Shown: positions 1 through 64,000 of the stretch, piece after piece
How the letters are laid out: every line of letters starts with the position of its first letter
Numbering within the stretch: the stretch's first letter is position 1
Virus record (IMG/VR): IMGVR_UViG_3300031867_000002
Coordinates: 160,633 to 224,632 of that record
Length of the DNA stretch: 64,000 nt
Strand: one strand, 5' to 3'
DNA from: a virus
Taxonomy: Duplodnaviria; Caudoviricetes
Notes under the pieces: model-generated
Told to the model about the DNA's origin: nothing
The model's input: the letters and a program-made list of their open reading frames with translations, nothing else
Databases searched by the model: none
Position numbers and translations under genes: made by a program

Positions 1-1
1 T

Positions 2-1165
2 GTCGCTACTAAAACTGGTGCGTTTAAAGGACTAAAGACTCCTCGTGAACTTCTTAACTATAATCTTATGAGAGGTGTTACCGACTTTAGTAACCTTGAA
101 CAATGGGACCTCTACGAAAAAGGATATCCATTCCTTTGCGTAGTATCTATCCCTCAGTTCTTAAGAGACTTGGCTGAGCAAGATTCTAATATTAGAGTTA
201 TTGTAAATAACTATGTTCATATCCTTGAGAATGACTTTAGAGGTCTCGATAACGTTGATAATATCACTGGTGAAGCTGCTGAAATTACTAACGGTATTCG
301 TTCTATTAGTGTTATTAATAAGGTTATGAAACCTACAAACTCTAACTTTTCACTTAACTATTATGAACGTTCTGGCTCTATCCTGACTAAAGCACATGAA
401 CTTTATCTTACAGGTATTAAAGACCCAGACACTCAAGTTAAGCATTATCATGGTCTTATTGATGCTTGGGTATATAATGGTATTGATACAGTTTCTGGTA
501 AAGACCCTGGTCCTCATCAGGAATGCTTTTCCTTTATGTACTTCCTTACAGATAATACTATGACTAAGATTGAGCGTGCATTCCTTATTGCAGCTTGTCA
601 ACCAACAACCGCAAACTATTCTGACCTTTATACTGGTAATAAAGGTGATATCCAGTTCGCAGAAATTGGTCTTGCATTTAATGGATTCTTCATTAATAAC
701 GACTATGTATATCAGAAGGCACAAGATATGCTTCTTGCTATGCGTAATCCTTCTAATATCACTAATAGTAGAGTTATTGTTGATAGCAACAACTTTAGAT
801 ACAATGCTATTGCTCAAGCTGGTATTGCAGGTGGTACTACTAGAGGTATTGATGATAAATTTGCTACTCCAGAATACTGGTCTGAAGAAGCTGGTAGAAT
901 TGGTGTTGATAAGACATCTATCGATACTAAAGTTAATGCTGAAAATAGAGCTTACTATGGCTTTAGAATTGGTGAAGAAAGCGGTACACTTACTGGTGAC
1001 CAAACCTTTAAGTATGCTGATGCAGTTGCATCTAATAGTATAATTGGTGAGCACTTCATTAATACAGCTGATACTGCGCACAATACAAATGACCAATACG
1101 CTCAAAAGAAATTTAATCAAAAGATTACAGACCAGAATTATATTAGAAGCTACGCTGGAACGTAA
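2..1165 (+). CDS. Probable tail tube protein (phiKZ/AR9-like), 5'-truncated by the window edge
   Basis: Frame is open from nt 2 (VATKTGAFKGLKTPRELLNYNLMRG...), so the true start lies upstream. The YYERSGS..TK.HE.YLTGIKDPDTQ motif resembles tube proteins of phiKZ-related phages. High-expression codon usage; followed by a terminator. Confidence 0.6.
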   Translation, partial: VATKTGAFKGLKTPRELLNYNLMRGVTDFSNLEQWDLYEKGYPFLCVVSIPQFLRDLAEQDSNIRVIVNNYVHILENDFRGLDNVDNITGEAAEITNGIRSISVINKVMKPTNSNFSLNYYERSGSILTKAHELYLTGIKDPDTQVKHYHGLIDAWVYNGIDTVSGKDPGPHQECFSFMYFLTDNTMTKIERAFLIAACQPTTANYSDLYTGNKGDIQFAEIGLAFNGFFINNDYVYQKAQDMLLAMRNPSNITNSRVIVDSNNFRYNAIAQAGIAGGTTRGIDDKFATPEYWSEEAGRIGVDKTSIDTKVNAENRAYYGFRIGEESGTLTGDQTFKYADAVASNSIIGEHFINTADTAHNTNDQYAQKKFNQKITDQNYIRSYAGT

Positions 1166-1175
1166 TATAATAATA

Positions 1176-1207
1176 AATTCCCCAGTGACATATGTCACTG
1201 GGGATTT
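1176..1207. terminator. Bidirectional intrinsic terminator between convergent genes
   Basis: Perfect inverted repeat TCCCCAGTGACATATGTCACTGGGGA flanked by A/T tracts. Confidence 0.8.
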
Positions 1208-1208
1208 C

Positions 1209-3512
1209 TTATTCTTCACCTGTATCTTCATTATTTTCTGCAGCCATACGCTGTTTAGCTTTATGAGCAATTTCTTCCAACTCAGGAATATTAAGATAAG
1301 AACCAAGATTAAATTTGTTAATCTCACGAATAACTTCATTCTTAATTGGCTCTTCTTCATCTGGGTCAAGAATTAATTGTGCTACAGATTGAGAGTATTC
1401 ATTTACGTTAGTCATCATCTGGTTTGTATTAGTAATATTTAAGAACATTGGTGGAGGTAATACTACATTTAATGTAATATTATCATCAAACTCATTGTTA
1501 TAAATATTATTTACAATACGTGTTATATTCTTCTGAAATTTACTTTGACGATTATATACTTTACGTAAGAACTTAGATGACGACATAGTTAGCTGGGATG
1601 CATAGTCTACAGAGTTACGCATTTGAATCATTTCCATAGGAACTTCGGTTGCATTTACTGCAGCTTCTTCTAACATTGTCATCAGTTCAGTCTGATATTC
1701 TACAGATTGTCCTTGCATTACTTCAAAATCAATTGGAGTGCCACCAGGACCTCTAGGAATAATATAATCATTAAACATACCAGTTATATTAAGAATATGG
1801 TTGATATTCTCTATTTGACGAATACCAAAGTTACCTTTCTTAATCTGGTTAATGGTATTCAATAATGTCTTAGATATATTAGTGTCTACATTCTGATTTA
1901 CATAGTATACTCTTTTATCTTGAGCACGTGTCATATTCCAGATAGTATGTGTGATATACATACTAGAGAATAATGTAGCTGGGAAAAGAGACTTATCTAA
2001 ATCTGAGATACCTCTATGTGTATCTTTATTCATATTAAAATATACATGTTCCATATCTTCTGGTGGAATAAATGTAACTCTAATCTTATTCATCTTAGAA
2101 CTGTTATTATCCTGATTATATTTTAGAATAGTATAAATCTCTTGTCTTAAATCTTGGTTAGTATTAATAAACTTAGCATCAATGAAGTTAGATATTTGAT
2201 TAGATAGATAACGGATAATATTATTTTGTTTTTGACTTTGGTCCATCATACTATTTGTAGATAGAATAGAATTAGAACCTTTGAGAGACATTGTAGGGTC
2301 TTGCATTTTATCATAATCACCTACTGGATTATACGGACCCTCTACTTCAATATAATAATACCCAAAACAGTATTCATCAATATAGATTGGAATAACATGT
2401 TTTCTTTCTAATACTCTAATAATAGTACCAGGTACATTAATATATTTATCATCTTTACCTTTCTTCTTTTTAGCTTTATTTTTATCAACAAGACCTTCCT
2501 GACCTCTATCATCAAAACCTTCAAATGATAAATCATCTTTAATTATTCTATCAAATTGTCCCTTTACAACATCACGTACATTCTCAGCTGTTTCTAAAAT
2601 CGTTGCTTCTGAGAAATTTGCACCTTCATAATTCAATGACATCTCGTTCAATGATTTAACTGCTTTTTCAAAACGCATAGTATTTTCTACAATTGAATTT
2701 ATTGCTCCAGTACAACATTCTAATTGTATATTTCCCATACCAGCAGCTTCAAAATCTTTTTGTGTCAATCCTTCTGGAAATGCGTCCATTCCAATATTAC
2801 CAGATTCAGTCATGATTACTTGTTCTCTCATATTTAAATCTGCTCTAATATTATTCTTATTTCTTAATAACCTTACTACAGCTTTCTTATATGGTACATT
2901 ATATACAAATGCTTCTCCATACTTAGATGCTTTATCATAAATCTCATCTACTAAATCTTGAATTTTATAAGTTTCTTTTATATACTTAATATGCTCATTA
3001 TAAGTTTCTGTATCATTATTAATATTAGAAGATGTAATATTGATAAAATCTTTAGAGAAATGGTCTGCTGATAATACATTATCTTTTCTAGTATCTATCG
3101 CTTCTTGCAACTTAGGCATATACTTAAGGATTGTATCAATTTTATTATCATAGTCAAATACTGTAGTAGTATTATTAATAAATCCCATTAAACCAGATTC
3201 AATAACTTGATTATCATTAATGAGTTCTTCAAGTTTCTTAGCTTGTTCATCTCCAGAACCGCCTAACATTGGAGCAGCCTGTATTCTAGAATATAGAGTA
3301 GACATAGTACCGTTACCAGTATTATTCATATTATTAGTAACGATATTATCTATAGATGTATCTAGTTTAGTTTTAATATTTTCTATATCTTGTTTATTGC
3401 TAGGTTGAGAATAGTATGTCTTTTGATATAAATAGTTTAAGTTATTCTGCACTGTATCAGTAAGCTTTTTAATAAGTCCATTAGATGAACGCTGTTTCTT
3501 ATCTTTAGCCAA
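1209..3512 (-). CDS. Portal protein
   Basis: RAQDKRVYYV and DYIIPRG..G..IDFEVMQG resemble T4 gp20-type portal motifs (RAPERRVFY, EDYWLPRR). TTG start with AAAAGGAGG RBS and an upstream AACA-N6-TAA promoter. Confidence 0.75.
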   Translation of the reverse strand: MAKDKKQRSSNGLIKKLTDTVQNNLNYLYQKTYYSQPSNKQDIENIKTKLDTSIDNIVTNNMNNTGNGTMSTLYSRIQAAPMLGGSGDEQAKKLEELINDNQVIESGLMGFINNTTTVFDYDNKIDTILKYMPKLQEAIDTRKDNVLSADHFSKDFINITSSNINNDTETYNEHIKYIKETYKIQDLVDEIYDKASKYGEAFVYNVPYKKAVVRLLRNKNNIRADLNMREQVIMTESGNIGMDAFPEGLTQKDFEAAGMGNIQLECCTGAINSIVENTMRFEKAVKSLNEMSLNYEGANFSEATILETAENVRDVVKGQFDRIIKDDLSFEGFDDRGQEGLVDKNKAKKKKGKDDKYINVPGTIIRVLERKHVIPIYIDEYCFGYYYIEVEGPYNPVGDYDKMQDPTMSLKGSNSILSTNSMMDQSQKQNNIIRYLSNQISNFIDAKFINTNQDLRQEIYTILKYNQDNNSSKMNKIRVTFIPPEDMEHVYFNMNKDTHRGISDLDKSLFPATLFSSMYITHTIWNMTRAQDKRVYYVNQNVDTNISKTLLNTINQIKKGNFGIRQIENINHILNITGMFNDYIIPRGPGGTPIDFEVMQGQSVEYQTELMTMLEEAAVNATEVPMEMIQMRNSVDYASQLTMSSSKFLRKVYNRQSKFQKNITRIVNNIYNNEFDDNITLNVVLPPPMFLNITNTNQMMTNVNEYSQSVAQLILDPDEEEPIKNEVIREINKFNLGSYLNIPELEEIAHKAKQRMAAENNEDTGEE

Positions 3513-3535
3513 TTTGAATACCTCCTTTTATAATA

Positions 3536-3548
3536 TTACTAAATTGTT
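3536..3548 (-). promoter_or_regulatory. Late-type phage promoter AACA-N6-TAA (portal)
   Basis: Minus strand reads AACA atttag TAA just upstream of the RBS; one of 17 such hits. Confidence 0.75.
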
Positions 3549-3563
3549 GAAGAAGTAAAAGAA

Positions 3564-3589
3564 GAAGGGTCGGAACAAACCGACCCTTC
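3564..3589 (-). terminator. Intrinsic terminator
   Basis: GAAGGGTCGG/CCGACCCTTC stem with a T-rich tail on the minus strand, after the 3592..4194 gene. Confidence 0.75.
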
Positions 3590-3591
3590 AT

Positions 3592-4194
3592 TTATATCTT
3601 TAAGAATCTCATCATTGTCATAATATCGTTTGTTTTTTTATGTGTTGTAAATACTACGACAAAGTACTTACAGTTATCTCTTTCATATATAGACATGTCT
3701 ATTGGAGTACTTTTACTTCCTGGCAACATACAAGGAGCTACATATATAATCTTGTCTTTATATACAAATCTTCCAGCTCCTTCATCAGATTTTCTAAGAA
3801 GTATATTATTATAAAACATTTCGTCTGTATTGATATCATTTATTTTATCTATATTAGAAGCTAGAGTTATATCATCCTTAAATGTTCCTAATTGATACAT
3901 TGATTTGTCTAATAATATTTGTTTACAATAATACTGATAGGTATAACTACTACCATTTAATTGACCGAACCATGTTTCAAATGCTGGAGTTGATTTGACA
4001 ATACTATTTATACTATACATCTTGTTGAAATACTTATCTGATATAACTGGTAAGTTTATTACATTTATAGCACACGAATTTACTGAGAAGATTATATCAC
4101 CAAAGAAATTATCTCTGGTGATATATACATATTCTTCACTTGCAGTTGTTTTAAGGTCTTTTACATACTGAGTAAACATATCTAAATTATTCAT
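3592..4194 (-). CDS. Hypothetical protein, co-transcribed with the DNA polymerase N-subunit
   Basis: 200-aa ORF with GGAGG RBS, directly downstream of the polymerase gene. Confidence 0.7.
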   Translation of the reverse strand: MNNLDMFTQYVKDLKTTASEEYVYITRDNFFGDIIFSVNSCAINVINLPVISDKYFNKMYSINSIVKSTPAFETWFGQLNGSSYTYQYYCKQILLDKSMYQLGTFKDDITLASNIDKINDINTDEMFYNNILLRKSDEGAGRFVYKDKIIYVAPCMLPGSKSTPIDMSIYERDNCKYFVVVFTTHKKTNDIMTMMRFLKI

Positions 4195-4199
4195 AATTA

Positions 4200-6236
4200 T
4201 TATTCCTCCACTTGTCTAGGCTTACTATACAGATAACCGTCTTTGAGACTATTAAAGATTTCAGTAAAGTTATTAAAGTCTGTATTTTCAAATTCATATT
4301 TAGGTTGATTCATATAGCTCAAATTCTTACTTGCCATTGCGTGTACAATCTCTAAATCTCTTTCTGTAGAACATTTTACGAATACATTACGATTATCTTC
4401 TTCTGGCGTACCAGATACATCATCAAAATCATGATAAGTTAATAATCCATCAGGATATCTAACTCTTGTAAAGTATTCGATTACATCATCATATACGTCT
4501 TCATAACTTCCAAAATGGAACCAACGATGGAAAAATTCAATCCAGTTATGAGATTGTAAGTCATCCATAAATTGTGCTTCTCTCTTCCATTTAATATCGT
4601 CTCTATGAAATCTATTTTCAAATTCGTATACTCTATCTGGTATATTAAGATGACCAATAAGAGTTGTACGAGACATATTGAATTCAGATGTTATACTTGG
4701 ATACAGAGCTTTATAATCAAAGTCATCTAAGTTATCATATATAGATACTGGACGACCATTAATTCTCATCTTAGAATAATCACTATTGAGTTTAGGGTCT
4801 GCTACAAATGCACCAGGGAAAGATACCTTAGGAGTATTTGCATTTACATTATTACCTGTAATAAATCCATTCTTATAATTAAAGATAGCTTGTCTATTCT
4901 TAAGATATACAGTTTGTCTATAAATCTTACTCCAACGTGTATTGTTAAGCAATACATTATTATATGCTGAATCAATATCTGCAGACTTAAATTCAATACA
5001 ATACTGTACTATTGTGTCCATGATATTATAGAATACAAACGTCTTATAATCTTTATAAGGTAACTCAGCTAAGTTATGAGTAATATGACTATAATCAAGT
5101 TTTCTTACACCACATACCATTTGTCCGATAAAGTCTAATCTATATGATGGTAATGCTGCTCGACCTTTTCTTCTAGATGCGAAATGAATCATTTGGTCGA
5201 GATATACGGAATAAGAACTAATCTTTGCAAAGTCATTACGTTCTTCATAATTAAACTCATTTTTTTCATCAATAAAGTACTTAACTTCTTTGAATCTGAA
5301 ATCTGGACTGCACATAATCTCTTTTGGGTCACCACCAAGATTAATAATACGCTGAATGATATACGGAATATCGAATGCCATATTCCAAGCTAATACAAAA
5401 TCAGGTTTTAGATTATTGATATAATTAAACAAATGCTTAAGCATTATAAGTTCATCTTTCTCATCATAGAAATGGAACTGCACCGTCATTTGTTTTATTT
5501 TATATTTATCTGCATTTGCTAATCCACCAACTGCGTCGATTAAGAACTCTCTAAGGTCTCTTTCCATTGCTGAAGATTTAGACATCTTTTCAAATTCAGC
5601 AATCAATGGATTCTTATCATTTCTTAATAAGAATGAGTGAATAACTAATGACTGGTCATCAATAAATGATACTGCATTTATAGGACACTCACCCATTTCT
5701 ACAAAGTCACCTTTACAATTAATAGTATCAGCTTCGATATCCAAATAAGACTTAGATGTTTTCTTATAAGAATTCAAATAAGTGTGAGAAAACTGAAAAC
5801 GAATATTATCTTCAATATCCATATCAGACATTAATACCGCAGGATGATAATTGCACAAACGTTTATTCGCTTCTCTATTACCGTTACGAATATTTTCCCA
5901 GAACTTATCAAGTTCTCCGATTCTCTCAGCAATATCTTTTTGAAGCTGATTATAAGGTACCATTATACATTTACAATCTTCTAACATAGCATACTCAAGA
6001 TTATAATTTGGTATCATCAATCCATCCTTAAGCATATAATACTCGTACAACGGGTCTACAATAGTTTCTAGAAACTTTTCTCCATTTTCATTGTCTTTGA
6101 TAATAAGGTCAATAACTCCAGGTTTCCATTTACCATTATTATCCTTATGTGGATAATGATAGATTGTGTTAAATAAGGCTAAATCCCAACCAGGTGGATA
6201 ACGTCCGATTAATAAATTATTGTCGTATTCTTTCAT
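4200..6236 (-). CDS. Family-B DNA polymerase, N-terminal subunit (3'-5' exonuclease + palm motif A)
   Basis: ExoI YLDIEAD, ExoII AWNMAFDIPY, ExoIII YNIMD and motif A DFDYKALYPS; motifs B and C are absent. Start moved to ATG 6236 (GGAGG RBS, promoter at 6290-6302). Confidence 0.85.
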   Translation of the reverse strand: MKEYDNNLLIGRYPPGWDLALFNTIYHYPHKDNNGKWKPGVIDLIIKDNENGEKFLETIVDPLYEYYMLKDGLMIPNYNLEYAMLEDCKCIMVPYNQLQKDIAERIGELDKFWENIRNGNREANKRLCNYHPAVLMSDMDIEDNIRFQFSHTYLNSYKKTSKSYLDIEADTINCKGDFVEMGECPINAVSFIDDQSLVIHSFLLRNDKNPLIAEFEKMSKSSAMERDLREFLIDAVGGLANADKYKIKQMTVQFHFYDEKDELIMLKHLFNYINNLKPDFVLAWNMAFDIPYIIQRIINLGGDPKEIMCSPDFRFKEVKYFIDEKNEFNYEERNDFAKISSYSVYLDQMIHFASRRKGRAALPSYRLDFIGQMVCGVRKLDYSHITHNLAELPYKDYKTFVFYNIMDTIVQYCIEFKSADIDSAYNNVLLNNTRWSKIYRQTVYLKNRQAIFNYKNGFITGNNVNANTPKVSFPGAFVADPKLNSDYSKMRINGRPVSIYDNLDDFDYKALYPSITSEFNMSRTTLIGHLNIPDRVYEFENRFHRDDIKWKREAQFMDDLQSHNWIEFFHRWFHFGSYEDVYDDVIEYFTRVRYPDGLLTYHDFDDVSGTPEEDNRNVFVKCSTERDLEIVHAMASKNLSYMNQPKYEFENTDFNNFTEIFNSLKDGYLYSKPRQVEE

Positions 6237-6311
6237 GATATATGATTCCTCCATTTCTCTCAGCGTACGTAATACGTAACCTGAGTCATTTATATAATTG
6301 TTTCTCTTAGT

Positions 6312-6447
6312 ATAAAAAACAATATTAGTCCTCCATGGCCCCGATACCATGGAGGACTCATACAAGAGGAATAAAAACAATGCATCAAAGAGGAAATCAT
6401 TCATGCCTTCAACCAAGATAGCTTTATGGAGGCCTAAATGCTATCTT
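6312..6447 (-). ncRNA. Candidate late sRNA-1 (three anti-SD/anti-AUG modules)
   Basis: AACA tttaag TAA promoter (6446-6458), 5' hairpin AAGATAGC/GCTATCTT, CCTCC and TTCCTCT motifs, 12-bp terminator stem (6327-6358) with U tract; no credible ORF. Confidence 0.6.
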
Positions 6448-6524
6448 ACTTAAATGTTAACATACCCTATTAACCATTTATGAGAAAAACATCTTTATAA
6501 AATGCTCAAAAGGAGGAATTAATC

Positions 6525-7475
6525 ATGCAAAACTTTTTAGATATGAATGTTTTAGCTAGAGGAGCTAACATTCCGCCAGAAGATAATAATCAAAATGATA
6601 TTGTTCCAGTTGTACAAAATAGTGTTGAACCAGTTAAAAGAAAAAGAGGAAGACCTAGAAAATCCGAACAACAACAAAATACAGAAACTACTGTAGTTCA
6701 AAGAGGTTCTACTTCCTCATCTGGTCTACCATTATGCCAAACTAATGACCCGTATGAAGATACTTATGAAGAAACTAATGATATGCTCAGACTATCTATT
6801 GCTCAATTAGATATCTTGGCTGGAGATGTAAAGGGAGAAATTGATAATATCAGAGGTTCTAAAACTCTTAAAGGTAAATATAAGTATATCTCTGATTTAT
6901 GTGCTACAGCAAGTTCTCTTGTATCTTCTAAGATTTCTGCTATTAAAGAAATTAATTCTGTTAAGACTAAATGTCATGAACTTGAAATTAGAAGAATTAA
7001 AGATATTAAGTCTGCTGCAGCAAATCAGCAAGACGATGATAAATATATTGCAGACCTATATAATGCATATATTAATACACCTATTGGAGCTGGTCAACAT
7101 CCAGCACTTCAATATACATCTTCTAATGTAGCTGGTAATATGAGTGCATTAATTGGAGGAGTTAATGCTTCTCCTACAAATGAAGAGCAGAACTTTAATA
7201 ATTTTATGAATAATCTTACTCCAGAACAAAACCGTATGATTCTAGGAGATAATCCTAATATTGAAACTGTAATTGTCTATGACCCTAATACTGGTGATAA
7301 AATGTTTGATGTGGTTGATACTAGTACGGGTACTCCAGTTCCTAACTATCCAAGACCAGATAGAGGATTGCTTGATGATACTAGTATTGATTTTGCTACA
7401 GGTATTGCTTCTAATACTAATATAGGACAATCTTGGAAAGTAGTTGTATTAGGAGACATGATAAATCACTTCTAA
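6525..7475 (+). CDS. Hypothetical protein with AT-hook motif (KRKRGRPRK) and coiled coil
   Basis: 316-aa ORF, AGGAGG RBS, promoter AACA tcttta TAA at 6488-6500. Confidence 0.7.
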   Translation: MQNFLDMNVLARGANIPPEDNNQNDIVPVVQNSVEPVKRKRGRPRKSEQQQNTETTVVQRGSTSSSGLPLCQTNDPYEDTYEETNDMLRLSIAQLDILAGDVKGEIDNIRGSKTLKGKYKYISDLCATASSLVSSKISAIKEINSVKTKCHELEIRRIKDIKSAAANQQDDDKYIADLYNAYINTPIGAGQHPALQYTSSNVAGNMSALIGGVNASPTNEEQNFNNFMNNLTPEQNRMILGDNPNIETVIVYDPNTGDKMFDVVDTSTGTPVPNYPRPDRGLLDDTSIDFATGIASNTNIGQSWKVVVLGDMINHF

Positions 7476-7476
7476 T

Positions 7477-7493
7477 TATATACTATATATGTG
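7477..7493 (+). promoter_or_regulatory. Putative early promoter TATATA(C/T)TAT-N4-GTG
   Basis: TATATACTATATATGTG; the same pattern precedes five other non-structural transcription units. Confidence 0.55.
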
Positions 7494-7537
7494 ACTAGTA
7501 ATAATAGTCAAATATAATTTTGAAAGGACGATTTATC

Positions 7538-7885
7538 ATGATGAATGGAATCGAAACATTAGCAAAGGACTTCTTTAGCAACAGAAACGTATGTGAAGAA
7601 CCTAAGAATCTTAATCTTGGAGACAGAGTATTTATTGTAGATACTAGTCTTATTGACCCAGAGACAGATTTCTATGCGATTATCCCAGTAGTAGTTGTTG
7701 CTATAGATAATCGTGTAAGTAGAATTCCTGGAAGAATGTATTATTGGTTTAGAGCTGAAGGTTCTAAATTAGATGAAAGACTGAATACACAGACAGAACT
7801 AGTTCAAGGAGGTACACTGCAATACTATAAGTATTTAGAGAATACATCTCCTTATATTCTTCTGTCTAATCCTGCTGAAAAATGA
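7538..7885 (+). CDS. Small hypothetical early protein
   Basis: GAAAGGA RBS, ATG at 7538, own promoter and terminator (7891-7922). Confidence 0.7.
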   Translation: MMNGIETLAKDFFSNRNVCEEPKNLNLGDRVFIVDTSLIDPETDFYAIIPVVVVAIDNRVSRIPGRMYYWFRAEGSKLDERLNTQTELVQGGTLQYYKYLENTSPYILLSNPAEK

Positions 7886-7938
7886 TATTAAAGAATGAGC
7901 CATAACAGGCTCATTCTTTTTTGTAAAGGAGGGATAGT

Positions 7939-9240
7939 ATGGCTTATAGAGAGATACATGTAGAAGATGTAAGGAAAGAAATGCAACTTAATAAGAATAT
8001 TACTGTTGCTCCTTTACATCAAAGCTATGCATTATGCATTGAATATATGAAACATTGGTTTTTACAAAAGTTTAAAGATGATTTTTTCTCTTGGGTTCAT
8101 GTAGACGGTAGTCATGTATTTGGAGAACTATCTAAACTCGATAAACAGACTATTATGAATCATATGTCTGATGATAAAGCTATTTTAACAATGATTCCTA
8201 CTATAGATGATGATTATAATAGAGATAGACTTGACCAAAACTTATTTGGTATAGACCAATTCATTAATACTACTAAAATAGACAAGGCTTTCTTTCAAGA
8301 CCCAGTAAATCAACGTTATATCCTTATGAAAATGGATATGATGCTAATGAATTTCACTTATAGAGTAAAAGTACCGACTAGAGCTATACAATTAGACGTA
8401 CAAAAATTTATGAAGCTTGCATTTAGAACAAATCTATCAGAAACTAACGATGTAGACCTAGATTATGTATTACCATACCCAATGATGTTATTTATTGCTA
8501 AAGATTTAGGTTTTGAAATTAAAAATGATAGAATTGTAGAACCTATTAAGTTTCTTACCTATCTAAATAGTCGTTCTTACATTCCAATCACATATAAACG
8601 CTCTAATGTAAATGCTAGAGAAGAATACTTTGTGAGAGTTGACCATATCCCAGTTCGTTTACTAATAAAAGACGTTACTAAGGATGATGGCAACAAATAT
8701 GGACATATTGCAGATGATTTTAGTATAGAAATGCAGGTTGAAGTACGTTTTCCATCTATGCAACTATATGTATACTTTACTAGAGAAGAACTTACTAAAA
8801 TTACCTTTGGTGATGAAGTATATAACATTGATAATACACTTATGATGTCATTACATTATTATGATGACCCACCTCCAATCAATACAAGAGGCTGGAAGCT
8901 AACTATTAATGCACAATGGGAAGAAGAGAAACCAGGTAGTATTGATATTGACTTAAATGAGCTATTTAAAGGAGAATTATCTCAAATATCTAATTATCTA
9001 GTAAGTAAGTTTATCTCTCCATCCGTATTTATAGATATACAGCTATATAGTGGAGGTATTAAACTAGATACAGATATAAATTGGGATGATATGAAGTTAC
9101 ATGCAGATAATCCAACAGATAAACTCATTTCTACTATAGCAATTTATATTGACCTTGAATACTTAAATAGTTTAAGAGTAGAAAGTTATGGTGACACATC
9201 TGATAAAGTTCTTCCCAGCTACCCAAACAGGCTGTATTAA
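7939..9240 (+). CDS. Hypothetical protein, probably virion structural
   Basis: 433-aa ORF with AAGGAGG RBS in the structural module; no motif recognised. Confidence 0.55.
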   Translation: MAYREIHVEDVRKEMQLNKNITVAPLHQSYALCIEYMKHWFLQKFKDDFFSWVHVDGSHVFGELSKLDKQTIMNHMSDDKAILTMIPTIDDDYNRDRLDQNLFGIDQFINTTKIDKAFFQDPVNQRYILMKMDMMLMNFTYRVKVPTRAIQLDVQKFMKLAFRTNLSETNDVDLDYVLPYPMMLFIAKDLGFEIKNDRIVEPIKFLTYLNSRSYIPITYKRSNVNAREEYFVRVDHIPVRLLIKDVTKDDGNKYGHIADDFSIEMQVEVRFPSMQLYVYFTREELTKITFGDEVYNIDNTLMMSLHYYDDPPPINTRGWKLTINAQWEEEKPGSIDIDLNELFKGELSQISNYLVSKFISPSVFIDIQLYSGGIKLDTDINWDDMKLHADNPTDKLISTIAIYIDLEYLNSLRVESYGDTSDKVLPSYPNRLY

Positions 9241-9282
9241 GAACTTTTATATAAAATCACTTGTAAAGGAGGTCAATATAAT

Positions 9283-11886
9283 ATGAATCTTACTCATAAG
9301 GATATTATTGCTCGTCAACGCAATTTAATTACAGATACTTATGTATGTAATGCTTATTGTAATATTCCTCATTTATATGAAACTCTAACAAATGAGAATT
9401 ATTCATATAATAAAGCTAAGATGCTATTGGAAAACTGGCAAGCTTTAGATAATGATGAAGAAAAAGCATTATATAAAGTATTGGAAGTATTTGGATTGAT
9501 TGTTGATAATGATAATAGTTCTAATATTCAAAATGCAGCTAGTTTAATTGAAGGAAAGATTATTCCTAAACTACGTAATGCTAAACAGACAAGACAATTA
9601 AACAATTATAAACGAGGTTGGATTAAACATAGACATACAGCTATGCTTAATGATACTAAAGATAATGAAACTGCGGTTCAAAGAGCAAAATCAAATGGAG
9701 GATATTTAGGAAACTCTTTACATCCTCATAGAAAATATAAACGTGATATTTATGGGCGTAAAATGGGAGAAGCAAAAGGTAATTCTAGTGGTGGAGATGA
9801 AATGTCAGATTCTGGTGGAGATGACTTCGCAGCAGAAGAATGTTATAATAGATTTATCAAGGCTGCCTCTATAAATGAGCAATGTGATAGAGTTCTAAAC
9901 AATCATGCTAAACTATCTAAACGATTTGATTTAGAATCTAAAGTTCGTAGATGTCCTTTAAATGAATTATCATTGCAAAAATGTATATATGATATATGTA
10001 CTCTTATAGAAAGCTATGATATACCGTTTGGAGTTAAGTATAACATTGCTTTAGAGAATATTATGTATCTAATGGTTAAGAATTGTATTCCTATAAGTAA
10101 TTCATTTATTCTTGAAACTGTAACTGATTATTTTTTGATGGAAGAATCTACAGATGCTAGATTACATGATATGAAGTATATTCTCGAAAATGCTAAATTT
10201 TTTACAGAAGAAGATATCGAACCTGTATCTTATCTATTGGTAGATGAAGGTGCTATTATTGAAGCATTAGAAAATGATGATTTAGAATCTCTTGAAGAAA
10301 ATAAGATTCATGATATGTTCTTAAAGTGGAAAGAAAAGAGAGTTAAGACTAATAAAGAAAAAGATGAAGTTGATAAAATGAAAATCAAAAAGATTATTCA
10401 TGACTTCAAGAAAGAGCACAAAAAAGATATCAATAAGTTTAAAGATGCTATTAGTAGAATCTTTATACAAAGACCAGAAGCTATTATTCAAGAACTTCCA
10501 GATATTATGCAATTCGTAAGACTAGGTGTTGTATTAGGAGCTACTGCTATAAATCCTGTATTAGGTGTTATTACTCTTATTACAGACCTATTCTTAAAGA
10601 TGAAGATATCTAGAGAGCAAATGGCTAAGGTTGTTGAGCAATATGCTAAAGAAAGAGACAAGTATAAAAAACTTGCAGATGAAGCAGAAGATGAAAAGAA
10701 AAAAGAGAAGTATACTGCATTATATAAACAATATAAGAAAGATACAGATACACTTGAGATGAAAGAGAATGACCTATATACAGACGCAGAAAATGATAAG
10801 CGTATGGAAGAGAAATGGGCTAAAGAAGCTGAAGCATCTATGGGTGATGATGACTTTAATTTCGATTTTGATATGGACTTTGATTTTGAAGAGTCTGTTA
10901 AATATGTAGGTATGTTAGCTACACTATATGAACAATTAGACTTTACTAAAACAGAATTAATGTCTACTATAAATAATAATATTCATAGTATGTCTAATGA
11001 AGATATTTATAATATTACAGAAGCTGTTAAGTTATGTAATGAAGTATTTGATTGTCCTCGTTATATTAATATACTTGAAGATGAATTGCTTCGTTCTAGA
11101 CAATCTAATTCACATCTTATTGCTGTTCAAAGAGCTGATACTATTAAGACATGTATAAATGATATAGAAAAGATTAAATACGATAATCTATTAGAGGGTA
11201 CTTATGTAAATAATGATAACACGATTCCTCCAGTAGATATTATGTATGAACAACTCAAATGTAAACATGATATCATGAATGATACATTAGAACTTGTTAC
11301 CAGATATAAGAATTCAGCTATTAATGAATCTAAAGAAGGTTCTGGTATGTCATTTACTAGTAAACTTAAGATTGCTTCTGAAAATTTAAGACGTTCTGCA
11401 CTTCATCTTAAAGATAAAGATAAACAATTATCTATGAAGTTAGACAGTGAATTGAATCGTGTTATGAAATCTGCTAAGAAAGCTATGATTAGTGATAGTA
11501 GAGAGAATATTATTAAAGGTTCATTCCTACCATCTGCATCTAAATGTATTCATATTGCTCTTGCGTCTGGTGCGGCATATCTAATTAACCCAGTACTAGC
11601 AGTAATAGGTCTTATTGGATTTATAGGTTGTTCTAAAACAATTAACGAAAAAGAACGTAATCTAATTCTTGATGATATTGATATTGAGATTAAGATGTGT
11701 GATAAGTATCTTAAGATTGCAGAAGATAAAGAGGATTTAACTGCAGTAAGAGAAATCATGAAAACTAAACGTGACCTTGAAAGACAACGCTCTAGAATTC
11801 TTTATAATAAGAATTATATATTTAAGAATAAGAAACAATATGATATGCCTGATAAGATTGGTAAAAAGATGAGCGATGATGATTAA
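9283..11886 (+). CDS. Large putative virion/head protein with two hydrophobic hairpins
   Basis: 867 aa; promoter AACT tttata TAA (9242-9254); two similar hydrophobic segments (GATAINPVLGVITLI and AAYLINPVLAVIGLIG); acidic DFDFEES linker. Confidence 0.6.
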   Translation: MNLTHKDIIARQRNLITDTYVCNAYCNIPHLYETLTNENYSYNKAKMLLENWQALDNDEEKALYKVLEVFGLIVDNDNSSNIQNAASLIEGKIIPKLRNAKQTRQLNNYKRGWIKHRHTAMLNDTKDNETAVQRAKSNGGYLGNSLHPHRKYKRDIYGRKMGEAKGNSSGGDEMSDSGGDDFAAEECYNRFIKAASINEQCDRVLNNHAKLSKRFDLESKVRRCPLNELSLQKCIYDICTLIESYDIPFGVKYNIALENIMYLMVKNCIPISNSFILETVTDYFLMEESTDARLHDMKYILENAKFFTEEDIEPVSYLLVDEGAIIEALENDDLESLEENKIHDMFLKWKEKRVKTNKEKDEVDKMKIKKIIHDFKKEHKKDINKFKDAISRIFIQRPEAIIQELPDIMQFVRLGVVLGATAINPVLGVITLITDLFLKMKISREQMAKVVEQYAKERDKYKKLADEAEDEKKKEKYTALYKQYKKDTDTLEMKENDLYTDAENDKRMEEKWAKEAEASMGDDDFNFDFDMDFDFEESVKYVGMLATLYEQLDFTKTELMSTINNNIHSMSNEDIYNITEAVKLCNEVFDCPRYINILEDELLRSRQSNSHLIAVQRADTIKTCINDIEKIKYDNLLEGTYVNNDNTIPPVDIMYEQLKCKHDIMNDTLELVTRYKNSAINESKEGSGMSFTSKLKIASENLRRSALHLKDKDKQLSMKLDSELNRVMKSAKKAMISDSRENIIKGSFLPSASKCIHIALASGAAYLINPVLAVIGLIGFIGCSKTINEKERNLILDDIDIEIKMCDKYLKIAEDKEDLTAVREIMKTKRDLERQRSRILYNKNYIFKNKKQYDMPDKIGKKMSDDD

Positions 11887-11899
11887 TGGAGGTGACATT

Positions 11900-12937
11900 A
11901 TGGACTATGGAGATAAATTAAAAGATATATTACGTAGAGTAATAACTGAAGCTGATGAAGAAGATGATGTAGGCGCTGGAGAATCTGATAACTTCATGGA
12001 TGATGACTCTGGTGGCGATGACATGGGAGGAGACGAAGATGTAGGTGCTGGAGAATCTGATAACTTCATGGATGATGACTCTGGTGGCGATGACATGGGA
12101 GGAGACGAAGATGTAGGTGCTGGAGAATCTGATAACTTCATGGATGACGACTCTGGTGGCGATGACATGGGAGGAGACGAAGATGTAGGTGCTGGAGAAT
12201 CTGATAACTTCATGGATGACGACTCTGGTGGCGATGACATGGGAGGAGACGACTCTGGCAGCGATGACATGGGAGAAGACGACATAGGAGAAGGTGAGTC
12301 AGATAACTTCATGGATGATGAAGGTGGAGGAGACGACTCTGGTGGAGAAGAAGGCGGAGATGAATCTACTGAAGATACTGGTGAAGAAGGAGATGAATCT
12401 TCTGAAGAAGGTGGAGAAGAAGGAGAAGAGTATGACCTTAATAAGATAGAAGAAGAGCTATTCTCTTCACTTACTCCAGAACAAATCGCTATTAAAAATC
12501 ATGAACTAAAAAATCAGTTTATTGAAGTGTATTCTATTATTGGCTCTACATTGGTTCGTATTAATGATATTCCTAAATCAAATGACAATATTAATATCCT
12601 TAAATTTATAACAGAAAAATTATTAGAACTTAGAGAGATGATTGATTATAATATTACAGTAGCTTATTCTACTAGAACTTATATTGAAAACAATATTATC
12701 TATCAACAATGTATTGCTACTTTAAATGCTATTGCAGATATTATTGATAATATTCCTAATGTAAATGGTGGAGAAAGTAATGCTGAAGCTGAAGAAAATG
12801 GAGAAGAAGATTTAGGTGAACCAGTAGAACCTGATGAATCTGAAGAAACCAATACACTTGATGTATCGGATAGTAGTATGTCTGATTATCAAGAAGAATC
12901 AGTTAATTATAATAGCGATTATAATACCCTGTTTTAA
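11900..12937 (+). CDS. Highly acidic repeat protein upstream of the capsid gene (scaffold/core candidate)
   Basis: GGAGGTG RBS with ATG at 11900; D/E/G-rich 24-aa repeats followed by a helical domain. Confidence 0.65.
   Translation: MDYGDKLKDILRRVITEADEEDDVGAGESDNFMDDDSGGDDMGGDEDVGAGESDNFMDDDSGGDDMGGDEDVGAGESDNFMDDDSGGDDMGGDEDVGAGESDNFMDDDSGGDDMGGDDSGSDDMGEDDIGEGESDNFMDDEGGGDDSGGEEGGDESTEDTGEEGDESSEEGGEEGEEYDLNKIEEELFSSLTPEQIAIKNHELKNQFIEVYSIIGSTLVRINDIPKSNDNINILKFITEKLLELREMIDYNITVAYSTRTYIENNIIYQQCIATLNAIADIIDNIPNVNGGESNAEAEENGEEDLGEPVEPDESEETNTLDVSDSSMSDYQEESVNYNSDYNTLF
11966..12320 (+). repeat. 72-bp in-frame tandem repeat, 4 near-identical copies plus a degenerate fifth
   Basis: Units start at 11966, 12038, 12110 and 12182, encoding DVGAGESDNFMDDDSGGDDMGGDE. 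Confidence 0.95.
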
Positions 12938-13074
12938 TTTCATCACGGATATTCATAACAATATAATAAAAATAGTAAGGTAATAATGTTGTATTACCTT
13001 TGACTATTACCAATAACAGCAATACCTATCTATATCAATTTATAAAAAATTCAAATAAAAAGGAGGATACTAAT

Positions 13075-15117
13075 ATGCCAGTAGTTGGTGAAACCCTCGT
13101 TCGCAAGCCTGGTTCAAATGGTTATTCCCATGACCCTATGGCTGGTATGGCGAAAGAGTTCCTGAACCTCTCCAATTCTATTTTGGAAGAAGGTAGACTT
13201 GACATTTATACTGAACCTTCTAAGGTTTTTAGAAGAGATATTACAGATTCCGCAATGAAGAGCTTCTTTATTGAAAATTCCGCAGACCCTAAGGGAATGA
13301 CAGCAGAAGAATATGAAGACCACATTGCAATGATGGAACAGCTTTATGAAAATGATAAAAAAGCAGTTCTTGAACATTCTGGTATGGGTCAGTTTAACCC
13401 TGTAATTGGTATGACTTTCCCAATTCATAAGAATATCATGCTTAACAATATCTTTGATAAAGGTGCTATTCCGAAGCTTGTTGCAACATCTCCTAATTTT
13501 ACAGTATCAATGGAAACAAGATGGCTCATTGACCCTGAAACAAATGAGAAGATTGATATGTGGAGAGAACAATATAAGATGACTGATGCAATCGAAAAGG
13601 CTGCACCTATGAAATCTCTTTATTTACCTCTTCCTGAAGCTGAGAATACTAACATTATCGAGACTCTATTTGGTGTTCCTGCTGACCACAACACAAACCT
13701 TTCTATTGAGTCCTATATCTCTGGTCTCGTAGGTAGCAGAGTTGTATATCCTGGTCAGACAGTTAACCTGGTTGTTGAGCAGTCTGATGCATCTACCACA
13801 CCCGCAACTGTTACATATGTAACCGTTAAGTATACTAATACTACTACTTCTGCTCACGTACTTCCTACTCCTACTGGTGCTACTGCACCTGCTGACCTTG
13901 CAACTCAACTTCCTACTGTTGACGCTTCTGTAACTCAGACTGTTATCGGCACTGTATTTGACTGGAAGGGTAATTTCGTTCCTGCATATGGTACTTATGA
14001 CCGTCAGATTTGTGAACAGTTCGCACTTCCTATGGTAACTTCTGTTGCTGCTGGTACTCTTGCTGATACTTGGGCACTGACTGTTACTCTTGCAAACGGT
14101 TCTACTGTAGTTATCGACAATACTACTTCTGAAAATGCAATTCCTGGTCAGTACAGAACTGTTGGTTTCGTATCTGGTTTCTCTAAGGATAACAGATTTG
14201 GTCTTACAACTTCCAACACAAATGTACTAGGTGTTCTTCTTACATCTAGACTTGATACTTCTTCCGCTATGCTCAAGACTCCTAGTGTTTCTTGGTCTAT
14301 CAGAACAGACATTATTGAAATTCCTAATAGAATTCCGATTAATGTAACTATTTCTCCTGAAGAAGTTAAGGATATTGCAGCACTTTATCAGATTAACCAG
14401 CTTACTAAGGTTATGTCTCTGATGAAGATTTCTCTTGCTAACTATAAAGATGACCTGATTCGTAGATTCCTTGACGAATCCTTCCTCAATATGCCTGGTG
14501 ATTGCAAGATTGCTAGACAGTTTGACTTTGCTCCATCTCAGAACTATGCACTCGACCCAATCGAGTGGAGATACAAGACATTTATGGATAGTCTTGATAC
14601 TCATGCTACTCAGTTGCTGCACGTTCTGAATGACCCGAACGTTACATTCAATATCATTGGTCGTGATGACCTGATTAGAAAGATTACTCCTACAGATTAC
14701 ACATATCAGTCTCCTTCTAGCATTGGTCCTGTAGAACTTGACTTTGTTAAGACTGTTGTTACATCTGATAAGAGAACATATCAGTTCATTAGTTCTGATA
14801 AACTTCGTGATAGTAATAACCTGATGATTATTCTCTGTCCTAGAAACTCTGAACGTTTCATCTACAGAATTTATGATTATCAAATGTATCTATCTAACGA
14901 AATCAGAAATATTACTAATCCAGCTCTTCCTGCAGTACATGCATTTGAAAGATGGATTGCTAAGGAATATCAGCCAGTTCAGGGACGTATCAGAATCCTG
15001 AATCCTACTGGTCTCCGCAACTATGGTACTGACTATAGCTATAACAATGACCCAACTGGTCGTGGTGATGGTGTACGTAGTATCGGTAAGAATGATTTCG
15101 ATATTGACGCTATCTAA
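13075..15117 (+). CDS. Major capsid protein precursor
   Basis: 680 aa from ATG 13075 (AAAAGGAGG RBS), strongly biased codon usage, own hairpin leader and terminator (15151-15184). N-terminal propeptide-like region ends near VLE-H. Size and position fit AR9/phiKZ-type capsid proteins. Confidence 0.7.
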   Translation: MPVVGETLVRKPGSNGYSHDPMAGMAKEFLNLSNSILEEGRLDIYTEPSKVFRRDITDSAMKSFFIENSADPKGMTAEEYEDHIAMMEQLYENDKKAVLEHSGMGQFNPVIGMTFPIHKNIMLNNIFDKGAIPKLVATSPNFTVSMETRWLIDPETNEKIDMWREQYKMTDAIEKAAPMKSLYLPLPEAENTNIIETLFGVPADHNTNLSIESYISGLVGSRVVYPGQTVNLVVEQSDASTTPATVTYVTVKYTNTTTSAHVLPTPTGATAPADLATQLPTVDASVTQTVIGTVFDWKGNFVPAYGTYDRQICEQFALPMVTSVAAGTLADTWALTVTLANGSTVVIDNTTSENAIPGQYRTVGFVSGFSKDNRFGLTTSNTNVLGVLLTSRLDTSSAMLKTPSVSWSIRTDIIEIPNRIPINVTISPEEVKDIAALYQINQLTKVMSLMKISLANYKDDLIRRFLDESFLNMPGDCKIARQFDFAPSQNYALDPIEWRYKTFMDSLDTHATQLLHVLNDPNVTFNIIGRDDLIRKITPTDYTYQSPSSIGPVELDFVKTVVTSDKRTYQFISSDKLRDSNNLMIILCPRNSERFIYRIYDYQMYLSNEIRNITNPALPAVHAFERWIAKEYQPVQGRIRILNPTGLRNYGTDYSYNNDPTGRGDGVRSIGKNDFDIDAI

Positions 15118-15211
15118 TGATTGATTAATTATATAACTTAAGGTCTTTCAACGCCTAGTGTCTTCTTAGGCACTAGGCGTTTTTGAAGTTAATGAAAGGA
15201 GGATATACCGT

Positions 15212-16420
15212 ATGATTCGTCAAATCAATTATGATTTTACTGGCATTGAATATGCTTGTGCTACTATCATTGATTCAGATGGAAGAAAAGGCTTAGACCA
15301 ATTAAAAAAAGAATTAAACAATTTCTTTAAAGACTCTAATTGTAAAGAGATTATCTTTACTCGTTCCGATTCTTTATTCTTTGGTATGTGTGTATATCCA
15401 CAAGTAGATAAAGAGATGGTTACAGCTATTCTTCAAGATGATAAGAAAGTTCGTTTTAACCAATATACTATTGAAATTGATTCTAAGATTCTACATCCAG
15501 CTTTACAGATTACTCCTAGAGAATTTACAGCAATGATTCTACATGAGGTTGGTCATATTGTTAATGACCCAGAACCAGTAGATGAAGTTAGAAAAGTTAT
15601 TGCATTACAACTTACTAAGAATGGAGATAGTTTAAATATTCCTAAGACTGCACAATACTATACTATCATTAGTTATGGTATTAAAGATACTGTACGTAAG
15701 ATGACATCTATGTTTTTTGTATATAAAAATGGTGAAGTATTAGCAGATGAGTTTGTACACATGTGTGGTTATGGAGAAGATTTAAATTCTATCTTTGATA
15801 AGATTTGTAAATCTGGTATGAAGATTAATGATGGTAGTGTTAATAAACTTACATCATTAGCATGGTCGCTATCTGTATATAAAGAACTCAAGATAAAAAG
15901 GATTCCAGCGTTAAGACTTCTAAAGAAAATGAAAGGTATTTCTGGTTCTGAAGTTGAAAAACGTGAAATGGAAATCATGATGAATGCTATTAGTACAATT
16001 GATGATGCTAATATAAACGAGTGTTGTGATTATACAAATAGAGAATTATACTATGTATTTAATGAAGCTAAAACAGAAGTAAAACAGAGTAAGTATGCAG
16101 AGCTAAGAAAACAGACTGCTATAAAAAATATACGCAAGTTTGAACAAGACTTATATGAATACAAAATGCGTATTCGTCATGTCGCAGACGAAGATGATGC
16201 ATATTATCTAATGCGTATGATTAATACACGTATCTCTGTAATCGAAGACTTCTTAGACCATGAACGTTTAAGTGAACAAGAACATAAACGTTGGTGGGGA
16301 TTATTAGAGAAATACTATTCTCTGAGAGAAGAACTTGCTAACGTAACTACATATCGTTATGATTATAGCGATAGTCTTATTGTAGTTAAGTATCCTGAGA
16401 TTAAACCTGGACGTATGTAA
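15212..16420 (+). CDS. Zincin-like metallopeptidase (HExxH), probably virion-associated
   Basis: AMILHEVGH plus downstream EVLADEF third-ligand motif. Confidence 0.7.
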   Translation: MIRQINYDFTGIEYACATIIDSDGRKGLDQLKKELNNFFKDSNCKEIIFTRSDSLFFGMCVYPQVDKEMVTAILQDDKKVRFNQYTIEIDSKILHPALQITPREFTAMILHEVGHIVNDPEPVDEVRKVIALQLTKNGDSLNIPKTAQYYTIISYGIKDTVRKMTSMFFVYKNGEVLADEFVHMCGYGEDLNSIFDKICKSGMKINDGSVNKLTSLAWSLSVYKELKIKRIPALRLLKKMKGISGSEVEKREMEIMMNAISTIDDANINECCDYTNRELYYVFNEAKTEVKQSKYAELRKQTAIKNIRKFEQDLYEYKMRIRHVADEDDAYYLMRMINTRISVIEDFLDHERLSEQEHKRWWGLLEKYYSLREELANVTTYRYDYSDSLIVVKYPEIKPGRM

Positions 16421-16427
16421 TATAAAA

Positions 16428-16456
16428 AAGAACGGGACTATAAAAGTCCCGTTCTT
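16428..16456. terminator. Bidirectional terminator
   Basis: AAGAACGGGACT/AGTCCCGTTCTT stem between convergent genes. Confidence 0.75.
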
Positions 16457-16462
16457 ATATTG

Positions 16463-16852
16463 TCAATTCTTCAACAAATGTTTAGTGGTAAAATTAGCTA
16501 TAGGACCAAACATTGGAATCATTTCAAGGTTCTTTATCACTAGTGCTTCATTAGGATGCAATGCAAACCAATTTTGCATTGCATCATTTATCACCTTATT
16601 AAATGATTTGAAGCTTTCTGATTCTCTGATATCTGCTGGAGGAGTATTTCCGCTAGCTATATCATTCAAAGCGCAAAACTCTCCAATAGCTATAACTAAT
16701 TTAAAATCAAAGACTCCCATCCTAATCAAATTAGCAGTATAAACTGTCAATTCCTCTAAAATGTCGAAATCAAAATGAGGGTCATAGGAATATTCCTTGA
16801 CCACATAGTCATTGATTTCCTGAATCTTCTGATAAATGTTGTTGTTTTCCAT
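16463..16852 (-). CDS. Hypothetical early protein
   Basis: 129 aa with AAAAGGAG RBS. Confidence 0.7.
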   Translation of the reverse strand: MENNNIYQKIQEINDYVVKEYSYDPHFDFDILEELTVYTANLIRMGVFDFKLVIAIGEFCALNDIASGNTPPADIRESESFKSFNKVINDAMQNWFALHPNEALVIKNLEMIPMFGPIANFTTKHLLKN

Positions 16853-16921
16853 AATAATTTCTCCTTTTCATTTTTCAAATTTAAAAGAACGGGTTAATAA
16901 ATAACCAGTTCTTTGTTTACA

Positions 16922-17305
16922 TTATGTGCGTGGCGGAAACTGATAGTACTGCTGCTGAAATACAGTCTGATTCTGCATAGCATTCTGCCAAGCTGGAAGT
17001 GCTTGATTCAGAAAATCCCTAAGGTCTTCCAAATTCTGTACAGAAGAAGTGCCGTTAGTTGTAGTTGTAACCACATTATTAACGACATTGATAATCTCCT
17101 GAATATCATCATCACAAGAATCAGATTTTTCTGTAATAGCATTCCTAATTTTTTCAATCTGAACTTTAGCAGCATTTGCACTGATTGGATTACTTTCAAG
17201 TTCTTGAGGGAGATTATTAATATTCAATCCCTCACAATCCATATATGCAACAACTGTCGCAATAGCTCTCTGCATAGCCTCTGCTTTTTCAATTCTTGTA
17301 CTCAT
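16922..17305 (-). CDS. Hypothetical early protein
   Basis: 127 aa with AAAAGGAG RBS; early-type promoter variant at 17367-17383. Confidence 0.7.
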   Translation of the reverse strand: MSTRIEKAEAMQRAIATVVAYMDCEGLNINNLPQELESNPISANAAKVQIEKIRNAITEKSDSCDDDIQEIINVVNNVVTTTTNGTSSVQNLEDLRDFLNQALPAWQNAMQNQTVFQQQYYQFPPRT

Positions 17306-17391
17306 AAAACATTCTCCTTTTCATTATGAAATAAATTTTGGAGGCAGCTAATGCTACCTCCTCATACACCTATATTATATACAAGTATAGT

Positions 17392-17748
17392 TTATTTTAA
17401 TAAACCTAAAACATCATTAGGTTTATCATCTAATTTTGAATTAGGAATAACATAATCTTCGATAATTATTGATAAGTCTACATTCATCAAATCATTTATA
17501 GTAATTGGCTCATTTTTAATCCTATCAATCTCTTCAACTACACTTCTATAATATAAATCAGGTACATCTGGATATTCTAAGTCAGGCTTCTTACAACGCA
17601 GATTCATTTTCTTTTTAGCACGTGCTTTGTAAACTTCATCGATATCAAGAAATTTATCTGTTTTGAATATATTCGGTGATGTATTTGACTGGATATGTTT
17701 AAGATAATTCTTATACCATAATTCAATCATTTCATATATCTTTATCAT
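17392..17748 (-). CDS. Hypothetical protein
   Basis: Likely start ATG 17748 (MIKIYEM...) behind a GAGGAGG RBS. Confidence 0.6.
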   Translation of the reverse strand: MIKIYEMIELWYKNYLKHIQSNTSPNIFKTDKFLDIDEVYKARAKKKMNLRCKKPDLEYPDVPDLYYRSVVEEIDRIKNEPITINDLMNVDLSIIIEDYVIPNSKLDDKPNDVLGLLK

Positions 17749-17983
17749 CTTTTTCATCCTCCTCATGCAATCCAATACTATCAAAGAAACTTTTACGACA
17801 TCTATCATTAAAGTCCTTTACTGTACCACCTGAATACTCATATTTCCTCAAATCAAAATCATCATCATGTTGTTTATCATGATTACGTTCTTCTTTATTA
17901 TCTCTATATACTATAATACCAAGTATAATTACACATAATCCAAGTACTATAGCCGCTGAGCACCATATATCTATAAATTTCAT
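17732..17983 (-). CDS. Small single-pass membrane protein
   Basis: N-terminal hydrophobic stretch WCSAAIVLGLCVIILGIIVY, acidic tail, GGAGGAG RBS. Confidence 0.65.
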   Translation of the reverse strand: MKFIDIWCSAAIVLGLCVIILGIIVYRDNKEERNHDKQHDDDFDLRKYEYSGGTVKDFNDRCRKSFFDSIGLHEEDEKDDKDI

Positions 17984-18825
17984 TTATATCTCCTCCATAT
18001 ATCTTTTACACATTTATTCGTAAGCTTGACTCCATAATTATTTAGCACAAGAATATTATCCTGTAATCTAAATATATCAATATGCAACATAGAATAATTA
18101 GAAGATATTATATAACTCTCATCATCATAAATAGATTTAATATACTTCATAGATTCTAGTGCTTTACCTGTTATAAACTGACAAAAATTATACAACACAG
18201 TTCCAGATACATTATACATAGTAATATGTTTATATTCAGATTCTTTAATGTTTCTAGATGTAAAACCATTACTTTCACATTGACTAAATGTCATATCAAT
18301 TTGGAATCTATCATTTTTATATTTTTCATGATACGACATCATCTCATCTAAATCTTTGAATTGCTTGTAAACTTTACCTCCTTCAACATTAGAATCTATA
18401 TAATAAGGATATACATTAACTGGTGTATAGTCATCTATTACTGTTCGTTCCGTAGCAATAATAGGTGGTAATTTACATTCAACATTTTTATATCCTCCAT
18501 TTTTAATATATCTATCGATTCCTTTAATAGCATCGTCTACAGACAACTGGAGTTCTTCATCTGGATTCATTGGCTTTGGTTCTAGACATATCTCTCTATC
18601 TCTAGAAGAAAAGAAATCTTGAAGGTCATTAAATGCTTCTTCAAAACTATGAATATTTAAATATCTAGATTCTCTAAGTTTTTGAAGTAATATATCATAA
18701 TTTATATCTTCAGAATCAGGATTTGTTTTACGTCTAGCATAATTCATAGTTTTGATATTTGCATCTAGCCATAGAATTAATTCAGCTATATCACAGTATC
18801 CATTAATTTGTTTTTCAATATACAT
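17980..18825 (-). CDS. Hypothetical protein
   Basis: 281 aa with AAGGAGG RBS, in operon. Confidence 0.7.
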   Translation of the reverse strand: MYIEKQINGYCDIAELILWLDANIKTMNYARRKTNPDSEDINYDILLQKLRESRYLNIHSFEEAFNDLQDFFSSRDREICLEPKPMNPDEELQLSVDDAIKGIDRYIKNGGYKNVECKLPPIIATERTVIDDYTPVNVYPYYIDSNVEGGKVYKQFKDLDEMMSYHEKYKNDRFQIDMTFSQCESNGFTSRNIKESEYKHITMYNVSGTVLYNFCQFITGKALESMKYIKSIYDDESYIISSNYSMLHIDIFRLQDNILVLNNYGVKLTNKCVKDIWRRYK

Positions 18826-18837
18826 ATCGATTCCTCC

Positions 18838-19545
18838 TTAATCATCAAAGAATGCTGACTTGTTACTCTTATTAAACGTTCTACCGATACTACCTGATAC
18901 AGTACTGTTATCTTTCAACGGTGCAGAATTAGCTTGGCCAGATGACGTAAAGTCTGTTCTATTAATAGGAGTATTCATCAACATCATAAACGATAATGAT
19001 GTGTTTGCATAATTCAGCATATCAAAATTTTTTAGCACATAGTACATTCCTAGGAATGTACTATGTGATATTTGAACTGGATTTGTAGTATTAAGATACA
19101 AGTCTATACATTTCATATCACCCATTTCTGTTTTTATTACACCTGGCATAAACTTAACTACTTTATCCATTGGTAATCTCATATAAATGAATTCATCATA
19201 ATTAACTACAGCAAGTGAATTATCCATGAAACCATATATTCCATAGTTATCACTTTCAATCCAGTTAAGTCTTATATGCTCAAAATATTTTAACAATTCA
19301 AACATGTGTTCAGGATAGATGTTAATTTTCTCTAATTTATCACGTCTATCCTCAAAGAACAGATAATAAGTTAATACACGCTTTATCATAGTATTACTTT
19401 CTGTCTTTCCATTTATCTTATACTCATTATAATTAGAGTAAGTTCTAGAACCATTATTATATGAAGCTGTTGTATGAAACATTAGTCTAACTTCATCAGA
19501 TAACTGGTATACCATATCATTCATATAACAATAATCTGTTTGCAT
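18838..19545 (-). CDS. Hypothetical protein (disordered tail ending FFDD; possible ssDNA-binding protein)
   Basis: 235 aa; promoter AACT actaag TAA (19560-19572); adjacent to the helicase. The function is a guess. Confidence 0.5.
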   Translation of the reverse strand: MQTDYCYMNDMVYQLSDEVRLMFHTTASYNNGSRTYSNYNEYKINGKTESNTMIKRVLTYYLFFEDRRDKLEKINIYPEHMFELLKYFEHIRLNWIESDNYGIYGFMDNSLAVVNYDEFIYMRLPMDKVVKFMPGVIKTEMGDMKCIDLYLNTTNPVQISHSTFLGMYYVLKNFDMLNYANTSLSFMMLMNTPINRTDFTSSGQANSAPLKDNSTVSGSIGRTFNKSNKSAFFDD

Positions 19546-19585
19546 CTATCTCACCACCTTTACTTAGTAGTTTTTCATTGTGTTA

Positions 19586-21145
19586 TTACCACCATTTTGA
19601 ATTTGGAAGATTATCTAAATCTATTCTCTCAAAAGGCATACCTCCAAATTCTTCAAGACGTTTATACATTATATTGAATGCAGTATTCTTTAACTGAGCT
19701 TGAGTAAATACTACATCTCTACAATCTAATGCATACTTTTCAAACATAGGATAGGACTGTTTATAATAGTTACTGATTACTCTAAGAGAAGTATCTACCA
19801 CATCTATATAGTAACTATTATAAGCACGTGTTCTGCCAAATCTTTGTTTATTCTGTGGAGGGGATTTAGTAGGTTCTGCCATATTTACACATACCATTAA
19901 ATCAGGTATATCTACAGCAGCACCAGCAGATTTAGAAGTGGTTAATATAAAAGTCTTATCTTTCGCAGCAGACTTATTCTCATTGATAGAAGTAAAAATA
20001 CCTATATCATTTTGAATCTCAGAATAGTTATATAATAACCATTGATAAAAGAATACTATAGAATTATTTGTGGCAAAGAAGAACATCTTCTTTCCTGGAA
20101 TATGATATATCATATCCATAACTATTCTAGCAATGAAATCGAAGTTTTCTTTCTGTACAACTATATCTGCATACGTTTGTTTATTAAACCCATATTTGTT
20201 TTGACACATATTAATCTCTTGAACCGTAAATCCGCTCTTATATCTAAGCGAAATATAATGAGTATGAGGGTCAGATTCTGGGTCAAACAAATCTAACATC
20301 GGAATATTCTTAAAATAAATTTGATAGATTCTATTCTCATTACTTTCTCCACGAACAGGAGTAGCAGTAAGATATAAAGTTCTATATATAGATGAAGCAT
20401 AATCTATATGATATATATTATCAAAATTCAAATGTGCTTCATCTATAATCTTAAGACCTATACCAAGTTTTCTAAACAAATAATCTATAGAATCCCATCC
20501 GTGTTCGTTAGCATATGATAATAACGTAGCGTGAGTTACTGTATATAACTTATACTTATCATATACAATATCATCTTTAGATAAAATATTATTGATGTCT
20601 GATGAACCTTCTATAGAATGAATCTCAGAAGATAACATGTTAGTGTGTTCAATAAAACGTGTTCTCCATTGAGATAACCATTCATTAGAAGTAGTAATTA
20701 TAATAGTCTTGACATTCAATAGCGCTGTATAGACAATTCCAAGATATGTCTTACCAGCACCAGTATCAAGAGCTAAAAACAATTGAGAGTATTTCTTTGT
20801 AAAGCTATAATTACCACTACCAGATAAGAAGTTTATAGCTTGAGATTGTTTATCATCTTTAGGAGGATACTTAATAAGAATTTGATTAAGGTTCTGTCTA
20901 GGCTTAATAAAAGAGTTATCGTAGAAAGCATTATAGCCCATCATTTTTTCTAGATAGGCTATATCTAATCCTCTTGGAATAGTCAATGTTTTAGCTCTTC
21001 TATCATATAAAGCTGCAACTGTTTTATATGTGTGAGTCACTTTATCAAATACTTCAAAAGAACTATCTAATCCAGGACAGTCACCATATACATAATCATT
21101 GATAACGATTTTATTGTTATATACAACAATCTTTCTATTATCCAT
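19586..21145 (-). CDS. Superfamily 2 helicase (UvsW-like)
   Basis: Walker A LDTGAGKT, IIDEAH, LTATP and QRFGRTR motifs. Confidence 0.85.
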   Translation of the reverse strand: MDNRKIVVYNNKIVINDYVYGDCPGLDSSFEVFDKVTHTYKTVAALYDRRAKTLTIPRGLDIAYLEKMMGYNAFYDNSFIKPRQNLNQILIKYPPKDDKQSQAINFLSGSGNYSFTKKYSQLFLALDTGAGKTYLGIVYTALLNVKTIIITTSNEWLSQWRTRFIEHTNMLSSEIHSIEGSSDINNILSKDDIVYDKYKLYTVTHATLLSYANEHGWDSIDYLFRKLGIGLKIIDEAHLNFDNIYHIDYASSIYRTLYLTATPVRGESNENRIYQIYFKNIPMLDLFDPESDPHTHYISLRYKSGFTVQEINMCQNKYGFNKQTYADIVVQKENFDFIARIVMDMIYHIPGKKMFFFATNNSIVFFYQWLLYNYSEIQNDIGIFTSINENKSAAKDKTFILTTSKSAGAAVDIPDLMVCVNMAEPTKSPPQNKQRFGRTRAYNSYYIDVVDTSLRVISNYYKQSYPMFEKYALDCRDVVFTQAQLKNTAFNIMYKRLEEFGGMPFERIDLDNLPNSKWW

Positions 21146-21195
21146 ATTATCACCTCACATAAAATTAGGAGCCCCACGTAGTAGGGCTCCATTGT

Positions 21196-23412
21196 TTAAT
21201 CTCCCATATACTTAAATAAACCATCCATACTATCTTCAGAATTATTGACAACTGGTTCGTTATTAATAAACTTCTGAGGTTGTACCATATACATTAAGTC
21301 GTAAGGAGATGGCTTGTGTTTTCTGAAACTTAGAGGGCTATAAAGCATTCTAGCAATATTCTCGGATTGCATTGCAATCGTAATACTAGGATGTGTCATT
21401 ACAGCTTTCTTAAGAGTAAGAATCTGATAATTAGTCTGATTAGGAACACTCCAATCAGGCATTTCAATAATATCAGTCTTATCTCTAATCTGATTCATAA
21501 TAATAATCTCTAAATGAACAGACATAATATGGTCTAATCCAATATTATTAAGTCTATCAGATAAAGCTTTAAGGAATGACTCAGCTGTATAAGAATCTGT
21601 ATTAGCTTTAAGGTCAATAACTTTAATTACAGATTCAAGGCGTTCAGACATATCATCATTATGAATTCCTACATCGAATAACGGAGAATTATCATCTTCA
21701 AGTAATACAGATACAGGGATATCAATATCTTCATTATTATCTGCAAGATTCTTCAGTTCAATATAATCATTAAGCCAATCTGTAAGATATAAGTTATCCA
21801 TATTAGATGTCTTAATTGTTATAGTTTCATTAGAACCATGCTTTTGAAGATAGAATACATTGATATAATTCATAGAATCTTCTATATTAAAGTCATCATT
21901 ATCATCGTCATCGCCATCATCTAAAGATGCAATAACTTCTTCTTGAATATCTCCGTCTTTAATAATAAGATGCCATTTCTTGAAATCAGGAATATTAGGA
22001 TTGATAAAGATAGTGCCTTCATCTATAATAATATACTTAGCAATTTCTTCTTCAGACATAATAGAAGTATCAAAAGTTACACCATCAATCTTCGCCTCAA
22101 GAAGATGTTTAGCTGACAACATCATTTGAGTTAAGCGTTCTGTTAAGTTTGTAACGCTGTAAACACCAATGTTAGTTGCTGGTACAATATTATAAAGTTC
22201 ACCCATACATCTTCTACAGATACCTCTACCATTAGCTGCAGATAAACACTTAATTGGGGAACGTAGATAAATTACTTTACCAATAAGGTCTTGATTTTCT
22301 TTTACTACTCTATATACATTACCAAGACGATGTTCAATTCCCATAGGGTCAATACGATACCATCTATCAGCAATTTTCTTAAGAGCAGTTTCATCTTCTA
22401 CATAATATTCAAGAAAGTTACGAGTACCACAATCATATCCAGGGTCAATATTGTCTGAATAAGGTATTGTATACTTTCTTGTAGTAGCACAATTTAAAAT
22501 CATAATTCTAGAGAAATGTCCTGAACGAGAAGTATTCTTCTTAGAAAGATTCTGTGCAATACGAGCAATAAGAGATTCCAATATATGAAATGCTACATTA
22601 TTTGCTCCTCCTGAGATATAAGATGTGTTTACAACATAAGGGAATACGCCGCCTTCACCATTAGGTTTAACTCCAATATTGATATACATCTCACGAGCCT
22701 GTTTAGGCTTAACACCTTCTTTAGCTCTAAATGCATCTGATAAGCAATGGTCTCTACCAATATATTGTTTAGCATTTACAATATAATCAATAAGACGATT
22801 CATATCATTAAGAGCTTCTTGATTCATTTGTTCTGGCGGAAATTGTGCATAGTAATTCTGATTATGTCTATCCATAATTTCTTTAAAACCAGGACAACTA
22901 TAATACATAAGGATAAAGTCTTCCATATTGATACTATTATTAAAGTACCACGCAAATTTGTCTACAAATTTCAAATCTCTTAAACTATCATAGATAGTTC
23001 GATTAAGATTATGAATAAGCATTCTATCTGCTGCATTATTAGAAGCTTGGTCTCTTACAGGCATAATAGCATATTTATCAATATAAGATTTGATATACGC
23101 ATTTGTAATGCCTTTCTTGTTAAAGAACAAATGTTTAGGTTTAATTGTCTGATTAGTCTTTACAATAAAACCCCATACGATAATGTTAATAAGTGCATAT
23201 GCTGGTGGAAGATTAACACTCATACCATTATCAAATATGAATGTTACCTTTGTTTTCTGGACTGTAGGATTCTCAATATAATCCAGAAATACATCTTTCA
23301 AATCGTTTTGAAACTCATTAATAGTTTCTTGTGTGATATCTGCTGTTTTAATAACAACAGGTTGTCCAGTAATTAGTGGTGTAAAAACACCATAGTCATA
23401 AGTTGTAGTCAT
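21196..23412 (-). CDS. Phage multisubunit RNA polymerase beta' C-terminal subunit (probably non-virion RNAP)
   Basis: Bridge helix SKKNTSRSGHFSR, Zn site RSPIKC...GICRRCMG, trigger loop LTERLTQMMLSAKH and HLEIIIMNQ. No NADFDGD, so beta' is split. Preceded by an early-type promoter (23469-23485). Confidence 0.85.
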   Translation of the reverse strand: MTTTYDYGVFTPLITGQPVVIKTADITQETINEFQNDLKDVFLDYIENPTVQKTKVTFIFDNGMSVNLPPAYALINIIVWGFIVKTNQTIKPKHLFFNKKGITNAYIKSYIDKYAIMPVRDQASNNAADRMLIHNLNRTIYDSLRDLKFVDKFAWYFNNSINMEDFILMYYSCPGFKEIMDRHNQNYYAQFPPEQMNQEALNDMNRLIDYIVNAKQYIGRDHCLSDAFRAKEGVKPKQAREMYINIGVKPNGEGGVFPYVVNTSYISGGANNVAFHILESLIARIAQNLSKKNTSRSGHFSRIMILNCATTRKYTIPYSDNIDPGYDCGTRNFLEYYVEDETALKKIADRWYRIDPMGIEHRLGNVYRVVKENQDLIGKVIYLRSPIKCLSAANGRGICRRCMGELYNIVPATNIGVYSVTNLTERLTQMMLSAKHLLEAKIDGVTFDTSIMSEEEIAKYIIIDEGTIFINPNIPDFKKWHLIIKDGDIQEEVIASLDDGDDDDNDDFNIEDSMNYINVFYLQKHGSNETITIKTSNMDNLYLTDWLNDYIELKNLADNNEDIDIPVSVLLEDDNSPLFDVGIHNDDMSERLESVIKVIDLKANTDSYTAESFLKALSDRLNNIGLDHIMSVHLEIIIMNQIRDKTDIIEMPDWSVPNQTNYQILTLKKAVMTHPSITIAMQSENIARMLYSPLSFRKHKPSPYDLMYMVQPQKFINNEPVVNNSEDSMDGLFKYMGD

Positions 23413-23489
23413 AGCTATACCTCCAATATATTGATTATTTGATAGTTTTTGACTATGTCATTCTCTATCAATATAATAATATATCAATG

Positions 23490-23591
23490 AGAAAAAAGTT
23501 GCGGGTGAACTTAATCACCCGCATTTTGAGAAAGGAACCAATTATGATAGATAATATTATACCTAGTCACGTCACCCTTTACATAACTATT
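23490..23591 (-). ncRNA. Candidate late sRNA-2 (one anti-SD/anti-AUG module)
   Basis: AACA taagaa TAA promoter (23590-23602); CAT-AATTGG-TTCCTTTC immediately before terminator TGCGGGTGA/TCACCCGCA with U tract. Confidence 0.45.
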
Positions 23592-23603
23592 ATTCTTATG
23601 TTA

Positions 23604-24065
23604 TTAGTTTCTTGTCTTAGACATTTCTTTAGGCTGCATCTTTTTGACATTCTGATTACCTTTAATGCCTTGACCAGAAACATAAGCACGTTGTCCTTTA
23701 CGAGCAGCCATCTGAGCTTTATTAGCATACTTCTTCTTAATAGCAGCAAGAAGCTTTCTTTCTACAATACGATTCTTAACAAGTTTCTTCCAAAGAGAAT
23801 CGTTATTATCCTTAGCAAGCTGAAGTGCAGCCATACCAGTTCTACGAGTTAGGTCATCATTCTTATTAAGACGAACTAAAGTTTTTCTGCTAATCTTATT
23901 TGCTTCGAGAAGAACATCAGCTGTTTCAAGAAGTTCACGCTTGTCTTCATCAGAATCGGAATAGTGGTCATCATAGAAAAATGCTTCGAGAAGCTCATCC
24001 ATATTAAGTTCCATTTCAACCTCACGTGCGGCATCAATGGTATTAGGATTTGTATAAAGTCCCAT
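23604..24065 (-). CDS. Small head-internal protein candidate (acidic propeptide + basic mature part)
   Basis: MGLYTNP N-terminus, LLE-T/LLE-A sites, then a K/R-rich domain; late promoter at 24150-24162. Confidence 0.6.
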   Translation of the reverse strand: MGLYTNPNTIDAAREVEMELNMDELLEAFFYDDHYSDSDEDKRELLETADVLLEANKISRKTLVRLNKNDDLTRRTGMAALQLAKDNNDSLWKKLVKNRIVERKLLAAIKKKYANKAQMAARKGQRAYVSGQGIKGNQNVKKMQPKEMSKTRN

Positions 24066-24255
24066 GAGAATATCCTCCTTTTAAAATATAAAATATAATT
24101 GCAATTAGATTTTATTTGTATATGAGTAATCATACACTTAGGTCTTTCATTATATAATTGTTCTGTTTTTAAACTACGAATAACAAATTTATAATAGTCG
24201 ACTATTAAACGTAATCATATGATAATGAGTAAGCTGATGAAAGGAAGTTATTATT

Positions 24256-26355
24256 ATGGCTGATATTACACAAATGATTCAAAGTGAAACTTCTGATATT
24301 TATAGACAGGAAGTGCTTGAAGCTCTTAGATTAACTTTTCCAGGTTTATATGAACATGAACTTGTAGAAGCAATTAATTATTCTATTATGAAGCGAGGTA
24401 ATGATACACCCGCTGTATTAGATAACAATTATACCAAAGCAAAAGAACAGACTACTTTATGGCAAGTAACAGATTATATCATGAGTAGAGAGCCTATCAT
24501 CACAGTAAGTGGTGTTATGTTTAAAAAGCATGGTTCTGTTCCTAACCCATTTGTAATGCTTATTCAGGAGTTTCTCAAACAAAGAGGATACTATAAAGAC
24601 AAAATGTTTATGTATCCTAAGGGTAGTGAGAACTTCGAGAAATATAATATCTTACAATCATCAGAAAAGCAATCAGGTAATGCAATGTATGGTGCATCTG
24701 GTAATCATACTTCAATCTTCTATAATCTTTATGTTGCGCAGTCTATTACAATGCAAGGTAGAAGTTGTATTGCTGCAGCAATTATGTTGTTTGAAGCTAC
24801 AATGGCAAATAATGTTAAGTTCAGTAGTCTTAATGAAGTAATCACTTTTATCAATAACGTAAGAAGAGAACCTATGGGTATGTATCCAGACGACTTTATT
24901 ATTGATAAAGATAAAGTACCAAATGTAGAAGAGGTATTCTTTAAGATTATTTATAGTAGTGGTTTCTATTGGATTCCTACTGAAAAAGAAATGACTTTGA
25001 TTTGGGATATCTTGAATCGTTGTACTCAGCATGAACTGAATAAGTTGTTCTATAAGAATAATCTGTTCTGGTTTGTAGATAATACAGTGGTTATAAATAA
25101 GATTATTCAGATTCTTTCTACACTTGATGTACCGTTTATTGACCCGAATAAACCACCTCAGGAAGTTAAGGATATGATGGATGAACTCTATCAGATGATT
25201 TATGAATGGGTATATTATGATAAACAGTATATGGATAGAATTGATAGAACAGAGAATATGTATCGTTGTGTATCTATGCTGACAGATACAGATAGCTGCT
25301 TTATTAGTTTTGATGGTTGGTATCGTTATATTCTCGATAAGACATTTAATATTCCTATGAAGATTAAAGAGATTGAGATTGATGAAAAGACCGCAGAAGT
25401 TAAACCAGCATTTGAAACAAGATACGATTATGACTTCTATAAAGATGAAGTTATTGAAATGCAGGATTATGTACGTCCAGATGTAATTACACCTCAGGTA
25501 GGATTCCGTTGTTCTATTATTAATATCTTAGCTAGTATCATGGGAAAACTTGCTATTGATTATATGGGTAAGTATTCTGATAATAGTAATAGCACAACTT
25601 GTCATGATGGTTCTAAACGTAAGAGCTTCTTTATTCTTAAGAATGAATTCCAGCTTAAGCGTGCCTTGATTACAGATGGAAAAAAGAATTATTGTGCATA
25701 TCAAGAACGTCAAGAATCTAGTATTATTCCAAAAGAAAAAGCGCTTGCGATTACTGGTATGCCTATTAAGAAAGTTGGTGTTCCAGATAGTACTAAAGCA
25801 GCTCTTCAAAGAATTCTTATGGAAAATATTCTTGATAATCCAGGTCAGATTTCTCAAGTAGAGATTGTTAAACAACTTGCAATCCTTGAAAAACAAATTG
25901 TTCAAGCTATTCATGATGGTTCTAAAGAATACTTTAAACCAGAAAGAATCAAAGCTATAATGGCATATGATAATCCTATGAGAGAATCTGGTATTAAAGC
26001 ATCTGTAGTTTATAATGAACTTAAGGATGACAATGAAGAACCTATTGATTTAACAACAAGAAATAGCATTCTTAATATTAAGATTGATATTAATAAAAAG
26101 AATGTAGAAACTCTTAAAGAAAAGTATCCTCATATATATGAGAAAGCTGTAGCACTTATGCAGAAAAAAGAATTTGTTAAGGGTATTACAGGTATTGCTA
26201 TTCTTGAAGATAAAGTTGTTCCTGAGTGGGTTAAGGACTATATTGATTATACAACGATAGTAAACGATAATCTTCATACGTTCCCATGTGAAGCTATAGG
26301 TATTGACAGAAGAGAAAAAGATGCTATTAACTATACTAACATTTTAAGATTATAA
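24256..26355 (+). CDS. Family-B DNA polymerase, C-terminal subunit (motifs B and C)
   Basis: QSSEKQSGNAMYG (KxxxNxxYG), LTDTDS and KKNY motifs; promoter AACA aattta TAA (24182-24194). Confidence 0.85.
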   Translation: MADITQMIQSETSDIYRQEVLEALRLTFPGLYEHELVEAINYSIMKRGNDTPAVLDNNYTKAKEQTTLWQVTDYIMSREPIITVSGVMFKKHGSVPNPFVMLIQEFLKQRGYYKDKMFMYPKGSENFEKYNILQSSEKQSGNAMYGASGNHTSIFYNLYVAQSITMQGRSCIAAAIMLFEATMANNVKFSSLNEVITFINNVRREPMGMYPDDFIIDKDKVPNVEEVFFKIIYSSGFYWIPTEKEMTLIWDILNRCTQHELNKLFYKNNLFWFVDNTVVINKIIQILSTLDVPFIDPNKPPQEVKDMMDELYQMIYEWVYYDKQYMDRIDRTENMYRCVSMLTDTDSCFISFDGWYRYILDKTFNIPMKIKEIEIDEKTAEVKPAFETRYDYDFYKDEVIEMQDYVRPDVITPQVGFRCSIINILASIMGKLAIDYMGKYSDNSNSTTCHDGSKRKSFFILKNEFQLKRALITDGKKNYCAYQERQESSIIPKEKALAITGMPIKKVGVPDSTKAALQRILMENILDNPGQISQVEIVKQLAILEKQIVQAIHDGSKEYFKPERIKAIMAYDNPMRESGIKASVVYNELKDDNEEPIDLTTRNSILNIKIDINKKNVETLKEKYPHIYEKAVALMQKKEFVKGITGIAILEDKVVPEWVKDYIDYTTIVNDNLHTFPCEAIGIDRREKDAINYTNILRL

Positions 26356-26370
26356 AAAATAAACTAAAAA

Positions 26371-26400
26371 TAAGGGCGCTCTCTGACAGCGCCCTTCTTT
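26371..26400. terminator. Bidirectional terminator
   Basis: AAGGGCGCT/AGCGCCCTT stem; near-twin of the terminator at 48010-48036. Confidence 0.8.
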
Positions 26401-26592
26401 TTATTTGATATTGTACTTTTCTTTGAGTGTGGGAATTGCTTCCTCACATTCTTTCTTTGTTCCAGCAAAGACTATTTTCACATAATGATTTTCTTGCTGG
26501 GAATAAACAGTTGTTCCACAATCAGAAACCCCATAAGTAATTCTCAAGCTTCTAATTGTTCCGTACAGTGCAATATATACTCCATATAACAT
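26401..26592 (-). CDS. Small early protein cassette
   Basis: 63 aa, GGAGG RBS, early-type promoter at 26647-26663, own terminator. Confidence 0.65.
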   Translation of the reverse strand: MLYGVYIALYGTIRSLRITYGVSDCGTTVYSQQENHYVKIVFAGTKKECEEAIPTLKEKYNIK

Positions 26593-26743
26593 AATATGTC
26601 CTCCAGAGGTCGTGGACTTTATAATCGTATACGATAACCTCTATTCTACCTAAATAATATATAAGTATCATAGTTAACTTTTACAATCACTACATTCTGA
26701 CCAGCTCAACATATACATAATTAAGCTTGAAAGGAGGAATCGT

Positions 26744-29700
26744 ATGTCTATTAAAGTACAAAAGTATCTTGCTAACTTAGGCAAATCGGTTGCTTATACT
26801 ACTGCAGATGTATTGTCTGAGAAGTTTACTTATGTAAATGACTTTAAGAATGAAAATCAAGAAGTCTTTAAAGAAGCATATCATTCTATTAAAGATTATA
26901 GAACTACATTTGCTAGAATTAAAAAGACTATTACTGATAATAAAGTAATGGATGCTGCTAGAGTTGGCTTTGATTCTATTGTGTATAGTGTTACTACTGG
27001 TGACTTCTATGCTAAGAATAAAGAGCAGGAAGTTATGAATAAATACGGCGGTAACATGATGCAAGGTATGGACATCGATGATGATGACTTTGATTTCGGT
27101 AATGAAGATGTTACTGATGGTGATAAGGTTATTGCTACTGCTGTTAAAAAGAACAGTAAGTTACAAACTGCTATTACTACAGAAGCTATCGTCAAAACTG
27201 GCAAAGCTCAAATGGATGTTTCTAAAGAGAATACAATGTTACTGTATACTCAAAATGAGCGTCTTATAAATAAACTTGATGGTGGATTGCAAAACATCAC
27301 TGGTTTCTTAAAACAGAATGCAGAGCAGACTGCAAAAGTACAAAATCAGATGAATGAAAATCTCAACAAGTTTATGGCTAATGTAGATAATAACGTTGCT
27401 AAACTCACTAAGCAGATGGATGAGTTACTCGAAATGCAGCGTAATTTATATGCTAAACAAACTCAAGACCAGAATCAAAAGAAAAAAATAGGTTATGATG
27501 ATATCATCGGTAGAGGTGGTGTAATCAATCTTAAGGAATATGGTAAGTATATAGGAAGAAATGCTAGTAATGAATTAATGCAGGCTATCCCAGGTCTCAA
27601 TATGTTACTCGGTGATGGAGGTATTGAAGGTTCTAACTTACTTGCTACAATGCTTGCTAACCCTGGTAGAGAATTATCTAAGGTTGTTGTTAATAAAGCA
27701 CTAGGAAAGAGTTTTGACCAAGCATCAAAGGCTCTTAATAAAACTCTTGAAAATCTTGTTCCTTCTCTTATTGCTAAAGCTAATGCTGCAGCAAAGAAAG
27801 AAGATGCTGGTTTAGCTGGTCTATTAGGTAAGATTCTTGGAATTAAAACTGGTTCTAATGAATCTGTAGACCCTAATAAATATGTCAAAGGTGCTATTCC
27901 TTTTGATGGTATTACTAAAAAGGCTATTGTAGATGTAATCCCTTATTATCTTCGTAAAATGACATCTGCTATGACAGGTGGCGAAGAGATGACATTTGAT
28001 TATGCTACAGGTAGATGGACTAGTATGAAGTCTGCTAAGAAAGCATATGATAATATTACTACATCTGCTCAACGTAACACTGAATCTCTCATTAAAGGTA
28101 CTATTCAAGCTGGTACTGGTAGAAGTTTTGACTCTATGTATAAATCTAAAGATGAGTATGATAGAGCTAATACAGCAGTCCAATCTCTTGCTCTTAAACT
28201 TCAAGCCGCAGGTGATTTTGGTTCTCTTAGAGAATCTGATTTAACTTCTCCAGAAAAAGCTATCTACACATCTATGAAGAAGATTTTCCAGCGTAGTGAA
28301 CATTATCGTTATGAAAAAGATGATAATGGAAGACTTAAGATGAGAAGAGGATTCAATGGTCCAGATATATCTGCAATTGATGGACAACTACTTGAAATTC
28401 TCAGAAGTCAAAATAGTGCTATTAAGCAGCTTAATGAGCAAGGTGGTATTGCAATGCTCGCTGCTATGGAAGGTATTACTGGAGATGCTAAGTCATATCA
28501 TGGTAAGAGTTATGTAGACGCTAAGGGTGATATGAATGAAAGACATATTCAAGAAATGCCTACTGCTCAGGTTCTTTTAAGAGCTAAAGATGAATATGGC
28601 GTTACACTATATCAATATCTTAGAAGTATGGGACATAGCCTTAATTATATTAAAAAATATTCCACTTATTTACAAACATTACCTTTCATTAATAATGGAT
28701 TAAATCCTAATCCTCCTGGTAGCGGTGGTGGTGGTAATCCTAGTGGTACACCACCAACATTAGATATGCCAACATCAAATGATGGCTTTGTTGATTATGG
28801 TAATAATGCAAAAGACGATAAATATGCATCTAGATATTATGAGCAGCTGGAAAGAAAAGCTAAAGACAAAGCTAAAGAAAGCTTTGAATCTAATATAAAA
28901 AGAGTAGAAGAACAGGCACGTAAAAAAGGTAAGTCTGTTAGTTTCGTAACTGATTCTTATAATTATCAATCTGAAGGTGAACAGATTGGTATGTCTCGTC
29001 TAGTATCCGATTACTACGGTGAAGGTGGACAATATGAAACTGAGTTCAAACTGAATCAGCAGAAAGAGGATGATAAGAAAGAAAAAGAAAAGTGGAAGAA
29101 AATGGAAGAGCTTATTGGTAAAGAAAATACTGATAAGCTTAAAAAAGCCACCGATAAATATGATAAAGATAAGGGCTTAATGGAGAACTTATCTAAAGCT
29201 ACTGGCACTACAGAGAAACTTGCTATTGCAGCTAAATGGTTTACTCAAAAGACTAACTTTGCTGTTATGGATAAAGTAACTGGCACCATTGTAAAGACAG
29301 ATGCTTGGCTACGTAATCTTATTTATGGTGAAGATTTGAAAGCTGATGACCAGAAAAAGTCTCTCTGGCAATTAATGAAAGACCATACATCTGACTTCTT
29401 CAAAAATGTTCAGAAACAAATTGGAGAGCTTTTTAGTCCGATTAAGAAGTACTATGATGAGAAAATAAAGCCTCATGTAGACAAAGTTAAAAAGAAAATC
29501 TTTGGTGACGTAGACTCTGAAGGTAATATCTTAGAAGAGGGTGTACTCTCTCATTTTACATCTGGATTCCGTAAAGGTATGGCTAAAAATAGAGATGATG
29601 TACATGCTATGTGGAAGAAGGAAATTGAAGAAGCTAAGAGATTAGGAGATAAAATAACTAATTCGGAATCGTCTTCTAATTCTAGTGATAGTTCATCTAG

Positions 29701-32700
29701 CTCATCTACTAATAAATCTAACATGTATAAAGGTGGATTAAACCGTGGAACAAAATTATCATCAGAACAAATTGAAGCTAAAAAACAAGAATTACGTGAT
29801 AAAATAAAAAGTAAGAATCATGCAAATGTAAATGATATTATGGAATCATATTATCAAGGAAGTAATTTATTGAGTGGTAATGATACGCATAGTTTTAACC
29901 CATCTGATAATATAAGAACAAAAATACAAAATTTAAGAATTAGTACTATATCTCTTGAAACTGAAAAGAAAAACTTAAAAAAAGATATAAAGGAAATTGA
30001 ATTTAGAGTTAGTACTTATAATCATTATAAAAATAATCCATCACTACAAGAATTATTAGATGAGTTAACAACTAAAAAGAATAGACTTGTAGAAATAGAT
30101 ATAGAAATAAAGCACAACAGCAGTGCTATGAAAAAACTTAATTTAAAATTAAAAAAACTTCCTAATATGGCAGCGGGTGGTGTTAATAGAACTGGTCGTC
30201 CATTCCAGTCTGTACTTTCTGCAGGTGAGTATCTTAATGGCTCTAAGATTGGTCAGACAGGTATCTATACTATTCCTAAGGGTGGTGTAGTTTATAACCC
30301 AGCTCCTGCATCTGTAAGAAATATTCAAGCTCGTAATGAAAAGGCTTTTGTTAGAGGTCTTAGATATAATGCTGAAGCTAATGATGATTTAACACCTACA
30401 AATAAAAATAAGAAAAAAGAACTTACCGAAGAAGAGAAAATAGAACATCAAAAGTTAGATGCTGAAGCTAAAACAAGAATTGAACAGGTTGATATTAATA
30501 AACTTACTGATTGGTCAACTCTTGAAGATGATAAACAAAGAGCTGCTTTCTTAGGTAATATGGCATCTAGAGGTGCATTAGGTGGCGTAGCTGGCTTATT
30601 AGTTGGCGGTCCATTACTTGGTGCAGCAGTAGGCGCTGCTTCTACTTTAACCAAATCTACTGGTTCTTTTGCTAGCTTCTTATTTGGTGATGTAGAAAAG
30701 GATAAGAAAACTGGTGAAATCATTGTTGATTCTGATGGTAATCCTAAGAGAAAAGACACTGGTTTAATTTCTAAAGAACTTCAAAAAGCTGCTCCTGATA
30801 TGGCTAAGGGTGGTATGGCTGGTATGGCAGCTGGATTATTAACTCCTCTTGGTCCATTAGGTGGTTTATTAATCGGTACAGGTTTAGGATTCGCAAAGAA
30901 TTCTGAAATCTTCCAAGGCTCACTCTTTGGTGAGGGTGGTATATTCTCTGATGAGAATGTAGATAAACTCAAGAAGGGTGCTAAGAATATGGGAATTGGT
31001 GCGGCTACAGCAGCATTATTCCTTCCTGGTCCATTTGGTCTTGTTGGTAGTGCACTTATTGGTGCTACTGCGGGTTATGCTACTTCTACAGACAAATTCA
31101 AAGATTTCTTACTTGGCGAAGAAGGAGAAGATGGTAAACGTAGAGGTGGTGTTCGTGGAGCATTAACTGATAATGTAGTTAAACCATTAAAAGGTTTTGG
31201 ACAAACAATCATAGAAAAAACTATGGATGAAATCTTTGGTAAGAAAAATGGTGAAGGAGAAGATGCTAAAAGAGAAGGAGGATTATTTGGAGCTATTAGA
31301 GAAAATGTAATAACTCCTATGACTTCTGGTGCTCAATCTATCTTTAAAGAAATCACTAACAGTGTTGTAGATATTAAAGATTTCACAGTAGATATGATGA
31401 GAAAAATTAAAGCTAATGCGGCTGGTAATGATTTTCTAGGCGGTGTTTGGGAAAAAGCTACTAAAATTAGTGGTGGAGTTATTGGAGCTGCAGGTAAAGT
31501 TGGTCGTGCTGCAACTAAACCTTTTAGACTTTTAGGTGATGAAGGTATTGGTGGTAGACTAAAGGCTAAACGTATCAGAAGCGGTAGAGCAGATGATATG
31601 ACAGCTAGAGAAAGATTGGCTGCACGTGGTAGTTTAGGTATGGCCAAAACAGACCAGTGGAGCGATATAGATGAGTATTTAGCTGATGGTACTAGTGGTG
31701 ATATCGAATCTCTATTAAATATTCTTTCTTATGATGATAATGAAAAGAGTATTGATAAATTTAAAAATAATGCTTATGTCACATTAGGACAAGAGCTTAG
31801 AAATAATATTAATAGAAAAGATGCTGGTAAGATTATTAAGATGCTCAAAGAAGGAAGAGAGAAAGATGTTGAGCGTTTCTTAAATACTCGTAAATATGAT
31901 GATGCTACTAAGAGTGCTGTCATGAAAGAATTGAAAATCCATAAAGGTAAACTTGATAAAGCTTCTAAAGATTATCAAGATATAAAAGATTCTGGTAAGA
32001 CAGTTCAACAATATCTATTATCTAAAGGCATCAATGTAGATATAAATGATAAGAAAGCTGTTAGAAATCTTAAACTTATGGCTAATCGTGAATTAGCACA
32101 TAAAGAAGTAGGATTAACTGATGAAGAAGTAGCATTTGAAGCAGAGAAAGCATTTTGGAAAGGAAAAGATTCTCCTCTTGAAACTGTTAATACAGCTGCT
32201 AAGAAAATGGAAGAGATGTTAGAAAATATTCACTATGATTTAACAATCGGAAATAACTACGATAAATTATCTTCAGAAGAGCAAGCTAAATACGGTTCTA
32301 GAGAAGCATATATTAAATCTATTAAAGATGCTAAATCTCAGAAAGCTATTAAAGAAAATGCTGCTAATGGTGGATATGTTATTGGTAAGAATAATAAGAT
32401 TGGTTCAATAAATACTGGTTCTATTAAAGCAGGTGACTTTATTACTAACGACTTATGGAACGATTATGCTCCTATGTACACTGGTGACCTTAAAGGTTAT
32501 CTAGCTGCTGATAATAGAATGGATAGTGTTCTTAATAAAGAGATTGAAGAGATAATTGATACAGCATGTCAGATGTTTGATGGATTAGCATTAAAAGAAC
32601 TTTGCGTTCCCGAGAGAATTCAAGATGACGTTCAGAAGTATGTACAAAAGACAGTAAATAAAGAAAAATGTACTGAAGAAGAAGCTATCAAAAAGATTAA

Positions 32701-35700
32701 GACAATGAGACGTAAGATTATTATCTCTCGTGGAGAAACAAATTATGTATTCGAAATGTCTTATACTTTAGATGGTACTACAGTAAATCCAAATAAACGC
32801 CAACCTAATTCATATGATGCAGCTAAACGTCAATTTATAGAGGATTATCTAGCTGACCATAGACCGAAGAGTATAGAAGATAGTTATATGTCTTTCGGTG
32901 ATATGATATCTAAGTCTCTTAAACTCGGTGTATATATGAATCCAATAAATATACCTATACTAGATAGTATGCCTTGGTTTACTGGTATTCATTCATCATT
33001 TGTAAAAGATACTATTAATAAACGTGGTAAAGAAATTGTTGGTGGAGTTATAAAAGGAATAAAGAAGATTGGTTTTGAAGCTGGTCTCGCTTTAGGTGAC
33101 CATAATATCAATGATAATTCTTTTATCCAAAGACTTAATAATTATCAATATGAACAAGAAGCTGAAAAAGAATGGGTTAAAGAAGTAGATTCTTATCAAC
33201 GTGCATTAGAAAAGATGAAAACTATCAATACTCAATCTGAAGAAGTACAAGCTAAACTAAAAGAAGAGTTAGATGATAAGTTTTATTTTCTTGATGGTAT
33301 TACTAAAAAGCTTGATTTAGGTGTTGATAGATTTAGTGCTTGTACTAAAGAAGAACAAGAGAAAGTTCATAAAGAATTCGTATCTCTTTATATTCAAGCC
33401 AAGAAAGATAATCAAGTATTTGGTAGAGGTCTTATTGGTGGTATCAAGCAAATTGGTAAACGTATAGCTAAAGGTAAATTAGGTCAAGCCGTAAAATTTA
33501 TTTCTGGTTCTGCCAAAATACTTTTTAAAGATAATGCAGAAGGAACTAAAGAAGAAAGAATGAAAAAACTTAGAGAAAATCTAAAGAAGAAGGCTGAATA
33601 TGCTTGGTCTAAAATGTTTAAACCTAATCCAGATAATAATAAAAAGCCTGAAGCTGGTCCTGAATTACAAAAACTTGTAAAAGAACTTTATAAGGATAAA
33701 CATGGAGAAGATGTCCTCTGGAATGACTTAACAGAAGCAGAACAAGATGCTATACATGCTGTATTCATAGAAAGATTCATTGATGGTAGATATCAAAAGC
33801 TTATGAATAATATCTCTGATAATATTAAAGCTGGATTTATATCTAAAATTCAAGGATTCTCCAATAATATAGGAATGGGAATTAGAACAGCTGGTGCTAA
33901 AGTAGCTGATGCTGCTAATAGTGTTAAGGAATGGGCTAAGAAAAAAGCATCTAATGCTAAGAGAGATAAAGTTATATCTCTTGCTATTAAAAATAAAGAT
34001 GAACGTCTTGATGAAATAGCTATCGAATTATATGGTAAAAAATATAATGAATTGACAGATGCTAAAGAACAGAATAAAGTCAATGATAGATTCTATGCTA
34101 GATATGGATACGGTAAGCGTGGTGCTATTGCAGAGACATTTATGAGAGGTGCTATTAAAAAAGTAGTAGGTTCTGATAAATATAAATCTGTTACTGGTAC
34201 TCTTAAGTCTGGTATTAGAAATGCTACTACAGGTAAACTTGATGCAGTAAGAGCATGGAAAGCAAAGAATCAAGAACAAGATACTCTTATCGGTAAATTC
34301 TTTGACAGAATGGATGCAAGACAATTAAGAAAAGATAAAGAGAATTTTGAAGGTAAGAAGGATTCTAAGATTGGTAAAATTATCAAATGGCTCTTTATTG
34401 GTGGTATATTTGTTCCACTAGTAGTAGGATTTCTTAAAGAAGATGTATTACCAGCAATTCGTGAAAAAGTTAAGCCATGGCTTGCTAAAGCTAAAGATAA
34501 AATCTTTGGTGTTAAAGATGAAACTACTGGTGAATATAAAGGTGGTATAATTTCTGGTATTGTTAATCCTATTAGAAACTTCTTTAAAACTAAATTCGAG
34601 AAGGTTCATAATTGGATTCATAATGAAGGAGAATTTAATGCTAAAGATAGAGGTCTTAGTGGATTCTGGAATAGTTTAACTAAAGTAGGAGCTCATATAG
34701 TAGAACTCTGGAAAACTGGATTTACTACAGTATATGGTGACTTTGTTCCAAAACTTCTAGAAAAAGTCGGAAAATCTATGATACCTGCATTTGCTGCTGT
34801 ATTAAGAGGACTTGGTTCCTATATTAAAGATGTAATAGAAGGAAAACAAGGTGCTATGGAAATACCAGGATTTTCTGAAAGTCAAGATATTTCTACACCA
34901 GAAACTACTACAGATATTCCTAATACTGTAGGAGGAAATATTCAAGTTAAGTCTCCTGGATATAAAGGTAGTGTACAGTTTGGTGATGGAACTAGTGCTA
35001 GTGGTAATAAATTAAATTCTACAGCTAATTCTGACGGTTCTAAGACTATTACAAATGAATCTACTGGTAAATCTGTAACTTCTAAAACAACTGGAGATTA
35101 TTATTTTGCTGGTAAGAATTCTAATGGACAAAATATATATAAAGATAGCAAAACTAATAAAGCATATATTTCTGATGGTAATGGGGGTTATGTTCCGATT
35201 AGTGATTATCAAGAAGTATATGATGAATCTCTTGCCAACAATGAAGCATTCCAACATCAAAAAGAATTAGAAAATGCTAACGCTTTACAAGCAGATTATA
35301 CTGGTCGTTCAGCAAAAAGTGTAATTGCTGGAAATGCTGCTAGAATATTAACCAGGTCTGGTAATATGGTGGTTCTTAATGGAGCACAAGGAACTAAAGC
35401 CCTGAGCACTGCATCTAGATTACTAGCTGCTCCATTTAAAGCTATTGGTCATATTCCGAAAGGTGGACTTATTGGTAAACTTGGTAGCGGTATTGTTAAA
35501 GTAGGTGAAGGATTAACTAAACCAGCAGCTTGGTTACATGGTAAAACAATGAACTTAGCTGGTACTCTTGGTGATAAAGTTACTGGTGGCACTTTCTCTA
35601 GAATTGGTCAAAAAGTAGTAGATAAAGAAACTGCTGCAGCAGCTAAGATTGCAGAAAAGAATGCATTAAAAGCTGCAGAAGCTGAGGCAAAAGTTACTAA

Positions 35701-38700
35701 AAATGCAGCCAAGAAAGCATTTAAAGCTGATAAACTAGCACAAAAAGTAGCATCTGGAGAAGCTAATTTCTTTGAAAAAGCTATTGCATTTATTCAGAAA
35801 TCTATAAATTCTATTAAAGACAAAATAGCAAAAGTATTAAAGAATGAAAAAATTGCTAAGATATTTGGTAAAGGTGTAAAAGATAATGCAGATGAAATTG
35901 CAGAAAATCTAGCTAAAGATACAGCAGACACATTAGCTAGAAATTCTGATGATATTGCTAAGAAAGGTGCAACAGTTGCAGCAAAAGGTGCAGCTAAAGT
36001 ATTGTCTGTTGTCATGATGGTAGCAGACTTCCTTTTAGGTGTAGACAACTGTAGAAATCTTTTGGGTATAGTAAGTCCTAAGCCAACATTTGTAGAAAGA
36101 CTTACAGGCGGTCTTATTAATATAATTCCTGATGTTATTATGACTGCCGCTGAGGCAATTACCGCTGCATCATTTGGTGGAGCAGCTGTAGTTGGTGGTA
36201 TATTAGCAGCTCTTAGTATAATTGCAACTCTCGTTATTTCTTGGGATAGTCTAAGAGATTCTATTGTAGGAACTATTGTAAATGTATTAGATAAAATTCC
36301 TGGTATTGATATGTCTAAACTTAAGAAAGAAAGAGCTGATGCTAAAGCAGCTGTTGAAGCTTATAATACTAAGAACAATACAAATCTTAATATTGAAGAG
36401 TATAATAATTTAATAGGCAATAAGACTGTAGCTTCTAAAATAGGTGATAGTGCTAAGAATACATGGTCGGCTATGTTTGGTTATGATTCTGCTACTAAGA
36501 ATACTGTTTTAGAAAAGACAGCCAATCTTGAATCTAAAGGAAAAAGTGATAAAGTCAGAAAAGCATTGGCTACTATATTCTCATCCATTTGGCAAAACTT
36601 TGGCAAAGAAGACTTTAACTTCAATACACAATATGATGAAGATGGGAATGAATTAAAAGGAAAAGAAAAACTAAACGCATCTAAATCTAAATTTAATGAA
36701 GCATCTACAAAGATTATTAGTAACCTTAATAATATATTAGTAAGTGAAGACGAATATATCATCAATAAAGTATTAAGTAATTGCTATGACTTTACTGGTC
36801 CTTGGGATGCTACTCATCATCTTAAACAAGTATTTAAATCTGGTAGAGATAATCCAGAAACGCAATTTACTGCAGCAAATGAAAGTCAAATGAACTGGCC
36901 TAGAATCAGGTCTATAGCTGGTGTACTAGCTATAATTAACGAAATCTTTGAACCATGTAATAAAGTTCAAGAAGTTGGCAATGCAGTAGTAATGGTACTT
37001 CTCGAAATGTATTTCACTAAAGAAGAAATAGGAGAAGAAACATTTAAACAAATTGATGACTATAATAATGGTAAATATAATTTAGATGCATCTCAATATA
37101 CTGGAACAGAAACTGGTGATAATACAGATTCTGAATCTGGTGAACAAGTAGCTACAAACGCAAATGCTAATAATAAACTTAGTCCATTACCCACAAAGAA
37201 AGATCCATTAATGGCTGGTTTAGAAAAAGGAATGAGTTGGTTAAAAGATAGTCCTTTAGAAAAGATAGGCATATACTTTGGCAATTTAATTAATGACGCA
37301 GTAAAGAGAATGACTGGTGGGTTTGAAGGAATTGAACAGTTCTTTAGAGGTCTATCTGGTAAGAACTCTTCCGTTAATAGAGGAATTGATGAATTGTCTA
37401 TTCTACCTACCGATAAGAATTATTGGAAGATTGAACTTGATAAAAAGAATCCATTTATGAGTGGTCTATTCAACTTTGTAGAATCTATGAACAGAGTTGT
37501 TAAAGCACCATTCGCATTGGCTGCAGCTTCTCTTACTGCAGGTATGAGTGCTGTACAACAGAGTGGTTCAACAACTAATAATTCGACTACTACAATAATC
37601 AATAATTCTAGTAGTAGCGGTAGCACAGGTAGCACATCAACTACTACTGGAGCTTCTGGCTCTACAGGCGGTACTACATCAACTACTACAACTACATCTG
37701 GTGGATTATGGCAAGGTATCAAGAATACTGCTTCTAAGTTATGGAATGGATTTAAAGGTCTATTCGGTAAAGGAAGAGATGGTTCTGACAATTCTGGTTA
37801 TGGAGACGACCCATATCATATCTATCAGAGAGCTTATTCTGGTTCTTATAGAACTGCAGGGGATTCTGAAAGCCAAACTATCGCAGATTCTGGTTGTGGT
37901 CCTGCATCAGCAGCATCTGTACTTAGAATGTACGGTAAGAAAGGTGATATGCGTAATGCTGTTAACTATGCACTTAGTAATAAGTACAAAGAAGTTAATG
38001 GCGGTACTTATCCTGAATACTTTAATTCTTATCTCAATAAGAATGGTATTAAGACTAATTCTAATGCTAATAATACTGATGTAGTAAATAGCCTTGCTCA
38101 AGGTAAACCTGTTATCTTAATGGGTAGAGATAGTCAGAATAGTGGTAGAACTCCATATGGTTCTAAATATTCTCACTATGTAGTAGCTAGAGGACTTGAT
38201 AAGAATGGTAATGTAATAGTAGAAGATTCAGAAGATAAGCGTGGTAATACACGTTATAATCTTGCTGATACTCTGCGAAATTCTACTGTAAGAATTACTA
38301 CAGGTAGAGGTTATGGTAGAGCTAATGAATCGCTTGCTAATAGATATATCTCTGGTGTATCTGGCGTAACAGCAGCATCTATTAGTAATATCGTAGCTAA
38401 TACTGCTAATGCATTATCTGGTATTAAGGTTGTTAATAGTACTGCAACAGCTACTACTCCAACTAATAATACGACTAATACAGCTTCTACAAATGGAGTT
38501 GCAGGTAGTATTACTCCAGATACAGATGTAAAAACTAAATGTGGATATACAGAAGAACAACTTAAAAATGCTATTAGTGCTGTAAATAATGGTTGTTCTG
38601 CTGAAGCATTCCCTAAAGAAGCTATTGCTGTAGAAAATTCTTATGGTGTAAACGCATTATTTACATGTGCTGTTGCTATTCTAGAACATGGATGGGATGG

Positions 38701-41700
38701 TACTATAGGTATTAATACAACTGGTGCTAACTGGGGTAACTATAATCCATTTAACATACAAGGTAGCCCTAATTCTTCTAACGGTAGATGGAAAGACTTT
38801 ACTAGTCTTACAGATGCTTTCGATAGTTTTGGTAAACTTATTACTGGTAGTACCTATTATGGTGCAGGATTAACAACTCCTAAACTTATAGGTCCAACAT
38901 ATTGTAATGATAAATGGCCAGGACAAGTATGCGAAATAGCTGATATGATTGTTAAACACATCGGCGGTTCTGGTAGAGGTAAAAGTCTATTTAGTACTAT
39001 AACAAATAAATTCTTGAAAAACGTAAAGAATACAATTGCATATTCAGCAACTAATAATGTACTTAATTTACTTAAGGGTAATAAATCTACAACAGTTTCT
39101 AATTCTACCAATAACAATACATCTCAAACATCTACTAGTGGTGCTGTAGTTCAGGGACAAAAATATGATTTGACAGATGAACAACTTCGTGTTCTCACAT
39201 CAATGTGTATAGGAGAACAAGGTGAAGAAAAAGAAGGTATTGAATTTGAAGCATCATTAATGTGCAACTTGTTTGAGTATAAAAAATATTATAATGCTAC
39301 AAAAAAAACCAATCTATATGATTACGTTATTAATGGTGGATGGTTTGCTGGTGGTAATACAAATCATACAACAACCGACGAACAAAAAGAATGGGTTAAA
39401 AATGTTATATGTAATGGTAATCGTATAATTCCATTGTGTATTGTAGAGCATGACTATATTGGTGACCTTGTAAAAATAGAAGGACCAGGTACTCTATCTG
39501 ATAAATCTACCTTTGTTCCAAATCAAACAAAAGTAACTAATCAATGGGGTGGTACCTGGACATTCTGGGCATTTCCTGGAAATAACCCTAAAAAAGACCC
39601 ATTTGGATATACAGATAAGTCTATTAAAATGTGTGGAGGTCAAATCCCTGACCCTCCAGCAGGTTATACCCCTAATTCTAGTGGTTACGGTAGAGGTATT
39701 TTTGGTAGAGCTGAAGAAGAAGATAAATTTAATCCATTAAATTTGACAACAAACGATTTATTAAATTCCCCATCTGATGTAGTAAACTCTGGCAACTTTA
39801 GAAATTCTGGTGCTATTGAAAGAGCTAATAAATTAAAAGAATCTGGTCAAGACCCAAATACATTTGGTGATGTTACTAAAGTAGAAAATGACCTCAAAGA
39901 ACAACAAAAATTTGAAAATGTAACTAAAGTAAATACTCCATTAGAAAATGCTATTCAAAATTCTACTACTAATGCTTCTGGATTAATTCCAACAATGCAG
40001 AAGTATACGGGTGGTTTATTACAAGGCATATTCGGTCATTTCTATGATGCACTTTATGGTGCTGAATCCGATAGTGGAACAGTATCTTCAACATCCTCTG
40101 GTAGTACAGCTACAGCAGCGTATAACGGTAATGATGTTGTATATGCTGCAGCTATGGTATTCGAAGCTTTAGGAAAAGTACATCCTGAAGGAACTTATAA
40201 AGGTGGATTCTTTGATATTACATGTAGGGATGGTACAAAAATTGACCATGTACGTTGTGACTGTTCTGGTCTTATGACAGCCATTATTCAGTATATGGGT
40301 TATTATACTTACAAGAGTTCACAATCTGAATACACAGATTCTTATCATGGCGAAGGATTAAGCTCTTCTATGTCATTATCTGATATATATGATAAAGATG
40401 GTAATCCAGTTACAGATTGGGAAGAAATATCTAAATCTAATTGTACGGGTTCTAATGCAAAACCAGGTGATATTAGATTTGAATCTGGACATACGGACAT
40501 GTTTGTATGTTATAAGAGTGGTTCCGACTGGCCCAAAGGTTTCAATGCAGGTTCTACAAATGGTATTCTTGCATCTTATAAGGCAGCAGAAGCATTCTTT
40601 AATAATAATAATTCTTTCCCAATGGATGGAAGTGTCGGTGCATCTACTATTAGAGATGCTACATGTATAAGAGCATTTAGATTTAAAGGAAGAAGTGCAA
40701 GCGGTAGAGGTAAAAAAGCTGATAAAGCAGATTTGGCTAGATTAAATAGACGTATAAGACCAAAAAATTATATTCTCGATGAACAAGGTCGTAGAATGTA
40801 TCTTAGTGAATTACTAAGGAAAAAATATAGTTCTTTATCTAAGTTCGGTAAAGGTAAATTTGGTCGTGCTGAAGAAGAAGATAACACTACTCCAGATGAA
40901 ACTACATTTATCGGACCACAACTTCCAGCAGATAAGATTACTCCAGAAAATACTCCTGGTGTTTCTGAGAGTGATGTTGCTACTATGACTGCTACTACTG
41001 CTACTACTAATGATAAACTCTCTACAACAACAACTGATACTTCTACTACTAACGGTGTAGAACCTAAAGCTAAATCTTTAATCTCACTGTTAAAGAAATA
41101 TATCGGATTGAGTACTAATAGTGTAACTGGTCAAGATGACACTAATAATACAGTAGTAGCTGGTGCAAATGTTATGGGAGCTGCATCTGGTGGTGGTACT
41201 AAAGATAATCCAGTTAAAGGTATTGATATCAGTTATTGTGATAGCGAAAATATAGATTGGGATGCTTTAGCTAAGGAAATTTCTTTTGTAATTATTCGTA
41301 TAGGTTCTTCCCATAGTTCTAAAACTGATGCTAAAACTATGACTGATGAATTATTTGAATCTCACTATGAAAATGCTACTAAACGTGGATTAGCAGTCGG
41401 TGGTTATTTCTATTCATATGCTCCTAACGCAGAAGCAGCTGAACAAGAAGCAGAAAAATGCTTAGAGATTATTAAAGGTAAGTCATTCTCACTTCCTATC
41501 TATATTGATATAGAAGAAAAAAATAGTTGTTTAAGAACTAGAATAGCTGGTGAAGTAGCACAAGCATTTATGAATAAAGTAATAGCAGCTGGTTACGCAA
41601 CTGGTATTTATTGTAGTGCTAGTGCATTTAATCAAACTAACTTTAATTCTCCTCCTGGCTCTGGTGTACTTGATAATAGTAAATATTCAATCTGGGTTGC

Positions 41701-43687
41701 AAATTATACAAGTAGAACCAACGAATCTTTCCATGGATTAAAAGATTATGATATCTGGCAATATACATCTTCTATTACTCCTCCTGGTAAAAAGAAACGT
41801 ACAGATATGGACTATTGCTATTCTAGTTTTGCTAGTATGGCTAATAAAAAAGGTGGTGGAGGAACTGGTAGAGGAAAAGATATATTAGACAGAGCTATAA
41901 AACAAGGTAGAGGTAAATTTGGAAGAGCGGAGGAAGAAAAGGTTGAGAATCAGACTATGGCTGATGAAAACTTTATTGGTCCACAATTGCCAGATGATTA
42001 TGATAAATTAAATAATACATCTACTACTACAACAGATGCTCAAGCTACTGCAGATGAAGCTGCTGTTATTGCTGAAAACGATAATACGACAGCTACTCAA
42101 GAAGCTACTAATTCTACAACCACAACAGCAGCTACAACAGCTCAACCAACATCAACAAAACAATTGTTATCTAAACTTGCTAAATATGCTAAAACTGTTA
42201 CTAAAGGTGTATTTGGTAATTTCTATGATGCATTATATGGTGCTGAACAAGAGACCACAGAAACTACTTCTGGAGAAGTTGTTGGTACTGGTACAGCAGG
42301 TACATTACAAACAGCTATTCCTTATAGTACTTATGGTATTTGGAAACAAGGTTGGGCGTCTAGAGATGGTGAACCTCACTGGTGTAATAAAGGCTGGAAT
42401 ACAAAGACTGCTATTTCTATAGGTGGTGGTACTATCGGTGAAGCTGGTTGTTCTTTATGTTCTACAGCATTAATGCTCGTACATTCTGGTGTAGTTCAAG
42501 ATGCTAGTTTTAACCCAGGTGTATTTGCAGAGGATATTAATTCTAGAAGCGAATGTAGAGGTGGTTGTGGTACTGATTCACCTATGACTCATATGTGTGA
42601 ATATAAGGGAGATAAGACAATGCAATTTGTAGACTCTTATTCTTGGAGTTATGGAGGAAAATCTTTTGATGAACTTTATAACTTCTGTTTACAATCTATG
42701 CAACAAGGTTATTTCCTTATCGGTCACGTTACAAATCATTTCTGCTGTATTGACTATATTGATACTGCACACAAAGTTATCTTTATTATGGACCCAGGTT
42801 TTAGAGCTAACTGTTGGTATGACGGTAATAATAAACCATCTTGCCTTGATAGTACAGATATAGGATATACAATGTCTTCTGGACCATCAGGTAAACATAT
42901 ACTCGGTGTAATTAGATATAAATCCGCAACTACTAATCCATCTTGTTATATTCTTAATGGTAGAAGAAGCTTTGACTCTCTACATGAAAATGGAGATGCT
43001 CCTAATGCATCTATAACTACTGGTTCTACTCCAGTTGCAACAACTGCTGAAACTACAACACCTTCTTCTACTGCAGAAGATACTGCTGCATTTGCTGCTG
43101 CTAATACATCTGAAGATGGAGGAAATGGAAGAGGTATATATGGTAGAGGTAGAACATCATGGAGTAACGCTAAAGAAGGACCTGAAGTAAGAGCTGGTAT
43201 ATCTGGTGATTATGACGGTACTAATGCTCATAGAGCTAAAATTAGAACTAATGGTAGAGGTAATAATACATCTACTGGAGTTCTCAAATCATATGATAGT
43301 ATATCTAGAAATCATACTAATAGTGGTAGAGGTAATGTATATAACACTTCTAACTCACCATCTGTGCCTAGAAATGGTACTAGTGGTAGAGGAAGTATTA
43401 TAGGCGAAATAGATACTGCTTATGCTAAATACGCTGACCCTAACGGATTAGCTAATATAATTAGATTAGCAGCTATTATTGCAGATAATAGTAATAAGAT
43501 AGATGATGTACTTGCTATATTAGCTACTATTGCTGTTAATACAGAAAATACAACTACAGCTGTTACTAATAAGAATAAAGGTCCAGACGGTTCTAAGAAT
43601 GGTTTATCTGCTCTAAGAACTGCTCTTAACAATAACAACTCAGGAGAAGACATTATAAATGCAATTTATCAAATAGCTAAAAGCTAA
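26744..43687 (+). CDS. Giant tape-measure / tail-associated multi-hydrolase protein (5647 aa)
   Basis: Long helical body with Gly-rich hydrophobic hairpins and an MAAGG...AGE motif. C-terminal C39-like, GH73-like, SleB-like, NlpC/P60, GH25 and second C39-like domains. Precedes baseplate genes; promoter at 26708-26720. Confidence 0.8.
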   Translation: MSIKVQKYLANLGKSVAYTTADVLSEKFTYVNDFKNENQEVFKEAYHSIKDYRTTFARIKKTITDNKVMDAARVGFDSIVYSVTTGDFYAKNKEQEVMNKYGGNMMQGMDIDDDDFDFGNEDVTDGDKVIATAVKKNSKLQTAITTEAIVKTGKAQMDVSKENTMLLYTQNERLINKLDGGLQNITGFLKQNAEQTAKVQNQMNENLNKFMANVDNNVAKLTKQMDELLEMQRNLYAKQTQDQNQKKKIGYDDIIGRGGVINLKEYGKYIGRNASNELMQAIPGLNMLLGDGGIEGSNLLATMLANPGRELSKVVVNKALGKSFDQASKALNKTLENLVPSLIAKANAAAKKEDAGLAGLLGKILGIKTGSNESVDPNKYVKGAIPFDGITKKAIVDVIPYYLRKMTSAMTGGEEMTFDYATGRWTSMKSAKKAYDNITTSAQRNTESLIKGTIQAGTGRSFDSMYKSKDEYDRANTAVQSLALKLQAAGDFGSLRESDLTSPEKAIYTSMKKIFQRSEHYRYEKDDNGRLKMRRGFNGPDISAIDGQLLEILRSQNSAIKQLNEQGGIAMLAAMEGITGDAKSYHGKSYVDAKGDMNERHIQEMPTAQVLLRAKDEYGVTLYQYLRSMGHSLNYIKKYSTYLQTLPFINNGLNPNPPGSGGGGNPSGTPPTLDMPTSNDGFVDYGNNAKDDKYASRYYEQLERKAKDKAKESFESNIKRVEEQARKKGKSVSFVTDSYNYQSEGEQIGMSRLVSDYYGEGGQYETEFKLNQQKEDDKKEKEKWKKMEELIGKENTDKLKKATDKYDKDKGLMENLSKATGTTEKLAIAAKWFTQKTNFAVMDKVTGTIVKTDAWLRNLIYGEDLKADDQKKSLWQLMKDHTSDFFKNVQKQIGELFSPIKKYYDEKIKPHVDKVKKKIFGDVDSEGNILEEGVLSHFTSGFRKGMAKNRDDVHAMWKKEIEEAKRLGDKITNSESSSNSSDSSSSSSTNKSNMYKGGLNRGTKLSSEQIEAKKQELRDKIKSKNHANVNDIMESYYQGSNLLSGNDTHSFNPSDNIRTKIQNLRISTISLETEKKNLKKDIKEIEFRVSTYNHYKNNPSLQELLDELTTKKNRLVEIDIEIKHNSSAMKKLNLKLKKLPNMAAGGVNRTGRPFQSVLSAGEYLNGSKIGQTGIYTIPKGGVVYNPAPASVRNIQARNEKAFVRGLRYNAEANDDLTPTNKNKKKELTEEEKIEHQKLDAEAKTRIEQVDINKLTDWSTLEDDKQRAAFLGNMASRGALGGVAGLLVGGPLLGAAVGAASTLTKSTGSFASFLFGDVEKDKKTGEIIVDSDGNPKRKDTGLISKELQKAAPDMAKGGMAGMAAGLLTPLGPLGGLLIGTGLGFAKNSEIFQGSLFGEGGIFSDENVDKLKKGAKNMGIGAATAALFLPGPFGLVGSALIGATAGYATSTDKFKDFLLGEEGEDGKRRGGVRGALTDNVVKPLKGFGQTIIEKTMDEIFGKKNGEGEDAKREGGLFGAIRENVITPMTSGAQSIFKEITNSVVDIKDFTVDMMRKIKANAAGNDFLGGVWEKATKISGGVIGAAGKVGRAATKPFRLLGDEGIGGRLKAKRIRSGRADDMTARERLAARGSLGMAKTDQWSDIDEYLADGTSGDIESLLNILSYDDNEKSIDKFKNNAYVTLGQELRNNINRKDAGKIIKMLKEGREKDVERFLNTRKYDDATKSAVMKELKIHKGKLDKASKDYQDIKDSGKTVQQYLLSKGINVDINDKKAVRNLKLMANRELAHKEVGLTDEEVAFEAEKAFWKGKDSPLETVNTAAKKMEEMLENIHYDLTIGNNYDKLSSEEQAKYGSREAYIKSIKDAKSQKAIKENAANGGYVIGKNNKIGSINTGSIKAGDFITNDLWNDYAPMYTGDLKGYLAADNRMDSVLNKEIEEIIDTACQMFDGLALKELCVPERIQDDVQKYVQKTVNKEKCTEEEAIKKIKTMRRKIIISRGETNYVFEMSYTLDGTTVNPNKRQPNSYDAAKRQFIEDYLADHRPKSIEDSYMSFGDMISKSLKLGVYMNPINIPILDSMPWFTGIHSSFVKDTINKRGKEIVGGVIKGIKKIGFEAGLALGDHNINDNSFIQRLNNYQYEQEAEKEWVKEVDSYQRALEKMKTINTQSEEVQAKLKEELDDKFYFLDGITKKLDLGVDRFSACTKEEQEKVHKEFVSLYIQAKKDNQVFGRGLIGGIKQIGKRIAKGKLGQAVKFISGSAKILFKDNAEGTKEERMKKLRENLKKKAEYAWSKMFKPNPDNNKKPEAGPELQKLVKELYKDKHGEDVLWNDLTEAEQDAIHAVFIERFIDGRYQKLMNNISDNIKAGFISKIQGFSNNIGMGIRTAGAKVADAANSVKEWAKKKASNAKRDKVISLAIKNKDERLDEIAIELYGKKYNELTDAKEQNKVNDRFYARYGYGKRGAIAETFMRGAIKKVVGSDKYKSVTGTLKSGIRNATTGKLDAVRAWKAKNQEQDTLIGKFFDRMDARQLRKDKENFEGKKDSKIGKIIKWLFIGGIFVPLVVGFLKEDVLPAIREKVKPWLAKAKDKIFGVKDETTGEYKGGIISGIVNPIRNFFKTKFEKVHNWIHNEGEFNAKDRGLSGFWNSLTKVGAHIVELWKTGFTTVYGDFVPKLLEKVGKSMIPAFAAVLRGLGSYIKDVIEGKQGAMEIPGFSESQDISTPETTTDIPNTVGGNIQVKSPGYKGSVQFGDGTSASGNKLNSTANSDGSKTITNESTGKSVTSKTTGDYYFAGKNSNGQNIYKDSKTNKAYISDGNGGYVPISDYQEVYDESLANNEAFQHQKELENANALQADYTGRSAKSVIAGNAARILTRSGNMVVLNGAQGTKALSTASRLLAAPFKAIGHIPKGGLIGKLGSGIVKVGEGLTKPAAWLHGKTMNLAGTLGDKVTGGTFSRIGQKVVDKETAAAAKIAEKNALKAAEAEAKVTKNAAKKAFKADKLAQKVASGEANFFEKAIAFIQKSINSIKDKIAKVLKNEKIAKIFGKGVKDNADEIAENLAKDTADTLARNSDDIAKKGATVAAKGAAKVLSVVMMVADFLLGVDNCRNLLGIVSPKPTFVERLTGGLINIIPDVIMTAAEAITAASFGGAAVVGGILAALSIIATLVISWDSLRDSIVGTIVNVLDKIPGIDMSKLKKERADAKAAVEAYNTKNNTNLNIEEYNNLIGNKTVASKIGDSAKNTWSAMFGYDSATKNTVLEKTANLESKGKSDKVRKALATIFSSIWQNFGKEDFNFNTQYDEDGNELKGKEKLNASKSKFNEASTKIISNLNNILVSEDEYIINKVLSNCYDFTGPWDATHHLKQVFKSGRDNPETQFTAANESQMNWPRIRSIAGVLAIINEIFEPCNKVQEVGNAVVMVLLEMYFTKEEIGEETFKQIDDYNNGKYNLDASQYTGTETGDNTDSESGEQVATNANANNKLSPLPTKKDPLMAGLEKGMSWLKDSPLEKIGIYFGNLINDAVKRMTGGFEGIEQFFRGLSGKNSSVNRGIDELSILPTDKNYWKIELDKKNPFMSGLFNFVESMNRVVKAPFALAAASLTAGMSAVQQSGSTTNNSTTTIINNSSSSGSTGSTSTTTGASGSTGGTTSTTTTTSGGLWQGIKNTASKLWNGFKGLFGKGRDGSDNSGYGDDPYHIYQRAYSGSYRTAGDSESQTIADSGCGPASAASVLRMYGKKGDMRNAVNYALSNKYKEVNGGTYPEYFNSYLNKNGIKTNSNANNTDVVNSLAQGKPVILMGRDSQNSGRTPYGSKYSHYVVARGLDKNGNVIVEDSEDKRGNTRYNLADTLRNSTVRITTGRGYGRANESLANRYISGVSGVTAASISNIVANTANALSGIKVVNSTATATTPTNNTTNTASTNGVAGSITPDTDVKTKCGYTEEQLKNAISAVNNGCSAEAFPKEAIAVENSYGVNALFTCAVAILEHGWDGTIGINTTGANWGNYNPFNIQGSPNSSNGRWKDFTSLTDAFDSFGKLITGSTYYGAGLTTPKLIGPTYCNDKWPGQVCEIADMIVKHIGGSGRGKSLFSTITNKFLKNVKNTIAYSATNNVLNLLKGNKSTTVSNSTNNNTSQTSTSGAVVQGQKYDLTDEQLRVLTSMCIGEQGEEKEGIEFEASLMCNLFEYKKYYNATKKTNLYDYVINGGWFAGGNTNHTTTDEQKEWVKNVICNGNRIIPLCIVEHDYIGDLVKIEGPGTLSDKSTFVPNQTKVTNQWGGTWTFWAFPGNNPKKDPFGYTDKSIKMCGGQIPDPPAGYTPNSSGYGRGIFGRAEEEDKFNPLNLTTNDLLNSPSDVVNSGNFRNSGAIERANKLKESGQDPNTFGDVTKVENDLKEQQKFENVTKVNTPLENAIQNSTTNASGLIPTMQKYTGGLLQGIFGHFYDALYGAESDSGTVSSTSSGSTATAAYNGNDVVYAAAMVFEALGKVHPEGTYKGGFFDITCRDGTKIDHVRCDCSGLMTAIIQYMGYYTYKSSQSEYTDSYHGEGLSSSMSLSDIYDKDGNPVTDWEEISKSNCTGSNAKPGDIRFESGHTDMFVCYKSGSDWPKGFNAGSTNGILASYKAAEAFFNNNNSFPMDGSVGASTIRDATCIRAFRFKGRSASGRGKKADKADLARLNRRIRPKNYILDEQGRRMYLSELLRKKYSSLSKFGKGKFGRAEEEDNTTPDETTFIGPQLPADKITPENTPGVSESDVATMTATTATTNDKLSTTTTDTSTTNGVEPKAKSLISLLKKYIGLSTNSVTGQDDTNNTVVAGANVMGAASGGGTKDNPVKGIDISYCDSENIDWDALAKEISFVIIRIGSSHSSKTDAKTMTDELFESHYENATKRGLAVGGYFYSYAPNAEAAEQEAEKCLEIIKGKSFSLPIYIDIEEKNSCLRTRIAGEVAQAFMNKVIAAGYATGIYCSASAFNQTNFNSPPGSGVLDNSKYSIWVANYTSRTNESFHGLKDYDIWQYTSSITPPGKKKRTDMDYCYSSFASMANKKGGGGTGRGKDILDRAIKQGRGKFGRAEEEKVENQTMADENFIGPQLPDDYDKLNNTSTTTTDAQATADEAAVIAENDNTTATQEATNSTTTTAATTAQPTSTKQLLSKLAKYAKTVTKGVFGNFYDALYGAEQETTETTSGEVVGTGTAGTLQTAIPYSTYGIWKQGWASRDGEPHWCNKGWNTKTAISIGGGTIGEAGCSLCSTALMLVHSGVVQDASFNPGVFAEDINSRSECRGGCGTDSPMTHMCEYKGDKTMQFVDSYSWSYGGKSFDELYNFCLQSMQQGYFLIGHVTNHFCCIDYIDTAHKVIFIMDPGFRANCWYDGNNKPSCLDSTDIGYTMSSGPSGKHILGVIRYKSATTNPSCYILNGRRSFDSLHENGDAPNASITTGSTPVATTAETTTPSSTAEDTAAFAAANTSEDGGNGRGIYGRGRTSWSNAKEGPEVRAGISGDYDGTNAHRAKIRTNGRGNNTSTGVLKSYDSISRNHTNSGRGNVYNTSNSPSVPRNGTSGRGSIIGEIDTAYAKYADPNGLANIIRLAAIIADNSNKIDDVLAILATIAVNTENTTTAVTNKNKGPDGSKNGLSALRTALNNNNSGEDIINAIYQIAKS

Positions 43688-43691
43688 GATT

Positions 43692-43724
43692 ATGAGGGTT
43701 GGTATATCCAACCCTCATATTTTT
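43692..43724 (+). terminator. Intrinsic terminator
   Basis: ATGAGGGTTGG/CCAACCCTCAT stem followed by a T tract. Confidence 0.8.
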
Positions 43725-43774
43725 ATATCTAGAACATACGAATAATATTAACCTTTATGAAAGGAGGAAATTTT

Positions 43775-46207
43775 ATGGCAGTAACACTTTATGGGGTTAA
43801 TACATCTCATGATAAAAGTCACAATAATCTATTAGCCAAATCATTAATAAATGGTCAAATAGGAAATGCATTTTTTATATTTAAAAGCGATTTAAAAGTA
43901 TATAAAGAATCGTCACGAAAAACAGAAATGTATAAAATAAAGAATCATACATTTGCTAAAATAACATCAATAAAAAGCACTACATCAGATGGCGTTATAT
44001 TAGGACTTGCAGCTGGTTCAAAAACAGTATATATAAAATATGCAAGTTATAAACTAAATACTTCTGGAATAAATGCTGGAGCATATTTTACTTCAACATC
44101 TTCAAATCAAATAGGTTGGCAGAACACAAAAGTAGCTCCTCCACAAATAATGACTAGAGGAGATTATTTTAACGGAATTAAAGGTATTAATACATATATT
44201 AATCTAAATTCTGGCGGTTCGTTAGATGAATCTAGAATATTAGAAAAATATGGAAGTGCTGAAGATGAAGAAAATTTAGAAGATACACAAGAAGCTATAG
44301 CTAATGACGCAATAGCTGGTACAACAGCTGCGGCAAACGGAACTACTGGAACTGCTGATGGAGATATACAAGTTACTTATGAATTTGCAGTAAAACCAGC
44401 ACCAACATTCTTCTATAATATTGGAGAACATTTAGCTAGATATAAACAACTTGCTTATGATGAAGAAGGAAATGTAAAAGTAGATGAAGAAGGAAACGTA
44501 ATATATACAACAGATGAAAATGGTAATGCTCTTATGGGTGGTCCTAAAGACTCATTAACAAGTTATCAACATGAAGTAAGTGTTAATGGTGTAAACTATA
44601 AAGCTCTTAGAAATATATTTGGTGCACCATATCAATTCTTACCATCAACAGATTGTAGAATTAGTAATGGCAAGTTTATAGATAATTTAGAGCTTGCTGG
44701 ATATGAATTTAATGAAAAGATTCTTTCTAGAATGCCATTACTATTTATAACTCCTGGTAATACATCTTTTATGGGAGGTTCATCTGAAAATGCTAGAACA
44801 GCTTTAATTGGGTCATTAGATGAAACATATGTAGATAAATCTGTATCTGAAAACTCTTTAAAAGCTATGCTAGAAGATTATAATGGTAAACTTTATACTA
44901 TTATGCCTGCATATGGAGAATATTTTAATTATGTTAACCCAATGTGTAGAGCAGGTGCAATATTCTTGGGTCTTGCTGGAAATACTGAATCAGATAAGAA
45001 TAAAACACTCTATGGTAAGACATTAGATGTATTTCATTGGGGTGTATATGAAGGACAAGATTATACTCCTTATATAGAAGAAGATGAAACTATACTCGGA
45101 GATGAAACTGCAGAAGAAATTGAAGGAGAGGTTGAAACTCCTGAAGAAGATGCTAATGGCGTAGCAAATACTGAGAATGCTACAACAGAAGGAGAAGAAG
45201 CAAATCCTAATCCTGAAGAAGATAATGAAATTGAAGAGGAAGAAAAGTATGACTGGGAGCAAGATGATGTATTTGAGAAAGCTGATAATAGTTTCTTAAA
45301 AGATTTTCAACAGGCTATGTATTATGGTAATGCAATTCCATTCTATATTAATTCAGAATCATCATTCCAAGACTCATTCTCTAATGAAACTACGGAATCG
45401 ACATTATCATCTACAATTAATGCGTTATCTGATAGAGCTAGAGAAGTACAATTCTTATTAGGTACTGCGTCTAATGCGGTAGGTGAAGCATTTGATAAAG
45501 TAGATGGTACATTAACAGAAATTAAAGAACAAATTGATAGTATTGTTAGTAAAGTCGCTGGAGGTAATTCTATCTTTACTACTATTGCTAATTCAGTTAA
45601 GACTATTGTATCTGGTGGACGTTTATTATTTCCTCAAATATGGTCTAATAGCAGTTTTACTAAGTCATATAATATATCTATTAAATTAACTACACCAAGT
45701 TATGATAAGTTCTCTTGGTGGTTAAATATCTATGTTCCTTTGTGTCATCTTATGGCATTAGTATTGCCTAGGTCTGAATATATAAACTCTTATACTACTC
45801 CATTCCTAATTAAAGCATTCTATAGAGGAATGTTTAATATAGATATGGGTATTATTACAGAAATGTCATTTAATAGAGGTAAAGAAGGTTCATGGACTAA
45901 AGATGGATTACCTACTGTAGTAGATGTATCATTCTCTATACAAGATTTATATACTGGTATGGGCATGACCAGTATAGGTTCAATGTTTAAAGGTACTACA
46001 TTACAAAATGTATCTGAAATGGACTATATTGCTAACTTATGCGGTATTAATATTAATGAACCAGATGTATTTAGAATGGTTACATTATGGGCTACATTTA
46101 ATCTTAAAGATAGAGTAGGGGATTTCTTGCCTAATCTAAGCATGAATATCGGTACTACACTTAGAAATAAAGGTATGAGTATTTATAATTCTTTATGGGG
46201 ATTATAA
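43775..46207 (+). CDS. Putative baseplate/tail-tip structural protein
   Basis: Follows the tape-measure gene; ATG 43775 with AAGGAGG RBS; promoter at 43733-43745. Beta-rich C-terminus (GIITEMSF...PTVVDVSFSIQDL) is reminiscent of tube-like baseplate proteins. Confidence 0.5.
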   Translation: MAVTLYGVNTSHDKSHNNLLAKSLINGQIGNAFFIFKSDLKVYKESSRKTEMYKIKNHTFAKITSIKSTTSDGVILGLAAGSKTVYIKYASYKLNTSGINAGAYFTSTSSNQIGWQNTKVAPPQIMTRGDYFNGIKGINTYINLNSGGSLDESRILEKYGSAEDEENLEDTQEAIANDAIAGTTAAANGTTGTADGDIQVTYEFAVKPAPTFFYNIGEHLARYKQLAYDEEGNVKVDEEGNVIYTTDENGNALMGGPKDSLTSYQHEVSVNGVNYKALRNIFGAPYQFLPSTDCRISNGKFIDNLELAGYEFNEKILSRMPLLFITPGNTSFMGGSSENARTALIGSLDETYVDKSVSENSLKAMLEDYNGKLYTIMPAYGEYFNYVNPMCRAGAIFLGLAGNTESDKNKTLYGKTLDVFHWGVYEGQDYTPYIEEDETILGDETAEEIEGEVETPEEDANGVANTENATTEGEEANPNPEEDNEIEEEEKYDWEQDDVFEKADNSFLKDFQQAMYYGNAIPFYINSESSFQDSFSNETTESTLSSTINALSDRAREVQFLLGTASNAVGEAFDKVDGTLTEIKEQIDSIVSKVAGGNSIFTTIANSVKTIVSGGRLLFPQIWSNSSFTKSYNISIKLTTPSYDKFSWWLNIYVPLCHLMALVLPRSEYINSYTTPFLIKAFYRGMFNIDMGIITEMSFNRGKEGSWTKDGLPTVVDVSFSIQDLYTGMGMTSIGSMFKGTTLQNVSEMDYIANLCGININEPDVFRMVTLWATFNLKDRVGDFLPNLSMNIGTTLRNKGMSIYNSLWGL

Positions 46208-46216
46208 CTATATAGT

Positions 46217-46346
46217 AAAGCTATTAGTGGTGCAAATAGCTTTACAGTAATTATCCTCTCGTTTTGAGACGACATTATTCGATTCCTTTGGATAAAGATT
46301 AACAATGGAACGGTGATACGACATATGTCGTATCACTTGTTCTGTC
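46217..46346 (+). ncRNA. Candidate late sRNA-3 (two anti-SD modules)
   Basis: AACT atatag TAA promoter (46206-46218), 5' hairpin AAAGCTATT/AATAGCTTT, CAT-TATTCGA-TTCCTTT module, perfect 24-nt palindromic hairpin at 46313-46336. The next gene has its own promoter. Confidence 0.55.
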
Positions 46347-46399
46347 TTAAACTACCTAATCTCGAACAATTAGGTAAATATGTTAATGGAGGTGATACC

Positions 46400-47101
46400 A
46401 TGGCTAGTATGAAACAAAAGCTAAAAGACTATCAAGCTAAATATGGTAATATACCATTAGATTATAAAGAAAGATTAGATTATATGTGTACTATATATAA
46501 TATCTCTTATGATGAGATGATAGATATATTACACGAAAGAGATAGACGTTTAAATAACTTATATTACACCACTATAAGAGTAGTATTAAATGTAATTCCA
46601 GAAGGTGCTAAAAGACCTAGATATAGATTTGTTAATAGAGGTAATCTTATTAATGCTGCTATATCAGACCCAGGATTTATTCATGTATATTCTCCTGGTG
46701 CTGCACAAAATCACGAATATATGAAACGACTTGTAGATGATGAGATAGTACAACTTACCCATCTTATATGTACTCCATGTGATGTACATTTTAGAGCTTA
46801 CTTTCCAACACCAAAATCTTATAATAAACAAGAAACATTTATGGCGGAATTAGGACTCAATCGTCCTATAGTAAAACCAGACTGGGATAATATTGGAAAG
46901 CTATATTCTGATATGTATAATAGTAATATATGGGTTGATGATGCGTTGACAATAAGAGGTGTAGTAGATAAATTCTATTCTATATTACCTAGAGTAGAGA
47001 TTGATTTATCTTATCTAAATGCGGTATACTGTAAACAACAGTATCAGAATATAATTGGTCGTAAAGACTATGAAGAAAACATGAATCTTAGATATATTTG
47101 A
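46400..47101 (+). CDS. RusA-like Holliday junction resolvase
   Basis: KPDWDNIGK...D...WVDD catalytic signature; ATG 46400 with GGAGGTG RBS; promoter at 46365-46377. Confidence 0.8.
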   Translation: MASMKQKLKDYQAKYGNIPLDYKERLDYMCTIYNISYDEMIDILHERDRRLNNLYYTTIRVVLNVIPEGAKRPRYRFVNRGNLINAAISDPGFIHVYSPGAAQNHEYMKRLVDDEIVQLTHLICTPCDVHFRAYFPTPKSYNKQETFMAELGLNRPIVKPDWDNIGKLYSDMYNSNIWVDDALTIRGVVDKFYSILPRVEIDLSYLNAVYCKQQYQNIIGRKDYEENMNLRYI

Positions 47102-47114
47102 GAGGAGTATAGAT

Positions 47115-47510
47115 ATGGAATCTAGTAATTTAAGACTATCATATATAAACGACATTACCGATATAAGAAAAAAGTTATGGGAAACAGCATATTCTGAATT
47201 TGAATATAATAATATACTTGCTAGATGTGTATATGATGCATTTGGAAAAGTAGAACCAGGCTCAGTAAATCGATTAAGCTTTAAATTTGATGATTCTAAA
47301 ATCGGTTTAAAAATCGGTATTGATTTGTTGAAGCCTATTAGTAATATTGAAATGAACAGTATACTATCTATTGCATTTGAAAATTTTATATCTGAAATGT
47401 ATAAGTTAGGTAAACTTACTAAAATTGAATATGAGATTTGTAACACAAGAACAAATATGTTATTTAGTCTTATTCTAAATACAGAGACTAGAGCCGAAGT
47501 AACGTTATAA
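47115..47510 (+). CDS. Hypothetical protein
   Basis: 131 aa, GAGGAG RBS, followed by a terminator (47514-47538). Confidence 0.7.
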   Translation: MESSNLRLSYINDITDIRKKLWETAYSEFEYNNILARCVYDAFGKVEPGSVNRLSFKFDDSKIGLKIGIDLLKPISNIEMNSILSIAFENFISEMYKLGKLTKIEYEICNTRTNMLFSLILNTETRAEVTL

Positions 47511-47652
47511 AAAGCAGGCTACCTCGTGGGTAGCCTGTAAAACTTTTGTTTAATAAATATATATTATTATAGTGAATAGTAGAGGTCAGACAATGCTAAT
47601 CTGAACTGCACGAGGATATGCAGAATACTATATATTATTGGAGGTCATTTCA

Positions 47653-48006
47653 ATGACAGAATACAAGGAAACCAAAAGAAATATAATGGCTGCTTTTAAA
47701 ATCAATTCGGTAAAACTTACTGAAGATGATTTAAAAGTTGCTTCTGATGAAGCAAACATTAATTTCACTACTGGAACAATTTTAGCCATTTCAACCGCTG
47801 CTTGTCTCATCATCAAAATATATCTGTTTTCCGATTCATCAGGAAACGCTTATTATACTGCTGAAGGCAATGATGAACCTATCTCTTTTCACGGAAATGA
47901 AGTTTGGAGGGGGACTAGTTATCATATAAGGAAAACCCGTCCAATGAATCTTGAAGAAAAAATGCTTTGTAATATCCTTTATGGCGTAAGCCATTTAGGA
48001 CATTAA
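47653..48006 (+). CDS. Small early protein cassette
   Basis: ATG 47653 with GGAGG RBS, early promoter at 47558-47574, terminator at 48008-48042. Confidence 0.65.
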   Translation: MTEYKETKRNIMAAFKINSVKLTEDDLKVASDEANINFTTGTILAISTAACLIIKIYLFSDSSGNAYYTAEGNDEPISFHGNEVWRGTSYHIRKTRPMNLEEKMLCNILYGVSHLGH

Positions 48007-48044
48007 TAATAAGGGCGCAGTCAGAGTGCGCCCTTATTTTTCGT

Positions 48045-49010
48045 TTATTTTTTCATATCATTAAGCATATCACGAATATAAGATTCATCTGCGTTAATAA
48101 GTTTAAGACTATCAAGCGTTGTAACAAAAGTATACAATACTTCACAATGTTCAACAATCTTATCCATATTAAGTCTAGAATCTTCAATAAACACTTGACT
48201 AGCAGATTCATTAACCATTGCAGATTTAGCGAGATTATAAACCATATGTTCAAATATATTTCTAGTTCTATTCTCACGAATATCTACAGCTCTACGTTTA
48301 CCTAGCTCAATATATCCTTCTTCAACCTTAGTAGCATCTTCTTTAGCTTTAGCACTATTTGCTTTCTTTTCAGCAAGGTCTGTCTTAACTTGTTCTACCT
48401 TCTCTTGAGTTTTTGTAAGAGCTGCTCCTAATGATTGTTTTTCTTCCATACCAGCTGTAACAAAATCATTAACTTCACTCTTCACTCTTTCTGTTATTTT
48501 ACCAACAGCATCATCTACATCAACTTTCTCAAGTTTCTGATAGAATTCATTTTTAGCGGGTGCAGGAATTTTAAATGTTTCAGTATTTTTTGTATCAGCT
48601 TTTTCTAGTACAGATTGAATTGTACACTCTGTAACATATGCCATTTCAGACATTAAATAAGAAGTTCTTTTCATTTTATTAAGAAGATTTGTAGCACCTT
48701 CTTGTTTTACAAAATTAGAGACAAGTTGACGTACGAGTCTTTGATTATATTCTTCTCTAATAAGAACAGGGTCTACACAATTATCTACAAGAATAGTAAG
48801 ACCTTCTACTACAAAAGCATCAGTTACTTTCTTTTTATAATCAATATAGTCATAATCATCATAACCGAGAGAAGCAATCTTATTCCAAATAGCATTTCTA
48901 TCGGTTTCTTCAGAAATAGTTTTACGTCTTTCTACATGCTCACGAATAATAGATTGAGATTCTTTCTTCGCTCTGTTTTCTCTCATGAGCATAATTTCTT
49001 CATAATCCAT
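48045..49010 (-). CDS. Hypothetical helical protein, probably virion
   Basis: 321 aa, late promoter at 49041-49053, several (I/V/L)xE-S/H/K sites. Confidence 0.6.
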   Translation of the reverse strand: MDYEEIMLMRENRAKKESQSIIREHVERRKTISEETDRNAIWNKIASLGYDDYDYIDYKKKVTDAFVVEGLTILVDNCVDPVLIREEYNQRLVRQLVSNFVKQEGATNLLNKMKRTSYLMSEMAYVTECTIQSVLEKADTKNTETFKIPAPAKNEFYQKLEKVDVDDAVGKITERVKSEVNDFVTAGMEEKQSLGAALTKTQEKVEQVKTDLAEKKANSAKAKEDATKVEEGYIELGKRRAVDIRENRTRNIFEHMVYNLAKSAMVNESASQVFIEDSRLNMDKIVEHCEVLYTFVTTLDSLKLINADESYIRDMLNDMKK

Positions 49011-49052
49011 AGTATAACCTCCTTTGAGTTATTATTGTATTTACTAGTATGT

Positions 49053-52000
49053 TTAAGAAGTGACAATGCGGATATTAATATATGGCTTACCATTCCAGTC
49101 ATTAGTATCTGCATGTAGGAATTCAGGCACCATAGATAACATTTCCATATCTTCATTTGTAATAATATGCTGAGTATTAGCATCATAAATATTAAATGAT
49201 ACAAACTCAAAGTAGATTAGATATTCAGAATACTCAGATTCTATGAGAGTTGTAATATTCGGGAAATGAATATCATCTAACTGGTCAAGATTTTCTAAGT
49301 AATCTTTAATAGTATTTGAAATAGGGTCAATCATAGATGCTGCATCGCTATCTTCATTATAGAATTTAGCTCTGAATGTCATAGTAAGTGCAACGTTATC
49401 GATTAAGTCGGTTACATCACCATCATCATCAGTAAGATGGTACATATTAGAAGGTCCATAAGTATTGAAGAACTTATAGTCTAAACCGAACGTACACTCT
49501 AATGGTGCTATAGCATCTAATACATAATTAATCTTAGCTTTCATATCCTTAAGGAATGTAAGTACTCTTTCTTCAGTATTCCAATAGAAATATCTTACAC
49601 AAGGAACTCTATTTACAATATAAGATTCAATCTGGTCTTTCTGGTCTGCATTAAAAATATCATTTGTTTTAATTGCAGTTACATAAGAATTCATAATATT
49701 AGAATAATCATGAATTAGGTTAATGCCTTGATATGTGTTATATACATTAGTGAGAACCATATCTTTTAGATAATAATCTGGAACATATGCTGAGTCTTCT
49801 TCTGGTACTGGAATAGTTTGAGTAAATCTAGTATTTTGAGATACAGAGTTATATAAAGCATCAGCATTATTTGTATTAACTGCAAGAAATTCTCTTGTTA
49901 ATCCATCTGTATACTTAGCTGCATTAGAATCATATTTATATAAAATATAAATCTTAAGCTCTGTATTGATATTTAAGTATATTGTATTTACATATTCTTG
50001 ACTTAGCGTATCTAAATCAAAATCAGAAGGTAAATCATCTATGCCTAATGGTCTTACTAAGTTAGCATCAGCATTAAACATCTTATATTGTTTAAAGAAT
50101 TGCTCTATTGTTTCTTCCGAGTCAACATCTTCTTCTGTATTATATTTTTCTCTAAGTTCTTGTACTATTTGTTTAGAACCTATATAGATATCGTTATTAT
50201 CGTCGATAATATCTACTCTATAATTCTTTTCATCTGTATCAGTTTTATCAGATGTAGTAAATGGTCTTGTGAATAAAGTAATCTCATAATGAATACCATC
50301 TTCATCGGCAATAACATCTTCTGTTACTTCATTACCATTTTCATCAATATAAGAATTAGTAAGACCTTTATATTTAGCAATAGAATACATAATAGGTCTA
50401 GCTTCAGAAGTTTCATCTGTACCCTTCTTATAGAATACACCAATTACTTGTGTTCTATTAATCATATTCTCGTCTACAGTGCCAGTATTAGGTTTAATAT
50501 TAATACTAATAGTATATTTATATCTATTCTCTGATAGATAAGAACTTCTATAAGTATGAATAGATGATAGTATAAATTGGATAGGAGATTTACTATTAAT
50601 ACAATCATACTCTTGATATCTTACCTCATCTATAATATCTAGATAATAAGATGCTGTAATTCTATGTGTATTAACAGCTGGGTCATCTTCTAAGATAATA
50701 CTTAATGGTGTAGTGTATAAAAACTTAGAAATCTTAGATAATACTATAATACATTTTTCATCAATTGGAATTCTACTTAATGAAGAATCTACTTCATTAG
50801 GAACAGGTAATCTATATCTATAAGTATTGAAGTCACCTAGTTCTTCATCTTTAACTAATACTTCTATACTTACAATACGACCATTATTTTTTTCTATAGA
50901 TAATACTTCTCCTAATGTCCAAGTTGTAGGATTTGTATATACAAACTTATCTATCTCTTCTTCACTTCTATTCTTATAATTATCAAATCTTATAAGGTCT
51001 CCCTCAGCAAGATTTAAATCAGCAAAGTTATAACCAGGCTGACCATCATAAGAATATACATCTATAGTATTAATTGTACTTAATACTAGATACATGTTAA
51101 ATCTATCTATAATAGGTTTAAATAATATAGCCCATCTTTCAGCATATTGTTTTTTATTAGTTTCATCTAACGCAGAGATATCTGTTAAATAATCTGGTAC
51201 AATAAATTTTCTTTGAGCAGAATAATTCTTAGAGAATGAACTAAAACTTCTTGTTTCATCATAGAAAGTTATTGATACTACCCATGCATATGAAATAACT
51301 TTAGACTGAGCTACATTGTCTTCATTTAATTGAAATCTTAGTGGGAATAGACACTTATTATCTACATAATTAAGGTCTCCATTACTAAATCTAGTATGCC
51401 GTCTATAAAAGTTTACTCCAGAAACATTTTGAATCTCTGAAGTTTTAGTTATATCTGGTACATCATATTGTATAGTAACAGTACCGTCACTAGTTTCAAT
51501 ATCTTTAGTATGAGTTATTACAGATATCCAACCTTCTTCAACAGGGTCAACAGTATCTTCATCTGTTCTCATAGGATAATGAGTAACTACAGTCGTACTG
51601 CCATCTTTTAAAGTAAACTCTATTTCAAAATCTGCTAGATATGTTCCATTTTCATCTATAGTATTGTCTTTTGTAACTATTAATGTTTGTATAACTCCGT
51701 GTAATGTAGTATTAGCAGCCATTAATTCACATGAATCACATGTGCCAAAGAACCAATTATCATATGCACCGCTATAAACCCATTTACCAGATTCATCTTG
51801 TTTATAACCATCTGGAACATATACACTGTGAACAGCATCACTCCAATATATCTTAAAATATACAGAAGCTTTATCAAAGAAATCATATGAATTATTAGGT
51901 TTAGGAACAGATAGTTTGTAATCATCTCCCATTTCCACATTTACATCAAATGAGTTCTTATACTGTTCATACCAGATATCTAATGTCTCATCTGTTGGAA

Positions 52001-53492
52001 CACCTTGAAAAGTAGTATAACCGTTAGCATTATAGAATGAATAGCTTGTTTCTTTATTAGCAATCTTTTGTTCTAGATAACCAATATAATTGTCTCTAAG
52101 TAAACTTAAATCTGCTCCATCTCCAAACTTATAATAAAAGATTGGTGTGCCAGATTCAAGATAAATCTTACCGTTTACGTTATCCATTCTAGTATTCTCA
52201 AGATAGATTGGAATAGTATTAGTTGGTACTATATTACGTTCACTATCTTTCATAAGATTATATACATAATATACACGGTCTAATATATTATCTTCTTTTC
52301 TAAATACATGAAGAACAGAGTTTTCATTATTAAGACTATTAAAGAAGTTTCTCAAGTCAGTAAGTGTTGTAATACTTCCTCTAGACAAGGCTTCTTTAGG
52401 AATGATATGTTGTAACTGTTCTATAGACTGTCTATCTAAACCACCAGAAGAACCGTCTTCACCTCTTTGAGCAATAATACAGTATAGATTTGTATATCTA
52501 TCTGATGTAAGTCTAATAGTTTTTTCTTCACTATACTCAAAGTTACCACCAGCACCATCTGTTGTATATAATTCAATTGTTATGTCAGAGTTTGCTGGAG
52601 GTTGATAGTTAGTTGGGTCAAATCTAATACGTATTGTATTAGGATTTATATATTGATAATAACAATATTTCTGGCTTGCAATCTCTTGATTATATAAACC
52701 ATCATATACTGGAACCAATGTAACTTTTTTTCCTTCTCCATTTTCAGAATCAGATGGTTCTTTTACTTTAATCATAAAGTGACTCATCTGTTTTTCAAAT
52801 GAGAAACTAATAGTCTTGTTTGCTATTACATCAGAATCAAGAATCTTTTCATAAATCTCTCTATAATATACTTGATGTAGATTAGTTACTAATACGACCA
52901 TATTATCTTCTACATAGTTAAATATTGCAATTGGAGGTAAGAAAGGATTATCGATATCAGATATAGGATTAGTATCATCCATAATATACTTAGCTGTATA
53001 TACATAGTTTCTTTGACTACCGTTAGTTACGTCAGTTAGATTTACATAATTAATTTCTATATCATAATCTGTATGAAATTCATAATTATCAAAATTCAAT
53101 GGAGTATCTGCTCTAAATATAAACTTTCCATTTACCATATTAGCTCTTAGAGCTTTTTCAGGAAACATCATTAATACTTTCATATTAGCAGCTGTAGCAG
53201 CTACTTTCTTTACACCAAGAGATAATGCGTGTGTAATTACATTTCTATCAAACTTTGCTCTAGTAGGAATAGCCTCGTTAGATAATTCGGATGCTGTTAC
53301 AATTGCATTTTGTAATAAAGAAGCAAACTGATATCCAAGATACCCATACATTCCTACTAATAAAGTTTCTTTACCATTATCTACACCATCAATATTCTTC
53401 TTTTTAATATCATCTACAAATCTTGTTATATCATAGATATCAGAATTAAGAATTTTACTAGATGTAGTTTCTGTAGTCTTCTTAATAGACAT
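49053..53492 (-). CDS. Baseplate wedge protein (T4 gp6 / baseplate-J-like)
   Basis: N-terminal NEAIPTRAKFDRNVITHALSLG and GGLDRQSIEQL...SRGSITTLTDL motifs typical of baseplate-J/gp6, with large insertions. Confidence 0.7.
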   Translation of the reverse strand: MSIKKTTETTSSKILNSDIYDITRFVDDIKKKNIDGVDNGKETLLVGMYGYLGYQFASLLQNAIVTASELSNEAIPTRAKFDRNVITHALSLGVKKVAATAANMKVLMMFPEKALRANMVNGKFIFRADTPLNFDNYEFHTDYDIEINYVNLTDVTNGSQRNYVYTAKYIMDDTNPISDIDNPFLPPIAIFNYVEDNMVVLVTNLHQVYYREIYEKILDSDVIANKTISFSFEKQMSHFMIKVKEPSDSENGEGKKVTLVPVYDGLYNQEIASQKYCYYQYINPNTIRIRFDPTNYQPPANSDITIELYTTDGAGGNFEYSEEKTIRLTSDRYTNLYCIIAQRGEDGSSGGLDRQSIEQLQHIIPKEALSRGSITTLTDLRNFFNSLNNENSVLHVFRKEDNILDRVYYVYNLMKDSERNIVPTNTIPIYLENTRMDNVNGKIYLESGTPIFYYKFGDGADLSLLRDNYIGYLEQKIANKETSYSFYNANGYTTFQGVPTDETLDIWYEQYKNSFDVNVEMGDDYKLSVPKPNNSYDFFDKASVYFKIYWSDAVHSVYVPDGYKQDESGKWVYSGAYDNWFFGTCDSCELMAANTTLHGVIQTLIVTKDNTIDENGTYLADFEIEFTLKDGSTTVVTHYPMRTDEDTVDPVEEGWISVITHTKDIETSDGTVTIQYDVPDITKTSEIQNVSGVNFYRRHTRFSNGDLNYVDNKCLFPLRFQLNEDNVAQSKVISYAWVVSITFYDETRSFSSFSKNYSAQRKFIVPDYLTDISALDETNKKQYAERWAILFKPIIDRFNMYLVLSTINTIDVYSYDGQPGYNFADLNLAEGDLIRFDNYKNRSEEEIDKFVYTNPTTWTLGEVLSIEKNNGRIVSIEVLVKDEELGDFNTYRYRLPVPNEVDSSLSRIPIDEKCIIVLSKISKFLYTTPLSIILEDDPAVNTHRITASYYLDIIDEVRYQEYDCINSKSPIQFILSSIHTYRSSYLSENRYKYTISINIKPNTGTVDENMINRTQVIGVFYKKGTDETSEARPIMYSIAKYKGLTNSYIDENGNEVTEDVIADEDGIHYEITLFTRPFTTSDKTDTDEKNYRVDIIDDNNDIYIGSKQIVQELREKYNTEEDVDSEETIEQFFKQYKMFNADANLVRPLGIDDLPSDFDLDTLSQEYVNTIYLNINTELKIYILYKYDSNAAKYTDGLTREFLAVNTNNADALYNSVSQNTRFTQTIPVPEEDSAYVPDYYLKDMVLTNVYNTYQGINLIHDYSNIMNSYVTAIKTNDIFNADQKDQIESYIVNRVPCVRYFYWNTEERVLTFLKDMKAKINYVLDAIAPLECTFGLDYKFFNTYGPSNMYHLTDDDGDVTDLIDNVALTMTFRAKFYNEDSDAASMIDPISNTIKDYLENLDQLDDIHFPNITTLIESEYSEYLIYFEFVSFNIYDANTQHIITNEDMEMLSMVPEFLHADTNDWNGKPYINIRIVTS

Positions 53493-53510
53493 AGTTTCCC
53501 TCCTTTACAA

Positions 53511-54929
53511 TTAAGATGTCCATACAAGTTTATAAAAGTATGATGGTGCTTTAGTACCATGACCAACATCTCCAGTTCTAGCAACTGTTCTAAAATTACT
53601 ATTTTCATTTTCACTTTTATCCATCACTACATAAGGATATCCAACCCAAGTTTCTCCATTAGAAGGCATAGAGAATTTTCTTGCATTAGCACCATGCATA
53701 GATTGTTTAGATAGATAATTTAATTCTAATAGATTTATTGGGTCCATGTCTTTAACAAATTGAGCTTTCCAGTTTATAGTAAACTTAATCTGATTCTCAA
53801 AGTTAGATAAAGAGCCTCTTGGTACAGACATAGGTGTACATCCAATTGCTTTAGCCCAATACATAATTCTGTCTGTATCATCTACTATAACTTTCCATAT
53901 AGACATTGCCTCTGGGTATATTCTATTAACCACATAATCTGGATTAACTGGTTCTATTTCTTCTATATACTTATGCCTACAATACTCATCATAAATTTTG
54001 AAAAGCATATATACATCTAAATATTTTGTATCTTTAAACTCAGTAGAAAAGTCATATTGTAAATCAGATGTAATAGAACCTTCTCTATAAGTAGTATTAA
54101 TCTGATATAGATTTCTGTTATTCTCCACATCACCAGCAGTTATATCATTAAGGTCTATTGTACTAGTAATCATATTAGATAACAATGGAATATATTTACA
54201 ATAAGGGTCAAACTTTGATGTAGTTTCAGCACCCATTACACCAATCTCACCTGGTAATGAATTACCTCTACCAGCAAATGTTTGTTGTAATGAATAGAAA
54301 CTATATTTATAGTGTTTAAATGCTTCCATCAAAAAAGAATTAGAAGTTAATGGGTTATATATTTCATTGTTACTACCCATAAGGTGTAAGTCTGGCTTAG
54401 AAAAGAATACATACTCTCTTGTTCCAGTTATAAACTCATTAGGAGCATCTATATATCCATAACGGCTAAATCTACTAAAACGATTCTTATACATATTCTC
54501 TGGGTCTGGTAACATAGTAGTACCTTTAAAGAAATCTTCATATGTTATCTTAGAAGATTTATTGTCGTCTTTAGACATATCGAATGCTTTACTTAAAGTA
54601 GCATCGCTTTTATATTGTCCTATAGTAGATTCTTCTTCTGCACGATATCTAGTATATTGAGTATCGTGAGTATACTTATTCATAACTTGCTGTGCATGAT
54701 ATAAACCACCATCGCGTATATCTAATTTAGGGTCTTTTACATTAATTAAATGCTCACTATTCATAGATGATGCATTTCCAGCTCCTATATTAGCTCTAAC
54801 AGATAAATATGATTCATTAGCTAATCTATTAATAGTATCTGTATTAGTATTTCTATGATATTCTTCTATAAAGCTTAAGCCATCACTATTATTAGCTTTA
54901 AATTCACCCACTGATTTTCCAATGTCCAT
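53511..54929 (-). CDS. Putative baseplate/tail structural protein
   Basis: ATG 54929 with AAGGAGG RBS and promoter at 54958-54970; co-transcribed with the wedge gene. Confidence 0.5.
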   Translation of the reverse strand: MDIGKSVGEFKANNSDGLSFIEEYHRNTNTDTINRLANESYLSVRANIGAGNASSMNSEHLINVKDPKLDIRDGGLYHAQQVMNKYTHDTQYTRYRAEEESTIGQYKSDATLSKAFDMSKDDNKSSKITYEDFFKGTTMLPDPENMYKNRFSRFSRYGYIDAPNEFITGTREYVFFSKPDLHLMGSNNEIYNPLTSNSFLMEAFKHYKYSFYSLQQTFAGRGNSLPGEIGVMGAETTSKFDPYCKYIPLLSNMITSTIDLNDITAGDVENNRNLYQINTTYREGSITSDLQYDFSTEFKDTKYLDVYMLFKIYDEYCRHKYIEEIEPVNPDYVVNRIYPEAMSIWKVIVDDTDRIMYWAKAIGCTPMSVPRGSLSNFENQIKFTINWKAQFVKDMDPINLLELNYLSKQSMHGANARKFSMPSNGETWVGYPYVVMDKSENENSNFRTVARTGDVGHGTKAPSYFYKLVWTS

Positions 54930-55107
54930 AATTACTCCTCCTTTCATAATCTTACGATTATCTAAATGTTCAAGAGGGTAAAGTACTACATATTTATATA
55001 CTATTAATGTGTATGAATAGAGTGTATCGTTAAAAGATATACCTTTAGTCTCACTGAGAAGTTATACACGAGTATTATATTTTAGAAAGGCTAAAAGGTG
55101 ATTAACA

Positions 55108-55497
55108 ATGAATAGTACAGATTTTCATAATTGTATGGTAAAAAATAGAGAAGTATACGCTAAAGAGCAAGCTAGACTTGAGCATATATATGAACAAGAA
55201 AAAGCAAAGTATTCTAACACTTATACTCCACCAGTAACCACATCTCCAAATACATCTAATTTTAAAGGCGGATACTATCAACCACCACAGCAAATAAACA
55301 ATAGTAATATTGAAGCTAGACTTGATAGAATAGAAGCTAGAATAGATAAACTATATGAGATATTTGGATGTAAAGAATATAAGTACAATGGACTGTTTGT
55401 AGTTGCTCCAGAAAATGCAAGCATAAATGCGTCTACTACTTTTACACTTACTGATGACCAATTCAAGATGTTAATGAAACAGCTTATGAACGATTAA
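55108..55497 (+). CDS. Small early protein with coiled-coil segment (IEARLDRIEARIDKL)
   Basis: Early-type promoter at 54995-55011 and a roughly 95-nt leader. Confidence 0.65.
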   Translation: MNSTDFHNCMVKNREVYAKEQARLEHIYEQEKAKYSNTYTPPVTTSPNTSNFKGGYYQPPQQINNSNIEARLDRIEARIDKLYEIFGCKEYKYNGLFVVAPENASINASTTFTLTDDQFKMLMKQLMND

Positions 55498-55575
55498 TTA
55501 GAGCATCTGTCTTGACGATACACTTTATTTTTTGAAACATATCTATAAAATCTGAGTATAAAGGAGGTAACTCAT

Positions 55576-57273
55576 ATGAATGGAAGAGAGTATTTTCACG
55601 AATCTGTTGTTAAAGATATCGTGGATATTCTAACAGACCTAAAAGATTTTGATGAAGTACAATTCATCAACAATGCTAATGCTAGAAGAAGCTTTAAGTC
55701 TATTACTTCTGCTACTAAAGATTTGATTCTTACTTTCCCAGTAATGGTTAGCACAGATATTGAACCTGATAATGCAATCATGATTGCTAAAGCACAAGAG
55801 AAGAAGATGGCATCTCTTCTTCATATTCTTTTTACCGCTATTAGCGTTGATACTAATGAAGATGTATATGATTATGTACGTAAATTCCATGCTAATGTAG
55901 GTAGTATGAATGGTACATTGGATAGCTATGCTGATGCATTTGATAAACTAGCAACTACATTTGGTGAATCTTATGACGCTACTCTTAAAATTGACCATGA
56001 AGTACTTAATACAGTACTGGAAGAGCTTAAGGAGTCTAACTATACACTTCCTGATAATGTAAATGAATCTAGTCTTGAATCCTATAAAGTTGTACCTGGT
56101 TATAGAACTGGTTATAATGACATGATTATTCATGAAGCTAATTATAAAAATAATCAACTTGATGCAGCTTATATGGGTGCTATGCAAACATTAGCTAATC
56201 CAAATGCATCTAATTCAGCTAAATCACAAGCTAATGCTGTAATAACTTCATGGAATAATATTCAAAACGCACGTCATCAACCAAGTATAAGAGTACAACA
56301 ACAGCAAGGAGGATATAGTAATAGAAACGATAACTATACACATTCGGATAGAGAGGATGCTGCGATGGATTCAGATATAATTTATGATTTTGAACATATG
56401 ACTCAACAAGAAATAGATGATGCAAAAAACAATGGAACATATGACAATATAAAAAGAGAATATGAAAGAGCTAAAGCAAGAATGGAACAACGAAATAAAC
56501 CTAATGAAACAATTCAAAGAAGAATTGACCAAGGTCCTAAAGCAAAAGATATGGGTCCTACCGATATGGCTAAGTATATGGAATCTATAACTAAAGCTCA
56601 TAATGCGATTGTTCTTAACAATGAATATAAGAAAGCAAATGAACTTCAGCCTACTATGATGATAGTTAACTTTATGAAGAAAGATAAGAATGATGAAGGA
56701 TATATTAATACTGCTGTTATTGGAATTAAATGTAAAATTTATCCTATCACTTCTGCTGATATTGTTAATCGTATATCTGGTAAGCTTCAAGACAAGAGCT
56801 TTCTTACTAACTTTGTAAGGGCAACTACAAATGAGATTGCTTTCTTTAGAGATTTCTTATTTGCTGTTGACCAAGCTAAGTTTGATGCTAAATCTTATGG
56901 TAAGAATGCTTCTTCTAATAAGCTTTGGAAGGTTCTTGAAAGACGCTCTACTAAGTCTAAGTTCCGTCGTTCTCTCAAGATGTATAATGATGCTACTGCT
57001 ATCTCTACTCTTGTAATGTCGGAAAATGATTCTGAATATCTCAAGAAAGTTCATAGTATTGATATTCTTGATGTATCTAGAGCTAGAAAGATTATGGATG
57101 CGTATAACTTTATGTGTCTTGTAGTAGCTAATCAGTCTACTGAAGTTGCATCTTTCCTCTATGATACTGGAGATGATACTTATGAAATGATTCCTTTCTC
57201 TGGTTTAGAGCGTGAGGCATCTGATAACAGTTATAAGAAGATGGTTAACCTACTATCTAAGGTTAGCAGATAA
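55576..57273 (+). CDS. Putative virion head protein
   Basis: 565 aa, late promoter at 55536-55548, FHE-S/VNE-S/IHE-A sites, central low-complexity insertion. Confidence 0.6.
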   Translation: MNGREYFHESVVKDIVDILTDLKDFDEVQFINNANARRSFKSITSATKDLILTFPVMVSTDIEPDNAIMIAKAQEKKMASLLHILFTAISVDTNEDVYDYVRKFHANVGSMNGTLDSYADAFDKLATTFGESYDATLKIDHEVLNTVLEELKESNYTLPDNVNESSLESYKVVPGYRTGYNDMIIHEANYKNNQLDAAYMGAMQTLANPNASNSAKSQANAVITSWNNIQNARHQPSIRVQQQQGGYSNRNDNYTHSDREDAAMDSDIIYDFEHMTQQEIDDAKNNGTYDNIKREYERAKARMEQRNKPNETIQRRIDQGPKAKDMGPTDMAKYMESITKAHNAIVLNNEYKKANELQPTMMIVNFMKKDKNDEGYINTAVIGIKCKIYPITSADIVNRISGKLQDKSFLTNFVRATTNEIAFFRDFLFAVDQAKFDAKSYGKNASSNKLWKVLERRSTKSKFRRSLKMYNDATAISTLVMSENDSEYLKKVHSIDILDVSRARKIMDAYNFMCLVVANQSTEVASFLYDTGDDTYEMIPFSGLEREASDNSYKKMVNLLSKVSR

Positions 57274-57293
57274 CAAGAAAGGAGGTTAACTAT

Positions 57294-58937
57294 ATGGCTA
57301 TTTTTTCTGATTTAGAACTCCAACGTATCATGAATGAAGACCACGTATCTCTTTCTGTAGATACTAGAGAAACAGATTCTAAAATCAAAAAACGGATTCA
57401 AGATAGAACAGGACAAATAAAGGACCTTGCTGCTAAAGCTACTGCTAATGCTAAGAGTAATATCTGGCTTAACAAGAAAAAAGCTGACGATTCTTCTAAA
57501 GGTAAGAATAAGATTACCTTTAAAGAAGATGCTAATGGTAATATTATTGACTGTACTCTTGAAGGTGAAGAATACTTTGAAGAAGGTAAGAATGCCTCTA
57601 CTACAAAGCAGCTTGAAAAGAAAGCAGATGATATGAGACGTGACCTTACTAACTCTACTGCTGTTGAATTTGAAAAAGAGAAACAGAGTTGGAAAGAAAA
57701 GCCTGCTGAAAAGGCACTTACTACTGTAGCAGATATTGCTACTGGTGGTGGTGTTATTAGAAGTGGTGCTAAGTTTCTTGGTAAAGGTGTAGATAAAGGC
57801 ATTAAGTCTACTCAACAGATTATCAAGAAACAAGAAAAGAAGCGTAAAGCTGCTAATGAAGCTGTTGACTGGAGAGATATCTATCGCTCTGAAGAATATA
57901 CTCGTGCAATGAATGAATTCTTTGATATCACAGATAGAGAAACTCGTAAAGTTCTTCTTGCAGTTAATGAAGCTGACCAAAATAAGGTTCTTGTATCTTT
58001 AACTTCTAAGTTATATGATAACGTGGTGGATAGAGTAGACGATATCGACTTTGGTGAGATTGAACGCTCTAGAGGTGATATTGAGAAACTTCCTAATTTT
58101 GAGACTCTCCATGAGTGTCTTAATAATATGGCTCGTCTGCTTATTGAATTCAAACAGGATACTAAACCTGTTGATACAATTGCAGAGTCTGTATCCGATA
58201 TCATTGAATCTAAGGGTATCTGGACTAAAGCATATGCTGTTAATTCAGAACTTCCTATGATTACTTATAATACTATTACATTAGCAATCATAGAAGCTAC
58301 TTCATATATGGTATCTATGTGTGTAGATTTTGTTAAATCTCCATCTCAAGATACTATACAGATTATGATTGATAAGTCTGCTCTTACCAAGTCTAAGGGA
58401 CATCTTCTGTTTAAGAATCTTGAATCTTTTAATGAAGCTTATCGTAAAGGACAAGTTACTAAGGCTATGGAGCATGTGCTTGACGAGACTGTATCTAAAA
58501 AGACTATGGATACTTCCAAAAAGAACTTCCTTGGTTTTGGTATTTATACTGGTGGTGCAGCTGTAGCAGCTGTTGTTGGTGTAGCTGGATTGTTATTCTG
58601 TATTATTCCTATTATTAGAGAACTTATTTTCTTATTCTTCTATTATAGAGTAAGAATCTCTGAATTCTTTGATGTTCAAGCTGACCTATTACAGGTTAAT
58701 GCATACAATGTAGAGAATAATAGACTTGACCTTACTAAAGAAGAAAGAAAAAATATCTCAAAAAAGCAGATGAAGGTTGCAGATGATTTCCGTAAGATTG
58801 CTCGTAAGATTGCAGTTGATGGTTCTACAGCAGAAAAGTCTGCTAGTAAAGATATTAAAGCAGAAGATAGTAAGAAGTATAAAGCTAGTGATGTAATGGA
58901 TGAACTACCAGATTCTGCTAGCTCTGCACTATTCTAA
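57294..58937 (+). CDS. Putative virion protein with C-terminal hydrophobic segment
   Basis: 547 aa; GGAAVAAVVGVAGLLFCIIPII segment; MAIFS N-terminus. Confidence 0.6.
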   Translation: MAIFSDLELQRIMNEDHVSLSVDTRETDSKIKKRIQDRTGQIKDLAAKATANAKSNIWLNKKKADDSSKGKNKITFKEDANGNIIDCTLEGEEYFEEGKNASTTKQLEKKADDMRRDLTNSTAVEFEKEKQSWKEKPAEKALTTVADIATGGGVIRSGAKFLGKGVDKGIKSTQQIIKKQEKKRKAANEAVDWRDIYRSEEYTRAMNEFFDITDRETRKVLLAVNEADQNKVLVSLTSKLYDNVVDRVDDIDFGEIERSRGDIEKLPNFETLHECLNNMARLLIEFKQDTKPVDTIAESVSDIIESKGIWTKAYAVNSELPMITYNTITLAIIEATSYMVSMCVDFVKSPSQDTIQIMIDKSALTKSKGHLLFKNLESFNEAYRKGQVTKAMEHVLDETVSKKTMDTSKKNFLGFGIYTGGAAVAAVVGVAGLLFCIIPIIRELIFLFFYYRVRISEFFDVQADLLQVNAYNVENNRLDLTKEERKNISKKQMKVADDFRKIARKIAVDGSTAEKSASKDIKAEDSKKYKASDVMDELPDSASSALF

Positions 58938-59042
58938 TTTACTTTAAACTTTTGCTTATAAACATATAAATAAAAATGTGTGTGTGAAATCTTTTGTCAA
59001 TTTATATACTAAAATAATAATCTAATAAGGAGGTTATACAAT

Positions 59043-60314
59043 ATGGGAATCTATACAAGCAATAGATATTTCGGTGAAGCATATGACTATGCTGCTGAAA
59101 TCCCTGCTAACGAAGCATATGATGCAGCTTTTGGTTGTGCACATATTATGGCCGATAATCAGACCAACGATATGGCTCTCTTCGAAAGTGCTATCTATAG
59201 TGACATGGCTGAAGTTATGTCTCTTCAGGAAGGTACTCAAGTTGTAAACGAGAATGCTTTTACTAACATTATCAAGAAAATTGTTGAAATGTTCAAGAAG
59301 CTTCTTGCTAAGATTAAGGGTATTTTCAATGCTTTTCTTGCTAAACTTACTGGTGCTTTCAAGAACGGTAAAGACCTTGTTAAGAAGTATGAGAAGCAGA
59401 TTATCAAATACTCTAACTGGAAGGACCTGAAGATTAAGGGTATCCGTAAGCCTAAGTCTGATAATATTAAAGGTGAAATTAATGGATTATTCAATATGAA
59501 TCTTTCTAACAATTATGATTTGAAAGTTGATAATCCTACAGAAGAAGATGTCTATACACCACAATTAGGTGGTACTACTTACAATCCAAAGAAAATTAAG
59601 GATACAGATGCATCCGAGCTTAAAGAAGCTATTCTAAAAAATTATATTGGAGCTAAAGTTAAATTTTCTGATTGGGCTAGTGTAGAAGAAGATATGAAGG
59701 ATACTCTTTACGATGAAGAAGATACATTAGATGGTGAAGATGATATCAAGTCAGGGTCTTTCTTTAGTAAAGCATGGATTAAAACAGTACTTTCCGATGA
59801 CAAGTGGGAAAAAGAAGCAAAAGATGTAACAGATAAACTTGATAAAGTTATTAATAAGATTATTGATGACCTTAATAAGACTGAAAATAAACTAGCTTCT
59901 CATATGTCTGGCTCGGACGCAAAATCCACCACTCGTATTCAATCTAGTGATGGTAACTATAGATTTAAGAATTATGATGATAGTAAAATCACTAAAGATA
60001 CTAGCACAACATCAAAGGCTGTCGATGATTTTGATGCTAGAACTGGTAGTATTAAAGTTGCTAAAGCCGAAGTTATTCAAAAGGGTATTCAGGCTATGCA
60101 GACTATCGCTTCTAACGAACAGGAAGTTATTACCAAGGTAACTTCTCTCTATATGGAAAATGTTAAGTTTGCTACAGCTCAAGCTCGTAAGATTTGGACT
60201 GCTGCAGCAGCTTGGTCTTCTACTACTCATAAGGAATCTGTTGAGTATTATCAGGCTCTAGGTGAGGCTGCAGCTGAACAGTTCTATATGAATATGGAAT
60301 CTATTGGTGCTTAA
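59043..60314 (+). CDS. Internal head protein paralog 1
   Basis: Acidic propeptide, VNE-N site, then amphipathic KKIVEMFKKLLAKIKGIF helix; promoter at 58961-58973. Confidence 0.65.
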   Translation: MGIYTSNRYFGEAYDYAAEIPANEAYDAAFGCAHIMADNQTNDMALFESAIYSDMAEVMSLQEGTQVVNENAFTNIIKKIVEMFKKLLAKIKGIFNAFLAKLTGAFKNGKDLVKKYEKQIIKYSNWKDLKIKGIRKPKSDNIKGEINGLFNMNLSNNYDLKVDNPTEEDVYTPQLGGTTYNPKKIKDTDASELKEAILKNYIGAKVKFSDWASVEEDMKDTLYDEEDTLDGEDDIKSGSFFSKAWIKTVLSDDKWEKEAKDVTDKLDKVINKIIDDLNKTENKLASHMSGSDAKSTTRIQSSDGNYRFKNYDDSKITKDTSTTSKAVDDFDARTGSIKVAKAEVIQKGIQAMQTIASNEQEVITKVTSLYMENVKFATAQARKIWTAAAAWSSTTHKESVEYYQALGEAAAEQFYMNMESIGA

Positions 60315-60333
60315 GAAAGGAGGATAAACTACT

Positions 60334-61596
60334 ATGGGAATTTATACTAATCCCGCTTTTAGCGGTTATTCTAGTTCTAATTATACTTCTGTAGAACCTT
60401 TCAATGGTGACCACTTTAACTATCATGAACTTGGCATCATTGCTGCAGCTGAATCTGCAGCTAATCAGAATGCTTTCATGAAGGCTATCGCTCTTCAAGA
60501 ACTTGCTTCTATGGAACAGTATGGTAATACAGATGTTCTTTATGAATCTGTAAATCTCAAGGGTATCTTCGAAAAGATTAAGGAATTCTTCAAGAAGATT
60601 ATTGAGAAGATTCATAAGATTTTCCATACTTTTGTTGCTAAGATGGCATCTTGGTTCGGTAATAACAAGAGCTTTGCTCAGAAGTATGAAAAAGAAGTTA
60701 TTAAGAATTGGTCTAAAGTAAGTAATGACTGGGAGTTTAAAGGATATAAATTTACAAATATCCTTAAGAATAAAGGCGAAGCTATTGGTAAAAAAGAAAC
60801 TGTTAAAGAAGCAGTTGAAAAAGGTGTAGGTGCAACTAGTACAGCTATTACGACTGTTACTAATGCTATTACTTCAGCAGATTTCAAGTCTGTAATCGCT
60901 TATCTCAAGGATAATACTCAAGCAGTTGATAAAACCAAAAAGACTGAAATTGAAAATGCAATTAGTGCAATCAGAGATAAAAAAGAAGATTTTGAAGAAA
61001 TCATGCGTGGCGCTATTGCTAAAGAATTCAATACGGAAAAATTGAACGGCGTTCTTTCCGATAAGATGGATTCTAAGGATTTTACAGAAGGTTTATTCAA
61101 GTTATTCAGAAACGGAGAAGACTCTAAAGTAGACCTAAAAAAATCTGAATCTCTTGAGTGTTATGGCGGTTCCATTAATGGTATGATGACTTTCGTAAAA
61201 GATTACGAAAAAATTAAATCTGAGCTTGAAAAGACTGAAAAAACTGTAGTTAAAGGAATCGACGATGTCGTTAAGGCTCTCGATAAGAATGAAAATGAAC
61301 TTATCAAGGATAACAAAACATCGACAGATAATTCTACAATTGGTATCAACGAAGTAATTGTTCAAGCTTCGTCTCTTTGTCAGAGTGCTCTCGGTTTTGC
61401 TAAAGAAACTGCTATTCAGGCATTTTCTGCAGAACTTCAGGCTACTAAGGATGCTTGTTCTCAGGCTAAGGAAATCGCAGTTAAAGTTATCGGTCTGAAT
61501 AAGAAGATGACTGAGTCTGCTGATTATTCCAATGACGGTTACACAGCCTCTACTGCTTTCGGCAGCGACTTCATCTCCTCTGTAAAGCTTGTTTAA
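60334..61596 (+). CDS. Internal head protein paralog 2
   Basis: LYE-S then FEKIKEFFKKIIEKIHKIF; FKGYKFTNI; QAFSAELQATKD. Confidence 0.65.
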   Translation: MGIYTNPAFSGYSSSNYTSVEPFNGDHFNYHELGIIAAAESAANQNAFMKAIALQELASMEQYGNTDVLYESVNLKGIFEKIKEFFKKIIEKIHKIFHTFVAKMASWFGNNKSFAQKYEKEVIKNWSKVSNDWEFKGYKFTNILKNKGEAIGKKETVKEAVEKGVGATSTAITTVTNAITSADFKSVIAYLKDNTQAVDKTKKTEIENAISAIRDKKEDFEEIMRGAIAKEFNTEKLNGVLSDKMDSKDFTEGLFKLFRNGEDSKVDLKKSESLECYGGSINGMMTFVKDYEKIKSELEKTEKTVVKGIDDVVKALDKNENELIKDNKTSTDNSTIGINEVIVQASSLCQSALGFAKETAIQAFSAELQATKDACSQAKEIAVKVIGLNKKMTESADYSNDGYTASTAFGSDFISSVKLV

Positions 61597-61634
61597 TAAA
61601 TATCAGTCGGTCTGATATATTACGATATAATCAG

Positions 61635-61668
61635 AGCCAGAATACCTTAACTGGTATTCTGGCTTTTC
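61635..61668 (+). terminator. Intrinsic terminator/attenuator
   Basis: AGCCAGAATACC/GGTATTCTGGCT stem followed by a T tract. Confidence 0.75.
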
Positions 61669-61695
61669 TTACTTTATGTAAAGGAGGAAACATAC

Positions 61696-62943
61696 ATGGG
61701 TTTATTCTCTCTAGATAATATTCTCCTTGAGAATGATAATAATACATCCTCTTCTATTATCGATATTGATAATATCGGCTATGTAGATAATGATGTACAA
61801 CGTCATTCCTTTGTTCAAGAAGGTTATGATGCTATTCTTGAAATGAATGCATTCTATTGTAATGCAGAAAAGGAATTCTATACTAAGGTTATGGGTTCTT
61901 ATGGAGATAGCAATATTATCAATGAATCCTTTAGTGATTTCTTTAATAAGATTAAAGACATCATCAAGAAATTCATTGAATGGATTAAGAAAGTATTCAA
62001 AGAATTTGTTGCTAAACTTGCGGCATTAGTAGGTTCTGAGAAGTATATCAAGAAGAATGCTAAGCTGTTAAATAAGTTTGGTTCTGAAGATGAATTCGAA
62101 TTCCAGGGTTATAAATATACTAATATTGATAATGTAAGTATGCCAGTTGCTGCAGCATTAGATATGTTTAATGGTACAACTGGACAAGAAAACTTCTTCA
62201 AAGATATTATAGACAATCATCTTAAAAGCGGTAGTGCTGATGATTATTATGGAACTAAAGCAGAAAAATGGGATGCTGTCGACGGATTTGATGATGTAGA
62301 AAGAAACCGTAGAGCTGATGTAACTAATAAGCTAAATCAAGCACTTGGTAAATCTATTGATACTCTTAATGATAGTCTTGATGATTATTATGAAGCATTC
62401 AGAGGTAGAGTATTGGGTGAAACTAAGAAATATGATTCTAAAGAGTTTACTGATAGATTGTTTGAAGTGTTCAGAGATGATTCTGATTCTACATCTAGTA
62501 TTACTATAGATAGTAATTTTGTAATGGATGCTCATAGACGTTTTGATAAGTATAAGGATACTATCAAGAATATCGAAAAGACTCAGAAAGATATCATTAA
62601 AGACTATGAAGACCTTGAAAAACAGCTTGATAAACTTATTAAGTATAATAAGACTAATATGAAGGTTGACTTCAATGATAATTTCTCTAGAAGTTATACG
62701 AGTACACAAATTGGTAAACTTAATAATCTTGGTGATAATGTAATCTATAGCTCTTCTACTGTAGATAAGATGCAGAGCTGGTTAAAGATTCAGTCTTCTA
62801 AAGTTAATCAGATGTGTCAGATTCATACACAGGCTTTCTCTGCTAAACTTGAAGCAGCTAAGGATTGCTTTAAACAAGATAAAAAGATTCTCAATAAAGC
62901 TATTCAACAAATTCTCAAACGTTCTGATAAAGAAGGATTTTAA
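61696..62943 (+). CDS. Internal head protein paralog 3
   Basis: INE-S then FFNKIKDIIKKFIEWIKKVF; FQGYKYTNI; QAFSAKLEAAKD. Confidence 0.65.
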   Translation: MGLFSLDNILLENDNNTSSSIIDIDNIGYVDNDVQRHSFVQEGYDAILEMNAFYCNAEKEFYTKVMGSYGDSNIINESFSDFFNKIKDIIKKFIEWIKKVFKEFVAKLAALVGSEKYIKKNAKLLNKFGSEDEFEFQGYKYTNIDNVSMPVAAALDMFNGTTGQENFFKDIIDNHLKSGSADDYYGTKAEKWDAVDGFDDVERNRRADVTNKLNQALGKSIDTLNDSLDDYYEAFRGRVLGETKKYDSKEFTDRLFEVFRDDSDSTSSITIDSNFVMDAHRRFDKYKDTIKNIEKTQKDIIKDYEDLEKQLDKLIKYNKTNMKVDFNDNFSRSYTSTQIGKLNNLGDNVIYSSSTVDKMQSWLKIQSSKVNQMCQIHTQAFSAKLEAAKDCFKQDKKILNKAIQQILKRSDKEGF

Positions 62944-62958
62944 TGGAGGTGAAGAAAC

Positions 62959-64000
62959 ATGAGTGAACTTACAATGATTAGAACTGACTGTGAGAGCGAG
63001 TTAGATAGAGTATATAGAGATGCTCAGTTCTTCGCTACATTGATGGAACAGAATAGAGAGATGGAAAACTTTGTTAATGAGTCTCTTATCAAGGCTAGTG
63101 GTAATAAACGTGCTATCAACGAAATGTATATTATTAACGAAGCTGCAGCTGGTGATAAGATTAAGGGATTTTTCGAGAAGATTAAGAACTTCTTTAAGAA
63201 AATCTTTGATAAACTCGGTGCTTCTATGAATGCTCTATTTGCTGAACAAAAGAAGTATATTGAAAAGTATCAGTATATCATCACTAAATGTAAATATCAA
63301 GCTGGTGATGTAAATGATGTATATGACCACTTTAAAGGTATCTCTAGAATTCTTGATGTTGTAGATAACGCAGAATCAGCTATTCTATCTACTAATATAG
63401 ATAAATATTGCAAAGCTTCTGATAAAGGCGGAGTTAAAGATGAATCTAAATTTATAGATACATCCAATTTTGCATCAGCAGAAGCTATTCAACAATTTGA
63501 CTTAAATAAAATACCTACAGTAAAACCAGAAGAACAAAGAGCTAAAGCTTTTGAAGAATTTACTAAAGCTGGTTATTGGGCTAGTATTCAAGACGGATTT
63601 ACTAAAGAAACCGATGCAAACGGAAATATAGATGCTAATGAATCTTTTAAAACTTATTTTAATGGTTCTAAAGACACAATAGCTTGGTCTGTAGATGAAA
63701 TTGAAAACAATATGCAGACAATTATTAATGTTGTATATGCTGGACAATCTTATCTTACTAAAATTGAAAGAATAGTATCTACAGTTCAAAAGAAGATGGA
63801 TGAAATTTCCAAAAGCATGGAAGATTATTATAAAGCACAAAAGGATAAAATTCTTACTGCTACAAAAAATACGAATAATAATCCTAATCAAAAAACAACT
63901 CCAGAAGCTGAACAAGAAAAAAAAGATGCAGCAAAAGTTGCAGAAGCTGAAAAGAATGCAAAAGAAGTTCCAAAAGAAGAACAAACACCAGAAAAAGCGG
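62959..64000 (+). CDS. Internal head protein paralog 4 (3'-truncated; missing from the ORF track)
   Basis: GGAGGTG RBS, ATG 62959, reads MSELTMIRTD...IINEAAAGDKIKGFFEKIKNFFKKIFDKLG... and appears open to the window end. Confidence 0.75.
   Translation, partial: MSELTMIRTDCESELDRVYRDAQFFATLMEQNREMENFVNESLIKASGNKRAINEMYIINEAAAGDKIKGFFEKIKNFFKKIFDKLGASMNALFAEQKKYIEKYQYIITKCKYQAGDVNDVYDHFKGISRILDVVDNAESAILSTNIDKYCKASDKGGVKDESKFIDTSNFASAEAIQQFDLNKIPTVKPEEQRAKAFEEFTKAGYWASIQDGFTKETDANGNIDANESFKTYFNGSKDTIAWSVDEIENNMQTIINVVYAGQSYLTKIERIVSTVQKKMDEISKSMEDYYKAQKDKILTATKNTNNNPNQKTTPEAEQEKKDAAKVAEAEKNAKEVPKEEQTPEKA

Follow-up and report, generated by a model that had tools for sequence, protein, structure and literature searches.

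Why does a giant phage maintain a late promoter that is followed by no gene? The promoter belongs to an uncultured phage of about 225 kb from the cattle gut. Its IMG/VR record is complete (224,632 bp, terminal repeats present, G+C content 31%), and bovine-gut sequencing runs contain near-identical sequence. The stretch analysed here, the window, is the final 64 kb of that record (64,000 nucleotides); coordinates refer to the window unless stated otherwise. The nearest isolates are the Bacillus phages AR9 and PBS1, with 31% identity in the N-terminal/exonuclease part of the DNA polymerase. In the window phage the family-B DNA polymerase is a split gene, and its N-terminal/exonuclease part, polB, lies at 4200-6236 on the minus strand (Pfam PF03104). 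A 288-bp gap separates polB from a divergent gene of 316 amino acids (6525-7475, plus strand; weak Pfam AT-hook match), for which the promoter-motif scan shows a divergent late-type promoter at 6488-6500 (plus strand). The promoter without a gene sits in this gap. Elsewhere in the window, one open frame extends over 5,647 codons (26744-43687, plus strand).

For AR9, late promoters have been mapped experimentally. The consensus is AACA-(6N)-TA/G, and the final base is the transcription start (PMC5312081). The sequence AACAtttaagTAA at 6446-6458 (minus strand) fits this AR9-type late consensus, with AACA at -11 to -8, six bases, a T and then the A/G start, here the A at 6447. The motif is no chance string in this genome: 51 of 87 matches to AACA-N6-TAA are intergenic, and intergenic sequence makes up 8.4% of the genome. 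With a spacing of 5 or 7 instead of 6, merely 4-5 intergenic matches are found. Nearly all intergenic matches face a gene, usually 13-50 nt upstream of the ATG. AACT-N6-TAA is another common form of promoter, with 39 of its 79 matches between genes. At least one of these, at genome position 16527, appears by eye to drive a tRNA-like sequence directly. AR9-like early promoters (TATATTAT-N4-GTG) occur about 20 times per genome. Three early promoters precede a near-identical leader of about 50 nt (GUGAAUAGUAGAGGUCAGACAAUGCUAAUCUGAAC...), each before a different small gene; one promoter and leader occupy 47541-47650 (plus strand), and the other two begin 95771 and 66383 bases upstream of the window. 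The phage's own RNA polymerase is identified by its beta homologue only (21196-23412, phrog_3015).

Behind the distal promoter lies a self-contained unit (6314-6458, minus strand) that consists of the late promoter, a 5' hairpin, two UUCCUCU boxes and an intrinsic terminator. Its predicted product, which we call sRNA-1, is a non-coding RNA of about 134 nt (6314-6447, minus strand). As the AR9 late consensus ends at the start base, sRNA-1 should begin at 6447, which is exactly the base of the 5' hairpin stem. This hairpin (AAGAUAGC...GCUAUCUU, 6415-6447, minus strand) therefore begins at the predicted +1, and its loop holds CCUCC (6428-6432). It is followed on the same strand by box 1 (CAUGAAUGAUUUCCUCUUUG, clade consensus CAUGAUUUCCUCU, 6386-6405) and box 2 (UUGUUUUUAUUCCUCUUG, clade consensus UUGUUUUCCUCUGUUAA, 6363-6380). 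A stem scan places the terminator stem-loop, with a stem of 13 pairs, at 6327-6358 (minus strand), and the terminal U run can be read from the sequence at 6314-6319 (minus strand). Separate from all this, polB has a proximal promoter (AACAattataTAA, 6290-6302, minus strand), 54 nt ahead of its ATG (6234-6236), which is preceded by a strong Shine-Dalgarno (SD) sequence. The original prediction had named a late promoter without a gene, a 5' hairpin, a terminator and a separate polB promoter, and all four are where it placed them.

The predicted 134-nt RNA folds better than expected (z = -3.7). It contains CCUC or CUCC six times, and shuffled sequences contain them 0.46 times.

Relatives were gathered by a polymerase search of IMG/VR and metagenome contigs and graded by polymerase identity. 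All relatives with at least 74% polymerase identity carry the unit at the matching position, in 14 distinct sequences from about ten lineages, and nhmmer finds exactly one copy per genome. The distal promoter is kept as AACATTTARRTAA in nearly all close relatives, with variants in L068, L069 and L075. The proximal polB promoter has the AACT form in L006, L011, L073 and L074, and the U run ahead of it is present in all relatives.

The stems are kept while their sequences change, which is the covariation that had been proposed as a check. In the terminator helix 92% of cells are paired, compared to 41-49% in slid controls, and 11 of 12 pairs have changed on both sides. The 5' hairpin is found at +1 or +2 in every lineage, with at least seven different stem sequences. 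Two segments do the opposite and stay near-invariant as the surrounding sequence drifts: CAUGAUU(U)CCUCU (box 1) and UUGUU..UUCCUCU(GUUAA) (box 2). GGUUGA ahead of box 1 is likewise conserved. The boxes are mostly unpaired in the predicted folds across lineages (unpaired probability 0.33-0.88 overall; 0.35-0.88 for box 1 and 0.33-0.79 for box 2). In every lineage but L075 there are two to six CCUC/CUCC per RNA compared to 0.2-0.6 in shuffles, a 6- to 13-fold enrichment. An extra CUCC is always paired within the 5' arm of the terminator, opposite a conserved GGAG, such that the stem base always reads CUCC...GGAG.

The intergenic enrichment of the promoter motif, the excess of CCUC/CUCC, the fold and the conservation in relatives all speak for a real unit. 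We consider it highly probable that the sRNA-1 unit is a conserved, non-coding late transcription unit. It stands alone, contains no conserved ORF, and its stems covary around anti-SD-like boxes that are predicted to be accessible.

The composition of the boxes differs from what was first described. Three tandem anti-initiation modules had been proposed, since the plus strand reads as three SD plus ATG strings (6364-6382, 6387-6405 and 6426-6440). The three strings are present, but what is conserved is two UUCCUCU boxes, with CAU in box 1 only. Similarly, an anti-SD sequence in a hairpin loop does exist in the window as CCUCC, but it is limited to the window's own subclade and L068. Box 1 is conserved except in L068, where it is degenerate, and in L075, which has a shortened RNA that retains one CUCC and one UUCCUUCCUU box. 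One lineage lacks the unit altogether. L077 (a 9-kb contig with a coverage of about 6; positions 1430-1460) has one fused promoter (AACATatataTAA) in place of the two, and precisely the sRNA-1 unit is missing. Hence, the unit is a discrete module that is dispensable at least in some settings.

Could the conserved signal be a coding one? The plus strand could encode mini-ORFs of 11-16 codons, each with an SD and an ATG, the minus strand could encode a peptide, or the region could be a functionless relic of gene starts. The three plus-strand strings are good SD plus ATG combinations, and in the window genome a minus-strand frame stays open for 60 codons into polB. We rejected this 60-codon frame upstream of polB since it is not conserved in relatives. 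More generally, ORFs vary in frame, length and presence between lineages on both strands, and L075 has none at all; a conserved ORF with a start signal, the mark of a small-protein gene, was found on neither strand. In most lineages the complement of box 1 has a spacing of merely 2-4 nt between SD and ATG, and by eye we found no plus-strand late-type promoter facing into the region. Decay does not produce covarying stems with fixed boxes either; this is the pattern of a functional RNA. A coding or relic origin is thus very improbable. Because the ORFs are not conserved across lineages, the plus-strand strings are the mirror image of motifs that act at the RNA level, and not genes.

A second possibility is that the unit works in cis on polB. 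The distal promoter together with a regulated terminator would then form a leader or attenuator, or the unit would buffer the proximal promoter, and the RNA itself would have no job. The position of the unit fits this idea: a unit of like design lies directly upstream of polB in relatives from 90% down to 42% polymerase identity. There is also RNA-level control of the region, as indicated by a hairpin outside sRNA-1 that is conserved in the 5' UTR of polB and directly precedes the SD (6258-6284, minus strand; consensus fold). This hairpin has a conserved ACGUAnUnCGU core and an outer stem that covaries in relatives (four pairs with changes in both arms). A role as translational operator is possible, an idea comparable to the autoregulation of T4 gp43.

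However, a promoter lies between the terminator and polB in all lineages, and some distant relatives add an early promoter there. We noticed no alternative antiterminator pairing, either on visual inspection or among the predicted folds. As a partner of the boxes the polB start region is poor, at rank 113 of 135 ortholog groups, and a mere insulator would need no invariant single-stranded boxes. In L077, where the unit is missing, polB depends on a single hybrid promoter. Furthermore, a terminator with the next promoter following within about 10 nt is an ordinary cassette boundary in the window phage. Promoter-terminator-promoter is the normal cassette layout of this phage, which argues that sRNA-1 is a separate gene. 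We therefore regard action in cis on polB as improbable.

If sRNA-1 is a gene of its own, what does it pair with? We computed duplex energies between the single-stranded centre of sRNA-1 and all start regions. As a class, start regions reach -19.4 with the real centre and -16.3 ± 1.05 with shuffled centres, about 3 SD better. The strongest individual target, at -31.7, is no outlier against the shuffled centres, whose minima average -28.8 and go down to -36.7. We then ranked targets across the window genome and five complete relatives by calling genes, mapping orthologs and combining ranks; these genomes are not independent. No orthologous target is consistently at the top in the six non-independent genomes, where the best geometric-mean rank is 0.05 among 135 ortholog groups. 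The expectation that pairing would exceed shuffled controls hence holds for start regions as a class, but not for any single target.

All good target matches carry an SD of the GGAGGAA(A)U type. Since this SD is shared among the matches and no top target emerges, the boxes look like a generic anti-SD device. The neighbouring 316-aa gene was considered as a specific target. In the window genome it ranks second when the shorter start-region window is used and fifth with the other one, and across the six genomes it ranks 7 of 135. Its SD is of the common GGAGGAA type, and thus its standing as a specific target is unproven. An extended target was also rejected. The conserved CUGGUUGAGACAU has its complement ATGTCTCAACC at one gene start of the window genome (145822), which is a coincidence: exact matches of ATGTCTCAACC in G002 and G003 are the sRNA locus alone, and the window's own RNA does not have the motif.

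Early phage messages had been suggested as targets. This did not hold up, as start regions behind early promoters are matched no better than late ones. With no difference between the two classes, late messages of the phage itself would be hit too. Silencing that is specific to early or defence genes is thus unsupported. Three bovine-gut RNA runs contain pieces of the phage, assembled into contigs of about 150-270 nt at a depth of 2-4; these lie on parts of polB and of the 316-aa gene and not on the unit.

sRNA-1 is not the only unit of this kind in the phage. The same design had been claimed to recur at 23.5 kb and 46.2 kb, and the architecture is indeed shared and conserved in relatives, but the sequences are unrelated by nhmmer. 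sRNA-2 (23491-23602, minus strand) is an RNA of about 100 nt upstream of the RNA polymerase beta gene, for which separate early and late promoters exist. The sRNA-2 promoter (23590-23602, minus strand) follows directly after the stop of the gene at 23604-24065, the RNA carries a conserved box, UUCCUUUCU, and the terminator is at 23501-23522 (minus strand). Four of the six genomes retain sRNA-2, and the other two, G004 and G005, lack it cleanly. sRNA-3 (46206-46348, plus strand) lies upstream of the RusA gene and has CU-rich boxes in most lineages. It combines an AACT-type promoter (AACTatatagTAA, 46206-46218), a 5' hairpin that is positioned at +1 and bears a conserved UGGUG loop, and a terminator (46313-46336), all on the plus strand; all six genomes examined contain a unit of like design. 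The nhmmer search shows no sequence kinship of sRNA-1 with either, and as it finds a single copy per genome, the "family" of three units is one of shared architecture only. At least five more units that run from a late promoter to a terminator and show no obvious ORF lie outside the window, at genome positions 2069 (minus), 12700 (plus), 36986 (minus), 38586 (minus) and 67121 (plus). Some of these have a CU-rich box and others do not, and the unit at 12700, of about 210 nt, is strongly structured.

Further away in the clade, relatives at 42-56% polB identity (L015, L029/L030, L036/L122, L085 and L089) also have units of like design before polB. All of these distant analogues except the one in L089 show an obvious CU-rich box (CUCCUUU, UUCCUUU, CCCCUUUCUU or UUCCUCU), and L085 retains GGUUGACAU as well as UUCCUCU. 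The sRNA-1 profile finds no match to these positional analogues with nhmmer. A pattern scan of IMG/VR for promoter plus box recovered the known relatives, and its 14 extra matches share no architecture and are due to chance. A blastn search against cultured phages gave no match.

Have such RNAs been seen before in jumbo phages? The original prediction knew of none. A 2025 review of phage-derived sRNAs agrees insofar as jumbo phages are unmentioned (PMC12197685). However, the start-site data for AR9 hold two, labelled as antisense. Among the entries of Table S3 covered here, the late starts at 75478 (minus strand; step height 3757) and 115851 (plus strand; 278) are both listed as "antisense", to g090 and g142, and 3757 is the highest step among the late starts listed (Lavysh et al. 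2017, PMC5312081). The RNAs from these starts are ORF-less, about 80 and 94 nt long, and have an unpaired UCCUCC or CCCCUC, a strong terminator and fold z-scores of -5.4 and -5.7. The first (L192; KU878088.1 75400-75490, minus strand) lies in the gap between g090 and g091, beside the non-virion RNA polymerase beta gene. Like sRNA-1, they have an AACA-N6-TA late promoter, an unpaired C/U-rich stretch followed by a terminator hairpin and no ORF, and they are intergenic and near polymerase genes. They differ in having a single box, where sRNA-1 has two to four, and in lacking a 5' hairpin at +1, and there is no detectable sequence similarity. Their start sites have been seen experimentally, but they have never been described as regulatory small RNAs. 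The mapped starts and the ORF-less sequences together mean that AR9 makes RNAs of the sRNA-1 design, abundantly in one case, as far as the listed starts go.

The AR9 signal also bears on a different reading of the boxes. sRNA-1 could be a decoy, whose pyrimidine boxes would sequester a protein or a nuclease with affinity for such tracts. The box core UUCCU resembles the CCUCCUUUCU tail of 16S rRNA, and the bound factor might be an RNA-binding protein that prefers CU, or a host endoribonuclease of abortive infection that targets the 16S 3' end. UUCCU is the sole element common to all sRNA-1 variants, including the UUCCUUCCUU box of L075, and it is also found in the sRNA-2 box and in most distant analogues. 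A specific mRNA target does not emerge, and the AR9 analogue with the highest late start signal among the listed starts fits a stoichiometric sponge. So do the two to four repeated sites per RNA. Repeated sites are the usual sponge layout, as in RNAs of the CsrB/RsmZ type. Yet no candidate binding protein or nuclease has been identified, and SD pairing accounts for the boxes equally well. We consider a decoy unlikely, though worth keeping in mind.

The same resemblance allows a broader proposal, which we put forward as doubtful: AR9-like jumbo phages might generally make highly abundant late mimics of the 16S 3' tail as a global device and not as gene-specific regulators. Such mimics could work as decoys, drawing host nucleases or factors that target the anti-SD tail away from the ribosomes, or as bulk competitors that re-partition ribosomes among messages. 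sRNA-1, sRNA-2, sRNA-3 and the AR9 75478 (minus) RNA would then represent a common strategy in several fast-evolving forms.

We return to sRNA-1 as an RNA that would pair with SD sequences. Known systems of this type are found in low-GC Gram-positive bacteria, where the trans-acting sRNAs RsaE/RoxS and the hairpins of S. aureus RNAIII bind SD regions with C-rich seeds. A conserved SD-complementary seed, mostly unpaired in the predicted folds, is what sRNA-1 has too. It further shares with these RNAs several unpaired pyrimidine-rich SD-complementary motifs, the terminator end and the multi-site layout. In contrast to them it is phage-encoded, has a promoter for a phage RNA polymerase, carries UUCCUCU and not CCCC or UCCC, and has no defined target set. 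Rfam gives zero hits at gathering thresholds, and hits in E-value mode are all 24-86 bits below threshold; no homology to a described sRNA family in sequence or structure was found there.

Among phage RNAs, the closest comparison is the c4 antisense RNA of P1 and P7. It has about 77 nt, pairs through short exposed sequences around a ribosome-binding site and so blocks translation, and it acts on the downstream message of its own operon (PMC12197685). sRNA-1 is also a phage RNA with short exposed stretches that are predicted to pair with ribosome-binding sites, but the start region of the adjacent polB pairs poorly and there is no Rfam C4 match. By analogy, sRNA-1 likely works in a way that resembles both the Firmicutes sRNAs with C-rich seeds and c4, but it belongs to neither group. 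A phage can also attack the same site with a protein. The T4 endoribonuclease RegB cleaves messages at GGAG Shine-Dalgarno sequences and inactivates them. An RNA would mask the site where the protein cleaves it, and sRNA-1 shows no preference for early genes.

In our best explanation, sRNA-1 is a stand-alone gene, transcribed late by the phage polymerase, whose boxes mask SD regions. We hold this with middling confidence, at about an even chance. The AR9-type non-virion RNA polymerase of the phage would most likely transcribe sRNA-1 from AACAtttaagTAA. The 5' hairpin would stabilise the RNA and the intrinsic terminator would end it. The working parts would be the two conserved, mostly single-stranded UUCCUCU boxes, the first of them preceded by CAU, and the lineage-specific CCUCC loop may serve as a third pairing site. 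The boxes are expected to pair with SD regions of the GGAGGAA type, and box 1 also with the start codon. 30S subunits would thereby be kept off the matched messages, whichever these may be, during the phase of infection driven by the non-virion polymerase. Since sRNA-1 displays open mirror copies of ribosome-binding sites, a block of translation starts is probable according to this model.

Besides the lack of a single outstanding target and the equal matching of early and late start regions, two further points count against SD masking. A generic anti-SD RNA would need a very high copy number to matter. The natural variants count against it as well: box 1 is degenerate or lost in L068, only one UUCCUUCCUU box is left in L075, and the unit is absent from L077.

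Strictly lytic giant phages have hardly been explored for regulatory RNAs. sRNA-1 offers a clean non-coding gene that is supported by covariation and stands behind a promoter predicted to be of the phage-polymerase type. Its design recurs within the window phage, in relatives throughout a deep clade, and in the cultured AR9. AR9 with B. subtilis provides a direct experimental system for RNAs of this design. If either ribosome-binding-site masking or mimicry of the 16S tail is true, then phages that bring their own transcription machinery would also have an RNA-based layer of translation control.

Follow-up and report, generated by a model that had tools for sequence, protein, structure and literature searches.

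A predicted short late transcription unit preceding the RusA resolvase gene in an AR9-like giant phage

Small RNAs of the RoxS/RsaE type in Bacillota mask Shine-Dalgarno (SD) sites with C/U-rich seeds; they are host-encoded, and have conserved seeds and validated targets. The 3'-UTR small RNAs of the DapZ/MicL type start from a separate promoter close to the end of the preceding ORF, with which they share the terminator; they are enterobacterial, Hfq-dependent and have conserved seeds. As for giant phages, the late promoter consensus of AR9 was mapped as AACA-N6-T-A/G, the last base of which is the start, and AR9 transcription ended strongly at predicted terminators (PMC5312081). In phiKZ and 201phi2-1, short RNAs arise from termination just after promoters, and some of them were confirmed by northern analysis (PMC10914365, PMC11512511). 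Such promoter-terminator short RNAs are therefore on record both for phiKZ-type phages and in the AR9 start-site tables.

The locus analysed here is a unit of ~130 bases with its own predicted late promoter and terminator, flanked by the genes for a virion protein and a RusA resolvase in an uncultured, 225-kb, AR9-like giant phage; the window is the whole stretch of 64,000 nucleotides that was analysed. On the basis of the sequence, a short late RNA from 46206-46348 is plausible. We tentatively take this segment to be a short late transcription unit, of which the product is a candidate non-coding RNA masking the SD regions of phage messages. The features referred to below are as follows.

43775-46207, plus strand: late gene preceding the unit, phiKZ-type virion structural protein of 810 aa (PHROG virion structural protein match)
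46206-46218, plus strand: putative late promoter P1, AACTATATAGTAA (motif AACT-ATATAG-TAA; predicted start, A46217)
46217-46243, plus strand: predicted 5'-terminal hairpin starting at +1 (folds; 9-bp stem, AAAGCUAUU/AAUAGCUUU)
46254-46260, plus strand: C/U-rich patch UCCUCUC (weak local hairpin, mostly paired; unpaired probability, 0.27)
46273-46289, plus strand: antisense ribosome-binding site CAUUAUUCGAUUCCUUU (17 nt)
46305-46348, plus strand: predicted intrinsic terminator (stem 46312-46337, extended from 46305; tail UUGUUCUGUCUU; terminator scan, folds)
46365-46377, plus strand: putative late promoter P2, AACAATTAGGTAA, for RusA (PWM score, 17.6; predicted start, A46376)
46388-46395, plus strand: RusA SD, GGAGGTGA
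46400-47101, plus strand: RusA-like resolvase gene, 233 aa, ATG at 46400 (Pfam RusA, 3.3e-14; PHROG 140)

The phage is without a close cultured relative: no match was obtained with blastn against cultured phages, and protein matches were below 34% identity. The product of the upstream gene gave tblastn matches to phiKZ-like jumbo phages, an ENA copy carries an 810-aa gene call, and a late promoter at 43733 and an SD precede its ATG at 43775. A look-up of the contigs that encode the exact RusA protein gave two places.

The late promoter class was defined by the motif AAC[AT]-N6-TAA, which is 7-fold enriched in the intergenic DNA of the phage genome (78 of 166 copies are intergenic, where intergenic DNA makes up 6.8% of the genome) and of which 77 of the 78 intergenic copies are oriented toward the next gene. 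The enrichment is limited to the N6 spacing and to the TAA ending, and no enrichment is seen for the TGA form (4 found vs. 5.5 expected in the genome). When the window was searched for AACTATATAGTAA with up to three mismatches, no enrichment was obtained; the signal appears only once the N6 is left free. The class agrees with the mapped late consensus of AR9, and the start at A46217 was predicted from the start-site rule of the same mapping (PMC5312081). A reading made earlier from the sequence alone (hereafter, the sequence-only reading) had placed a promoter over the stop of the upstream gene; P1 was indeed found there, sharing its two leading A's with the end of the TAA stop codon (46205-46207). 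P1 has a PWM score of 13.0 (training range, 7.6-25.9), sites within coding DNA with this score or higher are rare (about four to six among those listed), and the chance of a P1-like score in a 190-nt stretch was estimated to be ~0.003. Judged by its sequence, P1 looks like a working promoter and is a good representative of what is a genuine class of late promoters. Note that the phage also encodes split homologues of the RNA polymerase beta and beta' subunits (Rpb2_6 matches in two frames and Rpb1_2 matches in one) and carries a second AR9-like promoter class, TATATTAT-N6-G, of which 25 of 34 copies are intergenic; from these genes and promoters, the phage is classed as AR9-like in transcription.

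We propose that the non-virion RNA polymerase of the phage would initiate at A46217 and halt at the intrinsic terminator (stem 46312-46337 with the U-rich tail), by which a non-coding RNA of ~125-130 nt (46217 to ~46345) would be produced; a start would be followed within 250 nt by a terminator, upstream of a gene (RusA), with both ends being predicted ones. The computed fold of this RNA has an energy of -39.7 kcal/mol (z = -4.4). Its 5' hairpin has the arms that the sequence-only reading had described, AAAGCTATT (46217-46225) and AATAGCTTT (46235-46243), and would probably protect the 5' end of the RNA. A likeness of this hairpin to that of another proposed RNA, sRNA-1 (~6458(-)), had also been pointed out; AAAGCTAT and ATAGC are present in the latter, but this amounts to no more than a coincidence of 8 nt, involving opposite arms of the hairpins. 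The palindrome proposed at the end of the RNA is perfect over 24 nt (46313-46336), is followed by TTGTTCTGTCTT, and was recovered in the terminator scan. The terminator consists of a stable G+C-containing hairpin and a U-rich tract behind it; the stem of 11-12 bp lies within the -39.7 kcal/mol fold, and 5 of 8 bases of the tail are T, the U-tract being interrupted by G and C. RusA would be expressed from its own late promoter (46365) on the 3' side of this terminator; P2 sits 10 nt before the RusA SD, and AACA-N6-TAA is found 27-39 nt before the RusA start in eight of eight close relatives. The separate RusA promoter of the sequence-only reading is P2, which is located downstream of the terminator.

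Between the two hairpins, two modules resembling antisense ribosome-binding sites had been proposed. CAG-TAATTA-TCCTCTC is located at 46245-46260, but most of it is paired in the fold, and the start that it mirrors is CTG. CAT-TATTCGA-TTCCTTT was confirmed at 46273-46289, and its UUCCU (46283-46287) lies in the loop of a weak local hairpin (46275-46295; -3.9 kcal/mol) with an unpaired probability of ~1.0, i.e. as an exposed pyrimidine-rich seed. An antisense SD with ATG and no real ORF opposite occurs at ~0.36 per kb, and the probability of one such site in the 63-nt linker is ~2%. The RNA would thus display UUCCU in a hairpin loop, inside a 17-nt mirror image of SD-spacer-AUG, and most likely the loop would act by pairing with the SD regions of phage messages, so that initiation is blocked late in infection. 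As for other assignments, no Rfam covariance model reached the gathering score in the window (46100-46500 gave only sub-threshold hits, E >0.4), and on the plus strand of the unit no small ORF was longer than 12 codons and none had an SD (by eye). An extension of the RusA frame (29 codons from GTG 46313) was considered and rejected, as it is not kept in relatives. When metagenome contigs were searched for transcript-like sequences with a 20-mer from the RNA, seven matches were obtained, all of them in unrelated DNA (36-57% G+C) and attributable to chance.

The bases of the unit inevitably also serve as the 3' end of the mRNA of the upstream virion-protein gene; as there is no terminator between the stop (46207) and 46312, this mRNA must include the unit. 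This fact favours an explanation which we consider somewhat unlikely but which has to be weighed first, namely that the virion-protein mRNA simply has its 3' UTR and terminator here, with the hairpin and terminator kept for mRNA 3'-end formation and stability, the C/U patches incidental, and P1 a leftover of the ancestral RusA promoter that may fire without a job for its product. The unit also evolves like DNA that is kept for structure only, the identity to the closest relatives being 48-50% over the RNA sequence and 88-90% over the flanking genes. In the closest relatives (L013 and L014), AACATATAATTGA, a promoter variant of the TGA form not enriched here, occupies the position of P1, and these phages nevertheless retain the hairpin, a C-rich patch and the terminator; the promoter appears to have been lost and the structure kept. 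In the more distant L019-L031, a single promoter with an overlapping hairpin stands directly before RusA, which makes P1 and the hairpin an inherited arrangement; in the preferred reading too, P1 is probably the ancestral RusA promoter, and would have been orphaned once a linker, a terminator and a second promoter came between it and RusA. The start region of the upstream gene itself shares only 5-nt matches with the 3'-UTR patches (by eye).

Other features of the relatives count against the 3'-UTR explanation. The 13-mer of P1 is identical in L015, L016, L017 and L040 (with one change in L018), despite the intergenic DNA flanking it being only 46-58% identical. In the window and in L015, L018, L040, L016 (both modules) and L013/L014, the hairpin is found at +1/+2 of the promoter position, followed by a mostly unpaired linker with a C/U patch and by a terminator (z of the folds, -4.1 to -5.9); every lineage starts its hairpin there, and a pure 3'-UTR role needs no such position. 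The stems of the +1/+2 hairpins differ in sequence among the relatives, and at the terminator position every relative has a hairpin with a U-rich tail of unrelated sequence. The MAFFT alignment of the ten orthologous modules was too diverged for a covariance model or for pair counts; the conservation of structure thus rests on single-sequence folds. The comparison with the syntenic region, which the sequence-only reading had suggested as a check, supports the layout (promoter, hairpin, terminator and second promoter) but not the sequence, which is only ~50% identical. In particular, the anti-SD/CAU stretch is not conserved: the 17-nt antisense ribosome-binding site falls largely in a window-specific insertion, and the C/U patches of the relatives differ from it (CACCC, CUCCU and CACCUUUC), with L018 having none of the seven 5-mers, so that no seed conservation was found among the relatives.

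The same layout, consisting of a promoter, a +1 hairpin, CAU-N6-8-UUCCUYU, a terminator and a second promoter, recurs in the genome at 6470(-) and 23602(-). The unit at 6470(-) lies in a divergent intergenic region, and since no upstream gene reads into it, it cannot be a 3' UTR; this also counts against the 3'-UTR explanation of the present unit. When antisense ribosome-binding sites were counted by motif regex, about 19 CAT-N5-8-TTCCTY sites did not face a real gene start, and four to five of them were in orphan late units, which are estimated to make up roughly 0.2% of the sequence; the concentration of the CAU-N-UUCCUY motif in such units likewise counts against the 3'-UTR explanation. The proposal that the RNA is a second member of a family of anti-ribosome-binding-site small RNAs is supported as far as the layout and motif recur in such units, but the antisense site itself is not conserved.

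The full target scan covered the window's own genome. RNAduplex energies against 438 start regions were not discriminating (shuffled seeds reached the same minima), and scoring by contiguous helix was therefore adopted. The best phage target was the start region of a 563-aa gene (genome position 106289(-)), which lies behind a probable early promoter, with 17 contiguous pairs (ddG, -16.8 kcal/mol). However, of 178 reverse complements of real start regions, used as controls, 10 did equally well in helix score with a different start region; the match is borderline, at the edge of chance, as the 3'-UTR explanation would have it. In the closest relative, the orthologous start region is not complementary to the linker of that phage; module 2 of L016 has a partial match to the target (by eye). 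The two targets named in the sequence-only reading, the gene starts at 18825(-) and 26744(+), do contain AGGAATCG, but pairing extends over only 9-10 bp (ddG, -12.0 and -13.7 kcal/mol for the two).

A further explanation, which in our view is quite improbable, is a cis-acting leader or insulator of RusA, in which the C/U patch of read-through RNA pairs with the RusA SD so that only P2 transcripts are translated, with the terminator serving as an attenuator of read-through from P1 or from the upstream operon. Such pairing is predicted in the fold of 46217-46420 (GUAAUUAUCCUC with GGAGGUGAUAC of the RusA SD region), and by eye the patch CAUCACC of L014 is the complement of GGUGAUG in the RusA SD of that phage, and module 2 of L016 has CACCU opposite AGGUG. 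It is also known that 5'-UTR terminators of phiKZ stop >90% of some transcripts (PMC10914365). However, as every anti-SD patch can pair with every SD, the pairing is not specific, and the co-fold gain of the RusA start region (ddG, -6.6) was smaller than that of all other start regions that were properly tested. The covariation evidence is one two-sided change at a single position (UAUC/GAUA in the window, CAUC/GAUG in L014), and the explanation needs read-through of the terminator and leaves no role for the 17-nt antisense site or for P1. Finally, it is scarcely credible that the minus strand is the coding one, with AAAGGAA-N7-ATG (46289-46273) working as the ribosome-binding site of a 30-aa peptide (46275..46183), since, although the SD is good, the spacing standard and the 30-codon frame open with a hydrophobic stretch, the PWM listing contains no minus-strand promoter-like site facing the unit, two terminators (48008-48038 and 47537-47515) separate it from the nearest minus-strand genes and block incoming transcription (which supports the earlier choice of the C/U-rich plus strand as the transcribed one), the frame overlaps both P1 and the end of the upstream gene, L013/L014 lack the segment, and the equivalent frame of L015 gives an unrelated 16-aa product (by eye).

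Under the reading that we prefer, a short late RNA masking SD regions, the unit taken by itself is a modest predicted member of the short-RNA class. It illustrates a possible origin of such units, in which the insertion of a terminator and a new promoter separates an old gene promoter from the gene, and a very fast turnover of sequence under a constant layout, and it supplies one concrete candidate target, the 563-aa gene. We consider the wider proposition rather doubtful, namely that AR9-like gut jumbo phages use a fast-evolving family of late small RNAs which are made by the phage polymerase and mirror ribosome-binding sites, and that the present RNA shuts off translation of the 563-aa gene (106289) from the onset of late transcription; if true, a virulent phage would here have an early-to-late switch based on RNA. 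If units of this kind block ribosome-binding sites, giant phages with their own polymerases would also time translation by RNA, a testable suggestion as to the role of these RNAs.

Among the described RNAs, the nearest counterpart in AR9 is that from the highly expressed late start 75478(-), which has the same promoter type (AACATATTAAT-A+1) and is given in Table S3 as 'antisense' to g090, with no ORF, between two genes; with 3757 reads it is among the highest counts in the rows of that table considered here, and the authors did not call the RNA an sRNA (PMC5312081). That RNA begins with AAUGUCCUCCUG, contains the anti-SD UCCUCCU and has a U-tailed hairpin ~70 nt downstream. It is without sequence similarity to the present unit; its anti-SD is at the extreme 5' end, whereas that of the present RNA is behind the 5' hairpin, and it is antisense to its neighbours, whereas the present unit is the tail of the upstream mRNA. 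phiKZ and 201phi2-1 are likewise jumbo phages and bring multisubunit RNA polymerases of their own, their short RNAs have a terminator within 250 nt of the start and upstream of a gene, and some of these RNAs are conserved by position among relatives (PMC10914365, PMC11512511). However, one promoter there also serves the downstream gene, whereas here a second promoter follows the terminator, and those RNAs were observed, with no anti-SD feature reported, whereas the present one is predicted only. The present RNA is like the RoxS/RsaE type in its small size, exposed pyrimidine-rich motif, intrinsic terminator and proposed SD pairing, but the seeds of that type are conserved, whereas the present seed is not, and its target is only a candidate. 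As in DapZ/MicL, the promoter is at the end of the upstream ORF (here overlapping the stop codon) and the small RNA and the mRNA would share one terminator; in contrast to them, the present unit is borne by a phage and would be driven by the phage polymerase.

The virus record (224,632 bp, 31.7% G+C, direct terminal repeats), of which the window is the final 64 kb, carries genes for split RNA polymerase subunits homologous to beta and beta', and no close cultured relative was found. The unit under study (46206-46348, +) lies between the following genes.

43775..46207, +, virion protein gene of phiKZ type (810 aa), upstream of the unit
ATG at 46400 and SD at 46388-46395, +, RusA-like resolvase gene, downstream of the unit

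Our most likely reading of the unit, held tentatively, is a separately promoted, terminator-bounded late RNA of about 130 nt that would pair with ribosome-binding sites. The motif AAC[AT]-N6-TAA occurs 166 times genome-wide, with 78 copies in intergenic DNA against 11 expected (intergenic DNA is 6.8% of the genome); 77 of the 78 are oriented to the next gene, mostly 10-35 nt ahead of its start. Genome-wide motif counts gave no enrichment for 5- or 7-nt spacing or for endings other than TAA. These counts indicate that the promoter class is real. The late promoter of phage AR9 is AACA-N6-T-A/G with the last base as start site, as determined by dRNA-seq and primer extension (PMC5312081), and because of this last-base rule A46217 is the predicted start from the promoter at 46206-46218 (P1), in agreement with the start guessed in the sequence-only reading. 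P1 is the 13-mer AACTATATAGTAA, which overlaps the stop codon of the upstream gene. With a weight matrix trained on 59 ordinary late promoters (training range, 7.6-25.9), P1 scored 13.0 and the RusA promoter (46365-46377) 17.6; scores at the P1 level are rare within coding DNA, and their chance probability in the 190-nt gap was estimated at a few per thousand. An early-type motif, TATATTAT-N6-G (consensus, approximately WTATATTATWA..GTG), is intergenic in 25 of 34 copies, for example at 47560-47580 (+) and in the 26654 region, and agrees with AAATATATATTAT-N6-G, the AR9 consensus for early promoters (virion polymerase).

For the predicted RNA (46217-46348), the folding energy is -39.7 kcal/mol (z = -4.4), and the fold has the following elements.

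5' hairpin, +, beginning at the first nucleotide
weak hairpin with a UUCCU loop, +, -3.9 kcal/mol, loop unpaired probability about 1.0
strong terminator hairpin, +, in the 3' part of the fold

The UCCUCUC patch is largely paired (unpaired probability, 0.27). The elements listed in the sequence-only reading were all found at its coordinates, including P1, a 9-bp hairpin, two pyrimidine-rich stretches, one after CAG and one after CAT, and a perfect 24-nt palindrome with a T-rich tail, which was also reported by the terminator scan. Palindromes at 1176-1199, 46313-46336 and genome 135924-135945 have the centre GACATATGTC in common and differ in their outer stems; all three are intergenic and terminator-like. 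With both strands merged, ACATATGTC is counted eight times in the genome, six of them in intergenic DNA. No noteworthy ORF was found on the + strand of the unit. A 30-codon ORF on the - strand, behind the mirrored ribosome-binding site, is unlikely to be expressed because no promoter faces it, two terminators shield it from - strand transcription and it is not conserved.

The layout of promoter, short RNA, terminator, second promoter and gene recurs at five further places, each with an RNA of 75-135 nt, a strong terminator and two late-type promoters.

window 6470, -, between diverging genes
window 23602, -, first promoter close to the previous stop codon
genome 36998, -, no anti-SD 5-mer
genome 38598, -, same layout
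genome 67121, +, near the previous stop codon, no anti-SD 5-mer

Because its flanking genes diverge, the unit at 6470 cannot be a 3' UTR; in at least two others (genome 67121 and window 23602), the previous stop codon is a few to about 14 nt from the first promoter. Three units have CAU-N6-7-UUCCUYU in common. There are 50 genome matches to CAT-N5-8-TTCCTY. About 31 of them mirror a real gene start on the other strand; among the other 19, 4-5 fall in orphan late units, whose estimated share of the sequence is about 0.2%. Elsewhere on sense strands, anti-SD 5-mers are infrequent, being present in 8% of 50-nt windows. Two tRNA-like sequences, recognized by eye, directly follow late promoters (genome 15863-15990 (+) and 16527-16620 (+)), the second being followed by a trailer of about 110 nt and a terminator.

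To search for targets, both genome strands were scored for contiguous helices with the RNA. One of the top three matches was to the start region of a 563-aa gene (genome 106289, -), for which Pfam and PHROG gave no family; the helix of 17 pairs extends from the G preceding the SD to the end of the AUG. Co-folding gained -16.8 kcal/mol for this gene; the values were -12.0 and -13.7 for the two genes proposed in the sequence-only reading and -6.6 for RusA. The gene is preceded by a near-consensus early promoter, the +1 of which is A, not G. As a null, 10 of 178 reverse-complemented real start regions scored equally against another start region. The gene is a candidate target, and the match is not decisive. 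In the closest relative, the start region of the orthologue is not complementary to the linker of that phage; a partial match was seen by eye for module 2 of contig L016.

The main rival, which we consider somewhat less likely, is that the unit serves as 3' UTR and terminator, P1 being a relic promoter, and does nothing in trans. No terminator was found from the stop codon to 46312, and the unit is therefore certainly part of the upstream mRNA too, as its tail. Compared with the closest contigs (L013 and L014), the DNA of the flanking genes is 88-90% identical and the unit 48-50%, and most of the 17-nt anti-RBS stretch (46273-46289) falls, in the alignment, within an insertion unique to the window. 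Both contigs carry AACATATAATTGA at the P1 position, and this TGA form is not enriched in the genome of the window; that promoter is probably dead. The hairpin, C-rich patch and terminator are retained, with terminator stems that differ between the two, which is the pattern expected of a 3' UTR.

RusA-based searches gathered a large family of viral contigs of 150-340 kb. In the nearest clade (L015-L018 and L040; RusA 68-73% identical), P1 is exact or has one change, 156-307 nt 5' of RusA, and a second AACA-N6-TAA stands 27-30 nt ahead of RusA. Ahead of the RusA promoter, L016 (2693-2960) and L017 (2692-2958) have two complete promoter-hairpin-linker-terminator units in tandem, and the first of these shares a 19-nt stretch, GTCGGTATTTGTGTCTCCT, with L040. 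By folding, the unit of each relative has a hairpin at +1/+2, then a linker that is mainly unpaired and contains a C/U patch, and a terminator; stem sequences vary from lineage to lineage. The proposal of a small regulatory RNA is partly supported, by its promoter class and recurring layout; the sequence and the anti-RBS stretch are not conserved.

In more distant contigs (L019-L031), the gap is just about 60-120 nt, with a single promoter directly before the RusA SD, its 3' part overlapping or abutting a hairpin that in many cases precedes a U-tract. In six of them (L019, L020, L023, L025, L030 and L031; about 2930-3000) it is the 5' arm that the promoter overlaps or abuts; read-in transcripts would fold a long terminator-like stem, and promoter-started ones would retain the short 5' hairpin alone. 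Such an arrangement may serve as terminator and promoter in one. We infer that P1 and its hairpin represent the original RusA promoter region; the linker, terminator and new promoter that now separate P1 from RusA were presumably gained in the nearest clade. It is improbable that the unit acts in cis on RusA read-through transcripts. Just 5' of the RusA promoter, the stretch AAA(A/C)TACCnAATCTnG (46350-46364) is kept in all close relatives (L013-L018 and L040), unlike the adjoining RNA unit, and may be a binding site or an upstream element of the promoter. The RusA SD/start region (46384-46409, 26 nt) is 96% identical to genome 1942-1967 (-), close to where an unrelated - strand gene begins at the opposite genome end.

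No Rfam family matches the unit. In phiKZ and 201phi2-1, short RNAs arise from termination just past promoters, some confirmed by northern blotting (PMC10914365, PMC11512511). For AR9, Table S3 gives a late start at 75478(-) with 3757 reads, and the paper lists this transcript only as 'antisense' (PMC5312081). Read from the AR9 sequence, this ORF-less late RNA (KU878088, 75400-75478, -), an analogue of the unit, starts AAUGUCCUCCUG, has UCCUCCU at nt 5-11 and continues into a 15-bp hairpin and a U-rich tail.
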